NCBI GenBank assembly: GCA_963846055.1
Contig: CAWJUQ010000001.1
Coordinates: forward strand, 2,608 to 66,607
DNA from: an uncultured Alphaproteobacteria bacterium
GTDB lineage: Bacteria > Pseudomonadota > Alphaproteobacteria > Rhizobiales > Xanthobacteraceae
Length of the DNA stretch: 64,000 nucleotides
Direction: 5' to 3'
The notes below the pieces were generated by a model, which saw only the letters and a list, made by a program, of their open reading frames with translations, had not been told where the DNA came from and ran no database searches. The translations under genes and the position numbers were made by a program. Below, piece by piece: positions 1 through 64,000 of this stretch. The number at the start of each line of letters is the position of its first letter. The stretch's first letter is position 1.

Positions 1-24
1 GCGGGCCGCGAAGCTGTCAGTCAT
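1..24 (-). CDS. 5' end (8 codons, MTDSFAAR) of a gene running off the left edge
   Basis: ATG at 24 preceded by AGGAG. It forms an ATGA start/stop overlap with the upstream isochorismatase-like gene. Too short to identify. Confidence 0.3.
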
Positions 25-726
25 CTCGCGCTCCTTTCGAGCTGCCGTCGCGCCGACCGCCCGAGCACGGCGTCGGTCGGGAGCACGACGGCGAAGTTGT
101 TGTTGAGCCGGCGAACGGCGTCGGCGTGCAGCGTCCGGCTGACGGTCGGCGCAGGCGTCCTCGACGAGCACGACACGGTAGTCGAGGTCGCAGGCGTCGC
201 GCACGGTGCTCTCGACGCAGCCGCTCGTGACGACGCCGGTCACGAGCAGGTTCTCGACCCGAGCTGGGCGAGCAGGCGCTCGATCGCGGTCGACCAGAAC
301 GGGCTCGCGGTCGTCTTGTCGAGCACGAAGTCGCCCGCGCAGCACCTCGAGCTCGGGCAGGATCGCCGCCTGCGGGTCCTCGCTGCCGACCGCGATCCCG
401 AAGTCACGAAAGCGCCGGCCGTTGTCGCGCGCGTCGGGGGTCAGCGAGCGGCAGCGGACGTAGATCACCGGCTCGGAGCGCGCGCGCAGCGCCGTCGCGA
501 GCCGGCGGACGTTCGGCGCGACGAGCTCGGCGACGCGCTCGAAATAGTCCGCGAGCTCGTGCCAGCGGCCCTGCTCGCGTGCCCGCTGCGCGTGCTCCCC
601 GTCGGCGGCGGCGTCGAGCACCTGAAGGTCGACGACGACGAGCGCGCTGCGCCCGCCGCGAGGTCGGCGGGCACGAGCCGCCCGATCAGCGCGCGGACGA
701 CCTCGTTTTCGGAACAACGTCACTCA
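21..726 (-). pseudogene. Isochorismatase-family (cysteine) hydrolase, reading frame broken several times
   Basis: Minus-strand translation gives SENEVVRALIGRLVPADLAAG, ALVVVDLQVLD, EPVIYVRCRSL, DFVLDKTTASPFWSTAIERLL and ENLLVTGVVTSGCVESTVRDACDLDYRVVLVEDA (family signature with catalytic Cys). These pieces are spread over at least 3 frames. The start is approximate. Confidence 0.6.
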
Positions 727-765
727 CGATGTCCTCCTCGTCGGTGGCGGTGGTATACACGACGC

Positions 766-1146
766 CTGCGCGTCACGAGCCTCGATCACCTCGTTCTGAC
801 GGTCGCCGACATCGAGCGCACGATCGCGTTCTACGAACGCGTGCTCGGCATGGAGGCGCAGTCCTACGAGGGCGGCCGACGGGCGCTGCGCTTCGGCTCG
901 CAGAAGCTCAACCTGCACCAGCTCGGCGCCGAGCCCGCGCCGCGCGCCGCGCGCGCCACGCCGGGCTCGGCGGACCTGTGCTTCCTGCTCGACGGACCGC
1001 TCGAGCGGGCGATCGCGCACCTCGACGCGGAGGGAGTGCCGGTCGAGCACGGCCCGCTCGTGCGCCCGGGCGCGCGCGGCCCGATGCGGTCGGTCTACTT
1101 CCGCGATCCCGACGGCAACCTGATCGAGGTCTCGCAACCGCTCTAG
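766..1146 (+). CDS. VOC / glyoxalase-bleomycin-resistance family protein
   Basis: The last ~125 aa of ORF 97..1146 read LDHLVLTVADIERTIAFYERVLGM...VYFRDPDGNLIEVSQPL. There is no canonical in-frame start near 766, and the ATG at 729 is in another frame, so the N-terminus is uncertain. Confidence 0.65.
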   Translation: MRVTSLDHLVLTVADIERTIAFYERVLGMEAQSYEGGRRALRFGSQKLNLHQLGAEPAPRAARATPGSADLCFLLDGPLERAIAHLDAEGVPVEHGPLVRPGARGPMRSVYFRDPDGNLIEVSQPL

Positions 1147-2140
1147 CGGCCCGTGACGGGACGGCCGGGCGCAGGCCGACCGAGCTCAGGCCCGATCGGG
1201 AACGAGTCGGAGTGCTCGTGCCACCACTCGGCGATCTGCAGCCGCGTCGCGAACCAGACGTCGCCCTTCTCGTGCGCGTACTCGAGGAAGTCGCGCAGGG
1301 CGCTGATGCGGCCCGCCTGCCCGATCAGCCGCGAGTGCAGGCCGAGGGACATCATCCGCGGGTGCGTCGCGCCCTCCTCCCACAGGTAGTCGAGGCCGCG
1401 GCGGCAGCAGGTCGAGGTAGTTGGACGGGTCCGAGAAGCCCTGCGGGAGCACGAACTTGGCGTCGTTGTAGGTGAAGCTGTAGGGCACGACCAGGTGGCG
1501 CTTGCCGGAGACCTCGACGTAGTACGGGCAGGTCGTCGTTGTAGACGTCGGAGTCGTAGACGAAGCCGCCCTCCTCGACGAGCAGCTCCCGCGTGTGGAC
1601 CGACGGGCCGTAGCGGCAGTACCAGCCGCGCGGGCGCTCGCCGCAGGTGCGCTCGATCGAGGCGATCGCCTCGTGCGATGTGCTCGCGCTCCTCGTCGCG
1701 GGAGAGCAGCCACGGCTCCTCCCAGCGCCAGCCGTGCGAGCACGGCTCGTGGCCGGCCTCGCGCACCCACTGCGCCGACCTCGGGCATTGCGCTCGCACG
1801 AGATCGCGCAGCCGAACATGGTGATCGGGATCTCGAACGAGTCGATCAGGCGCTGGACGCGCCAGACGCCGGCGCGGCTGCCGTACTCGTAGACCGACTC
1901 CGCCGCGAGGTCGCGGTACTGCGGGTCCATCGCGTAGGGGATCTCGGCGCAGCGCGGCCTCGCTGCGGCCGTCGCCGGCGACGTTCTTCTGGACCTCGGA
2001 GCCCTCCTCCCAGTTGAGCACGATGCTCACGGCCACGCGAGCGCCGTTCGGCCAGGTGACCTTCGGGCACGTGGCGCCCGTACCCGATCGAGATCGCGCT
2101 TCGGGCCCGGCCCGTCGATCTCGACGAACTTCACTGCCAT
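1143..2140 (-). pseudogene. Polysaccharide deacetylase family protein, PuuE-allantoinase-like, frameshifted
   Basis: Pieces lie in three frames: MAVKFVEIDGPG, WPNGARVAVSIVLNWEEGSE, ESVYEYGSRAGVWRVQRLIDSFEIPITMFG, EPCSHGWRWE, GWYCRYGPSVHTRELLVEEGGFVYDSDVYNDDLP, LVVPYSFTYNDAKF and HPRMMSLGLHSRLIGQAGRISALRDFLEY. Confidence 0.7.
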
Positions 2141-2226
2141 CGTCAGCCTGCCTTTCCTCGCTGGTCCGCCGGCGCTCCGCCGGTCGCTTCCGGATCGGCG
2201 CCGCCACGACCGTGCGCGGCGGCCGC

Positions 2227-3474
2227 TCACGTGCCGGGGCGGGCGCGGCGATCACGCCGTCGCGGGCGAGCGCGGCGATCTCGTCCTCGCCGTAGCCGAG
2301 CTCGTCGTGGAGGATCTCATGGTTGTGGGCGCCGAGATCCGGCGCCGCAGCTGCGGATCCGGCCGGGCGTGCCCGAGCAGCCGCGGGATCACGTTCTGCA
2401 TCTTGAGCGGCCCGAGCACCGGATGCTCGACGGTGGTGATCGTGTCGCGCGCGAGGAACTGAGGGTCCTCGAAGATGTCGGCGATCGAGAGCACCGGCGC
2501 GATCGCCGCCGACGACCTCCTCGAAGGCGCGGATCACCTCGTCGGCGTCGCGCTCGCGCGATCCAGGCGCCGATCGCCTCGTCGAGCTCGTCCTGGTGCG
2601 CGAGCCGGCCGGCGTGGTCGGCGAACCACGGCTCGTCGACGACCTCGGGGCGGCCGACCAGCCGCATCACGCGCTCGGCGATCGACTGCGAGCTGGCCGA
2701 CAGCCCGAGCCAGCGGCCGTCGCGCGCGCGGTAGGCGTTGCGCGGCGCGGTGAACGGCGCGCGGTTGCCGACGCGGTTCTGGACGATCGCCGAGCTGGTC
2801 GTAGACCGAGCTCTGCGGGCCGAGGATCCAGAACAGCGGCTCGTAGATCGAGAGGTCGATCACCTGGCCCTCGCCGCCGTGCTCGCGCCAGCACAGCGCC
2901 ATCATCGTCGCGAAGGCGCCGGTCATCGCCGGCGACGCCGTCGCCGAGCGCGAACGGCGGCAGCGTCGGCGGCCCGTCGGGGAAGCCGTTGATGTGGGCG
3001 TAGCCGGACATCGACTCGGCGAGCGTGCCGAAGCCGGGGCGGCGTCGCGTAGGGGCCGGTCTGGCCGAAGCCGGTCGTCCGCACCATGACGAGGCCCGGA
3101 TTGGCCGCGTGCAGCTCCTCCCAGGTGATGCCCCAGCGCTCGAGCGTGCCGGTGCGGAAGTTCTCGATGAAGACGTCGGCGGTCGCGAGCAGCCGCTTCA
3201 GCGCGCGCCGCGCCGGCCGGGTCCGACAGCTTCAGCGTCAGCGAGCGCTTGTTGCGGCCGATCAGCGCCCACCACAGCGAGACGCCGTCCTTCTCCCAGC
3301 CGAGCTTGCGCAGGTTGTCGCCGCGTCGGGTGCTCGACCTTGATCACGTCGGCGCCGTAGTCGCCGAGCATCGTCGCGATCACCGGGCCGGCGAACAGCG
3401 ACGCGGCGTCGACGACGCGCACGCCGCGCGAGCGGCAGCGGCCCGTGGCGCGGCGCCGGCCGTCCGGCGCTCAC
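2227..3474 (-). pseudogene. Family III CoA-transferase (CaiB/BaiF type), frameshifted
   Basis: Fragments [110 protein letters not shown] and IADIFEDPQFLARDTITTVEHPVLGPLKMQNV lie in at least 5 frame segments. The GTG start makes a GTGA overlap with the CitE-like stop. Confidence 0.7.
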
Positions 3475-4365
3475 CGGCCGGCTCCCCGGCGGTCGCCTCG
3501 AAGCTCTCCCAGCGGTCGAGCTTGCGGCGCGCGAGGTGGTAGATCGGGTAGTCGACGAAGCGCCCGTCGATCGCGGATCGACGCGACGCCGCGCGCACTC
3601 GGCCTCCTCGAAGGCCTCGACCAGGCGCCGCGTCGCCGCGACCTCCTCGTCGGTCGAGCTCGCAGAACGAGCGCTGCGATCGGCACGACCTGCGGCGGGT
3701 AGACGCAGACCTTGCCCTGGAAGCCGAGGCTGCGCGGCGCGGCGGCAGTCGTGCACGAGGCCGTCCTCGTCGGTGAGGTCGAGGTAGGGGCCGTCGATCG
3801 GCGGCACCATGCCGGCGGCGCGCGTGGCGACGACGACGCGCCCGCGCGCGTACGCGAGCTCGGCCTGGCCCGCGGTCAGCTCGACGCCGAGCGCGACCGA
3901 GAAGTCGCCGAGCCCGAAGATCGACGTCACGGTGCGCGGCGGCGCGCGCTCGAGGATCTCGTCGCAGCGGACGATCCCGCGCGGCGTCTCGACGATCGCG
4001 AGCACGCGCACGCGTGCCGGGCTCGAGCCGCTGCTCGCGCTCGGCGGCGCCGAGCAGCGCGTCGACCGCCTGCGAGCGTCTCGGCGTCCTCGATCTTCGG
4101 CACCAGCATCGCGTCGAGCTCCGGGCAGACGACGGCGGCGATGTCCTCCTCGAGCCGGCCGGTCTCGATGCCGTTGACGCGCACGGTCACGACCTGGCCG
4201 TCGCCGTAGGTCGGGATCGCCGCGCGCGTGGTCGCCCGCGCGGCGGTCTTCTCCTCGTCGGCGACCGCGTCCTCGAGGTCGATGACGATCAGCGTCGGCG
4301 CCGAAGGTGCCGACCTTCGCGAGCTTGCGCTCGTCGCTGCCCGGTACGAACAGCAGGGCGCGCAT
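3471..4365 (-). pseudogene. HpcH/HpaI aldolase / citrate-lyase beta (CitE)-like acyl-CoA lyase, frameshifted
   Basis: MRALLFVPGSDERKLAKV, TVRVNGIETGRLEEDIAAVV..MLVPKIEDAETL, LAIVETPRGIVRCDEIL, FGLGDFSVALG, AAGMVPPIDGPYLDLTDEDGL and IDGRFVDYPIYHLARRKL sit in different frames. Confidence 0.7.
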
Positions 4366-4500
4366 GAGCTGCGATTCCCAATCGATCACGGCGCCCGTCT
4401 CTCCCACGGCCTCGTTCGCGTTACAGGTACAGCGATACAATATAGGATCGAGGCCGGCGGAGCGCCCGGCGCCCGCGAGGCGGGAGCCGGCCGCGGCCGC

Positions 4501-4869
4501 TCAGCCCGGGGCCCGCGCGGGCTCGGCGGCCGCCGGCCCCGCGGCCCGCGGTGCGCGCTCGCCCGTGCGCACGCTGATCACGATCCGCGGTCCGAGGGCG
4601 AGGATCGCGGCGGCGGCGGCGACCAGGCCGCCGGCGACCGCCCAGGTGAGCGGCCACGAGTGCGCGCGATCGCGCACCACGCCGAGCAGCGGAGGGAGCG
4701 CGACCACGCCCAGGTAGAGGAAGATCAGGCCGCGCCCGGTGGCACGACCGAGCTTGGCGTCGCCCGCCCGGTCGGTGAGCAGCGCCATGTAGACGCCGTT
4801 CCAGCCGATCGAACAGAAGCCCACCAGCGCGACCACGACCCACAGGGCGGATCCCCGTGCCCCCGCGCT
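4501..4869 (-). pseudogene. C-terminal fragment (last ~2 TM helices) of an MFS-type transporter, truncated at the junction
   Basis: WVVVALVGFCSIGWNGVYMALLTDRAGDAKLGRATGRGLIFLYLGVVALPPLLG. GC-rich coding continues up to about 4869 and then stops abruptly at the composition break. Confidence 0.5.
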
Positions 4870-4917
4870 AGCAATACGTCGTATGCCCGTTGTCGTCCTT
4901 GATTCGTACGTATTGCT
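4870..4917. other. Probable ONT ligation-adapter remnant (read-to-read chimera scar); also a 10-bp inverted repeat
   Basis: 4871-4879 GCAATACGT equals the start of the Y-adapter bottom strand GCAATACGTAACTGAACGAAGT. 4908-4917 ACGTATTGCT equals the end of the top strand AATGTACTTCGTTCAGTTACGTATTGCT. The A at 4870 fits a dA-tail. 28 garbled nt lie between them, against 31 expected. Confidence 0.65.
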
Positions 4918-4944
4918 TTCCTGTATTATCAGGCGACATTCGGT

Positions 4945-5187
4945 TCACGCCGTGATGCATGTGCGCCGTGCCATCCGGACCAGAAGCGAGATTTCGCGTC
5001 GTCGAAGACGAATCGCCTCAGCCGTGTGGCGGCCGTGTTTGAAAGCATTTTTATTTCCCTTCGGCGCGCCCGTTGAGGTCCCGCCGTGCATGCGGCAACG
5101 GCCGTTCGGCATCGCGGGCGATCGGCACGGGATCCCTTTGCGCGTCCGGGCTAAGCGCCGTCGCGCCTGGTGCATAGGCAAGTCCAT
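4945..5187 (-). CDS. HGG-motif protein (CRxPAMPNGRCRMHGGxSTGAPKGNxNAxKHG) typical of alphaproteobacterial integrated elements
   Basis: ORF 4945..5247 contains PCRSPAMPNGRCRMHGGTSTGAPKGNKNAFKHGRHTAEAIRLRRR. The start is uncertain (Met at 5187 or 5175). It overlaps the upstream ORF by more than 100 nt. Confidence 0.5.
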   Translation of the reverse strand: MDLPMHQARRRLARTRKGIPCRSPAMPNGRCRMHGGTSTGAPKGNKNAFKHGRHTAEAIRLRRREISLLVRMARRTCITA

Positions 5188-5710
5188 GGGGTTGTTCCTT
5201 AACTTCGTTCGGTACCCCGCCCCCCTTGGTCTCAACATTGCCGACAATGGCTTGGCCGCCTTCGTGGACGTGGACGTGCTCTACCGTGACCTTTTGCTGT
5301 CCCTTGCCACGGTGCCGGTTGAGAGCCTCGAGAAGTGTTGCATACGTCCGCGAGAGCTTGTTTGCCTGGTTTAGATTCTCACGGCGGCCGTCGAATGTCT
5401 GCTCGCGTATCATGGCGCGCCGGTAGCATTCCATCGAAGCACTGTGACAGGCTATGAGCTGCGCTGCGATCATCCCTTCGAGTTCGTCTTGTGGCTTTAT
5501 TCCAATTAGACCGGAGAGCGCGGCAGTTTGCTGTTCTTTTTTGGTATCCTCATCGGAATTTTCGAAGACAAACAGCGTCCGAAATGTCTGATGTACGAGG
5601 ACACTGTTCCAGTCATCTGACTGCGATCCGCCAAAAGGTTTCAGCTGACCCTGGTGTTTCGATGGGTCAACGGCGGCCTTTGATTTTTCGTTCGGCTTTT
5701 TCACGGTCAT
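5051..5710 (-). CDS. Conserved hypothetical protein of integrated elements
   Basis: ORF with a Met at 5710 (MTVKKPNEK). Contains GGSQSDDWNSVLVHQ, DELEGMIAAQLIACHSASMECYRRA and QQKVTVEHVHVHEGGQAIVGNV, a pattern I recall from genes next to HGG-motif genes. Function unknown. Confidence 0.5.
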   Translation of the reverse strand: MTVKKPNEKSKAAVDPSKHQGQLKPFGGSQSDDWNSVLVHQTFRTLFVFENSDEDTKKEQQTAALSGLIGIKPQDELEGMIAAQLIACHSASMECYRRAMIREQTFDGRRENLNQANKLSRTYATLLEALNRHRGKGQQKVTVEHVHVHEGGQAIVGNVETKGGGVPNEVKEQPHGLAYAPGATALSPDAQRDPVPIARDAERPLPHARRDLNGRAEGK

Positions 5711-5732
5711 GCTGAGGTCAATCTGTTGCGCG

Positions 5733-5975
5733 TCACGAGGTGGCATTCAATGTGTGGTCAAGATGGGCATACAAAGCATCGCGAACGGCGCTCGAGTCGT
5801 TACGCGTTTCGGGTTTCAGCAATCCTCTGTGGATAAGCGCCTCAATTTCCGTTGCGCGTAACTCGATAGAGAGGCAACGCAGCCCATCGCGCCGTCGTTC
5901 GCGGTGGCGACGCATTCGTTCGGCCGCTGAAGATCCGCCGCTTTGTTTTTGATCTGCCGATTGGACTTCGGTCAT
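5733..5975 (-). CDS. Small basic protein, possible DNA-binding or regulatory protein of the element
   Basis: Met at 5975 with a purine-rich stretch upstream. Contains AAERMRRHRERRRDGLRCLSIELRATEIEALIHRGLL. The 14-nt overlap with the next ORF suggests an operon. Confidence 0.45.
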   Translation of the reverse strand: MTEVQSADQKQSGGSSAAERMRRHRERRRDGLRCLSIELRATEIEALIHRGLLKPETRNDSSAVRDALYAHLDHTLNATS

Positions 5976-6064
5976 CGCCCGCCCTTTCCCGCGAGCTTTC
6001 TCACTTGCTGCGCCATCGCGGCACCCTGCCGTTTTTTGTCGTTGCGCTAGCTGATGGCGGGGTC

Positions 6065-6736
6065 TCATCGAGCGGTGCCTCTTTTCACCCGCCCGCCTTT
6101 TTTGATCCCCGGAACCGGAATTTTTGGCGCACCGGGAAAGCTCGGGGCGTTTTTCTGAAGGGAGGCAAGCGTGGCCGCCGTTTGTGCCGACATATTCTTT
6201 CCGGCATTTTTAACGAGCGACGCGACGTAATTCGGTTTAGGTGGGTTGATGAAATCCTGCTGCGTGGGCGGATTGAAAATCGACGGTGCTACGCCGCCCG
6301 CGTCGAATTCCTCGATCCGCTTCGCCGACCGCGTGCATATACGCTGGCTTTGGGCCGAGCAACTCGTCTTGTATTCTGCCGAGAGGACCCTTCCGCTCCC
6401 TGTTCGCCGTTGCGAGTTCTCCTCCAGGATCATCAGCGCTTCTAGTCGATGCAGCGCTGCTGCCGGCGGGTCCACCGTTGTCGTAGCGCTTGGCCGACCG
6501 CCCGCCACGGCGGAATTTATCCAGACGATGCTTCGTACGGCCGCCTTCGGCGGGCATTTGATGCAAATCGCCTTTTGGTCTTGCCCGAGCCCGGCACCGT
6601 TTGCTCTTCGATTGCTTGGTAAATCTCAGAATGGCTGTCCTGGGATGACGTCCTTCGGCGCTGCTGTTGTAGCTTGTGGCGGTGTTTCACGGTTAAATCC
6701 TTTCGTGTTGTCGACTACGCAATATTGGTTGCTCAT
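6065..6736 (-). pseudogene. Hypothetical (phage-related?) coding region, frame unclear
   Basis: ATG at 6736 overlaps the VRR-NUC stop (ATGA), but the frame closes after 36 codons. Plausible coding text continues in two other frames (ORFs 6237..6566 and 6065..6508, e.g. IEEFDAGGVAPSIFNPPTQQDFINPP). Confidence 0.3.
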
Positions 6737-7239
6737 GCTGCGCGCCCTAGCAGGAGCTTCCAGGCTTCGAGGGTGTGCAGGGCCTGGTCCAAGCCATTAG
6801 CGATCGCCGCCTCACCGCCGGCAGCGCGAAACTCGGAGATGAATTGCATTTGGGCTGCGCTCGGGCGTCCCCGCTCGGTTTTCAGCTCGAGAGCGAACGC
6901 CTGGCCGTCGTGGAGCAGGATCAGGTCTGCCACACCGGCGCGAACGCCTAGACCGTTGAAGATCGCCGCTTCCACCGGGCTGCGCCGGCCACCGTTGGGC
7001 GTGTGCCACCAAACGAGACCGCTCGCACCGCGTTGGCGAAGGTGCTGGCACACGGCGCGTTGGACGGTTTGTTCAGAGCTGGCGGGCCGCATCAGTGATT
7101 GATAGCCAAGGCGAACGCCCCGAGTTCGACCTTTGAGACTCACCTGCTCGTTTTGGATAGCGCCCTCTAGGGTGGTAGCGGCCCTCCCCCGCAAACGCAC
7201 GGGCGGCCTTTTGTAGGGCATTGCGAATCCCTGCTTCAT
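6733..7239 (-). CDS. VRR-NUC domain nuclease
   Basis: SEQTVQRAVCQHLRQRGASGLVWWHTPNGG...GVRAGVADLILLHDGQAFALELKTERGRPSAAQ, which carries the PD-(D/E)xK motif (D..ELK). The Met is at 7239 or 7221. Confidence 0.65.
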   Translation of the reverse strand: MKQGFAMPYKRPPVRLRGRAATTLEGAIQNEQVSLKGRTRGVRLGYQSLMRPASSEQTVQRAVCQHLRQRGASGLVWWHTPNGGRRSPVEAAIFNGLGVRAGVADLILLHDGQAFALELKTERGRPSAAQMQFISEFRAAGGEAAIANGLDQALHTLEAWKLLLGRAA

Positions 7240-7555
7240 GCCGCCCTCGCTGCGCCGAGGTGTAGAACGAAGCTTAGACTCTGCGTCGGGGGGGCAGATG
7301 GAAGCGGGCACCCGGCACCAACAATGCCTCAATACCGCAGAAGACGGGCCATCGATCCTCAGCCGCGGACTACGCTCTCCGAAACAACCCCGCGCGCCAA
7401 TTGGGTGGTCGTCTGTCCGTGCCTCGCGCCCTTGTCGCCCGCGATCCGCGCGCTTGACGCCACCGATCTGCGTAGTGCTGCGCACCGCCTCCCCCATCGG
7501 CGCACACGCGATCACAATAAGCAGTTTCACGAAACAGTTCGTCTGCAACAGAACT

Positions 7556-7647
7556 TCTTCAAACCAAAAAGAGAAGGCACGACGCTTCTTTGCAAATCAT
7601 TTTTGTGAAACTTATTTCCACTTCGAATTTCTTTGTCTTCAAACCAA
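7556..7647. repeat. 12-bp direct repeat TCTTCAAACCAA (7556-7567 and 7636-7647) inside an AT-rich non-coding stretch
   Basis: Read directly. The same region also has related GTTTCACGAAAC, TTGTGAAAC and GTTCACGAGAC motifs. Confidence 0.5.
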
Positions 7648-7773
7648 GTTCACGAGACACAAAGCAAACGCATTATCGTCAGAAAAACGAACCGCATTGC
7701 CCGCGAGAAATCAGGAACTGCTTCGCGCACGAATCGTTAGCGCTGAATGCAGCAGATGCGAAGGAGAAGATTC

Positions 7774-8244
7774 ATGTCGGCAAGAACCACAGCTTTGGCC
7801 GCGACCGCCGTGCTATTGGCCAGCACAGCGTTCGCCGCCGCACAAGACGATGCCTACCAGAATGGGCGAGATCAATACTCGCGGAACATGCCTCAGAATT
7901 ATCGAGGCCAGGTCGCGCGAAATGGAATGCCCGACCGCGCGGCCCCGCGCGATTGGAATAATGGCGACGCTTATGTCAGGCGCGGTTGGGACAATGGCGA
8001 TGCCTACGCCGGGCGCGATTGGAACTATCGCGACGCCTACGCCGGAAATTACATCGACAATGGACAATACGGATGGGGCTTTCGCGGCACCGGCTACTAT
8101 GATTACGCGCCCGGTTACGCCGCCGTGCCCGGCGGATATTACGATCAGGCTTATTGGCGCGGCGTTTACAACGTAGCGCCGAGTTTCTCACCGGGCATGG
8201 ACCCTTACGCCGGCACGTACTTTTACGGCGTGGCGCCGTGGTGA
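7774..8244 (+). CDS. Secreted Tyr/Gly/Asp-rich repeat protein
   Basis: AAGGAGA 7 nt upstream of the ATG at 7774. Signal peptide MSARTTALAATAVLLASTAFAAAQD. Has three DWNNGDAY / GWDNGDAY / DWNYRDAY repeats. Confidence 0.6.
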   Translation: MSARTTALAATAVLLASTAFAAAQDDAYQNGRDQYSRNMPQNYRGQVARNGMPDRAAPRDWNNGDAYVRRGWDNGDAYAGRDWNYRDAYAGNYIDNGQYGWGFRGTGYYDYAPGYAAVPGGYYDQAYWRGVYNVAPSFSPGMDPYAGTYFYGVAPW

Positions 8245-8303
8245 GCTGCCCGAAGGGCGCGTTGTAAATTCAGCGTAGACCGAAGCGATAGGTCACGCGG
8301 CGA

Positions 8304-8340
8304 GAAGGGCGGCCTTAAGGCCGCCCTTCGTCGTTTGTCT
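8304..8340 (+). terminator. Rho-independent-like terminator
   Basis: GAAGGGCGGCC-TTAA-GGCCGCCCTTC, an 11-bp stem, followed by GTCGTTTGTCT. Confidence 0.6.
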
Positions 8341-8356
8341 GCGCATAATATGCGCA
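8340..8356. promoter_or_regulatory. Palindrome TGCGCATA-A-TATGCGCA, candidate operator
   Basis: Perfect 8-bp arms, about 170 nt upstream of the MBL-fold gene start. Confidence 0.25.
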
Positions 8357-8527
8357 TCGGCGGTCGATCACGGAAACTTCATAAAACGCCGGCTTACCGA
8401 TCGGCACTAGAAATTTTCATCGAGCGATTTAAGACGCTATTATTCGCCGAAGATTTTCTCGCCCCTAGCGAAACGTGAATTACGTCGCCGCATTCGCGGC
8501 ATGCGTTGACCAAACGGGAGACAATGA

Positions 8528-9496
8528 ATGGCGACGTTGACGCGCCGAACGCTGCTCGCCGGTTCTGCGCTGACCGCTCTCACGGGCCGCGCCGATCTTG
8601 CCGCCGCGGCGGCGCCGCCGGCAGGCGCGGAAGTTCCCGGCATCTATCGTTACCGGATCGGCTCATTCGAGGTCACTGCGCTCTATGATGGGATCTGGTA
8701 TCGCCCGATCACCGATAAATTCATTCGCAACGCTCCGTTCGCCGAAGTGGAGAGCGCGCTGGCGGCCGCGTTCATGCCGGCTGACAAGCTTGCAACTCCC
8801 TTCACCACGCTGATCGTCAACACCGGAAAGCGGATGATCCTGATCGATACCGGCACTGGCGGCCAGATCGCGCCGTCGGCCGGCGCGCTTCGCGCCAACC
8901 TCGCAGCCGCCGGCGTCGATGCAAAAGCAATCGACGTCATCGCCATCTCGCACTTCCATCCCGATCACATCAACGGCATCAAGGACAAGGACGACGAGCT
9001 GGTCTTTCCCAACGCCGAAATTCTGGTGGCCGACGACGAATGGAAATTCTGGATGGATGACGCCAATTTAAACGCCGCGCCATCCGACCTGAAATCGGCG
9101 TTTCGCAATCAGCGCCGAATATTTTCGAGCATCGCCAGGAACGTGACGCGCTTTTCTCCCGGCGCCGAAATCGCGCCCGGCGTTGTGGCGCTCGCAGCGC
9201 CGGGGCACACGCCAGGGCACACCGTGTTTGCCCTCTACTCCGGCGATCAATCGCTCCTCGTCCTCGGCGACACCGCGCAGCATCCTGCGGTATTCGCCCG
9301 CCATCCCGATTGGCAGGCGGCCTTCGATATCGACGGCGACGCCGCGGTCGCGACGCGAAAAAAGCTGTTCGAGCGCGCGGCGGCCGACCGGATGCTGGTC
9401 ACCGGCTATCACTTCCCCTTCCCGGCTTGCGGCCATCTCATCAAGACCGCAAGCGGGTTCGAACACGTACCGGTGGAATGGCAGCCGAATTTGTAA
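8528..9496 (+). CDS. MBL-fold metallo-hydrolase with Tat-type signal peptide
   Basis: N-terminus MATLTRRTLLAGSALTAL. Has the HFHPDH (HxHxDH) motif and GHTPGH. Confidence 0.8.
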   Translation: MATLTRRTLLAGSALTALTGRADLAAAAAPPAGAEVPGIYRYRIGSFEVTALYDGIWYRPITDKFIRNAPFAEVESALAAAFMPADKLATPFTTLIVNTGKRMILIDTGTGGQIAPSAGALRANLAAAGVDAKAIDVIAISHFHPDHINGIKDKDDELVFPNAEILVADDEWKFWMDDANLNAAPSDLKSAFRNQRRIFSSIARNVTRFSPGAEIAPGVVALAAPGHTPGHTVFALYSGDQSLLVLGDTAQHPAVFARHPDWQAAFDIDGDAAVATRKKLFERAAADRMLVTGYHFPFPACGHLIKTASGFEHVPVEWQPNL

Positions 9497-9586
9497 TCAC
9501 ATTTGCTCGAACAACATCGAAGTGTCGTGCTCAAGTTGCGTCCGATGCTGTAGGATCGAGTCCGCTCGCAGAGAAAGGATCCGGCT

Positions 9587-10120
9587 ATGAACTCATTGCG
9601 TTCGCTTGCTGCTCTGCTTTTCCTATCGTCCATTTTGGTCGCGCCGCAGATTGCGCTGGCCGCTGGCGAAGATTCGCCAACGCCTCCGCCGCCCACCAAC
9701 CAGGGCAAGCAGAATAATCAAACCAAAAAGCCGAAAACCGACAAAAGCAGCTCCGCCGAAGACTTCCTCCGCGGCTATCACGCCGCTTATGCGCTGATTT
9801 ACGACAGAGCGGACTTTGAAGGCGGGATCGCCGCGCTCCGGGCGCTCGGCTATGACGATCATCCCGACGTCGCCACCCTGATTGGTTATGCCAGCCGCAA
9901 GCTCGGCCGCTATGACGACGCAAAAATCTGGTACGAACGCGCGCTTGCGGCCGACCCCAACCATGCCGTCACCTGGTCGTATTACGGCATGTGGCAGGCC
10001 GAGCAGGGCAACGTCCTCAAAGCCAAAGACGACCTTGAAAAGGTGCGGCTGATTTGTGGCACCGATTGCCGGGCCTACAAGATGCTCAAGGATGCAATTG
10101 ACGGTACGGTGACGTACTGA
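9587..10120 (+). CDS. Secreted TPR-repeat protein
   Basis: Signal peptide, then a Pro/Lys-rich linker, then TPR-like GRYDDAKIWYERALAADPNHAVTWSYYGMWQAEQGN. Confidence 0.65.
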   Translation: MNSLRSLAALLFLSSILVAPQIALAAGEDSPTPPPPTNQGKQNNQTKKPKTDKSSSAEDFLRGYHAAYALIYDRADFEGGIAALRALGYDDHPDVATLIGYASRKLGRYDDAKIWYERALAADPNHAVTWSYYGMWQAEQGNVLKAKDDLEKVRLICGTDCRAYKMLKDAIDGTVTY

Positions 10121-10126
10121 CGCCGA

Positions 10127-10459
10127 TCACGACTCACTTTCCGTTTCGCGCATGATCCAGGCCGCATAGTCGGGGTCAACGCTCTCTATCGGAATAACCA
10201 GCACGGCCGGCGTGGTGTAGGAGTGCATCTCCTTCACCGCTATCCTCACGGCATCTGCAAGTGTGGCGCGGGTTTTCACTAGCATCACGACTTCGTCACC
10301 GCGTTCGATGGCACCTTGCCACCAGTAGTAAGATATCATCGCCGGCAATATGTTGACGCAGGCGCAAAGCCGGCGTTCGACCAACGACCGCCCCGCCCGC
10401 TCCGCCTCGACAAGGGATGGAAAGGTTGTGTAGACGAAAACGGCGCGTTCCATTTCCAC
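10127..10459 (-). CDS. cutA: Divalent-cation tolerance protein CutA
   Basis: [47 protein letters not shown]...[14 protein letters not shown]. Confidence 0.8.
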
Positions 10460-10480
10460 ACTCCATCAGCGCCCAATAGT

Positions 10481-11269
10481 ATGCCAAAGCGCCGTAGTTC
10501 TTCACGCTACAAGCACATTGCCTTTGTCGCCAGCGACACACCGTCGGCGCAGCAGGCCCGCCGCCGCCTCATCCGCCGGTACGGCGACGTGCCGCCGGAG
10601 CGCGCCGATGTCATTGTAGCGCTCGGCGGCGACGGCCTGATGCTGACCACGCTGCAGCAGTTCATGAATTCCGACAAGCCGATCTACGGCATGCACCGCG
10701 GCACGATCGGCTTTCTGATGAACGAATTTTCCGAGCAAAAACTCACGGAGCGGCTCAACGCCGCCCATGTCAACGTCATTCATCCGCTGCTCATGCGCGC
10801 GCGCGACGCGAGCGGCCGCGTCCACCGCCACCGGGCGATCAACGAAGTCTCGCTGTTTCGCCAGAGCTACCAGGCGGCACGCCTGCGCATTCTGGTTGAC
10901 GGGGAGGAGCAGCTTAGCGAGCTCGTGGCCGATGGCATATTGCTGGCGACGCCCGCGGGCTCGACGGCCTACAATCTTTCGGTTCAGGGACCGATCATTC
11001 CCATCGGCGCGCCGCTTCTGGCTTTAACGCCGATCAGTCCGTTTCGGCCGCGCCGCTGGCGCGGCGCCCTTTTGCCCGATCGTGCCAACGTCACCATCGA
11101 GGTCCGCGAATCGGGCAAGCGCCCGGTTGCCGCCGTCGCCGACCATGATGAGGTGCGTTCGGTGCGTTCAGTCGAGATCAGCATGGACCATTCGAAATCC
11201 ATGCACATGCTGTTCGATCCCGGCCATAGCCTCGAGGACCGGATCCTGCGTGAGCAATTCGGATATTGA
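10481..11269 (+). CDS. nadK: NAD kinase
   Basis: Internal Met of ORF 10316..11269. Contains [23 protein letters not shown] and [14 protein letters not shown]. 262 aa. Confidence 0.85.
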
Positions 11270-11278
11270 TCGCGGGCT

Positions 11279-12451
11279 TTAAGCTGCCTGGGGCTGAAGC
11301 TCGGGCTCGAAAATGTCGTCGAGCATATCGTCGCGCAATTGGCGCGCTTCTTCGCGGGCAGCTTCGGTCGCAAAACGGCGCAACAAGGTCAGCAGCGGCG
11401 CCAACTCATCGAGCGCCTCGTTCTCACAGCCAGTGAGTACGCGCTCGATCATCCGCCGTTTCAGCCTTGCCGACCCGCCCGGTTCGCTGGTCAGGTCGCC
11501 TTCGCGCATGGCTTCGATGGCCTGTTTGAAGGCCGAATAAGTCGACGGCGGCAGGCCAGCGCGATCGAATAACGCGCGCAGGCTTGCTGCGCCGCCGTAG
11601 TGAATGACCGTGCTCACCCGCTTTGTCGTCATTTCGCTCAATTCGGCCATTGCCTCCTCGAACAACGTCACGTTGCCAGACAGGAAAGCGCGCAAGATCA
11701 ACCCGGCGGTAAGCTGACCGCTGGCCCGCAAATGGCGCACGAGCGGCCGCACCTCAACCGTAGGCGTGTCGGCCGCAACTGTCACAGTCGCCTTCTCGCA
11801 GGCTTCACGAGCGACGAGCAGGGCGCGCTCGGCGTTGAGCCACCGCCGTCTGGCGACGAAGTCGACCAGCAATTCCGATACTTTGGCAACCAGCGCCAGC
11901 CGGGTGGACGGCGCAATGTCGTAACGCGCCAGCAATGCTTCGCGCAGCGCCGCGACACCGCCCAATCGCGCGACCATGCGATCGATCGACACGGGCGCAA
12001 TATCGGCCGCCGGATTTTGCACCAGAGCCAGACAAGCGCTGGCGCCGCCGACCTCGGCGATGGCGCCCGCGACCGACCGCGGCAGCTCCGCGCAACTCGC
12101 AATCGCCGCCTGAACCGCTTCCGCCCCGGTTGCGACCGCGTCCACCAGGTCGGCATCGACGAACAGTGGCGACGCGGCCAAGACCACCGACGCGATCTGC
12201 GGCTGATCGGCCGCCAGCGCCAGGACGACAGCCGGCGGGGCATTCGGACTCGCCGCCAACGCCTCGGCGAGCGCCCGCCGCACCAGCGGCGACGGATCGT
12301 CGAGCAGCATCAGCATCGCGCCTTCAGCGGCCCTAACGTCGTCAGTGGGGAGATCGGAATGAAGGTAAGCGCTAGCGAGCGCGCATGTGGCTTCCGCCCT
12401 TTGCGTCGCCGATGTCGAACGAACCCCATTGAGAAAATGGCGGACAATCAT
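11279..12451 (-). CDS. DUF2336-like HEAT/ARM-repeat protein
   Basis: A 390-aa Ala/Leu-rich repeat protein containing DDPSPLVRRALAEALAASPNAPPAVVLALAADQPQIA. Family assigned from memory. Confidence 0.55.
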   Translation of the reverse strand: MIVRHFLNGVRSTSATQRAEATCALASAYLHSDLPTDDVRAAEGAMLMLLDDPSPLVRRALAEALAASPNAPPAVVLALAADQPQIASVVLAASPLFVDADLVDAVATGAEAVQAAIASCAELPRSVAGAIAEVGGASACLALVQNPAADIAPVSIDRMVARLGGVAALREALLARYDIAPSTRLALVAKVSELLVDFVARRRWLNAERALLVAREACEKATVTVAADTPTVEVRPLVRHLRASGQLTAGLILRAFLSGNVTLFEEAMAELSEMTTKRVSTVIHYGGAASLRALFDRAGLPPSTYSAFKQAIEAMREGDLTSEPGGSARLKRRMIERVLTGCENEALDELAPLLTLLRRFATEAAREEARQLRDDMLDDIFEPELQPQAA

Positions 12452-12711
12452 TGCTTTGCGCCACGCTGGCCTGAACCGATGTCGATGCTAGAAGGCGGCT
12501 GTTAAAAAATCGTTCACCATAAATCTTTGCAAAGGTTACCGCTGGCATCGCCGTTTCCGTTCCCCAAAAGCGAGCGAGATCGTGGGAAGACACCCCACTG
12601 ATGCTCGCGGATTGGCCCGCCGCTTCGCCAGCGCGTGTCTTGGGCTCGTCTTCGCGGTAAGGGGAGATTAATCTTTATGGTAAACGGACGATTAATGCAG
12701 GGAGATCGGCA

Positions 12712-13197
12712 ATGACGAATCAAGCGGCCCAACGGCACAAGCGGGGCGGCCTCTATTTCGAAGGCTTTATCCCCGGCGAAGTGATCGAGCACCGCTATAC
12801 GCGCACCGTCACGCAGATGGACAACATGTTGTTTTCAAACATGACGCTCAATCCGCAGCCGCTCCACATCGACCGGCATTTTTGCGAGCAGGAAACCGAG
12901 TGGGGTCAGCCGCTGATGAATTCGCTGTTCACGCTCGGGCTGATGATCGGCATGTCGGTGAGCGATCTCACCGTCGGCACCACGATTGCCAATCTGGGAA
13001 TGAGCGACGTTAAGTTCCCTCACCCGGTGTTCGAAGGTGACACCCTGCACGCGACGACCGAGGTCATCGGCAAGCGTGAGTCGAAATCGCGGCCCGGCGC
13101 CGGGATCGTCGAGCTTCATCATCGCGCCTACAACCAGGACAACAAACTTGTCGCTGAATGCCGCCGCTCGGCGTTTATGCGGATGCAGCCGAAGTGA
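12712..13197 (+). CDS. MaoC-family (R)-hydratase / dehydratase
   Basis: Hot-dog fold pattern: MLFSNMTLNPQPLHID, VKFPHPVFEGDTL and VELHHRAYNQDNKLV. Confidence 0.75.
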   Translation: MTNQAAQRHKRGGLYFEGFIPGEVIEHRYTRTVTQMDNMLFSNMTLNPQPLHIDRHFCEQETEWGQPLMNSLFTLGLMIGMSVSDLTVGTTIANLGMSDVKFPHPVFEGDTLHATTEVIGKRESKSRPGAGIVELHHRAYNQDNKLVAECRRSAFMRMQPK

Positions 13198-13252
13198 TGC
13201 GGACGAGGGCCTTCCGGCCCTTGCTTGCCGGTGATACGATTCACCCGTAGGC

Positions 13253-13654
13253 TTGGGTATGAGCAAACTGGGTAGAAAGCGCTACTGGCGGCCCTTGATC
13301 GGGGTCGTCGTCGCTTATGCCGTTGCCGTCCAAAGTCTGCTCATCGCGCTTGGCGGCTTTGCGCTTGCCGCGGCCGCCCCGACCGATGATGCTCCGCCGG
13401 CATTCGAACTATGCTTGCACGACGGCGGCGCGGCACCTGCCCTTCCTGCCGGGGCGCCGACCCATGCCCCATGCACTCATTGTATCTTTTGCTTTGCCGG
13501 AGCGAGCCCTGCCGTTATTGGGTCGCCGCCAGCGCTGATCCGTATCGCGCGATTTGAGTTTGTCGAGATTTCCTGGGCGCGCACGCAACAACGGGCGCCT
13601 CGTGTCGCCGATCATTCAATAGCAAGTCCCCGAGGGCCTCCGCCTCGAGTGTGA
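13253..13654 (+). CDS. DUF2946-like small membrane protein (Cys/His motif) at the head of the copper cluster
   Basis: One TM segment, then HAPCTHCIFCF. Sits directly upstream of the PCuAC gene. Confidence 0.45.
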   Translation: MGMSKLGRKRYWRPLIGVVVAYAVAVQSLLIALGGFALAAAAPTDDAPPAFELCLHDGGAAPALPAGAPTHAPCTHCIFCFAGASPAVIGSPPALIRIARFEFVEISWARTQQRAPRVADHSIASPRGPPPRV

Positions 13655-13779
13655 CGCTTGAACCGCCATCAGGCGGCTTTTGAAGTGCAGGGCTTCGCGG
13701 CCCTCTTCGCCAGCTCAATTTGCCAAGGCCGAACCCGGGCGCATGTGCGTTCCGACGGCGCATGGCACGGAGGACATCA

Positions 13780-14340
13780 ATGAGTAGTTTTTATCGGAAC
13801 ACCCTCATTTGCCGGACCGCCGCAGCGCTTACGCTGAGTATGATGGCGTTCGTCGCACCCGGCGCGTACGCCAGCGGCTACGACGTCGGCTCAATTCACA
13901 TCACGCAGCCGTGGGCGCGGGCGACGCCGAAGGGCGCATCCGCCGGCGCGGCGTACATGACCATCAAGAACGACGGCGCGGCTCCCGATCGGCTGAGCTG
14001 TGTTGCCAGCGACGCCAGCACCGGTTGCCAAATTCACAGCATGACCATGGACAACGGCGTCATGAAGATGAGGCCGGTGGAAGGCGGCGTTGAAATCCCG
14101 CCCGGCGAAACCGTTGTGCTGAAGCCGGCGGGGCTGCACCTGATGCTCACGGAGCTCAAGCACCCACTGGAGCCCGGCAAAGTCGTGCAGGCGACATTGC
14201 TATTCGAGAAGGCGGGAACGATCAAAGTCGACTTTCCGATCGCCGCGATTGGAGCGTCCGCTCCCGGCGGAGCCGCCGCTCCGGCCGGCGGCAGCATGAT
14301 GATGAACCGCGGCGGCATGATGCAAATGGACAAGCACTGA
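13780..14340 (+). CDS. Periplasmic copper chaperone PCuAC (DUF461) with Met-rich C-terminal tail
   Basis: GGAGGA upstream of the ATG at 13780. Signal peptide. Contains ITQPWARATPKGASAGAAYMTIKN and CQIHSMTMDNGVMKMRPV. The tail reads GGSMMMNRGGMMQMDKH. Confidence 0.8.
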   Translation: MSSFYRNTLICRTAAALTLSMMAFVAPGAYASGYDVGSIHITQPWARATPKGASAGAAYMTIKNDGAAPDRLSCVASDASTGCQIHSMTMDNGVMKMRPVEGGVEIPPGETVVLKPAGLHLMLTELKHPLEPGKVVQATLLFEKAGTIKVDFPIAAIGASAPGGAAAPAGGSMMMNRGGMMQMDKH

Positions 14341-14414
14341 GGCTGCGCCGGTAACGCCGCCACCCGCGGCGGCACCTGTAAACCCGTGCTTATTCAACCG
14401 AAAGGAAATTCATC

Positions 14415-15380
14415 ATGTCGCGCTTTATGGCGCACGCGTGCGCATCCGCTCTCGGCCTCCTGCTGGTTTCACTGCCGCTGACCAACGCCTTCGCTCACTG
14501 CTTCGTCGGCGCGCGGTTCTTTCCTGCAACGCTGCTGATCGACGATCCGTGCATCGCCGATGAAATGTCCCTGCCGACCGTCAGCTGGTCGAAGTCCGGC
14601 GACGTGCCGCCGGCCACCGAATGGGACATCGAAGGCGAAATCTCGAAACGCATCACGGAGGATTTTGGCGTTTCCATCGGCGAGGGCTGGTCGCAAATCC
14701 GCCAGCCGGGCGCTCCGACGATGGCGGGCTTCGCCGACCTGGAAACAACGTTCCAATATCAGCTCCTAAAAGACCCCGCTCACGAAACGGCGATGCTGCT
14801 CGGCCTCATCGTCGATTGGGGAAACACCGGCGCCACCAACGCCGGCATTGGCACGCCTTACAGCATGATCACCCCGACGTATTATTTCGGCCAAGGATTC
14901 GGTCAGCTTCCGGATGATCTGAGCTGGGCCCGGCCCTTCGCCCTCACCGGACAGGTCGGATACCAAATCCCGACCAACTCCTACGACGTCGCGCAAGGAT
15001 TTTACATCCCGCAAGTCCTCGTTTACGGGGCATCGCTCCAGTACAGCATGCCGTATCTGAAATCGGAGGTGAAAGACCTGCAACTCGCCGACTTTTTCAA
15101 CCATCTGATCTTCATTACCGAGGCGCAGTTCTCGACGCCGGTCGCCAATAACTTCGGCAACTCCTACGAAACGACTGGCACCATCAACCCGGGGGCGATC
15201 TGGGTCGGCAGCTACTTTCAGGTCGGCCTTGAAGCCATGATTCCAGTCAATCGGGCGAGCGGAAGCGGGGTTGGTTTTCTTGCCCAGCTTCACCTTTATC
15301 TCGACGATATGTTCCCGACGACTTTCGGGCAGCCGCTGATCGGCGGCGGTTCGAATTCTCCTCGCCAAGCAACCTTCTGA
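14415..15380 (+). CDS. Outer-membrane beta-barrel protein (MetA-pathway/transporter-like family)
   Basis: Signal peptide ending NAFA, alternating beta-strand-like pattern, and a C-terminal Phe. Confidence 0.45.
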   Translation: MSRFMAHACASALGLLLVSLPLTNAFAHCFVGARFFPATLLIDDPCIADEMSLPTVSWSKSGDVPPATEWDIEGEISKRITEDFGVSIGEGWSQIRQPGAPTMAGFADLETTFQYQLLKDPAHETAMLLGLIVDWGNTGATNAGIGTPYSMITPTYYFGQGFGQLPDDLSWARPFALTGQVGYQIPTNSYDVAQGFYIPQVLVYGASLQYSMPYLKSEVKDLQLADFFNHLIFITEAQFSTPVANNFGNSYETTGTINPGAIWVGSYFQVGLEAMIPVNRASGSGVGFLAQLHLYLDDMFPTTFGQPLIGGGSNSPRQATF

Positions 15381-15391
15381 AGGAGCGACCC

Positions 15392-15742
15392 ATGCAAAAG
15401 TACGTGACCCTCCTGTCGCTGCTGCTTTTGGCGCCCGGCGCCGCGCACGCTCACGCTTTTCTCGACCACGCTAGCCCGCTGGTCGGGAGCACGGTGGCAA
15501 CGGCTCCGCACGAGGTTGCCCTCACCTTCACGCAAAACCTCGAGGCGGCCTTCAGCTCGGTTCAGGTGACAGACCCGAAGGGAGTCCGCGTCGATCAAGG
15601 TAAAGCGCAAATCAGCGGCAACACCATGCGGATCAGCCTTAAAGCCGCGGGCCCGGGACGCTACCAGGTTCATTGGCATGCGCTCTCGGTCGACACGCAC
15701 AAGACCGAGGGAAACTTCTCCTTCACCGTCGGCGGCCAGTGA
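15392..15742 (+). CDS. copC: CopC-family periplasmic copper-binding protein
   Basis: Signal peptide, then the mature N-terminus HAFLDHASP. Contains YQVHWHALSVDTHKTEGNFSF. Confidence 0.85.
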   Translation: MQKYVTLLSLLLLAPGAAHAHAFLDHASPLVGSTVATAPHEVALTFTQNLEAAFSSVQVTDPKGVRVDQGKAQISGNTMRISLKAAGPGRYQVHWHALSVDTHKTEGNFSFTVGGQ

Positions 15743-15776
15743 GCCAGCGGGCGCATCGGCATAGTGGGAGACTCGC

Positions 15777-16760
15777 ATGGATGATCCGCTGATCTACGCG
15801 CGGGCCATTCATTTCGCCGCCACCATCACCGCCGCGGGCGCGATTTTCTTTTGGGCGTTCATCGCCCAACCGGCGTTCTCCAACGCGGAAATCGGAGCGC
15901 GCGCTCCCGCTATCGTGCGCGCCGGGCTGGCGTGGATGGTCTGGATCGCGCTCGCAGTTGCGGTGCTCTCCGGAGCCGCCTGGTTCGTCGTTGTCGCCCA
16001 ATCCATGAGCGAGAATTCGTTCGCTGAGCTTTTTTCCGAAGGCGTGCTTTGGACTGTTCTTCTGCAAACCGGTTTCGGGCGCGATTGGCTCGCGCGGTTG
16101 GTATTGGCATGCCTGTTGGCGGCGATCCTTGCGGCGTTCTCTCAGCGGCGCGGCAAAAGACCGGTAGCGGATGCTTTCGCAGTGGTTTTGGCAGGCGGAC
16201 TTGCCGGAACGCTGGCTTTCGCCGGCCACGCGGTTGGCGCGGAAGGCAGCGAAGGCATCGTGCACCCGGCAACAGACTTTCTTCATCTCGTCGCCGCTGC
16301 GGCTTGGGTCGGCATGCTTCTCCCGCTGACGCTCCTGCTTGCCGCCGCCGCGCGCGACAAAGCTTCGGTTGGCGCCGCGTATCCGGCCATCCATCGCTTT
16401 TCGAATGTTGGCCTTGTCACCGTCGGCGTTCTTCTGGTCACCGGCATCATCAACACGCTCTATCTCGCCGGCAGCATTCCCGCACTCACCGAGACCGACT
16501 ACGGCCGCTTGCTGCTGATCAAGGTGGCGCTGTTTCTCGTCATGGTCGCCATTGCCGCAATCAATCGGCAGATTTTGACCCCTCGCCTCATCGGGACGGG
16601 AAGCGCCGCAGCAAACCGCGAGGCGCTCGGCCGGCTCCGCCGCAACGCCGCTATCGAAGCCGGGCTTGGCGCTATCATCATCGTCATCGTCGCCGTGCTG
16701 GGGGTGACTCCACCGGGGCTTCATCAGGTCATGCCCGACATGCAGCATCATTCTCATTGA
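15777..16760 (+). CDS. copD: CopD-family inner-membrane copper protein
   Basis: A 327-aa polytopic membrane protein directly after copC (ARAIHFAATITAAGAIFF...). Confidence 0.8.
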   Translation: MDDPLIYARAIHFAATITAAGAIFFWAFIAQPAFSNAEIGARAPAIVRAGLAWMVWIALAVAVLSGAAWFVVVAQSMSENSFAELFSEGVLWTVLLQTGFGRDWLARLVLACLLAAILAAFSQRRGKRPVADAFAVVLAGGLAGTLAFAGHAVGAEGSEGIVHPATDFLHLVAAAAWVGMLLPLTLLLAAAARDKASVGAAYPAIHRFSNVGLVTVGVLLVTGIINTLYLAGSIPALTETDYGRLLLIKVALFLVMVAIAAINRQILTPRLIGTGSAAANREALGRLRRNAAIEAGLGAIIIVIVAVLGVTPPGLHQVMPDMQHHSH

Positions 16761-16813
16761 CGGAAGCCGCTTCGCAAAGCGACCATGACATGATCGCTTG
16801 CGGAGCATTATCC

Positions 16814-17698
16814 ATGCGCTCACTTCTGTTCGTCCCGGCGGATAGCCCGAAGAAGCTCGCGAAAGCTATGACCAGCGAGGCCGACGCGCTGATCGTCGAT
16901 CTCGAGGACTCGATCGCGCTCGACCGGAAAGCACACGCGCGACAAAGCGCGGCCGCGTTTCTCAAGGAAACTGTAGGCACGGCCGGGCGGCCTTATTTGA
17001 TCGTGCGCATCAACGGCTTGAAGACCGGTCTGATCGATACGGATCTTGACGTTATCGCGGCCGCGCAACCTGACGCCGTCATGCTGCCGAAAGCCGAAGG
17101 CGGGGCGTCAATTGCCAATCTCGATGCCAAGCTCGCAGTGCGGGAAGCCGTCAACGGGCTCACCGATGGTCACATCAAAATAATGGCCATCGCCACGGAA
17201 ACGGCCACGGCTTGTTCTGCGCCGGCACCTATGCCGGCTCAAGCCAGCGGCTCAGCGCGCTGACCTGGGGGGCGGAGGACCTGTCCGCCGATCTCGGGGC
17301 TGAGACCAACCGCAACTCGGAAGGCGTGCTGCTTGATCCTTATCGTTTGGCTCGGGTTCTCTGCCTCGCCGGCGCGGCGAGCGCCGGAGTGCCGGCGATC
17401 GACACGGTTTTTCCCGACTTTCGGGGAGAGCGACCGCGAAGCGTTTCGCCGGGAATGCGGTGCGGCGCGCCGCGACGGTTTCTCGGGCAAAATGGCCATT
17501 CACCCGACGCAGATACCGATCATCAATCAAGCCTTCACGCCAACGCGCGAGGCCATAGCGCAAGCCCAAGCGATCGTTGCTGCGTTTGCCGCCAATCCGG
17601 ACGCCGGCGTGGCCGTTGTCGGCGGCTCCATGGTCGACCGCCCGCATCTCGCGCGCGCCAGGCGATTGCTGGCGCGCGCCGAGACGCGGAAGGCTTAG
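16814..17698 (+). pseudogene. CitE/HpcH-like acyl-CoA lyase, two frameshifts (about 17205 and about 17425)
   Basis: MRSLLFVPADSPKKL..ALIVDLEDS..MLPKAEGG..IMAIATETA reads in frame 2. AGTYAGSSQRLSALTWGAEDLSADLGA reads in frame 1. RRDGFSGKMAIHPTQIPIINQAFTP reads in frame 2 again. Confidence 0.75.
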
Positions 17699-17702
17699 CG
17701 CG

Positions 17703-18947
17703 TTACGCCGCGGCGCGCTTCCAAAGCTGCTTCGTGGCAAGCGCTGCGCCCTCCGACAGCGCCTTGAGCTTTGCCCAGGCGATCAGAGGATGCACGCGGC
17801 CACCGAGCCCGCAATCGGTCGAGGCGATGACGTTCTCGCGGCCGACGACCTCGGCGAAGCGGATGATGCGGTCGGCAACAAGCTCGGGGTCCTCGATCAA
17901 ATTGGTCGAGTGGGTCACGACGCCGGGCAGGATCTTCTTGCCGGGTGGCAGCTTGACGTTCTTCCAGATCTTCCACTCGTGCTCGTGACGAGCGTTGGCG
18001 GCCTCGAACGAGTAATAGTCGCAGTTCACCGCCAGCATGAGATCGACCAGATGCTTCATCGGGATGTCGGTGGTGTGCGGGCCGTGCCAGCTACCCCAAC
18101 ACAGGTGGAAGCGGATTTTGTCCGGCGGCAGTCCCTTAATCGAATGGTTGAGTGCGTCGATCTGCATCTTGGTGTAGCGCCGGTAGCCTTCGATGCTCGG
18201 CTCGTTCTTTTGCTGATCCCAATTTTCGCCGATCGCCGGATCGTCAAGCTGAACGGTCAGTCCGGCGTCGATGATCGCCTTGTACTCTTCGTGCATGGCG
18301 TCAGCGCAGGCGTACAGCAATTCCTCTTCGGACTTGTAATATTCGTTCGGCATGCGCGCGCAGCTTGCCGGAGCGATCGCGTTCATCCAGGCGCCTTCGG
18401 TCGGCAGCCCTGCGGCCTTCAGCCCGGCCTTGAAGTTGGCGATGTCGCGCTCGATCACCTTCTGGCCCTTGTATTTGACCGGACCTTTGACCAGCGGACT
18501 GTGCTCGGTCATGAACTGCACCGGCAATCCGCAGCCGGATTGCGGATCGAGATAGGCGTCCACGAATTTGGACATGTCGCGGCGCTCGCCCCAGTCGCCG
18601 ACGACGAAGTCTTTTGGCGCCATCGGTGTCTTGGTGTGCGCCGAAAGCTTGGTGAACCAGAGACCCTGGTTGACCACCTCGACGCCGGCGAGCCGCGGGA
18701 TGATGTACGACCACCAGGCACCGTAATCGTAAGCCCAGCCGACGGTGTGGCCGAGTTCGCCGTCATTGATCAGATCGACGCCGGCCTCTTTCTGCTTCTG
18801 GACGACCTCGGCAACCGAATCTTTGAGCACGCTTTCGAATTCGGCCTCGTTGAATTTCTCGCCGAGGGTTTTCTTCTGGCTCAGTTCAAGAAGCTTCGGC
18901 GTGCGCGGCAGGCTTCCCACATGCGTCGTTAGAATCCGATCGGCCAT
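17703..18947 (-). CDS. Cobalamin-independent methionine synthase (MetE C-terminal domain)-like protein
   Basis: GGAGGAA upstream of the ATG at 18947. Contains MADRILTTHVGSLPR, DGELG, FHLCWGSWHGPH and STDCGLG. Confidence 0.7.
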   Translation of the reverse strand: MADRILTTHVGSLPRTPKLLELSQKKTLGEKFNEAEFESVLKDSVAEVVQKQKEAGVDLINDGELGHTVGWAYDYGAWWSYIIPRLAGVEVVNQGLWFTKLSAHTKTPMAPKDFVVGDWGERRDMSKFVDAYLDPQSGCGLPVQFMTEHSPLVKGPVKYKGQKVIERDIANFKAGLKAAGLPTEGAWMNAIAPASCARMPNEYYKSEEELLYACADAMHEEYKAIIDAGLTVQLDDPAIGENWDQQKNEPSIEGYRRYTKMQIDALNHSIKGLPPDKIRFHLCWGSWHGPHTTDIPMKHLVDLMLAVNCDYYSFEAANARHEHEWKIWKNVKLPPGKKILPGVVTHSTNLIEDPELVADRIIRFAEVVGRENVIASTDCGLGGRVHPLIAWAKLKALSEGAALATKQLWKRAAA

Positions 18948-19123
18948 TCTTTCCTCCCAATTATATTGATTGCAGCGCGCCGACGCGCGCCGATCGCAGC
19001 TGAACACCGCTGTCGCCGTTTTAGCAAAGCGCGCGCGCTGTCGGCAAGGCAGAGCAAGGCCGCGCCAGCGATCAAAACGGTACGATCAAACAGCAGGGAG
19101 ATGGGCAGTCGCCCGCATAAATC

Positions 19124-19576
19124 TCAGTCGCGCTTGCGATAGACTTTTTCCGGATCGAACAAACGCTCGTCACGGAATTCGAGCGATACCTTGCCGGTTT
19201 TTCCGACAGGCACGGCCCGATAGAAGCACGAACGCCGGCCGGTATGACAGGCACCGCCGCTTTGCTCGACCTTGATCCAGATGGCGTCCTGATCGCAGTC
19301 GATGCGCATTTCGACGACGCGTTGAACGTGGCCGGAGCTTTCACCTTTGCGCCACAGAGCGCCGCGCGATCTGGAGAAATACCATGCCTCGCCGGTGGCA
19401 ATGGTCTTTGCCAGCGCTTCCGCGTTCATGTGCGCGACCATGAGCACCGAACCCGAGGCGGCGTCCGTGGCCACGCAAGTAACAAGTCCGTCCGGACCGA
19501 ATTTCGGTGTGAGTGCCGTGCTCTCTTCTAGCTCGGCCCCCTCACCCGGCGGCGCAAATGCAGCGTTCTCTGGCAT
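19124..19576 (-). CDS. hisI: Phosphoribosyl-AMP cyclohydrolase
   Basis: GLVTCVATDAASGSVLMVAHMNAEAL..GEAWYFSRSRGALWRKGESSGHVQRVVEMRIDCDQDAIWIKV..GGACHTGRRSCFY. Confidence 0.85.
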   Translation of the reverse strand: MPENAAFAPPGEGAELEESTALTPKFGPDGLVTCVATDAASGSVLMVAHMNAEALAKTIATGEAWYFSRSRGALWRKGESSGHVQRVVEMRIDCDQDAIWIKVEQSGGACHTGRRSCFYRAVPVGKTGKVSLEFRDERLFDPEKVYRKRD

Positions 19577-19699
19577 GTTCAGAACTTCGTTTCGCGGCAA
19601 GGGCAGGAACACGTGCCGGCGACGCAAACTCTCGCATCCGGCCGATATGAACCTTATATAGTTGAGCAGCAAGTCGTTTGCTTCGGACCCCGCCCAACC

Positions 19700-20167
19700 A
19701 TGCTCAATGACGTCTACAATCGCCGTATCATCGAGCTTGCAGGCACAATCCCGCGGATTGGCCGGCTCGCCGAACCCGATGCGACCTCGACCGCCGTGTC
19801 CAAATTGTGCGGATCAACCGTCACGATCGACCTGAAGATGGACGGCGAAAAAGTCAGCGACTTTGCGCACGAAGTGAAAGCCTGCGCGCTTGGCCAGGCC
19901 TCCTCGTCCATCATGGCGCGCAACGTCGTTGGCTCCACGGCCGCCGAACTGCGCGCCTTGCGTGACGGCATGCGCAAGATGCTCAAGGAAAACGGCCAGC
20001 CTCCAGCGGCGGGCAAATGGGCCGATATCGCGGTGCTTGAGCCGGTGCGCGACTACAAGGCTCGCCACGCCTCGACCTTGCTTACGTTCGATGCCGTAGT
20101 CGACGCGATCAACCAGATCGAGGCAAAGCGCGCGAGCAAATCGCCCGCCGCCGCTTCCGTGCAGTAG
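19700..20167 (+). CDS. Fe-S cluster assembly scaffold-like protein (NifU/IscU N-terminal domain family)
   Basis: MLNDVYNRRIIELAG, CGSTVTIDLKMDG and VKACALGQASSSIM. Confidence 0.6.
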   Translation: MLNDVYNRRIIELAGTIPRIGRLAEPDATSTAVSKLCGSTVTIDLKMDGEKVSDFAHEVKACALGQASSSIMARNVVGSTAAELRALRDGMRKMLKENGQPPAAGKWADIAVLEPVRDYKARHASTLLTFDAVVDAINQIEAKRASKSPAAASVQ

Positions 20168-20179
20168 CTCGGTTCCACA

Positions 20180-20518
20180 ATGGCGCTTGCCGATTTATTC
20201 GAAAAGTCGAGCCGCGCTCCCCGCCTTGCGGGCCGAGGACTGATCAAGGCGTATCAATACACGTTGTCGCCGCTTGTCGGTTTCAACTGCCGTCATTTGC
20301 CGACGTGCTCTGACTACGCCGATCAGGCGATCGGCCGCTACGGGCTCTGGGCTGGCGGCTGGATGACGGCAGCCCGGTTACTGCGCTGCCATCCTTGGGG
20401 AACGGCCGGGCTCGATTTTGTTTGTGAATCGGTGCCGGCCGGAGCTCGCTGGTATCTGCCTTGGCGCTATGGAATTTGGCGCTATGGAAATTGGCGCGGC
20501 GGCAAAGAACGCACCTAG
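20180..20518 (+). CDS. yidD: Membrane protein insertion efficiency factor YidD
   Basis: LIKAYQYTLSPLVGFNCRHLPTCSDYADQAIGRYG..RLLRCHPWG. The C-terminal extension carries a WRYGIWRYGNW duplication. Confidence 0.85.
   Translation: MALADLFEKSSRAPRLAGRGLIKAYQYTLSPLVGFNCRHLPTCSDYADQAIGRYGLWAGGWMTAARLLRCHPWGTAGLDFVCESVPAGARWYLPWRYGIWRYGNWRGGKERT
20461..20498 (+). repeat. Tandem 15-bp repeat TGGCGCTATGGAA(T/A)T x2 plus a partial third copy
   Basis: Read directly. It lies in-frame inside the 3' end of yidD. Confidence 0.7.
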
Positions 20519-20568
20519 ATACTCTGGCAACTTGCCGCCGCGCCGGCCTCAGCTCCCGCCGATTTCGC

Positions 20569-21740
20569 TTACTCCGTCTTTTGTTGGAAATTTGCGACTT
20601 GCTGCGCCGCAAGACCCGAACCGAGGTGTGCGGCCTTTTGGTACCATTCACGTGCCTTCGCCGCGTCCGGGACGACGCCAACGGCGCCGAGCCGCGCAAT
20701 CACGGCCGGATCGAAGGTCTGCGCGAGCGCGAAGGCGCCGTCCGCGCTGCCGGCCGCGGCGGCGCGGTGCAGCAAAAGCCGAGCCGCGACGAGATCGCCG
20801 TTCTTCAGGGAGTCCTGGCCGCGTTTGAGCAGAATAGCGACCTCGGCCGGATCGAGATGCAAAGCCGCCGTCTGAGGCTCCGCTGGAGCCTGTGCTTGCG
20901 GCCGAGCCGCGGGCGGCACAGCCACGGGCGACACAGCAGGGAGCGGCAGGGCTGCGGACGCCACTGCTACCGGCGTCACGACCGGCGACGCCGAGATTTG
21001 CGGACGTGCCACCCATTCGAGGCGCAGCCCTTTGCTGTCCACAAGGCGATCACCGGGAGCCGCAGATCGACCATCACGTTCATGGCGCCGACGTAGTCTC
21101 GCGGCGGGCGTATTTGCAGTCCTTCGAGCTGGTCGGCGTCGAGCCGCCACCCGCTCACGCCAAGTGGGCTGCCGGCTGAAAGCTGCGTGTCCGGGGCCAG
21201 ACCCGAGAGCACAACGCCGGCGCCGGCGCGGTTTCCATCGACCTCGATGCCGACCGGAAGTATTTCATTCGTCTCGCCGCGATCATCGCGCACCAACAAG
21301 CGGGCATCTGGTGTCGCGACGGCCAATTGATCCTGCTTCCCGCCGCCGACAACCAGCGCCATGATGGCGGAGCCAAGAACTTCCGCATTCGCTCCGGAGC
21401 GGAGCAAAGGCACGGTTACGATTGCGCCGGCAGCAATGGCCGCGGCGCCGATTGCCGCGGCGATGCGTAGCGCCAACCGCGCTCCGCGTCGCTCAGAGCC
21501 GACCTTGATGGGCTCCGGTACCTTCTCCGGATCCAGCCGGACTTGCCGCTGAAGTTCGCGCGCGGCTACGTCACCGCTAAACCCGCGGCCTGCCGCGACC
21601 GGGCGGCGGCTGCGCGGCGGCCAGTCGATCTTGGCCGTGTCGGGAACGAGCGTCGCCAACCGCGCATCGTCGCGGACCCAAGGCGGCGCGTATTTGATTG
21701 CTTCGTCGAGTTTTGAGGCCTGGTGGACCGGAGAACTCAT
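20569..21740 (-). pseudogene. Membrane-anchored SEL1/TPR-repeat protein, one frameshift near 21040
   Basis: The N-terminal part is in ORF 20976..21740. The C-terminal part, in ORF 20569..21150, has SEL1-like LLLHRAAAAGSADGAFALAQTFDP..AAKAREWYQKAAHLG. Confidence 0.55.
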
Positions 21741-21800
21741 GATCGCCTCCCCTGCGCTTTCAAGCTCCGATATTTACAACTGAAGTTTTCCTCGCCTTTC

Positions 21801-23006
21801 TCATTGGCGCTTTTGCGCCTGCCACTTTACGAACTCCTGAAACAACTGATCGTTGTTCACGCCGGCCTTTTCCGTTCGGCCGAGGCTGCGCTGAGCCGCC
21901 AGGAACTGGTCGAACTGCTCGCGCGACGCACCCACCGCGGCAGATTGCTGCGGCCGATTGTGAACAAGCCACTCCTCCGCGGCTGCAAATCGCGTCCAGC
22001 CCGGCACCACCGCCGCAAGATTAGTCTCGTGCCATTTCGGATGGCGCGGCGGCTTTTGAAACTCGGCGAGCCTTGGAAAGAACGTGTCGACGAACTTTGC
22101 AATCCGATTGTAGCGCTCCGTTAGACGCGGCCAGTTATAGGCGATAAGCACCGCCCCGACCGCGACCGTACCGACGCTCGAACCGGACTCCACCATGTTC
22201 GGATAATCGTCGTGCTCGAGCGCGGCCGGCAAATAATCGTTTTGCAGTTGCTTGGCGAACGGCACCGGCAGAAAGCGGAAACCGTCGGCTGCTTTGAGCT
22301 TTCCCATCGAGCCCGCCGCCTTGCCGGCGATCAGAATGGTTGCGGCAATTTCGCCCGATTTGATTTTTTCGAACGCGTCGCCCTGGCCCATGTTGACTTC
22401 CTGGGCCTTGATGCCGAGGCGTTTGAAAATATTGCGCGTCGAAATCTGGCTGCCACTGCCGGGATCGCTGAAGTTTACTTTCTTGCCTGCGAGTTGCTCG
22501 ACCGACTCGATGCCGGAGTTGGCGCGCACGACGATGTGCATTTCCTCATTGAACAGTTTCGCGAGGTAGACGATCTGCTCGTCGATATTGCCGATTTCGT
22601 TGGTCTCGCGAAACTCGTTCAGAATAACCGATTGGGTAATGCCAAGATCGACGCCCTTGAGGAAGCGGACGTCACGAATATTCTGCCCGCCGCCCTTGCC
22701 GATTATCGGCAAGACCCGGAAGTCGTCGCCGTTGTCAAGAACGGCGGACAGGTCGTAAGCGATGTTCAGATAGGTGCCGTTCGGATTGCCGGACACGATC
22801 GCGATCGTGTTGGCATTCAGACGTTCACCGATAGTACCCAGGTTCGGCTTATCCGGCATCGGCCGCGCGCCGACACCACCGATAAATGCGATTTGAAGGG
22901 AAAAGGCTGCGGTCAAAGCGACCGCGACCCATACGCAAAATACCTGATAAGGCCTAAGTGGCCGCCGCGAGCCTCCCCCCATGTGCACCCCGTGCAGCGG
23001 GCCCAC
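21801..23006 (-). CDS. TAXI-family TRAP-type solute-binding protein-like, with C-terminal extension
   Basis: N-terminal TM/signal segment. Contains IAIVSGNPNGTYLNIAYDLSAVL and the NFSDPGSGS fold pattern. No permease gene is adjacent. Confidence 0.5.
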   Translation of the reverse strand: MGPLHGVHMGGGSRRPLRPYQVFCVWVAVALTAAFSLQIAFIGGVGARPMPDKPNLGTIGERLNANTIAIVSGNPNGTYLNIAYDLSAVLDNGDDFRVLPIIGKGGGQNIRDVRFLKGVDLGITQSVILNEFRETNEIGNIDEQIVYLAKLFNEEMHIVVRANSGIESVEQLAGKKVNFSDPGSGSQISTRNIFKRLGIKAQEVNMGQGDAFEKIKSGEIAATILIAGKAAGSMGKLKAADGFRFLPVPFAKQLQNDYLPAALEHDDYPNMVESGSSVGTVAVGAVLIAYNWPRLTERYNRIAKFVDTFFPRLAEFQKPPRHPKWHETNLAAVVPGWTRFAAAEEWLVHNRPQQSAAVGASREQFDQFLAAQRSLGRTEKAGVNNDQLFQEFVKWQAQKRQ

Positions 23007-23346
23007 GCCTTACGCAACACACACAACGCGTTTGTAGACCCACACCCATACCGACACCCCACCCCGCCGCGTTTCGAGCATCACGTTTGATTGTGATACG
23101 TGGCCCACCGCGGACTTGTTCCGAACGTCGGCAACCTTTTGGGCTACGGTATGATCGGTATTTGATGATTCTGCGGCGCTACTGCCCCAATCTCGCGAAG
23201 CATCGAAAAAAGCATTTGTTTACATCGCGTAATTGTGGCGAGTGAACAAGTAATCCACAGCTTGTCATCGCGTTTGTATAAGCTAAATATCCGTCAAACA
23301 CGCTTACCTGCATTCGTCGGCAGCGAGTGAGCAGAAGGAGTTAGGA

Positions 23347-25290
23347 ATGGTCGCGCTGACCTTTCCCGACGGCGCGCGTCGGGATTATCCAGTAAATTCA
23401 ACCGGCCTCGAAATCGCGAAAAGCATCTCACCGTCGCTCGCCAAACGAACTGTGGCGATGGCGCTCGACGGCAAGCTTGCCGACCTTTCCGATCCGATCG
23501 GGCACGACGCAAAAATTGAATTTCTCAACCGCGACGACCCTCGCGTGCTTGAGCTCATCCGCCATGATGCCGCGCACGTGCTCGCCGAAGCGGTACAGAG
23601 CTTGTGGCCGGGAACGCAGGTCACCATCGGCCCGGTGATCGAGAACGGCTTCTATTACGATTTTTATCGCAATCAGCCGTTCACGCCTGAAGACTTCGAA
23701 ATGATCGAAAAGAAAATGCGGGAGATCATCGCCCGCGACAAACCATTCACCAAGGAAGTGTGGTCGCGCGACGAGGCAAAAAAAGTTTTTCGCGACAAGG
23801 GCGAGATGTTCAAGGTCGAACTGATCGACGCCATTCCGGAAGATCAGCAGATAAAGATCTACAAGCAAGGCGACTGGTTCGATCTCTGCCGCGGCCCGCA
23901 TATGACATCGACGGGCAAAGTGGGCGATGCGTTCAAGCTGCAGAAAGTCGCGGGCGCGTATTGGCGCGGCAACTCAAATCGCGAAATGCTGTCGCGGATT
24001 TATGGCACCGCGTTCGCCAAGCGCGAAGAGCTCGATGCCTACCTGCATCAACTGGAAGAAGCGGAAAAACGCGACCATCGGCGTCTCGGCCGCGAGATGG
24101 ATTTGTTTCACTTCCAGGAAGAGGCGCCGGGGTCGGTATTCTGGCACCCGAAGGGCTGGACGCTATTTCAGACACTGGAGAACTACATCCGCCGCCGGCA
24201 GACCGACGCCGGCTACGCCGAAGTCAACGCACCGCAGCTCATCAATTCATCGCTGTGGGTCGCATCGGGGCATATGGCGACGTTCCGCGACGGCATGTTT
24301 TTGGTTGAGCCGCGCAAAGAGGACGAACGCACCTATGTAATCAAACCGATGAACTGCCCTGGACATATTCAGATCTTCAAGAATGGGCTGAAATCATATC
24401 GTGACCTGCCGTTCAAGATCGCCGAGTTCGGAAAAGTCCATCGGTTCGAACCCTCAGGCGCCCTCCACGGCCTGATGCGCGTGCGCGCGTTTACCCAGGA
24501 CGACGCCCACATCTTCGTCACGGAGCAGCAAATCGCGGAAGAAGTTCTCGCGGTCAATAATTTGATCCTGTCGATATATGAGGACTTCGGTTTCGACGAC
24601 GTGCGCATCAAATTCTCAGACCGTCCGGAAAAGCGGATCGGCGAAGACGCGGTATGGGACAAGGCGGAAGCCGCACTGATGCAGGCGCTCGAGACGTCGG
24701 GGCGGCCTTGGACGCTGAACAAAGGCGAAGGGGCGTTCTATGGGCCGAAGCTTGAATACGTGCTGCGCGACGCCATCGGCCGCGACTGGCAGTGCGGCAC
24801 CGTGCAAGTCGATCTCAATATGCCCGGACGCCTCGGCGCCTTCTACATTGACGAACACTCGGACAAAGTGACTCCGGTCATGCTGCACCGGGCGATGTTT
24901 GGATCGCTCGAACGTTTTACCGGGATCATGATCGAGCACTATGCCGGTCACCTGCCGTTATGGCTTTCGCCGCTGCAAATTGTTGTCGCCACCATAACCT
25001 CGGATGCCGACGATTATGGGCGCGAAACAATAGCAGCGGCGCACCGCCTCGGGTTGCGCGTTGAGGGCGACCTCCGCAACGAGAAGATCAATTACAAGGT
25101 ACGCGAGCACTCGCTCGCGAAAGTGCCGGTCTTGCTGGTGGTGGGTAAAAAAGAAGCTGCCGAGCGCACGGTCTCAATGCGCCGGCTCGGCAGCGACCGG
25201 CAGCAGACGCTGCCGCTCGACGCTGCGCTCGCCGCTCTCGCTCAGGAAGCAGTGCCGCCGGATATGAAGCGGTTGCAGAAAGCGGCATAG
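23347..25290 (+). CDS. thrS: Threonine--tRNA ligase
   Basis: 647 aa, intact. Contains TGS/second-domain and class II motifs: [34 protein letters not shown] and [12 protein letters not shown] lies upstream. Confidence 0.95.
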
Positions 25291-25319
25291 CGGATGGTGC
25301 CACCCGCGCCGAAGCCTGC

Positions 25320-26316
25320 CTAACGCGCCAGCACCTGCACCTCGCCGTCGACGCCGGCGATCACCTTGAAATCGCGCTGAAACACCTTGCCGGAATTGCG
25401 CGCAATGACGTGATAGTCGCCTTCGGCAAGCACGACCCGGGGAAACGCCCCCATCGATTCCTTGATCACGTCGCCGCCCGGCGTCAGGACGGACCACTGA
25501 GTGCTGGCCAGCGCTTCAGAGCCCGGTTCGTTGACTAGCTTAAGCGTGATGACCGCGGCTCGGTGATTGACCGATGACGTCGGTGAGCTTGGCGGCTTGG
25601 ACATGCACGTCCGAACGCACCACCGAATTGCCGTCACCGTAATTGGAGACGATGTAATACGTCCCTTGCGGAAGCATCACGACATCGCCGGTCATGACGT
25701 TCTGCGCAATCGGCCGTCGCTCCGTGGTGTCGAACTGGCTGCCGTTGAAAATTTCAAACGAGATCTGTCCGGGAGGAATGCGCGCGTCGCCCACCCGCCC
25801 CTCTAACCGAACACCGCCAGCCGGGATATCGAAGACTTCGCGGACGGTCTCGGATCGTAATTGCACGGCCTTCGCCGCGCTGGCGAGCCCGAGGCTGGCG
25901 TGCACAACATAATTGCCTGGCGGCAGAACGAAGGTCGCGGCGGCGGCCTTCTCTTCTTTGACGAGGCGATAAATTCCGCCGGCGTCCGGCTTGGCGGCGT
26001 AAACCCGCCAGATCAGGCCGCCCCCGATTGCGGGTGCGTCGCGGCCGTAGCGCGCAGACAAAGCGAGCGCCACATGCCCGGCCGGCACCATGGGTACAGC
26101 CTGCGCGAACGGCGTCGAGGGGGACGGAGCCGTTAGTCCGGAGCCGGGCGATGCCTTGCCGGGCGCGACTGATGCGGGGCCAAACGCGTCCGGCGACGCG
26201 AGGTTGCTGGTTTGCGAAAAGCCGTCGATTGACGGCAAGGCCGCCAATGCAATCGTCGCTGCCCAAACAGCGCGAAAACTGACTCTGCCCCGACCCGCCA
26301 TGGCGTTTTTCTTCAT
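25320..26316 (-). pseudogene. Secreted hypothetical protein with repeated beta-rich modules, one frameshift near 25570
   Basis: ORFs 25540..26418 and 25320..25637 join at VRSDVHVQAAKLTDV. Signal peptide FRAVWAATIALAALPS. Confidence 0.45.
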
Positions 26317-26440
26317 GCCAATCGCGGCAATTTCATGCCTGGGTTGCTGCTCGAATGGACCGGAGAGTGCGCTGTTTTGGCCCTCTCTACCATTTGCCGC
26401 TTCACCATAATGTGCCAAGCGAGTTGTTGCTAATAGAAGC

Positions 26441-27469
26441 TTGGCGGATCATTCATGCGCCGCTTGGTACGCGCGAGAAGTTAAGAGGACAAAAGTGACT
26501 GTCGCCGACGTCGGACCTAAACCGTTACAGGGCAAACTTGGCCGCCCGTTGATTGGGCTGGTCCTTGGCAGCGGCGCGGCCCGTGGTTTTGCCCATATCG
26601 GCGTCATTCAAGCCTTGGCGGCTCAAGGAATTGTTCCGGATATTGTTGTTGGTACGTCGATCGGCGCTTTGGTCGGTGGCTGCTACGCCAATAATCAATT
26701 GGAGCAGTTGGAAAGCTGGTCGCGCTCGCTCACCTTGCGGCGCATCATCGGCTATCTCGATGTGCGGATCGGCAGTTCCGGACTCATTGGCGGAAGCCGG
26801 CTTGCCAAACGGCTGGTCGAGGCCGTGGGACCAACGACGATCGAGGACTTACCGATCCGCTTCGCGGCAATCGCAACAGAGGTCGGCACCGGACATGAAA
26901 TCTGGCTCACCCGCGGGTCGCTGTCACTCGCCATGCGCGCCTCTTACGCGTTGCCCGGGCTGTTTCCGCCGATCCGGCTCGGCGGGCGATGGCTGGTGGA
27001 TGGCGCGCTGGTTAATCCGGTGCCGGTGACCGCGGCGCGCGCGTTTGGCGCGCGCGTCGTCATTGCCGTCAATCTCGATGCCGATCGATTCGCCCGCGGC
27101 GCGACCATTGCCAGTCACGGATCGGACGCCAGTGACGCCCCACCGGATTCCTTGGCCGCGCCCGCGCGGAACATTTTCTCCGGCTTGCGCGGCATGTTTG
27201 GCGCCGAGCGCGCACTGAAGCGCCAGATCTTCGCCGGCGAGGCGCGGCCGGGCTTTTCGACCGTCATGATCGAAGCGTTCAACATCATGCAAGACCGGCT
27301 CACCCGCATGCGTTTAGCCGGCGACCCGCCGGACGTGCATATCACCCCTCACATCGGCCACATCGGCTGGCTGGAATTTCATCGCGCGGCAGAGGCGATT
27401 GCGGCCGGCAAAGCCGCCACTGAAAAAGCCCTTGAGCCAATTCTTGAGACGATTGCCGCTCTCGGTTAA
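26441..27469 (+). CDS. Patatin-like phospholipase (RssA-like)
   Basis: GLVLGSGAARGFAHIGV (oxyanion GGxR-type), GTSIGALVG (GxSxG) and LVDGALVNPVP (catalytic DGA). The start is uncertain. Confidence 0.8.
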   Translation: MADHSCAAWYAREVKRTKVTVADVGPKPLQGKLGRPLIGLVLGSGAARGFAHIGVIQALAAQGIVPDIVVGTSIGALVGGCYANNQLEQLESWSRSLTLRRIIGYLDVRIGSSGLIGGSRLAKRLVEAVGPTTIEDLPIRFAAIATEVGTGHEIWLTRGSLSLAMRASYALPGLFPPIRLGGRWLVDGALVNPVPVTAARAFGARVVIAVNLDADRFARGATIASHGSDASDAPPDSLAAPARNIFSGLRGMFGAERALKRQIFAGEARPGFSTVMIEAFNIMQDRLTRMRLAGDPPDVHITPHIGHIGWLEFHRAAEAIAAGKAATEKALEPILETIAALG

Positions 27470-27506
27470 CCCCGCCCGCGGCGAGAAGTCCCTTTTGTCC
27501 TCGCAA

Positions 27507-27827
27507 TCACCGGGACGGGGATAAGCGGGCGCAGTTCGTTTGGCACGTGAGCTGCGTGTTGGTGCAGGCCGAAAGGCAAATCGTATTCGCGGTGGCATTC
27601 GTCTGCGGAGTAAGGCTGTTGGCCGGCGCCAGGGCATTCGGAAGCTGAGTGAGTTGATTGCCCGGAACCAAACAAGCGGTCTGGCAAGACGCGGCCTGCG
27701 CGTTGCACGCCATCATACAATTCGTCGCCGTGGAGCTTTGCGCCAGCCGAATCTTATCTGCGGCCACCGAAGACGTCGCATAAGCCGCCAACGTCGCCGA
27801 CAGCAGAAAAGCGATCAACCCCCGCAT
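27507..27827 (-). CDS. Secreted Cys-rich mini-protein with duplicated C-x3-C-x6-C-x3-C motif
   Basis: GGAGG upstream of the ATG at 27827. Signal peptide MRGLIAFLLSATLAAYATSSVAA. Contains CMMACNAQAASCQTAC and CLSACTNTQLTCQTNC. Confidence 0.6.
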   Translation of the reverse strand: MRGLIAFLLSATLAAYATSSVAADKIRLAQSSTATNCMMACNAQAASCQTACLVPGNQLTQLPNALAPANSLTPQTNATANTICLSACTNTQLTCQTNCARLSPSR

Positions 27828-27944
27828 AAGCCGCCTCCGTTGCGGGAGGATCATAGCGTCTTGCGCGGCCTCGCGAAATCAAAAGTCGGCCTGCGCCTAC
27901 CGAGCCTGAAGGCGGCAGAGATACTTTAAGACGGGACGCCGATT

Positions 27945-28376
27945 CTACGCGGTTTGGATGTAGTCGCGCATCGCCCGTGATTCGTGCTCCATCTCATGGA
28001 CACGATGCTTCACGACGTCGCCAATCGAGATAATGCCGACGAGCCGCCCCTGGTCGACCACCGGCATGTGGCGGAATTTTCCCAAGGTCATGCGTTCCAT
28101 GATGCTGGAGACGGCTTCCCCTTCGGTGCACGTCTCCACCCTGCGTGTCATCGTCCGGCTGACCGGCAGATCGAGCGCAGCCGCACCGGCTTCCGCCAGC
28201 GCCTGCACCACATCGCGTTCGGATATGATTCCGGCAATGCGATGATCCGCGCCTAGAATAAGCGCGGCGCCAATACGCTTTTCGGCAAGGAGCCCTGCCG
28301 CTTCTCCAAGCGTCGCACTCAAATCGATGGTGACAACTTCACGCCCTTTGCGCGCGAGAATGATGCCAACAGTCAT
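27945..28376 (-). CDS. CBS-domain pair protein
   Basis: 143 aa. Contains RIGAALILGADHRIAGIISERDVV and FRHMPVVDQGRLVGIISIGDVVK. Confidence 0.8.
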   Translation of the reverse strand: MTVGIILARKGREVVTIDLSATLGEAAGLLAEKRIGAALILGADHRIAGIISERDVVQALAEAGAAALDLPVSRTMTRRVETCTEGEAVSSIMERMTLGKFRHMPVVDQGRLVGIISIGDVVKHRVHEMEHESRAMRDYIQTA

Positions 28377-28643
28377 CGTAGCCTCCCTTGCTTCACGGAT
28401 GCGACGCGTGCGCGATCGCTATCAGTGAGTCATGTTTTAGGTCGGCGCCGAGTTCCATTAGCGGGCGCATTAATTGGCGGAACGATCAACAAGCTCTAAC
28501 GTTCCGTCCTCGCCTGCCTGCGCTTGTTGCAGCGCAGCATCGAGCCTCGCGTGGATCGCCCATAAAACCAGCGCTGACTCTGTCGGCATTCATACCATAA
28601 TTGCTGGCTGCGGGGCAGCGCGAATTCAGATAGCGCAGTTGCA

Positions 28644-29396
28644 CTAAGGCATGGGCTCCGGCTCTGCCGCGCGTTGGGGCCCCACCGGATCGAACAGATC
28701 GAACAGCAGTAAGCCGGCGACAAACCCGCCGATGTGCGATTGCCAGGCGATTTCCTGCCCTTCTTCGCCTATCGAGACGGTGCCAAGCCCTACCAGCAGA
28801 TTGAGTCCCATCCACGCGCCCAAAAAAATTAGGAATCGCGGATCCCGCAACGTAACAGCGAGCGGAGACGCCGGGACGCGATAGGCTTCGCTGGTGGCCT
28901 CACCTCGCCAGAGACCCAACGGTCCGCCGTTCTGAAAAACGAAACGAAGCGCAGCCGCCATGGCGCCGGAAATCGCAGCCGACGCGCCGATCATTGGCAC
29001 CATCGCACCGATATGCGTGATCAGATGGGCGAATGCGCCAGCGGCGGCCACTACAAGCATGAAAGCGATGTAACGCCATGCACCGAAACGACGCGCCAGC
29101 GCAGTACCGAACGGCAACAGCCACGCCAGATTAAGTCCAATATGCAGCCAGTCGGCGTGGAGCAATGCGTAAGAGAAGAAACTCCACAAATCCGCGCCGA
29201 ATCCCCCGTACTGCGCCCGTAAATAGTCGGCGGCAGTGTCGTAACGGGCGGGGATGAACGCGAAGGTCAAAAGCACCCACTCGTCCTGCGCGTCCGTCAG
29301 TAAGAGCGTGCGAACGGCGTGGACGATCAACAGCGCCGCAATTGTCGCGAGTACGACCGGCGGCACATTGAAGATCGGCTCCGAACGCTGAGTCAA
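28644..29396 (-). CDS. Rhomboid-family intramembrane serine protease
   Basis: Polytopic membrane protein with HADWLHIGLNLAWLLPFG and GASAAISG (catalytic Ser), followed by a His downstream (SHIGG). Confidence 0.75.
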   Translation of the reverse strand: MTQRSEPIFNVPPVVLATIAALLIVHAVRTLLLTDAQDEWVLLTFAFIPARYDTAADYLRAQYGGFGADLWSFFSYALLHADWLHIGLNLAWLLPFGTALARRFGAWRYIAFMLVVAAAGAFAHLITHIGAMVPMIGASAAISGAMAAALRFVFQNGGPLGLWRGEATSEAYRVPASPLAVTLRDPRFLIFLGAWMGLNLLVGLGTVSIGEEGQEIAWQSHIGGFVAGLLLFDLFDPVGPQRAAEPEPMP

Positions 29397-29637
29397 CGAT
29401 TTGTACCTAGTGGCCCGATTCTAACATTCGCATCCGTCTCGGCTCGCTTTCATGCGAACGTTGGAACAACGGACCACGAGCAAATAACCGCCTCAGGGAG
29501 CTTTTTGGATTTGCTACTCGCTTCGCGTATTTGACGGCTAGCCAATTCCGAATCCGCTACGGCACGTGCCACCGGCATAGGCCGCGACATTCGCGGCGGC
29601 AAGCGCGCGGTTGAACAGTGAGATCAGGCGAGAATGA

Positions 29638-29665
29638 CAAAGGGAGGGCCATGGCCCTCCCTTTG
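29638..29665. other. Perfect 28-bp palindrome / strong hairpin in a long intergenic region
   Basis: CAAAGGGAGGGCCATGGCCCTCCCTTTG, a 12-bp stem. It is not downstream of any called gene. Confidence 0.6.
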
Positions 29666-29986
29666 CGGCTTATGCAGGACAACCGGCGCCGAATTCACGC
29701 CCCGGTCACGTCCCTTCGCCTCCCCTGTTGTTCACTCGCGCGGCGCACCACGGAGCGCGGCGCGCGTTTCAATGTGACCGCACCCTAGCAGGGTTGGGTC
29801 AGACGCGAAGGATCAACCTTTCATTAACTTTAATTGCGGCCGGGCGCGCGTGGCTCCCGACAGGCACTCCGCAGCGGCATGAGCCCTGCTGCTCAGCCTT
29901 CGGACACGCTTTGACGCCGCAAACGCGTCCCGATCCGGGACATGCGTGCCTTCGGCGGCGAGGCGGGACGGGAGCCGACGCCGTTT

Positions 29987-30640
29987 ATGAAACACCCCTC
30001 AAGCCGCGAGCTCCATGCTTACTGGGATAAAAAGCGCGGCACACGCCCTGCCCCCGAACGCGCCGACATCGAGCCGGGCGCAATTCGCGGCGTGTTGAGC
30101 GACGCTTTCATCATCGCGCTCAATCGGGGCGCCAGCTACCCGTTTCGCCTGGCCGGTACCCGCGTTTGCGCCTTGTACAATCGGGAGATGAAGGGCGAAC
30201 CCTTCCTCGGCCTTTGGACGATCGCCAGCCGCCCGCTGGTATCGAGCTTGCTGACGATCCTGGCCGACGAATACATCGGGACGGTTGCCGCGGTGAGCGC
30301 GCAAAACGTGGACGGCGATTCGCTCGACCTGGAACTCCTGCTACTGCCGCTCGACACCAGCCGCCCAATGTTCGCCCGCGCCATCGGGGTGCTGGCGCCG
30401 CTGAAGGTGCCGCAATGGCTCGGCGCTAGTCCGTTAGGTGGGCTCACCCTGGGGGTCCGCCGTCACGTAGGACCGGCCCTGGAACGACATTTTCTGCCGC
30501 GCTTCATGCTGCCTCGGACCCGGCGCGGACTGAAGATTTACGACGGCGGCCGCGCTCCGGGTTCTCCTGATGCGGAAACCATGCGCCACGGTCCGTTTCT
30601 TGGAAAAAGCATCAACGAGCCGTTAACGCCGGACCGCTAG
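29987..30640 (+). CDS. PAS_5 (DUF1457)-type PAS-domain protein
   Basis: ELHAYWDKKRGTRPAPERADIEPGAIRGVLSDAFIIAL...YPFRLAGTRVCALYNREMKG. Family assigned from memory. Confidence 0.6.
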   Translation: MKHPSSRELHAYWDKKRGTRPAPERADIEPGAIRGVLSDAFIIALNRGASYPFRLAGTRVCALYNREMKGEPFLGLWTIASRPLVSSLLTILADEYIGTVAAVSAQNVDGDSLDLELLLLPLDTSRPMFARAIGVLAPLKVPQWLGASPLGGLTLGVRRHVGPALERHFLPRFMLPRTRRGLKIYDGGRAPGSPDAETMRHGPFLGKSINEPLTPDR

Positions 30641-30673
30641 GGTTGTCGTCGGTGACGGCGGCAGATCTGCGAC

Positions 30674-31291
30674 ATGGCGGTAGCTCAAAAAAAAGTGGAA
30701 TTGCGCACGCTCAGTGACGAGCGGCGGAGGTTTCAACGCGTTAAAGTGGATTTGCTGGGCCGGTACATGCTGCCGGACCGGCGCGAGTTTCCCTGCCAGG
30801 TGATCAACATGTCGCCCGGCGGGATGGCCGTGATCGCGCCCGTTGGCGGCAAGCCAGGTGATCGGGTCATCGCCTACGTCGACCACTTAGGCCGGCTCGA
30901 AGGGCAAGTCGCTCGCACATTTGAGAATGGCTTCGCGATGACCATTGCCGCGACGGCGCGCAAACGAGACAAGCTCGCCGCGCAACTGACCTGGCTCGCC
31001 AATCGCCACATCCTCGGCTTGCCGGAAGACCGGCGTCACGGCCGTTTTGCCCCGCGAAACCCGATGGGACGTTTGATCATGCCCAACGGGCTGAACGTCG
31101 GTTGCCGCGTCATCGACCTTTCGCAATCCGGCGCCGGCATCGGCAGCGATCAGCGCCCGCCGATCGGCTCGCTGGTCACGATCGGCAAGGTCCAAGCACG
31201 CGTCGTGCGTCACCTTGAAGACGGATTTGCCGTCGAGTTTACCCGGCTGCAACACCCCGACTTCATCGAAGAAAACGTCTGCGGCGGCTGA
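30674..31291 (+). CDS. Tandem PilZ-domain protein (two canonical c-di-GMP binding motif pairs)
   Basis: First pair: RRRFQR plus NMSPGG. Second pair: RRHGR plus DLSQSG. Confidence 0.8.
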   Translation: MAVAQKKVELRTLSDERRRFQRVKVDLLGRYMLPDRREFPCQVINMSPGGMAVIAPVGGKPGDRVIAYVDHLGRLEGQVARTFENGFAMTIAATARKRDKLAAQLTWLANRHILGLPEDRRHGRFAPRNPMGRLIMPNGLNVGCRVIDLSQSGAGIGSDQRPPIGSLVTIGKVQARVVRHLEDGFAVEFTRLQHPDFIEENVCGG

Positions 31292-31373
31292 TCGCGACGG
31301 CGCGCCGGCGGCGTTGAAGCCGCCGACATCGTTTCCGCAATTGCCTGGGCCGCCGCTGCCCCAACTCGTGCCA

Positions 31374-32235
31374 TCAATCGAAGTTGTTGCGCTTTCCCTT
31401 GCGCACATAGGCGACACAATCGGCGATGTGCCGGCGGCCGTGCGTTGGCTTGTCCTTCGCCAGGTGAGCAAACATTTGAATGGCAAAGCCGCCGTCGAGG
31501 CTGTCGGTGATTTGCCGCCGCCACGGGCGCCGGACAATCTGCGCCGTCATGCGCCGGGTCGTGCGCGGTTGAGTCATGATGTGATCAGCGATTTGGTACG
31601 CGCGCTCGATCAGTTTTGAGCGCGGCAGGATCTCGTTGACCATGCCGTATTCGAGCGCGAGCTTGGCGTCGATCGCTTGCCCGGTGAGCAGCGCGTAGGC
31701 GGCGCGCTTCACGCCCGAGTAGTTCCTGAAAGCAGCTATGAATGCCGTCGCCCGGCACCGAGCCGATGTCGTAATGCAGATCGTAGATGATCGCATCTTC
31801 GGCGCACAGCGTGATGTCGCACATCAGGCACATCTCGGTGTGGAAGCCGGGGCCGTTGATGATGCCGATGGTCGGAATTTCGAGATCGTTGACCAACGAA
31901 CTGACGTTGATGCGGCCGTCCTTGTAGGCGTACTCGTATGCCCAATAAGCCAGATCGTCCTGCTCGAGTTTGAAGCCTTCGGGGTCGGCATCCATCATGA
32001 ATTCATCGCCGGAACCCGTGAAAATCATGATCTCATTTTCGGGATCGGCGCCGACGGTCTTGAACATTTGTCCGACCGACCGGTGGTTCTCGACGCTGAG
32101 TTGAATCGGGCCGCCCTTGGTGTGCGCTTCTACCAGAATGACGCCATCGTCGCGGCGCGACATCTTGTAGAAATCCTTGAAGCGCTCCCGGTAGTCCTCG
32201 AATTTCGGCGGCGGAACAAAGTTAGCCAAAGACAT
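31374..32235 (-). pseudogene. Enoyl-CoA hydratase/isomerase (crotonase) family protein, one frameshift near 31740
   Basis: ORF 31585..32235 contains VILVEAHTKGG, IMIFTGSGDEF and PTIGIINGPGFHTEMCLMCDI. It continues in ORF 31374..31796 with AAYALLTGQAIDAKLALEYGMVNEILP. Confidence 0.7.
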
Positions 32236-32483
32236 GATGGTTTATCCTCCCTAAACGTCGATGAAGACTAACAGGCGGTCTTGCGCGGCAGCAAGTTGAG
32301 CCACGCGGGGAAGCCATGCCTTCTCGCGATGTCGTCACAGGATATGGCCGACGCTTGCCTCATCGCGGATAGCGCGTTTACCGCGATGATCGGCACGCAC
32401 CGCGCAGCAACGCCGAAATTCGCACGTCAAGACTGACGATCGTTTCCCGAACTGTTCGCGCGGATTTTAGTCAAAGTTGAATA

Positions 32484-32497
32484 TCTAAAATTTTAGA
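32484..32497. promoter_or_regulatory. Perfect 14-bp palindrome TCTAAAATTTTAGA in a divergent promoter region
   Basis: Read directly. It lies in the AT-rich spacer between the crotonase-like gene (-) and the BTLCP gene (+). Confidence 0.35.
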
Positions 32498-32631
32498 CGA
32501 TCTTGCCGAGAAAGCCGCGGAAATTTTCTCGTTTGTTTAGCTGTCTTTAGTTCAAATTGAAGCGCTCAACTTAGCGGCACCGCAAAAGCTTTGTGAGAAA
32601 TGTGATCCCAAGAAACGGGGAGCGGGGTCAC

Positions 32632-33264
32632 ATGAGTTGGGGTGCCAATAAAACTCTCGCGCGTTGCGCGCTCGCAAGCTCCATCGCGCTCGCGCTGCTG
32701 GCGACCACGAGCGGTGGTCGCGCCGAAGAACGCGCGTTGTTTATTTCAGTCGGCGACACGACGAAGGCGCCGATCGGTTGGGTCGAGTTCTGCGTCGAGT
32801 ACGATCCCGAATGCAAGACCAAGTCGTCGCAGCCGCGCGACGTGGTTTTTTCGGCACAAGCCTGGAAGGATCTCGAGCGCATCAACCTTTACGTCAACAA
32901 CCACATCAAGCCGATGACCGATCTGGAGCATTGGGGTGTGGTCGAACGCTGGAACTATCCCGACGATGGCTACGGCGATTGCGAGGATTACGTGTTGGCG
33001 AAACGGCGGATGCTGATGCAGGCCGGCTGGCCGCGCGAGGCGCTGCTGATCACCGTCGTCCGCGACAAGCACGGCGATGGCCACGCGGTGCTGACGGTCA
33101 AGTTCGATAAGGGCGAATACATCCTGGATAACCAAAGCGATCAAATCCTGCCCTGGTCGGACACCGGTTACCGTTTCGTCAAGCGGCAGTCGCAGGCCGA
33201 TCCCAACGTGTGGCTCTCGCTCGGCGAACCGCGCGCGGCACCGGCTACAGCGACTTCGCGCTGA
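32632..33264 (+). CDS. Transglutaminase-like cysteine peptidase (BTLCP / Peptidase C93, LapG-like)
   Basis: Signal peptide. Contains APIGWVEFC, YPDDGYGDCEDYVLAKRRML (catalytic Cys), DGHAVLTV and ILDNQ. Confidence 0.75.
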   Translation: MSWGANKTLARCALASSIALALLATTSGGRAEERALFISVGDTTKAPIGWVEFCVEYDPECKTKSSQPRDVVFSAQAWKDLERINLYVNNHIKPMTDLEHWGVVERWNYPDDGYGDCEDYVLAKRRMLMQAGWPREALLITVVRDKHGDGHAVLTVKFDKGEYILDNQSDQILPWSDTGYRFVKRQSQADPNVWLSLGEPRAAPATATSR

Positions 33265-33331
33265 AACGACACAAAGGAGTTTGCGAGCCCGGTCACGTCC
33301 CCACCCCTCCCCGTCCCCAGACCGGGTTCGC

Positions 33332-33372
33332 GCGGCCGGCTCTCCCCCAGGAGCCGGCCGCACCTTTTTGTC
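33332..33372 (+). terminator. Rho-independent terminator after the BTLCP gene
   Basis: GCGGCCGGCTC-loop-GAGCCGGCCGC followed by ACCTTTTTGTCTT. Confidence 0.65.
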
Positions 33373-33569
33373 TTCGCACTTGAACTTCCCCGACGCATGG
33401 CACGAATTCCGCTTGCGCATAGCTTTAACCGCTGCGGGTAATCTGAACGGTTTGTGAGTTGTCTCACCCTGCGATTTCGCTATGTTGCGACGCACAGCGC
33501 GAAAAGCCGGGGTGACGACTTTAGCTTCCACGCAAGCTGCGATGGAGGCGTGTTGGGGAGCCGTGTGGA

Positions 33570-36500
33570 ATGACCGCCATTGTCCGCATCGCATTGCGGC
33601 GCCCCTACACCTTTGTCGTGCTGGCTCTTCTTCTCCTCATCATCGGACCACTTGCCGCGTCGCGTACACCGGTCGACATTTTTCCTGAAATCCGCATCCC
33701 GATCATCGCGGTCATCTGGCAGTACACCGGCCTGCCGCCAGAAGAGATGGCCGGCCGCATGGTCACTCAGTTCCAGCGCACGTTGACCACGACCGTCAAC
33801 GATATCGAGCACATCGAAGCCACCAACTACACCGGCATCGGCATCGTCAAAATCTTCTTTCAACCGGGCGCGGATGTCCGCACCGCCAACGCGCAGGTCA
33901 CCTCGGTTTCGCAGACGCTGCTCAAGCAGATGCCGCCCGGCTCGACGCCGCCGCTCATTCTGCTCTACAACGCGTCGACGGTTCCCATCATTCAGCTCGC
34001 ATTGTCAGGCAAAGGGCTTCCCGAACAGGCGCTGTTTGACCTCGGATTGAACTTTGTCCGCGTGCCCATTGTCACCGTACCGGGCGCGGCGATGCCGTAT
34101 CCGTTCGGCGGCAAATTCCGGCAGGTGCAGATCGACGTCAATCCTGACGCGCTGCGCGCACGCGGTCTTTCCGCTCAGGATGTCGCCACGGCATTTGCGG
34201 CGCAAAACCTGATCACGCCGGTCGGCACCGAAAAAATCGGCGGGTTCGAATACGCGATCAATCTCAACGACGCCGTGCCGGTCGTCAAAAAGATGGGCGA
34301 CCTGCCGATCAAGGCGGTCAATGGCGCGATGGTCTACGTTCGCGACGTCGCCCAGGTGCGCGACGGCAATCCGCCGCAGCAGAACATCGTGCACGTCGAC
34401 GGCAACCGCTCGGTGTTGATGTTCGTGCTCAAGAACGGCGCAGTATCGACGCTGTCGATCATCGACGGGGTCAAGCAAAAACTCCAGGAGATGAAGCGGA
34501 CGCTGCCCGCCAATCTCACGCTGACCGCCATCGGCGATCAGTCGATATTCATCAAGGCGGCGATCGGCGGCGTCATCCGCGAGGGCATCATTGCCGCTGC
34601 GCTGACCAGCGTCATGATTCTGCTGTTTCTCGGCAGCTTCCGGTCGACGCTGATCATCGCCACCTCAATTCCGCTCTCCGTGCTCGGCTCGATCGCAACG
34701 CTCTGGGCGCTGGGCGAAACGCTCAATATCATGACGCTCGGCGGGCTTGCGCTCGCGGTCGGCATCCTGGTCGACGAAGCCACGGTGACGATCGAGAACA
34801 TCAACTGGCACCTGGAGCAAGGCAAGGAAGTCGAGACCGCGATCCTCGACGGTGCCGAGCAGATCGTGACGCCGGCGTTCGTTTCGCTGTTGTGCATCTG
34901 CATCGTCTTCGTGCCGATGTTCTTTTTGACCGGCGTGCCGCGCTTTTTGTTCGTACCGCTCGCGGAAGCGGTGATGTCGGCGATGGTGTGGTCGTTCATT
35001 CTCTCGCGCACGCTGGTGCCGACCATGGCGAAATACATGCTGAGCCGGCACGATACCCACGGCGCGCCGCCGCCGACACGCAACCCGTTCGTCATGGTGC
35101 AGCGCGGCTTCGAAAACGGCTTCGAGCGCTTCCGCCTCGCTTATCGCGAGCTGTTGACCATGGCTCTGCGACATCGCGCGATCTTCGTCACCTGCTTCTT
35201 AGCGATCATCTTCGGCACGTTCGCGCTCGCGCCTTATCTGGGCACGCGACTTCTTTCCGTCGGTCGACGGCGGGCGGATCCTGATGCACGTGCGCCTGAC
35301 CGTTGGCACCCGGGTCGAGGAAAGCGCGCGCCAGTTCGCCGAAATCGAAAAGGTTGTCCGCCAGATCATTCCGCACGAAGAGCTGGCGACGCTGGTCGAC
35401 AACATCGGCTTCCCGGTGAGCGGTATCAACACCACATACAACAACACCGGGACGATCGGATCAGCCGACGGCGAAATTCAAATCGGCTTGAGCGAGGATC
35501 ACAGACCGACGGCGCGATTATGTGCGCGCGTTGCGAGAAGAGCTCCCGGCCCGCTTCCCCGGCGCGACTTTCTCGTTTTTGCCGGCCGACATCATCAGTC
35601 AAATTCTCAATTTCGGCGCGCCGGCGCCGATCGACGTGCAGATCCGCGGGCCGAAGCTCGAGCAGAACTATGCCTATGCGCAGGAGGTGGTGCGCCGCCT
35701 CCGCCATATTCCCGGACTGGTCGACGCGCGTATCCAGCAATCGCTCAGCGAACCCGCCTTCGACGTCGACGTCGATCGCACGCGCGCCAAATATGTCGGC
35801 ATCAGCGAAAGCGACGTGACCAACAGCATGGTGGTCAATCTCGCAGGCTCGAGCCAGGTGCAACCGACTTTCTGGCTCAATCCGGAAAACGGCGTGAACT
35901 ACTCGATCGTGATGCAGACGCCGCAATATCAGGTCGACTCCCTCAACGCCTTGCAGAACTTGCCGATCACTTCAGCAGGCTCGCCGAATGCGCAGCCGCA
36001 AGTGCTCGGAGCGATTGCGGACTTCAAGCGCCGCGCCATTCCGGCCGTGTACTCGCAATACAACGTGCAGCCGCTCGTCCAGATTTACGGCACCACGCAA
36101 GGACGCGATCTGGGCGCCGTCGCCGCCGACGTCCAAAAGGTTTTGGACGAGACCGCGAAAGATGCGCCGAAGACAGCGCAGGTGCTCATGCTCGGCCAGG
36201 TCAAGACCATGAACAGTTCGTTCTCCGGTTTGATCTTCGGTCTCGCTGCCGCGGTGGTGCTGATTTACCTGCTCATCGTGGTGAACTTTCAGTCCTGGTC
36301 CGATCCGTTCGTGATCATCACCGCGCTCCCTGCGGCGCTCGCCGGCATTGTGTGGATGCTCTTCGCCACCGGCACGACGCTTTCGGTGCCGGCGCTGACC
36401 GGCGCTATCATGTGCATGGGGGTAGCGACGGCCAACAGCGTGTTGGTCATCAGCTTCGCCAAGGAACGGCTCGAGGAGCACGGCGATGCCGTCATGGCCG

Positions 36501-36757
36501 CCATCGAGGCCGGCTTCGTGCGTCTACGCCCCGTCATCATGACGGCGCTGGCGATGATCATCGGCATGCTGCCGATGGCGCTCGGCTTCGGCGAAGGCGG
36601 CGAGCAAAACGCCCCCTTGGGCCGGGCGGTCGTGGGCGGACTGTGTTTCGCGACCGTTGCAACTCTGATATTCGTGCCTGTCGTGTTCAGCATCATCAAT
36701 CAGCGCCGCGGTTCGGTGGGCGTCCGCGTGACCGGAGAGCCCCAGCATGCCGCCTGA
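33570..36757 (+). pseudogene. RND (AcrB/HAE1-type) efflux pump inner-membrane subunit, two frameshifts (about 35250 and about 35515)
   Basis: Three colinear frame segments: 33570.., 35284.. and 35522..36757. They contain MTAIVRIALRRPYTFVVLALLLL, GGLALAVGILVDEATV, ILMHVRLTVGTRVEES and ALPAALAGIVWML..TGAIMCMGVATANS. Confidence 0.85.
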
Positions 36758-37935
36758 TTCACCAGCGCCGGCGGTGTCGCGCCGCAGCCTCTACATTGCC
36801 GGCTTGTCGGTCGCCATCATTGCGATCGTGGTCGTGGTTTTCGGCATTACCACGCGCAAAGTCGCTGACGCGAAGCTGCGGCAATGGACGGAAAATCAGG
36901 CGGTACCGGTGGTGGCCGTCGCGGCACCGGATACGCGGGGCAAAATGACGACATTCAGCCTCCCCGGCCGGCTGGAAGCTTACACGCAGGCGCAGATCTA
37001 TGCGCGCGTCACCGGTTACGTGAAAGACTGGAAGGCCGATATCGGCACGCCGGTAAAATCAGGTCAGCTGCTTGCTGAAATTGACGCGCCGGATCTCGAC
37101 CAGCAGATCATGCAGGCGGAAGCCAACTTGGCGAGCGCGAAGGCCAACTCCACGTCTATCGGATATGACGCTGACGCGCGGTCAGTCTTTGATCAAGACC
37201 TATGCGATCTCGCAGCAGGATCTCGATCAGCGCGCCGCCGATGCCTCGAACAAACAGGGACTCGTTCGCGCGGCGCAGGCGAACCTCGATCGCTTGCGGG
37301 TGCTTGAGCAGTATAAGCGGCTCACCGCGCCGTTCGACGGACTGGTGACCGCGCGTAACACCGATATCGGCGCGTTGATCAATGCCGGCGGTGGCGGCCC
37401 GCCGATGTTCATCGTATCGGAAACCAGCAAATTGCGCGTTTACGTCAACGTGCCGCAGAATTACGTGCCGAGCGTTCCGGTCGGAACGCGGGGGCAGATA
37501 ACCGTGCCGGAATATCCGGGGCGAAGCTTCCCGGCGACCGTTGAAGCGTCGGCCCAGGCGGTCGATGTGGCTTCGAGCACAACGCGGATGCAGCTTGTCG
37601 TCGACAATTCCAACAACGAGTTGATGACCGGCGACTTCACCAACGTCACATTCGACTTGCCGCACCCCGAGATCGCGATCAACGTGCCGGCGAGCGCACT
37701 GATCTTCAACGAGAGCGGATTGCAGGTCGCGACCGTCAGCAGCGAAGGTCGCATCGTCCTCAAGCAAGTCACCATATCGCGTGACCTGGGCAATGAGGTC
37801 GAAATCGGATCCGGAATTGCCGCCGACGATCGCGTGGTAACAAATCCGCCGGACGGGATTGTAACGGGCGACAAGGTCCGCATTGCCGGCGCACCGGGCA
37901 CTCCCGGAGAGCCGGAAACAGCCGAAGCGAAGTAA
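36747..37935 (+). pseudogene. RND efflux periplasmic adaptor (membrane fusion protein), one frameshift near 37150
   Basis: ORFs 36747..37307 and 37072..37935. Contains RVTGYVKDWKADIGTPVKSGQLLAEIDAPDLD and LTAPFDGLVTARNTDIGALI. The ATG overlaps the pump stop by 11 nt. Confidence 0.8.
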
Positions 37936-37961
37936 GACGCCGGCCGCGCTATCGCGACGCG

Positions 37962-38492
37962 TCAGCCAATCGGCTTCATGCCCTTGGCAAAGCGCTTGAA
38001 GTTCCGGACATAGAAGTCTGCGCCGGCGGCGATCGCGGCGGCGGCTTTGTCGTCGAGCGTGCGTATGGCGCGCGCTGGCGAGCCGACAATCAGCGATCGC
38101 TCCGGAAACGACTTGCCCTCGGTAATGAGCGCGCCTGCGCCAACGAGGCTGTTGGCGCCGATCCGCGCGCCGTTGAGAACGATCGCGCCCATGCCGATCA
38201 GACGTCGACGCGCCGATGCTGCAACCGTGCAAAATAACATTGTGGCCGATGACGCAATCCGGGCCGATTGTGATCGGAAACCCCAAATCGGTATGCAGCG
38301 TGCTGTTGTCTTGAATCTGCGAACGCTCGCCGAGCTCGATCCACTCGTTGTCGCCGCGCAGCACCGCACCGAACCAAACGCTGCAATCGGTTTTCAAGCC
38401 GCACTCTGCCGATGACCGCACGCGCTCGGCGCCACCCAGTAGCGGTCCCCTTCCGGCAGCTCCGGCTTTTGTCCGTCGAGTTCGTAAATCAT
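37962..38492 (-). pseudogene. Gamma-carbonic-anhydrase-like / LbH (hexapeptide repeat) protein, about 3 frameshifts
   Basis: MIYELDGQKPELPEGDRYWVAPSA, RAVIGRVRLEN, SVWFGAVLRGDNEWIELGERSQIQDNSTLHTD..IGPDCVIGHNVILHGC and LIGMGAIVLNGARIGANSLVGAGALITEGK lie in different frames. Confidence 0.7.
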
Positions 38493-38977
38493 GCGGCCTT
38501 CTTCGTTCGCCTGCAAAATTTGCCGTCGCTTAGACGCGTACCGCATTCGCCGGTGATGTAAAAGCCGCGAGACTGGCGCGGGAGGGCCAGCAGGCCCGGT
38601 CGATCAATCTCGGCGATCGGGCGAGTTAGACGCTGAGCAACGCCTGCAACGCGGTGACGACGACCGTTCCGCGACATGAAACTCCACAGTCCCGCGATCG
38701 CGGTAGCCAGCACGACGAAGTCAAAGCGTCGCCGCTCCAAGCGGCGCCCGCGCAGCGTATTGCGCATGATGAGAAACGGCGCCGAGAAAATCAGCAGCGG
38801 AACCGCGGCCAGGCGCGCCGGCATCGGCCCCATCTGCAAAAGCCGAAAGGTCGGGAAATGAGTGCCGTAAAGGCGGTATCCCGATGCGCACAACCCGGCG
38901 ACGGCAAAACCGATGGCCAGCGCGAATAAGGATGTGATGGAGTCGGCTGACGGCGTCGCCTGGATCGCGTCGAACAT
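38489..38977 (-). CDS. Hypothetical membrane protein, translationally coupled (ATGA) to the LbH gene
   Basis: Met at 38977 (MFDAIQ). Two or three hydrophobic segments. The C-terminal text may be affected by indels. Confidence 0.35.
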   Translation of the reverse strand: MFDAIQATPSADSITSLFALAIGFAVAGLCASGYRLYGTHFPTFRLLQMGPMPARLAAVPLLIFSAPFLIMRNTLRGRRLERRRFDFVVLATAIAGLWSFMSRNGRRHRVAGVAQRLTRPIAEIDRPGLLALPRQSRGFYITGECGTRLSDGKFCRRTKKAA

Positions 38978-39120
38978 TCGCAAGGCCCCCGGTGTTGCGG
39001 GAAAGCCATCGCAAAGCGCAGAGGCCGGCCGCCACGGGATGCTTAAGAAAGGGTTAACGGCAAAGTCCTTCAGACCCGTGCGATACTCGCCGCGATTCGG
39101 TCCCGGCAATCGAGCGGCGG

Positions 39121-39885
39121 ATGACAGCACGTGCGGTGTTCGAGTTGAGATTGCGGCGGCAAACCCGAAGCCCAGTCCTGCCGCTGGTCTTGTTCTTTGC
39201 GATGTTGTCAGTGACGGTGAGCTTCGTCGCCTACGTGCTGTGGCCGACTTGGGACAAACCTGAGACGTCGCTCGACAGCCCCTCCGCTCCCCATCGTCGT
39301 TGCCGGCGTGTTGTTCAATTTACCGCCGGCCGCGATCCGCGCACCGGTGCAGCGCCAGCCCGGAGCGCACGAGCGGATTGATCTTGTCTTCCTTTGGCCG
39401 TCGCTTACGCCGCCGCCGACTGAAAGGATCGTGAGCACAGAACCGCCTGCCGCCAACGACGGCGATACTTCGCCGCTAACGCCGCGCGAGGGCGGCGATC
39501 GTTTATTCGTGACCATTGCGGGCTTGGGCAACGTGCTACCGCCGGCCGAACGGTTGCGCAGCGTTTATCCGCGCTTTTTCGAGAGCCAGGCGACAACCGG
39601 GCAACGACGGGCTGGCTGTCCTGCCGTTCCGATCCGGAACACCGTATGACGGCGAAGACCTGATTTACCCGGTTGATGAGCCCGAGCCTCTTTTCTGCCC
39701 GCTGCACGCGCGAGGTGGTCCGCCCGGTTCCGGCGACCTGCATCCACGAACGCTTATTCGATGCGGCGGAGATGACGCTGCGGTTTCCGCGCGTATGGCT
39801 GCGGGATTGGCGTGGCGTCGTTGCCGGCTTCGACCGGCTGGCCGCGCAACTGCATCAGCCGACTGACGGGGCTGAACGGAAATAA
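39121..39885 (+). pseudogene. Conserved hypothetical protein with N-terminal TM segment, at least 3 frameshifts
   Basis: Four colinear ORFs (39121, 39308, 39516 and 39673) give continuous plausible text, e.g. LFNLPPAAIRAPVQRQPGAHERIDLVFLWPSL and LAVLPFRSGTPYDGEDLIYPVDEP. Confidence 0.4.
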
Positions 39886-39942
39886 AGTGTCCGGTGGCTC
39901 ATAGCGGGCGCGCGATACCGGCGGTGTTTTGCCGGTACTTCT

Positions 39943-40152
39943 TTAGTCCAGGTCAGTGCCTAAGATCGCCATCTGGAAATTATACGAGCGGTCGTCGTCC
40001 TCGTCGTCGACGAACAGGACGCCGATAAACTCCTCTCCGACATAAACTTCCGCGGAGTCTTCCTTTTTCGGGCGAGGCACCACGCGGATCTGCGGATTGT
40101 TGAAGAGCTTTTTCAGATAAGCGTCGAGCTTCTTAACTTCCTGAACGTCCAC
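39943..40152 (-). CDS. DUF3126-like small acidic protein
   Basis: 69 aa: MDVQEVKKLDAYLKKLFNNPQIRVVPRPKKEDSAEVYVGEEFIGVLFVDDEDDD. Family assigned from memory. Confidence 0.55.
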   Translation of the reverse strand: MDVQEVKKLDAYLKKLFNNPQIRVVPRPKKEDSAEVYVGEEFIGVLFVDDEDDDRSYNFQMAILGTDLD

Positions 40153-40262
40153 TGCCGTCTCCTCGGATGGTGCAAAGCCTTTGCCGGGAGGGACGATCCT
40201 GAGCGGTAAGATCAGGCATCCGCAAACCGCGCCGGCGCTTTAACACGCGATAATAGCGGCGA

Positions 40263-41078
40263 TCAAATGTCCTCGGGAAACATCTGGTCCATGGTGCGGG
40301 CCGGATCCGGGCAACCGGCCTGACCAACTACCCGCGCCGGCACGCCAGCCACGGTGACATTGTTCGGAACCGGCTTAATGACGACCGACCCTGCCGCGAT
40401 GCGGGCGCAATGCCCTACTTCGATGTTGCCCAGGATTTTGGCGCCGGCCCCGATCATGACGCCGTAACGTATTTTAGGATGCCGGTCTTCCCATTCCTTG
40501 CCTGTGCCGCCCAGCGTTACGCCATGCAGGATCGACACGTCGTCGCCGATTTCCGCCGTCTCGCCAACGACGAAGCCGGTCGCGTGATCAAGAAAAATGC
40601 CACGTCCGATTTTCGCCGCCGGATGGATGTCGCATTGGAACACCGCCGACATCCGGCTCTGCAGGTAGAGCGCGAAATCACGGCGGCCCTTGTGCCATAG
40701 CCAGTGCATCAGCCGATGCGTCGCGATGGCGTGGAAGCCCTTGTAGTAAAGCACCGGCTCGATCAGACGATGGGTCGCCGGATCGCGGTCGGCTGTCGCC
40801 ATCAGATCAGCGCGGAAAGCTTCACCGATCGCCGGCACTTCCCGGAGTGCATCCGAATAGGCTTGCCGGATCAGTTCGCCGGAAAGCGCCGCATGATCGA
40901 GCCGTTCAGCCAGCCGATAGACAATGGCCTCTTCCAAGGCGTCGCGATGCAAGATCGTGGAATAGATAAAGCTGGCAAGCTCCGGCTCTTTGCGCACAAT
41001 ATCTTCCGCTTCGCGACGGATGCGAGCCCATGCCGGATCCAGCTTATCCAGCGCCGCCGTAGGTTGAGATTGTGGCAT
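40263..41078 (-). CDS. cysE: Serine O-acetyltransferase
   Basis: GGGAGG upstream of the ATG at 41078. Contains YYKGFHAIATHRLMHWLW, DIHPAAKIGRGIFLDHATGFVVGETA and GVTLGGTGK. Confidence 0.85.
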   Translation of the reverse strand: MPQSQPTAALDKLDPAWARIRREAEDIVRKEPELASFIYSTILHRDALEEAIVYRLAERLDHAALSGELIRQAYSDALREVPAIGEAFRADLMATADRDPATHRLIEPVLYYKGFHAIATHRLMHWLWHKGRRDFALYLQSRMSAVFQCDIHPAAKIGRGIFLDHATGFVVGETAEIGDDVSILHGVTLGGTGKEWEDRHPKIRYGVMIGAGAKILGNIEVGHCARIAAGSVVIKPVPNNVTVAGVPARVVGQAGCPDPARTMDQMFPEDI

Positions 41079-41211
41079 CAGGCCTCCCGGGAGAAGGATT
41101 TTAGCATATTGGTGCGGCGCAAGACAAAAACTAGGGGGCACCCGAACGCCTTATAGGTCAGAGACTTAAGTCAACTCGGCCTCTGACTTAATCCTAGGCC
41201 AATGAATCAGC

Positions 41212-41970
41212 TCAATCGCCGGTATCGGCACCCAGGAAACTTAAGACCGCTCCCTTAAACCTGCGATCGCCCACCGCGAGCATGTGATCTCGTCCAGGAA
41301 TAATGAAAGCTTCCGCGCCCGGGATAAGCGCCGCGAGGGCTTCGGGCGATCCGCCGACCTGATCGTGTTCGCCAACGGCGACCAAGATCGGGACCGCGAT
41401 GCGGCCGGCTTCTTCAGGGCTCATGGTCTGCCGCGCCCCCCGGATGCAGGCCGCGAGCGCGCGCAGGTCGGAGTGAGTCTTCTCAGCGAAAGTCCGATAC
41501 ATGCGGCCGGCGGGGTCGGATACATCGGCCAGCGCCGGTGCTTCCAGAGCTCGCGCGATCCTGTCCGTGTCGTTCAAGCCGTCGACGAGCCCCATTCCAA
41601 GTCCGCCGAATACTGCGGAACGTATCCGCGCGGGATGCGCGAACGCCAGAAACGCGGCGATCCTGGCGCCAAGCGAGTAACCAAGGATATCCGCATCCGC
41701 TAGCTGCAAATGATCGAGCAGCGCGCGCACATCCTCCGCCATGATGGCGCTGTGATACGCACTCGGGTCATAGAGCTTGGTGGACTCTCCGTGGCCCCGG
41801 TTATCCAGTGCGATAACGCGTCGGCCCGCCGCGGTCAGAGCCGTTATCCAGCCGGTATAAGCCCAATTCACCTCTTTGTTGGAGGCGAACCCATGGATGA
41901 GGACAATCGGCGGGCCGGCGCCTTCGTCACGAAAGGCGATCTGCACATCGTCATGCAAAAATTCCGGCAT
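41212..41970 (-). CDS. Alpha/beta-fold hydrolase
   Basis: PIVLIHGFASN, the nucleophile elbow GYSLGA, and GRDHM (catalytic His). Confidence 0.75.
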   Translation of the reverse strand: MPEFLHDDVQIAFRDEGAGPPIVLIHGFASNKEVNWAYTGWITALTAAGRRVIALDNRGHGESTKLYDPSAYHSAIMAEDVRALLDHLQLADADILGYSLGARIAAFLAFAHPARIRSAVFGGLGMGLVDGLNDTDRIARALEAPALADVSDPAGRMYRTFAEKTHSDLRALAACIRGARQTMSPEEAGRIAVPILVAVGEHDQVGGSPEALAALIPGAEAFIIPGRDHMLAVGDRRFKGAVLSFLGADTGD

Positions 41971-42096
41971 GCGGCCACTCTTACTCTATCCGTCTTGGAG
42001 GCGTACAAAAATGATGGCGCCAGCCAGGGATGAGGCTAGGGTCTGTCGGCCCGGAAATCACCCTCACGCGCGGCCGGGCCATCGGGGAGGAACAAT

Positions 42097-43299
42097 ATGC
42101 AGCGGATTTGGATTCTCGTGCTCGGCCTGCTCGCCGTTTGGAGCGTCCCCGCCGCGGCGCAGATCTCCGACGATGTGGTGAAGATAGGAGTGCTGACCGA
42201 CTTGTCTGGCCCGTCCGCAACGGCGACCGGGAAAGGCTCGGTCACCGCCGCGGAGATGGCCGTGAGCGATTTCGGCGGCAGCGTGCTGGGCAAGCCTGTT
42301 CAGGTGATCTCAGCGGACCATCAGATAAAGCCGGACGTCGCCGCCGGCATTGCGCGCCAATGGTATGACCGCGACCAAGTCGATCTGATAGTCGACGTGC
42401 CCGTTTCGGCCGTCGGCCTGGCGGTGCAGGCGGTCGCCAACGAGAAGAAAAAGCTCTTCATCACTCATTCGACTGGCACCGCCGATTTCCACGGCAAGTT
42501 CTGCTCGCCCTATGCGCTGCAATGGGTGTTCGATACCCACGCCCTCGCAGTCGGCACCGCGCAAGAGGTCACGCGCCGCGGCGGCGACACCTGGTTTTTC
42601 CTGACCGCCGACTATGCTTTCGGGCATGCGCTCGAGCGCGACGCCACGCGCGTCATCGTCGAAAACGGCGGCAAGGTGGTAGGCTCCGTTTCGCACCCGT
42701 TCGCGACGCCCGACCTTTCATCGTTCGTCCTCCAGGCGCAATCATCGAAGGCGAAGATCATCGGGCTAGCGGCCGGGCCGCCGGATAACGTGAACGCCAT
42801 CAAGCTCGGCGGCGAGTTCGGCATTTTTCAAGGCGGTCAGCAGATGGCCGGCTTGTTGGTGCTGATTACCGATGTCGACGCGCTCGGGCTGAAAGCAGCG
42901 CAGGGACTCGTCCTCACCACATCGTTCTACTGGGATATGGACGAACAAACCCGGAAGTGGTCGAAGCGATACTTCGACAAGATCAACAGAATGCCGACCA
43001 TGTGGCAGGCCGGCGTCTACTCCGCGGTCATGAACTATCTCCAGGCCGTCAAGGCAACCGGTACCGACGACCCGCTGAAAGTAACAGCCAAGATGCGCGA
43101 GGCGCCGATCGAGGATTTATTCGCGCGCAACGGCCGGCTGCGGCAGGACAATCTGATGGTCCACGACCTGATGCTGGTGCAAGTCAAGACACCCGAGGAA
43201 TCGAAATATCCTTGGGACTACTACAAGATCCTGACGCGCATTTCCGGTGAGCAGGCGTTTGGGCCGCCTAATCCGGCGTGTTCGCTGGTCAAGCAGTAA
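42097..43299 (+). CDS. ABC transporter substrate-binding protein (LivK / branched-chain amino-acid type)
   Basis: Signal peptide ending AAAQ. Contains VKIGVLTDLSGPSATATGKGSV..ADHQIKPDVAA. 400 aa. Confidence 0.75.
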   Translation: MQRIWILVLGLLAVWSVPAAAQISDDVVKIGVLTDLSGPSATATGKGSVTAAEMAVSDFGGSVLGKPVQVISADHQIKPDVAAGIARQWYDRDQVDLIVDVPVSAVGLAVQAVANEKKKLFITHSTGTADFHGKFCSPYALQWVFDTHALAVGTAQEVTRRGGDTWFFLTADYAFGHALERDATRVIVENGGKVVGSVSHPFATPDLSSFVLQAQSSKAKIIGLAAGPPDNVNAIKLGGEFGIFQGGQQMAGLLVLITDVDALGLKAAQGLVLTTSFYWDMDEQTRKWSKRYFDKINRMPTMWQAGVYSAVMNYLQAVKATGTDDPLKVTAKMREAPIEDLFARNGRLRQDNLMVHDLMLVQVKTPEESKYPWDYYKILTRISGEQAFGPPNPACSLVKQ

Positions 43300-43404
43300 T
43301 GACGGCGGCATCGGCATAGGTATCTTTCCTGCGTGCAGGCTGCGGACCCTTTACTGGAATTCGTGGCTGCGCATCGCTATTACTAAGGCTGGCAAGGTGT
43401 AGAC

Positions 43405-43650
43405 ATGGCCGACGCGATCGTTCCTCATTTCCACAACGACCTCGGGGTTGCCGTAATCGATATCGGCGCCAGGGAATTCATGTGTGTCGGCGCGATGCCG
43501 CCGTTCGACCACCCGCATGTGTACTGCGACATGGGGGCCGATTCGGAATGCGTCTGCCCGTACTGTTCGACGCTCTATCGGTACGACCCAACCCTGAAGC
43601 CGGGGACCGCACGGCCCGAAGCATGCGTCCTTGACGACACCGGCGCCTGA
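43405..43650 (+). CDS. Zinc-finger (zf-CHCC-like) small protein
   Basis: FMCVGAMPPFDHPHVYCDMG..ECVCPYCSTLYRY. Confidence 0.6.
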   Translation: MADAIVPHFHNDLGVAVIDIGAREFMCVGAMPPFDHPHVYCDMGADSECVCPYCSTLYRYDPTLKPGTARPEACVLDDTGA

Positions 43651-43666
43651 TCTTCGCCGGGAGCGC

Positions 43667-44916
43667 GTGCCCTGACCGCCTCGCGCACGGTAGTCATAGC
43701 CGGCGGCGGCATTGGCGGATTGACTGCGGCACTGGCGCTGGCCGACCGCGGGTTTCGCGTGACGGTGCTGGAGCAAGCAACGCGGCTTGAAGAAATCGGC
43801 GCCGGAATCCAGCTCTCGCCCAACGCCACCCGCATACTGATCGAGCTCGGATTAGACGATGCATTGCGACCGCTCGCTGTAGAGCCAACCGCATTGCACG
43901 TGATGAACATGATCACGGGCCGGGAAATCGTTCGCATGCCGCTCGGCGAATTCGCCGAACGCCGTTACGGCACGCCCTTTTGGCTCGTGCACCGCGCGGA
44001 TTTGCTAGGTGCGCTGGCCGGCGCCGCGTCGCGGCAGCTCGACGTTACAATCAAATTAGACCGGCGGGTCCAGGATTTTGTGGTTCATCCGAACGGGCTG
44101 ACAGTCTCCGCCCTGACTGCAACCGGCATCGCCGATGAGCGAGGCTTCGCAGTGCTGGGCGCCGACGGCCTTTGGTCGTCGTTGCGCCGGCAACTCGGCG
44201 ATCGCATCCCGCCAAACTTCACCGGACGGGCCGCCTGGCGGGGCAGCATAGCCGCGCGCGATGTACGAGCCGAATTTCGCGAACCGACCGTCCACCTGTG
44301 GATCGGACCGGACGCGCATCTCGTCCATTACCCGGTGAAGGCCGGGCGCCTGATCAATATTGTCGTTATCGCCGCTGATCGTGACGGCGCCTTGGCGGAG
44401 CGGAGCAAACTCGCGACCCGCGCCGATCTGTTGTCCTCTCTAAACGATGATGGCTGGACAATGCCGGCGCGCACGCTCGTCCGTCTGCCCGACGCGTGGC
44501 AAAAGTGGCCGCTTTATCATCGCCGGCCGCTAAGACGCTGGTCGCAAGGTCCCGCGGCGCTGCTTGGCGACGCCGCTCATCCAATGTTGCCGTATTTGGC
44601 ACAAGGCGCCGCCATGGCGATCGAAGACGCGGCCGTTATCGCAGACTGCCTCGCGCGCCGGCCCGATGATCCGGCACGCGCGCTGCAAATCTATTGCTCG
44701 CTGCGGCGCGCGCGAACGCAAAAATTGCAGCGTTTGTCGGTTCGCAATGGCGCGCGATACCATTTCGGGCGGCCATTGAGTTGGCTGCGCAACACTGCAA
44801 TGCGGACCATGGGCGGCAAAGGTCTGCTCAAACACTACGATTGGATCTATCGCTGGCGGCCGCCGGCATCCCCCACCATTCAAGTAAAATCAGAACGAAG
44901 CTCGGGGCAGTTTTAG
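43667..44916 (+). CDS. FAD-dependent aromatic-ring monooxygenase (salicylate hydroxylase / UbiH family); 5' end unresolved
   Basis: The Rossmann motif VVIAGGGIGGLTAALALA lies upstream of the first in-frame start (TTG 43720). The frame opens at 43651 with no ATG/GTG/TTG, and the GTG at 43667 is out of frame. Also contains GDAAHPMLPYLAQGAAMAIEDA. Confidence 0.7.
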
Positions 44917-45075
44917 TCGGTCAGCCGCGGGAAACGTTGACCTCTACAGTCGGCTGTTTTCGCCGAACCGCTTTTTCTCCGCGCGGACGCACTGGCAGGA
45001 ACATTTGGCCAACGCCCGTGTTCAGCCTACGCGACGCGATAGCGCTGCTTCCTAATGCGGAGAGGAGAGGTTTTC

Positions 45076-45504
45076 ATGTGCGACTACAGTCTACACTTGG
45101 TCGCTTCCCGGCCGGCCACGGTCGGCGAAACGCTGATCGCAACCGACTTTGCGAAATCGATCACCCGCGGCTTCGCCTCTGCCGGCGAACCCGACGTGGC
45201 CGTCTGTCTGCTTCCCGGCACCGAAATCGCCTTCGACGCCGATGTTCAATACGATCGCGCCTTCAGTCTGTTCGGCCGGGCGCGCGTCGGTCAGCGGGTC
45301 GCAAGGTTTCGGCAGATCAACATGGATGATCCGAACGTACACCACGATGCGCTGGAATTCCCCGGCGGGCAAATCGTGCTGGTCACGCGGCTCTCTCCCG
45401 GACAGCGGGCCACGGTCCTGCAGCTGCCGGCATCCGCGCGCAGCATCGAGGCAGCCGATGGGCTCCCGACGCCTGACAACGTGATTGAACTGTTGGCGAG
45501 ATAA
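45076..45504 (+). CDS. Conserved hypothetical protein (MCDYSLH N-terminus)
   Basis: AGGAGAGG upstream of the ATG at 45076. 142 aa. No motif recognised. Confidence 0.45.
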   Translation: MCDYSLHLVASRPATVGETLIATDFAKSITRGFASAGEPDVAVCLLPGTEIAFDADVQYDRAFSLFGRARVGQRVARFRQINMDDPNVHHDALEFPGGQIVLVTRLSPGQRATVLQLPASARSIEAADGLPTPDNVIELLAR

Positions 45505-45510
45505 CGCTTC

Positions 45511-45587
45511 TGGCGCGCTCGGAGAGATTCGAACTCCCGACCCTCAAATTCGAAGTCTGATGCTCTATCCAGCTGAGCTACGAGCGC
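45511..45587 (-). tRNA. tRNA-Arg (anticodon UCG), CCA encoded
   Basis: Cloverleaf read by hand. Acceptor stem GCGCTCG/CGAGCGC. D-arm GCTC-AGCTGGATA-GAGC. Anticodon stem TCAGA/TTTGA with loop CTTCGAA. T-arm GGGAG-TTCGAAT-CTCTC. Discriminator G, then CCA. Confidence 0.9.
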
Positions 45588-45800
45588 GCGGAGCGCCGCA
45601 CAATAGCGGCTCCGCGCGGCGGTTCAACTAATCTCGCCGAATCAAGTCTGAACTGAAGCCTTTCCGGGGCGCCAGCGCTCAAGCTCGTTCCATTTGTGTC
45701 ATGCCGGCACAGCAGGGCGGCCATTCCCGGGCCGGTACAAGCCGGAACATCTCCGATAAGGCGCGGTTGTCAGGCGATGACTGAATAGGAGGTCGATATC

Positions 45801-46100
45801 ATGTCTGACTATCGGAACCCCAATGATCCAATGTGGCAAGGTGGAGAATACGAGCCCGCCGGGCGTTCGTACGGTTCCGGCTGGGGTTGGCTAGCCGGGG
45901 CGATTGTGATCGTCGTCCTGCTCGCCATCGTGTTCGGCGCGGGCCACGGACCGACGCGGACGGCAATGAATGAAAACCGGCCGACCGCGGGCAACATGGC
46001 GCAGCCGCCCGCTGCTACTCCTGCCAACCCGGCGCTGCCCGGCTTGACGCCTCCTCCGGCTAACCCGGCCCAGACTTCGCCGGCAGCTCCGGCGCAATAA
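45801..46100 (+). CDS. Small single-TM protein with Pro/Ala-rich tail
   Basis: GGAGG upstream. Contains WGWLAGAIVIVVLLAIVFGAG. A terminator follows. Confidence 0.5.
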   Translation: MSDYRNPNDPMWQGGEYEPAGRSYGSGWGWLAGAIVIVVLLAIVFGAGHGPTRTAMNENRPTAGNMAQPPAATPANPALPGLTPPPANPAQTSPAAPAQ

Positions 46101-46132
46101 ACAATCGGCTCAGGAACGAGCGTATCGACGTT

Positions 46133-46165
46133 GCGGCCTCGGCACGGACCGAGGCCGCTTTTTTT
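46133..46165 (+). terminator. Rho-independent terminator between convergent genes
   Basis: GCGGCCTCGG-CACGGA-CCGAGGCCGC followed by TTTTTTT. Confidence 0.75.
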
Positions 46166-46559
46166 ACTTTTCGAACGCCGGATCAATCGGCACGCGATAG
46201 CCATTCGCCAGGCGGTTCGATTTATTGGCCATGCCGACCACGGCCATCAGCTCGCCAAACATCACTTCGCTCATCCCGGCCTTGCGCGCGGCGGCGGTGT
46301 GGCTGGCGATGCAATAAGGGCAGCCGTTGGTCACGCTTACCGCTAGATAGACCATCTCCTTGGTGACCGCATCGAGCGCACCCGGCGCCATGATTTCTTT
46401 GATGCTCTCCCAGGTGCGCTTGAGCGTCGCCGGATCGCGCGCGAGATACTTCCAGAAATTGTTCACATCTTCGACGCGGCGGGCGCGCTTGATGTCGTCG
46501 TACACCGCTCGAACTTCAGGCGCGGCGTCGGCATACTCGATAGGGCCAGAAGCGGCCAT
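46164..46559 (-). CDS. Carboxymuconolactone decarboxylase (AhpD-like) family protein
   Basis: VYLAVSVTNGCPYCIASHTAAARKAG, which contains the CxxC motif. Confidence 0.75.
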   Translation of the reverse strand: MAASGPIEYADAAPEVRAVYDDIKRARRVEDVNNFWKYLARDPATLKRTWESIKEIMAPGALDAVTKEMVYLAVSVTNGCPYCIASHTAAARKAGMSEVMFGELMAVVGMANKSNRLANGYRVPIDPAFEK

Positions 46560-46577
46560 GTGTCCTCTCTACTTTGG

Positions 46578-46994
46578 TTATTTGGCGAGCACCGCGAGCG
46601 GCGCCCCCTTGTCGAGCACGTAGACCGCGTACAATTTGCACGGCGCGTCGGCCGACGCTGCGCCCTCGGCGTGGACGGCGCGCTCGGGCAGTTCGACAGT
46701 CTCGCCTGCGTGATAGATTTTCTCCGGCTGGCCATCGGGCGCAAACCAGCAGGCGCCGTCAATCACGTACGCGGTCACCAGGCCGGGATGTATGTGACGC
46801 GGCGCCTTGAAGCCGGGCGCCACTTCGACAATCGCGGTCGTCATCTCGTAATTGGAGTTCGGCACCTCGGTTTTGCTGATGATGGTGCGCTTGACCGGTG
46901 AAGGCGTCAGCGGCGGATTTTTCGGCGGCTCCTCGGCGAGCGCAACAATGCAGCTTGCGAGCAAGGCGGCGGCGGCGACGCAAATCCTGGCCAT
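46578..46994 (-). CDS. Secreted cupin-domain protein
   Basis: Signal peptide. Contains VEVAPGFKAPRHIHPGLVTAYVIDG..YHAGETVELPERAVH. Confidence 0.7.
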   Translation of the reverse strand: MARICVAAAALLASCIVALAEEPPKNPPLTPSPVKRTIISKTEVPNSNYEMTTAIVEVAPGFKAPRHIHPGLVTAYVIDGACWFAPDGQPEKIYHAGETVELPERAVHAEGAASADAPCKLYAVYVLDKGAPLAVLAK

Positions 46995-47099
46995 GGTCCC
47001 TCCCCGGCGTGTTCGCTTGGCATCCTAGCGCTCCCTCCGGCTTTGCGGGAGAGGGCCGCCGATGCACAATCGCAGCGGGCACGAAAAAGGCGCCGCAAC

Positions 47100-47870
47100 A
47101 TGCCGAAGACCCCAGACTATTTTGCCGGAAAGACCATCCTCATCACTGGCGCCGCAAGCGGCATCGGCCGCGCTGCTGCGCTGATTTTCGCCCGCGAGGG
47201 CGCTAACGTGGTTTGCGCGGACCTCAACGAGAAGGGCGCGCGCGAGATCGCCGCCGAAGTCAAGCGCAATGGCGGCGGGGCCTTGGCGCTTGAGGTCGAT
47301 GTCACCAGTCGCACCGCGGTCAATGAGATGGCGGAGAATGCCCTCGATGCGTTCGGCCGCGTTCACTTTCTTTTCAATTCAGCCGGCGCCGCCGTTCGCC
47401 GCGCGAAATTTTTGGAGATCGACGACGCGTTGATGGAGAAGACGTTCGCGCTGAACGTCGGCGGCACGTTCTACGCCATGCAGGCGCTGCTGCCGCACTT
47501 CCTCGCCAACAAGTCCGGCGTCATCGTCAATATGGCGAGCATGGCGCACCGCCGCGGCGCACCCGGCTCGTCTATCCATTACGCCGCTGCCAAGGGCGCG
47601 GTGGTGTCGATGACACTCGGCGTGGCGCGCGAATTCGCTGCATCCGGCATCCGCGCGCTGTCGATCTCGCCCGGCCCGATCGACACGCCCTTTCAAGAAG
47701 CGGCGCAATCATCGCCGGAATTGATCCAGCGATTCCTCGCCGACATCCCCATGGGGCGTTTCGGCACGCCGGAGGAAATCGGCGAACTCGTCTTGTTCCT
47801 CTGCTCGGACGCCTGCGAATTCATGACCGCCGACACGGTGTACGTGAACGGCGGCGGCGGGTGGCGATAA
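47100..47870 (+). CDS. Short-chain dehydrogenase/reductase (SDR)
   Basis: ILITGAASGIGRA (TGxxxGxG), NSAG, YAAAKGAV (YxxxK) and PGPIDTP. Confidence 0.85.
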   Translation: MPKTPDYFAGKTILITGAASGIGRAAALIFAREGANVVCADLNEKGAREIAAEVKRNGGGALALEVDVTSRTAVNEMAENALDAFGRVHFLFNSAGAAVRRAKFLEIDDALMEKTFALNVGGTFYAMQALLPHFLANKSGVIVNMASMAHRRGAPGSSIHYAAAKGAVVSMTLGVAREFAASGIRALSISPGPIDTPFQEAAQSSPELIQRFLADIPMGRFGTPEEIGELVLFLCSDACEFMTADTVYVNGGGGWR

Positions 47871-47985
47871 GCCCTTTCGTTCTGCAAAAAGAATAGCCCC
47901 AAGCGCGGGAGGGGGCCATGCGCTTGGGGCTAAGAAGGCCGGGACAACCTTCAAACAACCGGCCTCAATTTCGCTCGTTAATCTC

Positions 47986-48189
47986 TTAAGTCACCGCAAC
48001 ACCGCACTCGCCGCACCAGTAACGCCGCAGGTCGGGTAGAACACCGCAGGCGGGCTCCGCATAGCCGGGTGAGTTGCGCCACAGATGCATCGGCCGGCCG
48101 CAGTTCGGGCACAAGCGGCCCTTGATCGGCTCCGCCCCGCGTCGGATCAGCTCGCGTGTTTCCGAGGTGTACACTTTCGTCCCTTTCAC
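47986..48189 (-). CDS. Putative zinc-ribbon mini-protein
   Basis: GTG start after GGGGAA. 67 aa with CPNCG...(31 aa)...CGEC. Weak call. Confidence 0.3.
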   Translation of the reverse strand: MKGTKVYTSETRELIRRGAEPIKGRLCPNCGRPMHLWRNSPGYAEPACGVLPDLRRYWCGECGVAVT

Positions 48190-48305
48190 GTTCCCCGTTT
48201 CAAACGGCAGGTTGAAATTCAAACGCTTGTTTGAGCCGAACGCAAGCCCGGATGGTGGCGTTTTCGTGATTTTTAACAGGGTTAATTTATTGTAATCTGC
48301 GCGGC

Positions 48306-49190
48306 TTAGGCGGCGGCCGGCCGCCAATTCACCAACGCGACACTGACGACGCAGACCGCCATGCCGGCGAGCGCCAGCGGCGCGAGCCGCTCGTTGAACA
48401 GACCCCACGCCATGAGCGCCGTAACCGGCGGGGTCAAATAGAACAGCGCCACGACCCGGGTCGCGGCGGCGTGGCGAATAAGAAAATAGAGCAGCCAGAT
48501 CGCGCCGAACGACAGCACGAAAACGAGCCAGGCGAGCGCGAAGATAAGATCCGGCGTCCACTCCACGACTCGTGTCTCGAAAACCATGGAGCCGAGGGTA
48601 AAGAAAACGCCGGCGCTGACGTATTGAATAAACATGCCCGGCCGCCAGTCGATGCCGCCACCGAACCGCTTCTGATAGACGGTGCCGATGGTGATGCTCA
48701 CCAGAGCGACGCTCGCCGCAGCCCAAGCGAGCGGCGTGGCCGCGCCGGTACTCACCCGATCCTGAACCACCAGAAAAATACCGAGCATGCCGAGAACGAG
48801 ACCGGCCCATTGCCGCGGCATGACCGCTTCGCCGAGCAGGCGATTGGCCACCGTCGACGTAAGCAACGGTTGCAGGCCCACGATCAGCGCCGATACGCCC
48901 GCCGATAATCCCTGCTTGATCGCGATATAGACTCCGCCGAGATAAAAAACATGCATGAACACACCGGTCACGCAGCTGTCGAGGATGCCGGTGGTGCCCG
49001 GCCACTGCGGCCGCGCCACCAGCAAAATGATGCCGAGCAATACGATGGCGCCGACCATGCGAAGCGTGAGGAAGGTCAGCGGTTCCGCGTAGGGCAACCC
49101 GAGCTTGGCGCCAATAAATCCGGATGCCCACAGCACGACAAAAAGTGCCGGCGCCACGAACGTGACGGCTTCTTCCAGCGTGCGTGGCAT
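48306..49190 (-). CDS. EamA/DMT-family transporter
   Basis: 10-TM pattern. Contains FVVLWASGFIGAKLG and ALFYLTPPVTALMAW. Met at 49190. Confidence 0.75.
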   Translation of the reverse strand: MPRTLEEAVTFVAPALFVVLWASGFIGAKLGLPYAEPLTFLTLRMVGAIVLLGIILLVARPQWPGTTGILDSCVTGVFMHVFYLGGVYIAIKQGLSAGVSALIVGLQPLLTSTVANRLLGEAVMPRQWAGLVLGMLGIFLVVQDRVSTGAATPLAWAAASVALVSITIGTVYQKRFGGGIDWRPGMFIQYVSAGVFFTLGSMVFETRVVEWTPDLIFALAWLVFVLSFGAIWLLYFLIRHAAATRVVALFYLTPPVTALMAWGLFNERLAPLALAGMAVCVVSVALVNWRPAAA

Positions 49191-49323
49191 TAGTTCGAAA
49201 TTCCCGGCAGCCGACGCGGCTGACAACAGGCTTACCGGGTGATGGCGTTCAGGTCGATAGCGCCGGGCGAACAGCGGATACCCGCTGGATGCAACGATTG
49301 TGGAAATCCGGCGCGGACAAGTT

Positions 49324-50601
49324 TCACGCCGCGAACGCAACCTCCATGCGCCGGTTCATCTGGCGCACGACGGTGCAGGAGCGCGAAATACCGTCGGCTT
49401 CGATCAGGAGCTTGAACTTCTCAGGGATCCCGGCGGTGCTCGCTACCTCGACTTCGGCACCGTTATCGGACAGTGCGCGCACCGTACAGTCCACGACCGA
49501 TCGCCCGGTGTTGAACGCGATCTTGCCGGCTTTGAGCACGCGGCGCATCACGCCATCTTTCGCGCCTTCGGCGCTCTGCCACAGGGCGCAGCGATTGCGA
49601 CCGTTGTCCTTGGCGATGTAGAGCGCGACGTCGGCCCGCCGCAGCAGTTCGTCGATGTCGCCGACCGACCGGTCGAGAGTGGACACGCCGAAGCTCGCCG
49701 TGACCGATAGCGGCACGTCGGGTGTGGGCACCCTTTGCTGGGCGATGGTCGTGCGCAGGGTCTCGGCGACCTTCATCGCGTCAGCGGCGCTGGTATGCGG
49801 CAGAATGACCGCGAACTCTTCGCCGCCGATGCGGCCGAAAATATCGCTGGCGCGCAACCGCTCGCGGCACGCCCCCGCGCACTGCACTAGCACGACGTCG
49901 CCAGTGGCGTGACCGTGCCCGTCGTTCACCGCTTTGAAATGATCGATGTCGAAAACAATGCAGCTCGCCGTGTGCTTGTGGCGTAGCGCCAGCGCGACGG
50001 CGCGCTTCGCCTCGTTGCGAAAGCCGGAACGGGACAGCACACCGGTCAGGCCGTCGGTCGAGGTCAACCGCTGCGCCTCGAGTTCGCGCATAACCATGTC
50101 ACCCAGGTCGCGCAGAATGGCAATCTCGTTGGCGCCGAACTCGCGCGGCTTGGTGTCGACGATGCACAACGCGCCCAAGCCGTGGCCCTCCGGGCTTCGC
50201 AACTGTGCGCCGGCGTAGAAACGGATGTGCGGATCGCCTTTCACCAAGCCGGTCTCGGCAAACCGCGGATCGTTCAGCGCGTCGGGCACCACCAGCACTT
50301 CGCTCTGCCGAATGGCGACATTGCAGAACGAGTTGGCCTTGCAAGTCTGGTGATCCAGAATGCCCTGCCGCGACTTGAACCATTGCCGATGGCCATCGAT
50401 GACTGACACCGCCGACATCGGCACGCCAAAAACGTTGCGCGCGATTTGGGTGATCCGGTCGAAAGCCTGCTCCGCCGGCGTATCCAGAATGTCGTAGCTC
50501 TGCAGTGTCTCAAGTCGCGCGGCTTCCCGCTCGGCGGCGTCGTCCGCCGCCGTTTCGTCCGGCGCTACTTCGTTTGGTTTATCTTTCGTTTCCGTCAGCA
50601 T
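49324..50601 (-). CDS. GAF-GGDEF-PilZ diguanylate cyclase
   Basis: GAF-like region: LETLQSYDILDTP..ICNVAI..RFYAGAQL. GGDEF domain has DGLTGVLSR and RASD-x5-GGEEF (I-site plus A-site). PilZ-like C-terminus: RRVLKAGKIAFNTGRSVVDCTVRALSDNGAEVEV. Confidence 0.8.
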   Translation of the reverse strand: MLTETKDKPNEVAPDETAADDAAEREAARLETLQSYDILDTPAEQAFDRITQIARNVFGVPMSAVSVIDGHRQWFKSRQGILDHQTCKANSFCNVAIRQSEVLVVPDALNDPRFAETGLVKGDPHIRFYAGAQLRSPEGHGLGALCIVDTKPREFGANEIAILRDLGDMVMRELEAQRLTSTDGLTGVLSRSGFRNEAKRAVALALRHKHTASCIVFDIDHFKAVNDGHGHATGDVVLVQCAGACRERLRASDIFGRIGGEEFAVILPHTSAADAMKVAETLRTTIAQQRVPTPDVPLSVTASFGVSTLDRSVGDIDELLRRADVALYIAKDNGRNRCALWQSAEGAKDGVMRRVLKAGKIAFNTGRSVVDCTVRALSDNGAEVEVASTAGIPEKFKLLIEADGISRSCTVVRQMNRRMEVAFAA

Positions 50602-50802
50602 GCAGAAAGCCTAGCGCAACCGGCTTGCAGAACCGTTGCCCACTAATTCAAAATTTCCGGACTTCGGTTGGAGGTCGTTAGCGCACGTGCCGCGGACGCG
50701 CGAGCGCGTTGTGAAAGGCGGCCCTGCTGGCCGGCCTCACCCGATCTTCCGTTGAAACCGCATCATGAATTGTGATATCATATTGATATCGCGGAGGCGT
50801 TC

Positions 50803-51045
50803 ATGGTCGATATTTTGGTCCGCAACGTTGACGGCGACACCGCGAAGCGGCTCAAGAGCAAGGCCAAAGCCGCAGGCAAGTCGGTCAGCGAGATCGCCCG
50901 CGACGCGCTTATTGCCGCCGCCAAGCCCGGTAAGGAAGAGGCGTGGGCCGAGGCGGATCGCATTCGCGCAAAGCTGCGCGCCAGACTTGGCCGCGATCTT
51001 CCCGATTCCACGCCCGGCATTCGCGAAGATCGCGACACGCGTTGA
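50803..51045 (+). CDS. vapB: Ribbon-helix-helix (FitA/VapB-like) antitoxin
   Basis: MVDILVRNVDGDTAKRLKSKAKAAGKSVSEIARDAL. Ends 10 nt upstream of the PIN gene. Confidence 0.7.
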   Translation: MVDILVRNVDGDTAKRLKSKAKAAGKSVSEIARDALIAAAKPGKEEAWAEADRIRAKLRARLGRDLPDSTPGIREDRDTR

Positions 51046-51055
51046 GCGCTGACCG

Positions 51056-51460
51056 ATGACACTCGTCGTCGATGCCAGCGTCGCCGTCAAATGGGTGCTT
51101 CCTGAACTGGGCTCCGAGCGCGCCGTCGCAATCCGGGCGACCGACGAAGACCTCATCGCCCCTTCCCTCGTCAGTGCCGAGATCGGCAATGCGATCTGGC
51201 GCACAGTCCTTCGCGGCGATTTGCCCGCGGCGGAAGCGCACGACTATCTTAAAACGGCGATTGCGCATTATCAGCGCATTATTCTGCTCGAAGAACTGAC
51301 GGATGCGGCCATCGCGTTGGCGATCCGGCTAAAGCACCCGATTTATGATTGCTTTTACTTGGCGCTTGCCGAGCGCGAGCGTTGCGCACTGATCACGGCG
51401 GATGCGCGGCTCATTGAGGCGGCGAAACGGATAAAGACCGTCGAAGTGCGCAGTTTGTAA
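51056..51460 (+). CDS. vapC: PIN-domain toxin VapC
   Basis: LVVDASVAVKW (Asp), SAEIGNAIW (Glu), IYDCFYLALA (Asp) and ITADARL (Asp). Confidence 0.8.
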   Translation: MTLVVDASVAVKWVLPELGSERAVAIRATDEDLIAPSLVSAEIGNAIWRTVLRGDLPAAEAHDYLKTAIAHYQRIILLEELTDAAIALAIRLKHPIYDCFYLALAERERCALITADARLIEAAKRIKTVEVRSL

Positions 51461-51504
51461 AGTAAGAACAGCCGCGCCCTTGGATTTTCAAAACAAACCG
51501 TTCC

Positions 51505-53037
51505 TCACACCGGCAAATTGTCGTGCTTTCGCCCCGGCATCTCGACCGTCTTGCCGCGCAGCATGGCGAGCGCGCGGGCGATGCGCGGGCGCGTGGCGCT
51601 CGGCATGATGACGTCGTCGATATAGCCGCGCTCGGCGGCGATGAACGGCGAAAGAAATCGCTCCTCGTATTCCCTGGTGCGCGCGGCGATCTTGTCCGGA
51701 TCGCCGATGTCGGAGCGAAAAATGATCTCGACCGCGCCTTTGGCGCCCATTACCGCGATCTGCGCCGTCGGCCAGGCATAGTTGACGTCGCCGCCGATAT
51801 GCTTTGACGCCATCACGTCATAGGCGCCGCCAAAGGCCTTGCGCGTGATCACCGTGACCAGCGGCACGGTCGCCTGCGAATACGCGAACAACAGCTTCGC
51901 GCCGTGCTTGATCAGGCCGCCATATTCCTGCGCGGTGCCGGGCAAGAAGCCCGGCACGTCGACAAACGTCACGATCGGAATGTTGAACGCGTCGCAGAAG
52001 CGGACGAACCGCGCCGCCTTGCGGCTGGCGTCGCTGTCCAGAACGCCAGCGAGCACCATCGGCTGGTTGGCGACGAAGCCGACGGTGCGGCCGGCGATCC
52101 TGCCGAAACCGATGACGATGTTCCGGGCGAAGGTTTCCGACAGCTCGAAGAAATCCCCCTCGTCCACGACTTTGAGGATCAATTCTTTGATGTCGTAGGG
52201 CTTGTTCGGATTATCCGGCACCAGCGAATTGAGCGAAGGCTCGATACGGTCGGCCGCGTCCAATGACGGCCATTCGGGAACGCCGGCGGAAAAGTTCGCC
52301 GGCAGAAAATCAAGCAGCCGCCGCATCTGCAGCAGGCATTCGACGTCGTTGTCGTAGGCGCCGTCCGCGATCGAGGATTTGGTCGCGTGCACCGAGGCGC
52401 CGCCCAATTCTTCGGCGGTGACGATCTCGTTGGTCACCGTCTTCACTACGTCGGGCCCGGTGACGAACATGTAGCTCGTGTCGCGCACCATGAAGATGAA
52501 ATCGGTCATGGCCGGCGAGTAAACGTCACCGCCGGCGCACGGCCCCATGATCACCGAAATCTGCGGAATGACGCCCGAGGCGATGACGTTTCTCTTGAAC
52601 ACCTCGCCGTAGCCGCCGAGCGCGGCGACCCCCTCCTGAATGCGGGCCCCGCCGGCGTCAAACAACCCGACGATCGGGGCGCGCGCACGCATCGCCATAT
52701 CCTGGATCTTCATGATTTTCTGCGCGTGCGTCTCCGACAGCGAGCCGCCGAACACGGTAAAATCCTTGGCGAACACAAAGACGCTGCGGCCGTTCACCGT
52801 GCCCCAGCCGGTGACGACGCCGTCACCGGCGATCTTCGAATTTTCCATGCCGAAGTCGCCGGAGCGGTGCTCGACGAACATGTCGAACTCCTCGAAGGAG
52901 TTCTTGTCCATCAGCAGTTCGACGCGCTCGCGGGCGGTGAGCTTGCCGCGCTTGTGCTGCGCCTCGACGCGGCGGGTTCCGCCGCCGGCGCGCGCATTGT
53001 CGCGGCGCGCTTCGAGCTTGTCGACGATGTCTTTCAT
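51505..53037 (-). CDS. pccB: Propionyl-CoA carboxylase beta subunit / acyl-CoA carboxyltransferase
   Basis: 510 aa starting [12 protein letters not shown]. Contains [33 protein letters not shown] and [26 protein letters not shown]. Confidence 0.9.
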
Positions 53038-53307
53038 CGCTGGCCGCCCTGCGATTCCTGTTGCCCTAGCGTTCCGCAAAATCACCTTAGCGGCGCGCAA
53101 AAGCAAGGCTCGCGGATGATCGGGTGATGGGTCGGTAGCCAAAAGGTTCTTTGCCGCGCACGGCCGCCCCGCACCTCCTGCCTGCATCGGACAGCGGCCC
53201 GGGCCTTGAGTCTCGTCGCGCGTCGTGCATGAACGTGCCGGTGGACGCCCAGAAAAACGACGCAGTGACGGGGAACCGGCCTGATCGGCGCACTCGAACG
53301 CCGGCCG

Positions 53308-54763
53308 TTGACGGCGTTCGGCGGCTTCCTCGTACTCCATGCGTTCGTTTGGACGCTGCTGCCGTCACTGCTTTACAAAAACCTGCCGCTCGACGTCATC
53401 GAGGCGATGACCTATGGCCGAGAGTGGCAGGCCGGCTACGACAAGTTGCCGCCGCTACCCTGGTATCTTGCCGAAATCGCTTATCGCCTGTTCGGCGCCG
53501 ATGACGCGCTCTACGCGCTGTCGCAGCTCGCGGTCATTATCGCGTTCGCATTCGTGTGGCTGACGGCCCGCCCGCTGATCGGCACAGCCGGCGCTTTTGC
53601 CGCCGTGCTGATCATCGACGGCATGAATTACTTCAACACCAGCGCCACCAAATTCAATCATAACGTCGCCGAGCTGCCGCTGTGGGCGCTGGCGGGCTTC
53701 GCGTTTTTCGCCGCGCTCCGCGGCGGCCAGTTGCGATTTTGGATCTTGCTCGGCATCGCGCTTGGGCTCGCGTGGTGGGCGAAGTATTTCATGGTGATCC
53801 TCGCGGCGCCGCTCGCGCTATTTCTGCTGGTCGATCCGGAGGCGCGGCGGCGATTAGCGGGTCCCGGTCCCTGGATCGCCGCCGCGGTGACAGCTCATTG
53901 TCGCGGCGCCGAACCTTTTCTGGATTTTTCAGCACAGCGACCAAGCGTTCGGATACGTCGAGACGCGGGCGCGCGTGGCGGCAGGCCTGCTGGATTGGTT
54001 GCTCAATCCGGTGGGATTTCTCGGCGCTCAGGCCGTCTATGTCGTCCCGGCGCTGCTGATTGCACTGCCGCTATTCTTGCCGCCGGTGAGGCCTGGGCCG
54101 CGCGTGGAAATCGACGCATTCGAGCGCCGCGCTATTTCGGTGCTCGCCCTAGGGCCGGCGCTTGCGCTTTTTGTGTTTTCCGCGCTCAGCGGACGCGCGA
54201 CGCAGGCGATGTGGGGCTTTCCGCTGTGGACGTTCCTCGGCCTGCAATTGTGTCTGTTGGTGCCGGCAGCCGCGTTGCGCGCCCGGTTCGCGGCGCTTGC
54301 CGCGGTGTGGGCCCTCATCTCCCTGATTTACATCGGCGCCTTTGTCGCTGATTACACGGTGTTGCCGGATTTCGATCACCGCTACCGTGCCGCGTTTTTC
54401 CCGGGCGACCGGCTTTCGGCCGAAATCACCCAACGCTTCCATGCCGCGACCGGCGACGAGCCGTCTTACGTCATCGCCTCGATGTGGGACGGCGGCAACG
54501 TGGCGCATTATTCGAAAGACCGTCCGCAGCCGCGGGTATTGATCGACGGGTTGCCGCGCCGCGCGCCGTGGATCGATCTCTCCGATCTTAAGGCGAAGGG
54601 AGCCGTTGTGGTGTGGACGGACGGCGATCCGCGTGTCATGCCGGAAGCCTTCGCCGCGATCGCGCCCGGAGTTAAGCCGGGTGAACCGTTCGATCTGCCC
54701 TATCACCGTGGCGAGGGAACTGTGCATGTCGGGTGGGCGATCCTGCCTCCGCAATCCCCCTAA
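53308..54763 (+). pseudogene. GT39 / ArnT-PMT-like membrane glycosyltransferase, one frameshift near 53890
   Basis: NLPLDVIEAMTYGREWQAGYDKLPPLPWYL reads in frame 1. It continues LIVAAPNLFWIFQHSDQAFGYVE..LLDWLLNPVGFLG in the frame of ORF 53975..54763. Confidence 0.65.
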
Positions 54764-54808
54764 CTTTCCGCGGACGCGGCGGAATGCTAGTTTGCGCCAA
54801 GACATGCG

Positions 54809-55474
54809 GTGACAAGGCTCAAGATGCTGGATACGGCAAAACTTTTGCGGCTCGACGCGTTTCGCGCAACCCCTCTGACACGAGAGCCGTTCCCCTATTT
54901 GATTGTTGAGGGTTTCATCGGCTCGGCAGCGCTGGCCGCGATCAATGCCGATTATCCGAAGGTTTCTTCATCGGGCAGCTTTCCGGTCGACGAAGTGAGC
55001 TTTGGCGCCGCTTTTCAAAAGCTGCTGGACGAACTTGAAAGCGAGGAGTTTCGCGCGGCTTTCGAGGAAAAATTTGCCATCGACCTCTCCGGCCGTCCGA
55101 CCGTCACCACCGTGCGCGGCCGCTGCGACTCCAGCGACGGCAGAATTCATACCGATTCCAAAAGCAAGATCATCACCGTTCTCATCTACATGAACGAAAC
55201 CTGGGGCGAGGCCGCGGGGCGATTACGGCTGCTTCGTTCGGCGGACGATCTTGATGACGTCATTGTCGAGGTGCCTCCGGTTGCGGGGACGCTGCTCGCA
55301 TTCAAGCGCAGCGACAACTCGTGGCACGGCCACCAGCCGTTCGTCGGCGAACGGCGTGTCATTCAGTTCAACTGGCTGACCTCGCAAGGCAACCGGCAGA
55401 TCGCCATGCTGCGCCACCACGCCTCGGCCTCGTTCAAACGGGTTTTGAATACCATTCTGCCGGGTCGCGCATAA
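54809..55474 (+). CDS. 2OG-Fe(II) oxygenase superfamily protein
   Basis: GRIHTDSKSKIITVLIYMN (HxD) and NSWHGH (distal His). An alternative ATG start lies at 54824. Confidence 0.6.
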   Translation: MTRLKMLDTAKLLRLDAFRATPLTREPFPYLIVEGFIGSAALAAINADYPKVSSSGSFPVDEVSFGAAFQKLLDELESEEFRAAFEEKFAIDLSGRPTVTTVRGRCDSSDGRIHTDSKSKIITVLIYMNETWGEAAGRLRLLRSADDLDDVIVEVPPVAGTLLAFKRSDNSWHGHQPFVGERRVIQFNWLTSQGNRQIAMLRHHASASFKRVLNTILPGRA

Positions 55475-55513
55475 TTGACGTCCTAAGAAATCCGGCGCGA
55501 GAGGAGTTAGTTT

Positions 55514-56694
55514 TTGATCACGCCTCCGGCCGATCTGCGTGACCGAGAGTTTGCCAAAATTCTGCTGATCAAACTGTCGGCGGTCGGCGACGTCATCCAC
55601 ACCATCCCGGTCCTCAACAAATTGCGACGCCGCTATCCAGCGGCGCAATTGGACTGGCTGGTAACCCCGGCGATTGGCGAACTTCTCCGCCACCATCCGG
55701 CGATCAGCAATGTCGTCGAATTCGCCCGCGACGATTGGTCGGCGCCGTGGCGGCCGATTCGGCTGGCCGCAAAGCTGCGCCGCACCCGCTACGACCTTGT
55801 TGTCGACATGCACGGCCAGTTCCGCACCGCCCTCTTCGCGCTTGCGACCGGCGCGCCGGTACGGATCGGCTTCGACCGGCCGCGTGCCAGCGTATGGGAC
55901 GCCTCGCCGCGAAAGTTTCCCGAGGAAACGCGCAAGCACGCCTGGCAGGGGGCGCGCGAGGGAAGCTGGATCGCCTACACCCATCACATCCCGATCCCTA
56001 CCCTCGACCTCCATGCGGTCGACCGCTACCTCAATGTCGGGCCGTTGCTTGGCCTCGACGGCGGCGCCGCGGACTTTTCGTTTCCGATTCCCGCCGAAGC
56101 GAACAACCGCATCGAGGCGCTGCTCGACTACTACGGCGCTGCAGGTAAAAAGCTTGCGGTGCTGGCGCCGGGCACCATCTGGGAGACCAAACAATGGCGT
56201 CGCGCCGGCTTCGCCGAGGTGGCGCATTATCTTTTGCAAAAAGGCTTTGCGGTCGTACTTGCCGGGGCGGCGCGCGAGCAGCGCCGTTTGCGCCGAGGTC
56301 GCGAAACTTGAGCGCGGGCGTTATTAATCTCGCCGGCGAAACGACGTTAAGCGAGCTCGCCGCGCTGGTCCGGCGCGCGGCCATCTGCGTGACCAACGAT
56401 TCAGGTCCGATGCATCTTGCCGTCGCGCTCGAACGTCCGGTGGTGAGCATCTTTGGGCCGACCGATCCGGTCTGGATCGGCCCCTATCGCCGCGCTGATG
56501 CGGTGCTGCAAACGAAGCTCGAGTGCTCGCCGTGCTATCTGCGGCAACTCAGCCGGTGCCCGAATGGCCACCGCTGCATGACTGAGGTTTCCGCGACCGC
56601 CGTGATCGAACGCGTCGAAGCGGTCATGCGCGGACAGCCGAAAAATGCCGGCCCAGCGCAGGCTCGGGTGATATCAGCCGGCGTCGCGCCGTAG
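55514..56694 (+). pseudogene. GT9 glycosyltransferase (heptosyltransferase family), one frameshift near 56285
   Basis: ILLIKLSAVGDVIHTIPVLNKLRRRYPAAQLDWLV reads in ORF 55514. INLAGETTLSELAALVRRAAICVTNDSGPMHLAVAL reads in ORF 56194. Confidence 0.75.
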
Positions 56695-57471
56695 CGGGCC
56701 GCTTTGCGGCGGCTGCCAGTCCTGCACGATCTCGTAACGCTTGGCGTAGCGATAGAACGTCACTTCGAAATACGCGAACGCAATGACGAAGCCGGCCCAG
56801 CCGTCGACAAATCCGCGCTTCAAAAGATAGTGCTTCCAAAATGCCCAGCACGCGTGCCCGAACGCGCTCGGCATCGACACACGCTTGTGAGCGAGCTTTG
56901 GCGCGCCGAGGGTCGAATACCGGCTCATCTTACGTATGACTTCGTCGAGATTGCGGAACGGAAACTGCCAGATGGCGTTCCGCAACGTGCCGAGCGTCGC
57001 CTCGCCGAGGATTTCATAACCCTCGTGTACCGGTTCGAGCGTGTAGCGCATGCTGCCTTTACGAAACAGCTGCGGCTGGCGGAAATTCGGATACCAGCCG
57101 GAACCGCGAATGCGCCGGCCCATGAAGTAATTGCGCCGCGGCACCCGATAAACGTCGTGCGCTGGGGTGCCGGCAAGCAGGCCCAAAATCTCGTCGCGCA
57201 CCTCCGCGGTGCAGCGTTCGTCGGAATCAAGACTGAAGATCCACTCGCAGCGGCACGCCTCGATCGCGCGGTTGCGCAAATCGCCAAAGCCCACGAATGG
57301 TACCTGGACAACACGCGCGCCAAGCCCTGTGGCAATTTCGGGCGTGCCGTCGGTACTCGCGGAATTGACGACGACAATTTCGTCGGCCCACAAGACGGTC
57401 TCGATCGCGGCTTTGATCTTCGCCGCTTCGTTGAACGCGAGAATATAGGCTGAGACGGTTTGCATTTGCAC
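56674..57471 (-). CDS. GT2 glycosyltransferase (LPS-core WaaE/KdtX-like)
   Basis: VSAYILAFNEAAKI, VVNSASTDGT and FSLDSDERCT (DxD-type). 265 aa. Confidence 0.75.
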   Translation of the reverse strand: MQMQTVSAYILAFNEAAKIKAAIETVLWADEIVVVNSASTDGTPEIATGLGARVVQVPFVGFGDLRNRAIEACRCEWIFSLDSDERCTAEVRDEILGLLAGTPAHDVYRVPRRNYFMGRRIRGSGWYPNFRQPQLFRKGSMRYTLEPVHEGYEILGEATLGTLRNAIWQFPFRNLDEVIRKMSRYSTLGAPKLAHKRVSMPSAFGHACWAFWKHYLLKRGFVDGWAGFVIAFAYFEVTFYRYAKRYEIVQDWQPPQSGPLRRDAG

Positions 57472-57482
57472 GGATCAAGCGG

Positions 57483-57938
57483 TCAGGCGGGACGCTCGCG
57501 TGCCGCCAACACCGCGAGCCACATGTAAAGCGCGAGCAGAGTCACCTCGCCGAGAACAATCAAAAAGCTGCCGCCATAAACCTGCGGGAAGAAAACCTCC
57601 ACTACCGCCATCGACACGACGGCCGTCAGCCAAACGACCGCGCCCCACGCGGCCGCGAGCCACAGCCCGACCGCGGCGACCAGATCAATGACAGCGAAAA
57701 ATACCGTAGCCGTTCGCCAGGCGACAGAGTGCAGCTCGAAACTCCCGGTACCGACGCCAATTCCGCAAATCTGCGCCCAGTGATAGACACCCTTGAGCAG
57801 AGACAGGACAGCCATAATCCGCATGAACAAAACAAGACGAGTAGACCAGGCGCCCGCGATGTTTCGCGGCTGCCCGACCTGGACCGGCTCAAGCAGGTCG
57901 GTCGACCGTGTGGGCTGGCGCTGCATTCTATCGCTCAT
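57483..57938 (-). CDS. Small 4-TM membrane protein (DUF6163-like)
   Basis: Hydrophobic segments LVLFMRIMAVLSLL, ATVFFAVIDLVAAVGLWLAAAWGAVVWL and FLIVLGEVTLLALYMWLAVL. The family name is from memory and weakly supported. Confidence 0.45.
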   Translation of the reverse strand: MSDRMQRQPTRSTDLLEPVQVGQPRNIAGAWSTRLVLFMRIMAVLSLLKGVYHWAQICGIGVGTGSFELHSVAWRTATVFFAVIDLVAAVGLWLAAAWGAVVWLTAVVSMAVVEVFFPQVYGGSFLIVLGEVTLLALYMWLAVLAARERPA

Positions 57939-58075
57939 GGCAGGGCGGCTTTGAGCACTCGCGGTGAGCCAAAGTCAATCCTGGTGTGGGACTGCTGCAG
58001 CGTGGCACTGGTTTGATTTTGCCCGTGGCGAGTGGCGGGTGAAACAGCTAAAAGAGCGCGGTACTGGAGCTCGCC

Positions 58076-59141
<1,066 letters not shown>

Positions 59142-59173
59142 AGTTCTCGCCCGCGACTGACGAGGCGAATGTC

Positions 59174-59884
59174 ATGCATGACGACGACAATCGATTTCAG
59201 CGATTCGTGCCGCTGTTGAGGCGAGTCATTATTTTGTTGGCCGTACTCGCGGCGACGCCGGTGGTGCTGTGGATGATCACCACCTTCGTGCGCGCCTATG
59301 TCGGTCCGCCCAAAATCCCCGCGCTCCGCCAGATTGCTTCGACCCAGCAGATGGCTGCCCCGACAACCGCCGCGGCAAGCACGCCGAGCTCCGAAGCGTC
59401 GACCAAGGTCGCTGATATCGGCACTTCGACGACGGATGTCACCGCGACCACCTCGGACGCGCGCGACACGGCCTCTCCCAAAGGATCGATGCTCGCCGAT
59501 CGGCCGTCCGACGCCTCCGCCAATGTGCCGACCACGGCGCCCGTCCCTTCCATGCCATTGCAGTCTCAAACTTCACCGGCTTCGGTGAGCGCGGCACCAA
59601 TCAGTCAATCACCTGCGGCAAACACCATGACGGCCGAAGCGTCGCCGCCGCCCGCAGTTGCCGAGCAACAGCCCGACGTCATGCCCCCTGCTCCGCCGTT
59701 GACCGGCAAAATTCCATTGCCGCGGCATCGGCCGCGCGGGCTGGGTGACGCCGGCACGACGCGCATAGCGCAGGGCGCCGTGCCCGTGCCGCGCCCTCGC
59801 CCCGATGCTGCTGGACCGGTGGTTACGCCGGAAACTACAAACTCAACTCCGTTGGATTTTCTGCAAAATATGTTTCACCAGTAG
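59174..59884 (+). CDS. Membrane-anchored low-complexity (Pro/Thr/Ser/Ala-rich) protein
   Basis: N-terminal TM segment VIILLAVLAATPVVLWMI followed by a disordered-looking tail. Confidence 0.4.
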   Translation: MHDDDNRFQRFVPLLRRVIILLAVLAATPVVLWMITTFVRAYVGPPKIPALRQIASTQQMAAPTTAAASTPSSEASTKVADIGTSTTDVTATTSDARDTASPKGSMLADRPSDASANVPTTAPVPSMPLQSQTSPASVSAAPISQSPAANTMTAEASPPPAVAEQQPDVMPPAPPLTGKIPLPRHRPRGLGDAGTTRIAQGAVPVPRPRPDAAGPVVTPETTNSTPLDFLQNMFHQ

Positions 59885-59891
59885 CGCGCCA

Positions 59892-61131
59892 TCAATCGCG
59901 CGCTGATCCGCTCGGCATCTGCACCGGCTGATAGCCGTCGGCGGCGAGCGCCTGAAAGATTTCGGCGGCGTGCGCGGCATCCCGCGTCTCCATTGTCACG
60001 TCGAGCTTGGCGCCCTTTGCCGGAACATCGAGAAACAAGCGATGATGGTCGACGCTGAGAATATTGGCGCCGAATTCACCGAGCCGCGTCGCGATTTGTC
60101 CTAAAATCCCGGGCCGGTCCGGAATGGTCAGGCGGAACGAGACGATTCGCTCGGCCCGCTCCAGCTCTCGCACCATGATGGACGCGAGAATACGCGGATC
60201 GATATTCCCTCCGCACAGGATCAAGCCGACCTTCCGTCCGCGGAACTGGTCCGGCTTGGCGAGCATCGCGGCCAGGCCCGCGGCGCCGGCGCCCTCGGCC
60301 ATTGTCTTTTGCAGAGTGAGAAACGCATTCACCGCGCGCTCGATCAATTGCTCGTCGACCAACACGATGTCGCTCACCAGCTTGCGAATAATCGGCAGCG
60401 TAAGCTTGCCGACGTTCTTCACCGCAATGCCTTCGGCGAGTGTGGCGCCGCCGCATGGCCGGTTCTCGCCGCGGATCGCGTTCCAGACCGATGGATAGAG
60501 TGCCGACTCCGCTCCGACGACGGTGATCGAGGGATTCGTGGCGCGCGCGGCGATCGCGCAACCGGCGATGAGTCCGCCACCGCCAATCGGCACGATCAAA
60601 GTGTCGAGATCGGGCACCTCTTCGAGCATTTCGAGCGCCACCGTGCCCTGCCCGGCGATGATATGCGGATCGTCATAGGGATGGACCCAGACCAGATTCT
60701 CCGCCTCGGCGACGGCCTCGCGCGCGCGCCTGCGCATCGGAGACGCTCTCACCTTCGAGAATGACAGTCGCGCCCAGCGCCTCGGTTGCTTTGATCTTCA
60801 CGAAAGGCGCCGTCACCGGCATCACGATGGTCGCCGGAATGGCCAGACGCCGCGCATGATAGGCGACCGCCTGGGCGTGATTGCCGGCTGACATCGCAAT
60901 CACGCCACGTCGCCGCTCTTCCGGCGTAAGCGCTGCAAGCTTCACGCAGGCGCCGCGCTCCTTGAACGAGTTGGTTACTTGAAGATTTTCGTATTTCACA
61001 AAAACGTCGGCGCCGGTCAGCGCCGACAACGGCGGCGCCGGCAATAGCGGCGTGCGGAGAACGTGTCCCGCGATCGTATGCCGGGCCGCCTCGATATCCG
61101 CGAGCGTCACCATAATGGCCTTTTTCCCCAT
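59892..61131 (-). pseudogene. ilvA: Threonine ammonia-lyase (PLP-dependent, with C-terminal ACT-like domain), one frameshift near 60740
   Basis: VFVKYENLQVTNSFKERGA (PLP Lys) and AMSAGNHAQAVAYHA read in ORF 60673. HPYDDPHIIAGQGT..PIGGGGLIAG reads in ORF 59892. Confidence 0.8.
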
Positions 61132-61278
61132 TTTTGCCGGCGTTACAATGTTGAAATCACATTGAGACTCAGGCGGATTTAGTCTTTGACGCTTGGGTAT
61201 TCTCGGGCAAATTAGAGGGCAGCCGGACTTCGTGGCCAAGGCGGCAATGGAACGAGCAGTTAAAAGGCGAAACGCCCC

Positions 61279-62004
61279 GTGACTCAACACTCGCGCGATA
61301 CGCCGCAGTTCTATCTCACCGCGCCTTCCCCCTGCCCCTACCTTGGCGGCAAGGAAGAGCGAAAGGTGTTCACGCACCTCGTCGGCGAACGCGCCGGCGA
61401 ACTCAACAACATACTGACGCAAGGCGGGTTTCGCCGCAGCCAGTCGATCGCTTACCGGCCGGCGTGCGAGGGCTGCCGCAGTTGCGTGTCGGTGCGCGTG
61501 GTTGCCGAAGAATTTCGGCCCTCGCGCAGCATGCGGCGGATCGCGAGCCGCAATGCCGATATCGTTGCCGAAATGAAGCCGGCGGTGCCCACGTCAGAGC
61601 AGTACGCGATATTCCGCGGCTATCTCGATTCGCGTCACCGCGACGGCGGCATGGCCGACATGACCGTGCTCGACTACGCCATGATGGTCGAGGACAGCCA
61701 CATCGAGACCCGCATCATCGAGTATCGACGGGCCGGAACGCCGGGCGGCGGTCTCATTGCCGTCGCGCTTACCGATGTCCTCGCCGACGGTCTGTCCATG
61801 GTCTATTCGTTCTTCGAACCCGACGAGGCGCCGCGCTCACTCGGCACCCTGATGGTGCTCGACCATATCGCCCGCGCGCGGCAGATGGGTCTCGCCTACG
61901 TCTATCTCGGCTATTGGGTACGCGGCTCGCGCAAGATGGACTACAAGGGCCGCTTCCTGCCGCAGGAACGGCTGACGCCGGACGGCTGGGCACGCGCCGA
62001 ATAG
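61279..62004 (+). CDS. bpt: Arginyl/leucyl-tRNA--protein transferase (Bpt/Ate family, N-end rule)
   Basis: [54 protein letters not shown] and YVYLGYWV. Confidence 0.8.
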
Positions 62005-62017
62005 GACGCCCGCCGAT

Positions 62018-62818
62018 ATGAGCGAGGATGTGCACGAAGTTTTCGCCATCCGCTACGCGCATCACGCGCGGCGCTCGCCGGAGAACTTCATCGGCGGCGA
62101 TCCGCACGACGTGCTGCAGCCGCTCGATTACTTCGTCTGGGCGATCAAAGGACCATCAGGCGCCATCGTTGTCGATACCGGCTTTGACGAACCGACGGCC
62201 CGGCGGCGGCAACGCGAAATCACCAAGCCACTGCGCGAAGGTCTTGAAGCCGTCGGGATAGCACCGGAGTCGGTGAAGACGGTCATTGTCAGCCACCTGC
62301 ACTACGACCATTGCGGCAATTACGATCTGTTCCCGCATGCCCGCTACCATCTGCAAGATCGCGAGATGGCATATGCGACCGGACGCTGCATGTGCCACGC
62401 CATGCTGCGCATGCCGTTCGAAGCCGACGATGTCGTGGCCATGGTGCGCAAGGTGTTCGCCGGCCGCGTCACGTTCCACGACGGCGAGGATGAAATTTCG
62501 CCCGGCGTCACCATCCATCACATCGGCGGGCACTCAAAAGGATTGCAGTCGGTGCGGGTCAAGACCAATCGCGGCTACGTCGTACTCGCCGCCGATGCCG
62601 CGCACCTTTATGCGCACCTCGAACAAGGCCGAGTCTTTCCGATCACTTACAACGTCGCCGAGGTCCTCGAAGGCTACGAAACCCTGAAGAAGCTCGCCAC
62701 AACACCCAGCCACATTGTCCCGGGACACGACCCGCTGGTGCTCAAACGCTACGCGGCAGCGAAACCCGGGCTCGAGAGCTGGGTTGTACGACTGGATATC
62801 GAGCCGGCCAGTCTGTGA
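62018..62818 (+). CDS. MBL-fold hydrolase, N-acyl-homoserine-lactonase-like family
   Basis: VVDTGF, SHLHYDHCGN (HxHxDH), GGHSKG and GHDP. Confidence 0.7.
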   Translation: MSEDVHEVFAIRYAHHARRSPENFIGGDPHDVLQPLDYFVWAIKGPSGAIVVDTGFDEPTARRRQREITKPLREGLEAVGIAPESVKTVIVSHLHYDHCGNYDLFPHARYHLQDREMAYATGRCMCHAMLRMPFEADDVVAMVRKVFAGRVTFHDGEDEISPGVTIHHIGGHSKGLQSVRVKTNRGYVVLAADAAHLYAHLEQGRVFPITYNVAEVLEGYETLKKLATTPSHIVPGHDPLVLKRYAAAKPGLESWVVRLDIEPASL

Positions 62819-62884
62819 CAATTCGGCCTGCCGGCGCGAACGGCAATCACGCTATCCTCTCGCGACGGTTTCGACGGTTGTTGA

Positions 62885-64000
62885 ATGGCAAAGCGCGGCA
62901 GCGAAAAAGCAATCGATAAAGGCCGAAGGCGATTGCTGAAAACCGCGGCGCTCAGCGGCGCAGCCCTCGCCGGCGCAGAATTTCTGAGGCCGAAGGCATC
63001 GGCGCAAAGCGCGGAAGGCGCTTCGCTTGTGCCGGAATCGATGCTGGTCCAGGGCAAACCCGTCGGTTCATCACCTTATGGGGTTCCGTCCGAATTCGAG
63101 AAGCACGTAGTGCGGCTCACCAACGATCGCACGCCGACGCCATTTTCCTCGTGGAGCTTTACGCCGCTCCAGGATCTCCACGGCCCAATTACGCCGAACG
63201 GCCTGTTTTATGAGCGCAATCACAACGGCGTGCCCACCATCAATCCCGAGCATCATAAAATTCTTGTCCACGGCCTCGTCGAGCGTCCGCTGATCTTCAG
63301 CATGGACGACCTGATGAGGTTTCCCTCGATCTCGCGGATTTATTTCTTGGAATGTTCGGGTAACTCGTCGAGCGAGTTCACCAAGCCCGCAACCGACATC
63401 CGATGGTCGCACGGCTTGCTGTCCTGCGCCGAGTGGACCGGCGTGCCGCTCGCCGCGCTGCTGCAAGAAGCCGGCGTTCGCCCCGAGGGCAAATGGATAC
63501 TTGCCGAAGGCGCTGACGCCGCCGCCATGACGCGCTCCGTGCCGATCGAGAAAGCGATGGACGACGCGTTGATCGCGTTCGCGCAGAACGGCGAACGGTT
63601 GCGCCCCGAGCAGGGCTATCCGGTCCGGCTTCTGCTGCCCGGTTATGAAGGCAACATGAGCGTGAAGTGGCTCCACCGCCTCAAGGTCGGCACAGAGCCA
63701 TTCATGACGCGGGAAGAAACCTCCAAATATACCGGCCTGCTGCCGGACGGACGCGCCAGCCAGTTCAACTTCGTGATGGAGGCGAAGTCGGTCATCACGC
63801 GCCCTTCCGCCGGCGGCACGATCAGCGGCGGCCCGGGCTTGATCCAGATTACCGGCTTCGCCTGGTCGGGCGTCGGCAAGATCAAACAAGTCGACGTCAC
63901 GGTCGATGGCGGCCGGTCGTGGCAAGCGGCGGAGCTCGACGTTCCGATCCTGCCGAAGGCGCTGACGCGATTTCAGATGCCCTGGCGCTGGGATGGCTCG
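62885..64000 (+). CDS. Sulfite dehydrogenase / SoxC-SorA-type molybdopterin oxidoreductase, Tat-exported; 3' end beyond the window
   Basis: Open frame of 372 codons with no stop, absent from the ORF track. Contains RRRLLKTAALSGAALAG, FYERNHNGVP, YFLECSGNS (Mo-binding Cys context), GYPVRLLLPGYEGNMSVKWL and TGFAWSG. Confidence 0.75.
   Translation, partial: MAKRGSEKAIDKGRRRLLKTAALSGAALAGAEFLRPKASAQSAEGASLVPESMLVQGKPVGSSPYGVPSEFEKHVVRLTNDRTPTPFSSWSFTPLQDLHGPITPNGLFYERNHNGVPTINPEHHKILVHGLVERPLIFSMDDLMRFPSISRIYFLECSGNSSSEFTKPATDIRWSHGLLSCAEWTGVPLAALLQEAGVRPEGKWILAEGADAAAMTRSVPIEKAMDDALIAFAQNGERLRPEQGYPVRLLLPGYEGNMSVKWLHRLKVGTEPFMTREETSKYTGLLPDGRASQFNFVMEAKSVITRPSAGGTISGGPGLIQITGFAWSGVGKIKQVDVTVDGGRSWQAAELDVPILPKALTRFQMPWRWDGS

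Follow-up and report, generated by a model that had tools for sequence, protein, structure and literature searches.

The 64-kb window analysed here (the whole stretch of DNA, 64,000 nt) passes near position 4870 from one kind of DNA into another, which raises the question of whether the break belongs to a genome or to the data. A sequence-only reading had taken it for a Nanopore adapter scar. Two adapter ends lie at the break, in the order and orientation of consecutive reads, and four independent properties of the sequence switch at the scar: composition, taxonomy, gene integrity, and error density. Nothing biological underlies the junction, which arose as an artefact of sequencing or assembly, and we consider it likely that 4870-4917 is the scar of two molecules from an ONT ligation library that were read back to back and recorded as one sequence.

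Adapter sequences at the junction

Nanopore ligation adapters place AATGTACTTCGTTCAGTTACGTATTGCT at the start of a read and GCAATACGTAACTGAACGAAGT at its end (10.1101/2022.07.07.499093). Read directly from the window, the region 4860-4920 consists, in this order, of cccccgcgct, AGCAATACGT, cgtatgcccgttgtcgtccttgattcgt, ACGTATTGCT, and tt (the right flank continues as ttcctg). The scar itself is made up of three features:

4870-4879, plus strand: dA tail (4870) followed by GCAATACGT (4871-4879), together AGCAATACGT; GCAATACGT is an exact match to the first 9 nt of the ONT ligation end-adapter (bottom strand)
4880-4907, plus strand: spacer of 28 nt, cgtatgcccgttgtcgtccttgattcgt, presumably the miscalled remainder of the end-adapter plus the leader of the start-adapter
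4908-4917, plus strand: ACGTATTGCT, an exact match to the last 10 nt of the ONT ligation start-adapter (top strand), T overhang included

The end-adapter piece directly follows the dA of the first insert, and the start-adapter piece lies downstream on the same strand, directly before the second insert. The inserts on the two sides are discontinuous in their genomes of origin, in an MFS gene that is cut, in GC content, and in tetranucleotide usage. The sequence-only reading was right about the positions of both adapter ends and the 28 nt between them, as well as about the end-then-start order, the orientation, and the preceding dA.

Neither the scar 10-mer nor its reverse complement has a further exact copy in the 64-kb window. 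The compound pattern AGCAATACGT-N15-45-ACGTATTGCT occurs once in the window vs none in 100 dinucleotide-preserving shuffles, and base composition predicts 3.4e-7 occurrences per window. Inverted repeats as such are frequent, with 173 pairs in the window (10-nt seed, arms within 60 nt), and an inverted repeat by itself is therefore uninformative. When all 173 are taken as candidates, the expectation for adapter arms in the right order is 7e-5.

The 10-nt arms can pair with each other (DNA fold of -8.6 kcal/mol, z=-3.2) and lie 27 nt downstream of the stop of a minus-strand gene (5746->4945). A natural hairpin, either a terminator or a recombination site at the edge of an acquired region, could have this form, and an integrating element would then have interrupted the MFS gene. 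However, the expected number of natural repeats with ONT-adapter arms in that order is no higher than 7e-5. As a Rho-independent terminator, the structure is also atypical: there are no terminator-like sites in 4300-5500, and the stem has 40% GC, with a 28-nt loop and no T run.

Genes and taxonomy on the two sides

The DNA on the two sides of the scar and the genes that adjoin it are as follows:

1-4869, genes all on the minus strand: Solirubrobacterales-like actinobacterial DNA, 72% GC, very frameshift-rich, gene order as in Solirubrobacterales MAGs; encodes an MFS transporter, an HpcH-type CoA-ester lyase, a family III CoA transferase, and two further genes
4503-4869, minus strand: C-terminal fragment of the MFS transporter, about residues 300-415 (Pfam MFS_1)
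4918-64000: Xanthobacteraceae chromosomal DNA, about 62% GC, reasonably well polished
4945-5746, minus strand: HGG-motif protein of a widespread uncharacterised family, the first right-hand gene, with a frameshift near 5160

A stitched query of the left-hand genes gave 55 loci from 185,579 species genomes. The best of these were all from Solirubrobacterales MAGs (Actinomycetota), with 54-82% identity in the best segment, a matching order of MFS, HpcH-type lyase, and CoA transferase, and a GC content of 0.69-0.72. In one Solirubrobacterales MAG (MFD09368.bin.1.34), at about 10.8-12.6 kb of the locus, the CoA-transferase gene is split into two stop-to-stop ORFs in different frames; thus, residual indels also occur among the nanopore-only relatives used for comparison.

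The MFS gene ends at the adapter. Full-length relatives in Solirubrobacterales have 415 and 434 aa, and the window aligns, from base 4869, to residues 300-375 of the 415-aa protein. The alignment starts at 4869 in 5 of 12 metagenomic homologues as well. A search of the whole window with MFS residues 1-299 found nothing, even at E<=10. The gene is therefore cut mid-protein, at residue 300 of about 415, as had been read from the sequence.

The right-hand DNA has a different origin. An intact ThrRS (23347-25290) shares 85-90% identity with proteins labelled Xanthobacteraceae bacterium or Pseudolabrys, and 3.6 kb from the junction lies the gene of an MBL hydrolase that has 91% identity to a protein from a Xanthobacteraceae MAG. 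Gene order is conserved as well: 7595-19427 is collinear with two contigs (L162 and L163) at 83.6% nucleotide identity, and 13.8-31.3 kb is collinear with a third (L080), with one frameshift. Across 7941-9701, a short-read (MEGAHIT-named) contig of the same species is 98.35% identical, with a single gap in 1762 bp. The ThrRS and the collinearity with Xanthobacteraceae genomes show that the right 59 kb comes from an ordinary chromosome of this family rather than from an island. The family is placed in the Alphaproteobacteria, within the phylum Pseudomonadota. Classification by homologues thus bears out the proposal that two unrelated DNAs are joined, with Actinomycetota/Solirubrobacterales on the left and Pseudomonadota/Xanthobacteraceae on the right. 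The related proposal, that an apparent foreign island is an artefact, holds for the artefact; the label "island" does not apply to the right-hand DNA.

The gene next to the scar, that of the HGG-motif protein, is intact at its 3' end, and 27 nt separate its stop from the adapter. The protein carries ...CRSPAMPNGRCRMHGG... and has more than 557 relatives in JGI metagenomes (best, 68%), which cover the query to about residue 261-265 of 267. Together with a small basic protein and an ORF with a VRR-NUC domain, it forms a small, mobile-looking patch immediately right of the scar (4945-6068 and 6733-7548, both minus strand).

We also looked for the right breakpoint, 4917/4918, in relatives. Similarity to the closest Xanthobacteraceae relatives, L162 and L163, is lost left of about 6340-6700, and the stretch from 4918 to about 6340 is missing from both. 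Among 80 metagenomic relatives of the first right-hand gene, common DNA begins only at 5011 and runs rightwards. The relatives lack this variable region (4918 to about 6340) and therefore could not confirm the breakpoint.

The first 1.5-2.5 kb on the right, mobile-looking (HGG-motif, VRR-NUC) and absent from close relatives, is what the edge of an acquired region might look like, and it speaks for the natural junction with its hairpin. Several observations point the other way. Right of the scar lies ordinary chromosome that carries ThrRS, at least 59 kb of it, rather than an island in an actinobacterial host, and the rest of the MFS gene is nowhere in the window. The scanned ORFs next to the junction include no integrase, the edge has no direct repeat, and the only tRNA in the window is at 45.5 kb. 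A natural junction would also leave unexplained why error density jumps at the same base. We regard a natural hairpin at the edge of an acquired region as highly improbable. An Rfam search of the window returned that one tRNA only, and plasmid searches gave distant matches only.

Perfect 10-nt inverted repeats around a short non-coding segment would also suit a tiny IS- or MITE-like element of 48 bp. However, the 10-mer and the element are single-copy in the window, there is no target-site duplication (CGCGCT vs TTCCTG), and such an element would explain neither flanks from different phyla nor an MFS gene that does not resume. The coincidence with adapter sequences is equally improbable in this case (<=7e-5), and we find the element barely credible. 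There is next to no chance that the junction is real in the sense of a recent inter-phylum insertion, into a Xanthobacteraceae or an actinobacterial chromosome, whose boundary hairpin is identical to the ONT adapter ends by chance.

Composition and error density

GC content is 0.71-0.74 over 1-5000 and then 0.55-0.65 over the other 59 kb, with the fall located at 4850-4950 (50-nt resolution); the sharp drop from a very GC-rich left side had been noted from the sequence and is confirmed. Tetranucleotide usage changes with it. Measured as L1 distance, the left 4.87 kb lies 0.50-0.55 from each of twelve right chunks of equal size, vs at most 0.27 among the right-hand chunks themselves.

The two sides also differ in how many indels they carry. 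Compared with homologues, the left lyase gene has 3 frame changes, the CoA transferase gene about 6, and the next two genes at least 3, together at least 12 within about 4.3 kb. Thirteen genes on the right (7.7 kb aligned) have 1 frame change. This corresponds to an indel load of about 3/kb on the left vs about 0.1-0.6/kb on the right, and frameshift densities are about 20-fold apart. A homologue-free measure, switches of GC3 phase, gave 9 on the left vs 2-6 per equal-sized bin on the right. The sequence-only reading had called the sequence indel-rich, which is correct for the left side; the indels are not evenly spread, and the right side has few. An asymmetry this strong fits a low-coverage or single-read overhang on the left. 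It suggests that read support is very different for 1-4869 and 4918-64000, and 1-4869 may have been covered by little more than a single read.

The 28-nt spacer

The adapter ends enclose 28 nt that had been proposed to be a garbled adapter middle. The 3' half of the spacer, GTCCTTGATTCGT, loosely resembles GTACTTCGTTCAGTT. Alignment to LSK109- and LSK114-type adapters was not significant, and random 28-mers from the window score equally well against the adapter middle in 15% of cases (p=0.15). Against the 28-nt top adapter, the best local alignment has 25 columns, 20 of them matching, and two gaps; for the bottom adapter, the match to the scar is limited to 9 nt. By a Porechop-style standard (>=75% identity over the adapter), the sequence between the adapter ends is not recognisable as the rest of the adapters.

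We also compared the spacer with 32 empirical spacers from IMG/VR (described below). The likeness is marginal (p=0.03 against random window 28-mers, 0.2 against composition-matched shuffles) and is present in the minus orientation only (reverse complement ACGAATCAAGGAC...). By neither comparison could the proposed identity of the 28 nt be demonstrated; we infer that it is miscalled adapter. Since the stem of the adapter is self-complementary, the direction of reading is undecidable from it. The reverse-complemented spacer fits slightly better, a hint that the first molecule to be read was the Xanthobacteraceae one.

Comparison with known artefacts

An internal adapter is an accepted signature of nanopore chimeras, which arise in the sequencing run itself if one molecule is not split from the next (PMC6156371). 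After Guppy trimming, about 4% of the reads of one data set still had middle adapters (10.1101/2022.07.07.499093). The scar in the window resembles the usual middle adapter of an in-silico chimeric read, the target of Porechop and of duplex-tools split_on_adapter, in its adapter order after dA, its unrelated inserts, and its spacer length. It differs from the usual case in that it lies in assembled sequence and not in a raw read, and in that the adapter middle is unrecognisable, which places it below the usual identity thresholds of 75-85%.

We scanned IMG/VR for the compound pattern of AGCAATACGT followed by ACGTATTGCT and found 33 sites. All but one (32/33) are in 14 contigs of a single metagenome (3300049043), with spacers of 16-37 nt and with as many as 8 scars per contig (8 in _000188, 5 in _000152, and 4 in _000256). 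These scar-bearing contigs are catalogued as viral genomes (IMGVR_UViG_3300049043_*, within L003-L022 of our set) and look like concatenations of many nanopore fragments. With 32 occurrences in one IMG/VR metagenome, the adapter scar is a recurrent artefact.

The scars in 3300049043 share with the window scar the identical flanking 10-mers and partly garbled spacers, and the 28 nt of the window fall inside their range of lengths. Unlike the window scar, 27 of the 32 retain AACTGAAC, with which the end-adapter continues, directly behind AGCAATACGT; in 26 of these it starts at the first base. Most of them have AACTGAACGAAG adjoining AGCAATACGT, a feature absent from the window scar. The 3300049043 contigs also carry many scars each, whereas the window has one.

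The only IMG/VR match outside 3300049043 lies at 6195-6235 of IMGVR_UViG_2731957837_000001 and has an unrelated 21-nt spacer, AAGAATCACTAAAGTTGAGAC. A single match of this kind is about at chance level and is probably a natural occurrence by chance. Thus, the compound pattern without its context is no proof of a scar.

In a broader sense, the window resembles the cross-phylum chimeric contigs and contaminated MAGs of the class flagged by GUNC, with genes of two phyla and an abrupt switch in composition. Unlike that class in general, it shows a physical cause, the adapter scar at the switch point.

The nearest relatives on both sides are from soil metagenomes: Flye-named contigs of ENA assemblies ERZ250394xx-395xx and "MFD" MAGs. 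In Microflora Danica, libraries were made with SQK-LSK114, and reads were split with duplex-tools and trimmed with Porechop (PMC12313526). From such a splitting and trimming pipeline, only scars too garbled for recognition would survive. Passage through a pipeline of this kind would be a plausible explanation for the badly garbled spacer, one that rests on the source context of the relatives. Exact-protein look-ups with four intact proteins of the window matched no record, and Nanopore as its sequencing platform is thus presumed.

Origin of the join

A single chimeric read could have produced the junction as follows. Molecule 1 would end with its dA tail and the beginning of the end-adapter, A-GCAATACGT, and the pore would then take up molecule 2, with a start-adapter that finishes in ...ACGTATTGCT. 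Basecalling between the adapter ends would have been poor, and the read would have been neither split nor trimmed. A single library, probably from soil, would have supplied both molecules, one of Solirubrobacterales (actinobacterial) and the other of Xanthobacteraceae (alphaproteobacterial) origin. During assembly, a well-covered Xanthobacteraceae contig would then have been extended with the chimeric read, which would leave a low-coverage actinobacterial overhang with an error rate near that of a raw read.

The same adapters could also have been brought together after sequencing, if two adapter-tipped sequences, one with a terminus ...A-GCAATACGT plus a few nt (x) and the other starting with a few nt (y) plus ACGTATTGCT, had been abutted during scaffolding, binning, concatenation of records, or building of the window. 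Two short ragged termini might match both adapter middles as poorly as the spacer does, and two contigs of unequal coverage might differ about 20-fold in frameshift density; the sequence features do not separate a two-contig join from a chimeric read. However, there is no N gap or other separator at the junction, and the 28-nt spacing is in the middle of the range of the IMG/VR scars (16-37 nt), which lie within contigs. The window is also most simply a piece of one record, and about 3 frameshifts per kb on the left is closer to a raw or near-raw read than to a polished contig. We therefore regard a join after sequencing as rather unlikely, though it is the chief competitor among the readings considered. 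Altogether, the join most likely arose inside one unsplit read and not at a later step.

Consequences for use of the sequence

This finding matters for data hygiene and nothing else: before use, bases 1-4917 should be removed or the sequence divided at that point. If retained, these bases would make the contig look as though it held a cross-phylum "island," raise contamination or HGT calls, contribute a truncated MFS pseudogene, and misdirect binning. Pipelines that split reads at adapters can pass scars with a miscalled middle. A cheap screen for the two terminal 10-mers, 15-45 nt apart, exposed the 32 scars in one public IMG/VR "viral" contig set.

Other adapter-like sites

The ends of the window carry no adapters. 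Elsewhere, AGCAATGCGTAAGAGAAGAA at 29161-29181 (plus strand) matches the end-adapter in 17 of 21 aligned columns; we rejected it as a second scar because the homology of its host gene, which encodes a rhomboid protease, is unbroken across the site, and the likeness is thus due to chance. Another candidate, ACTTCGTTCGGT at about 5201, has a background-level score and was likewise attributed to chance.

Farther to the right, an AcrB/RND-type efflux gene looks split (33570-36948, plus strand). Pfam ACR_tran covers 1-554 of 1021 in the ORF at 33570-35819, and the remainder is presumably in overlapping ORFs in other frames. The split is probably a residual nanopore indel.
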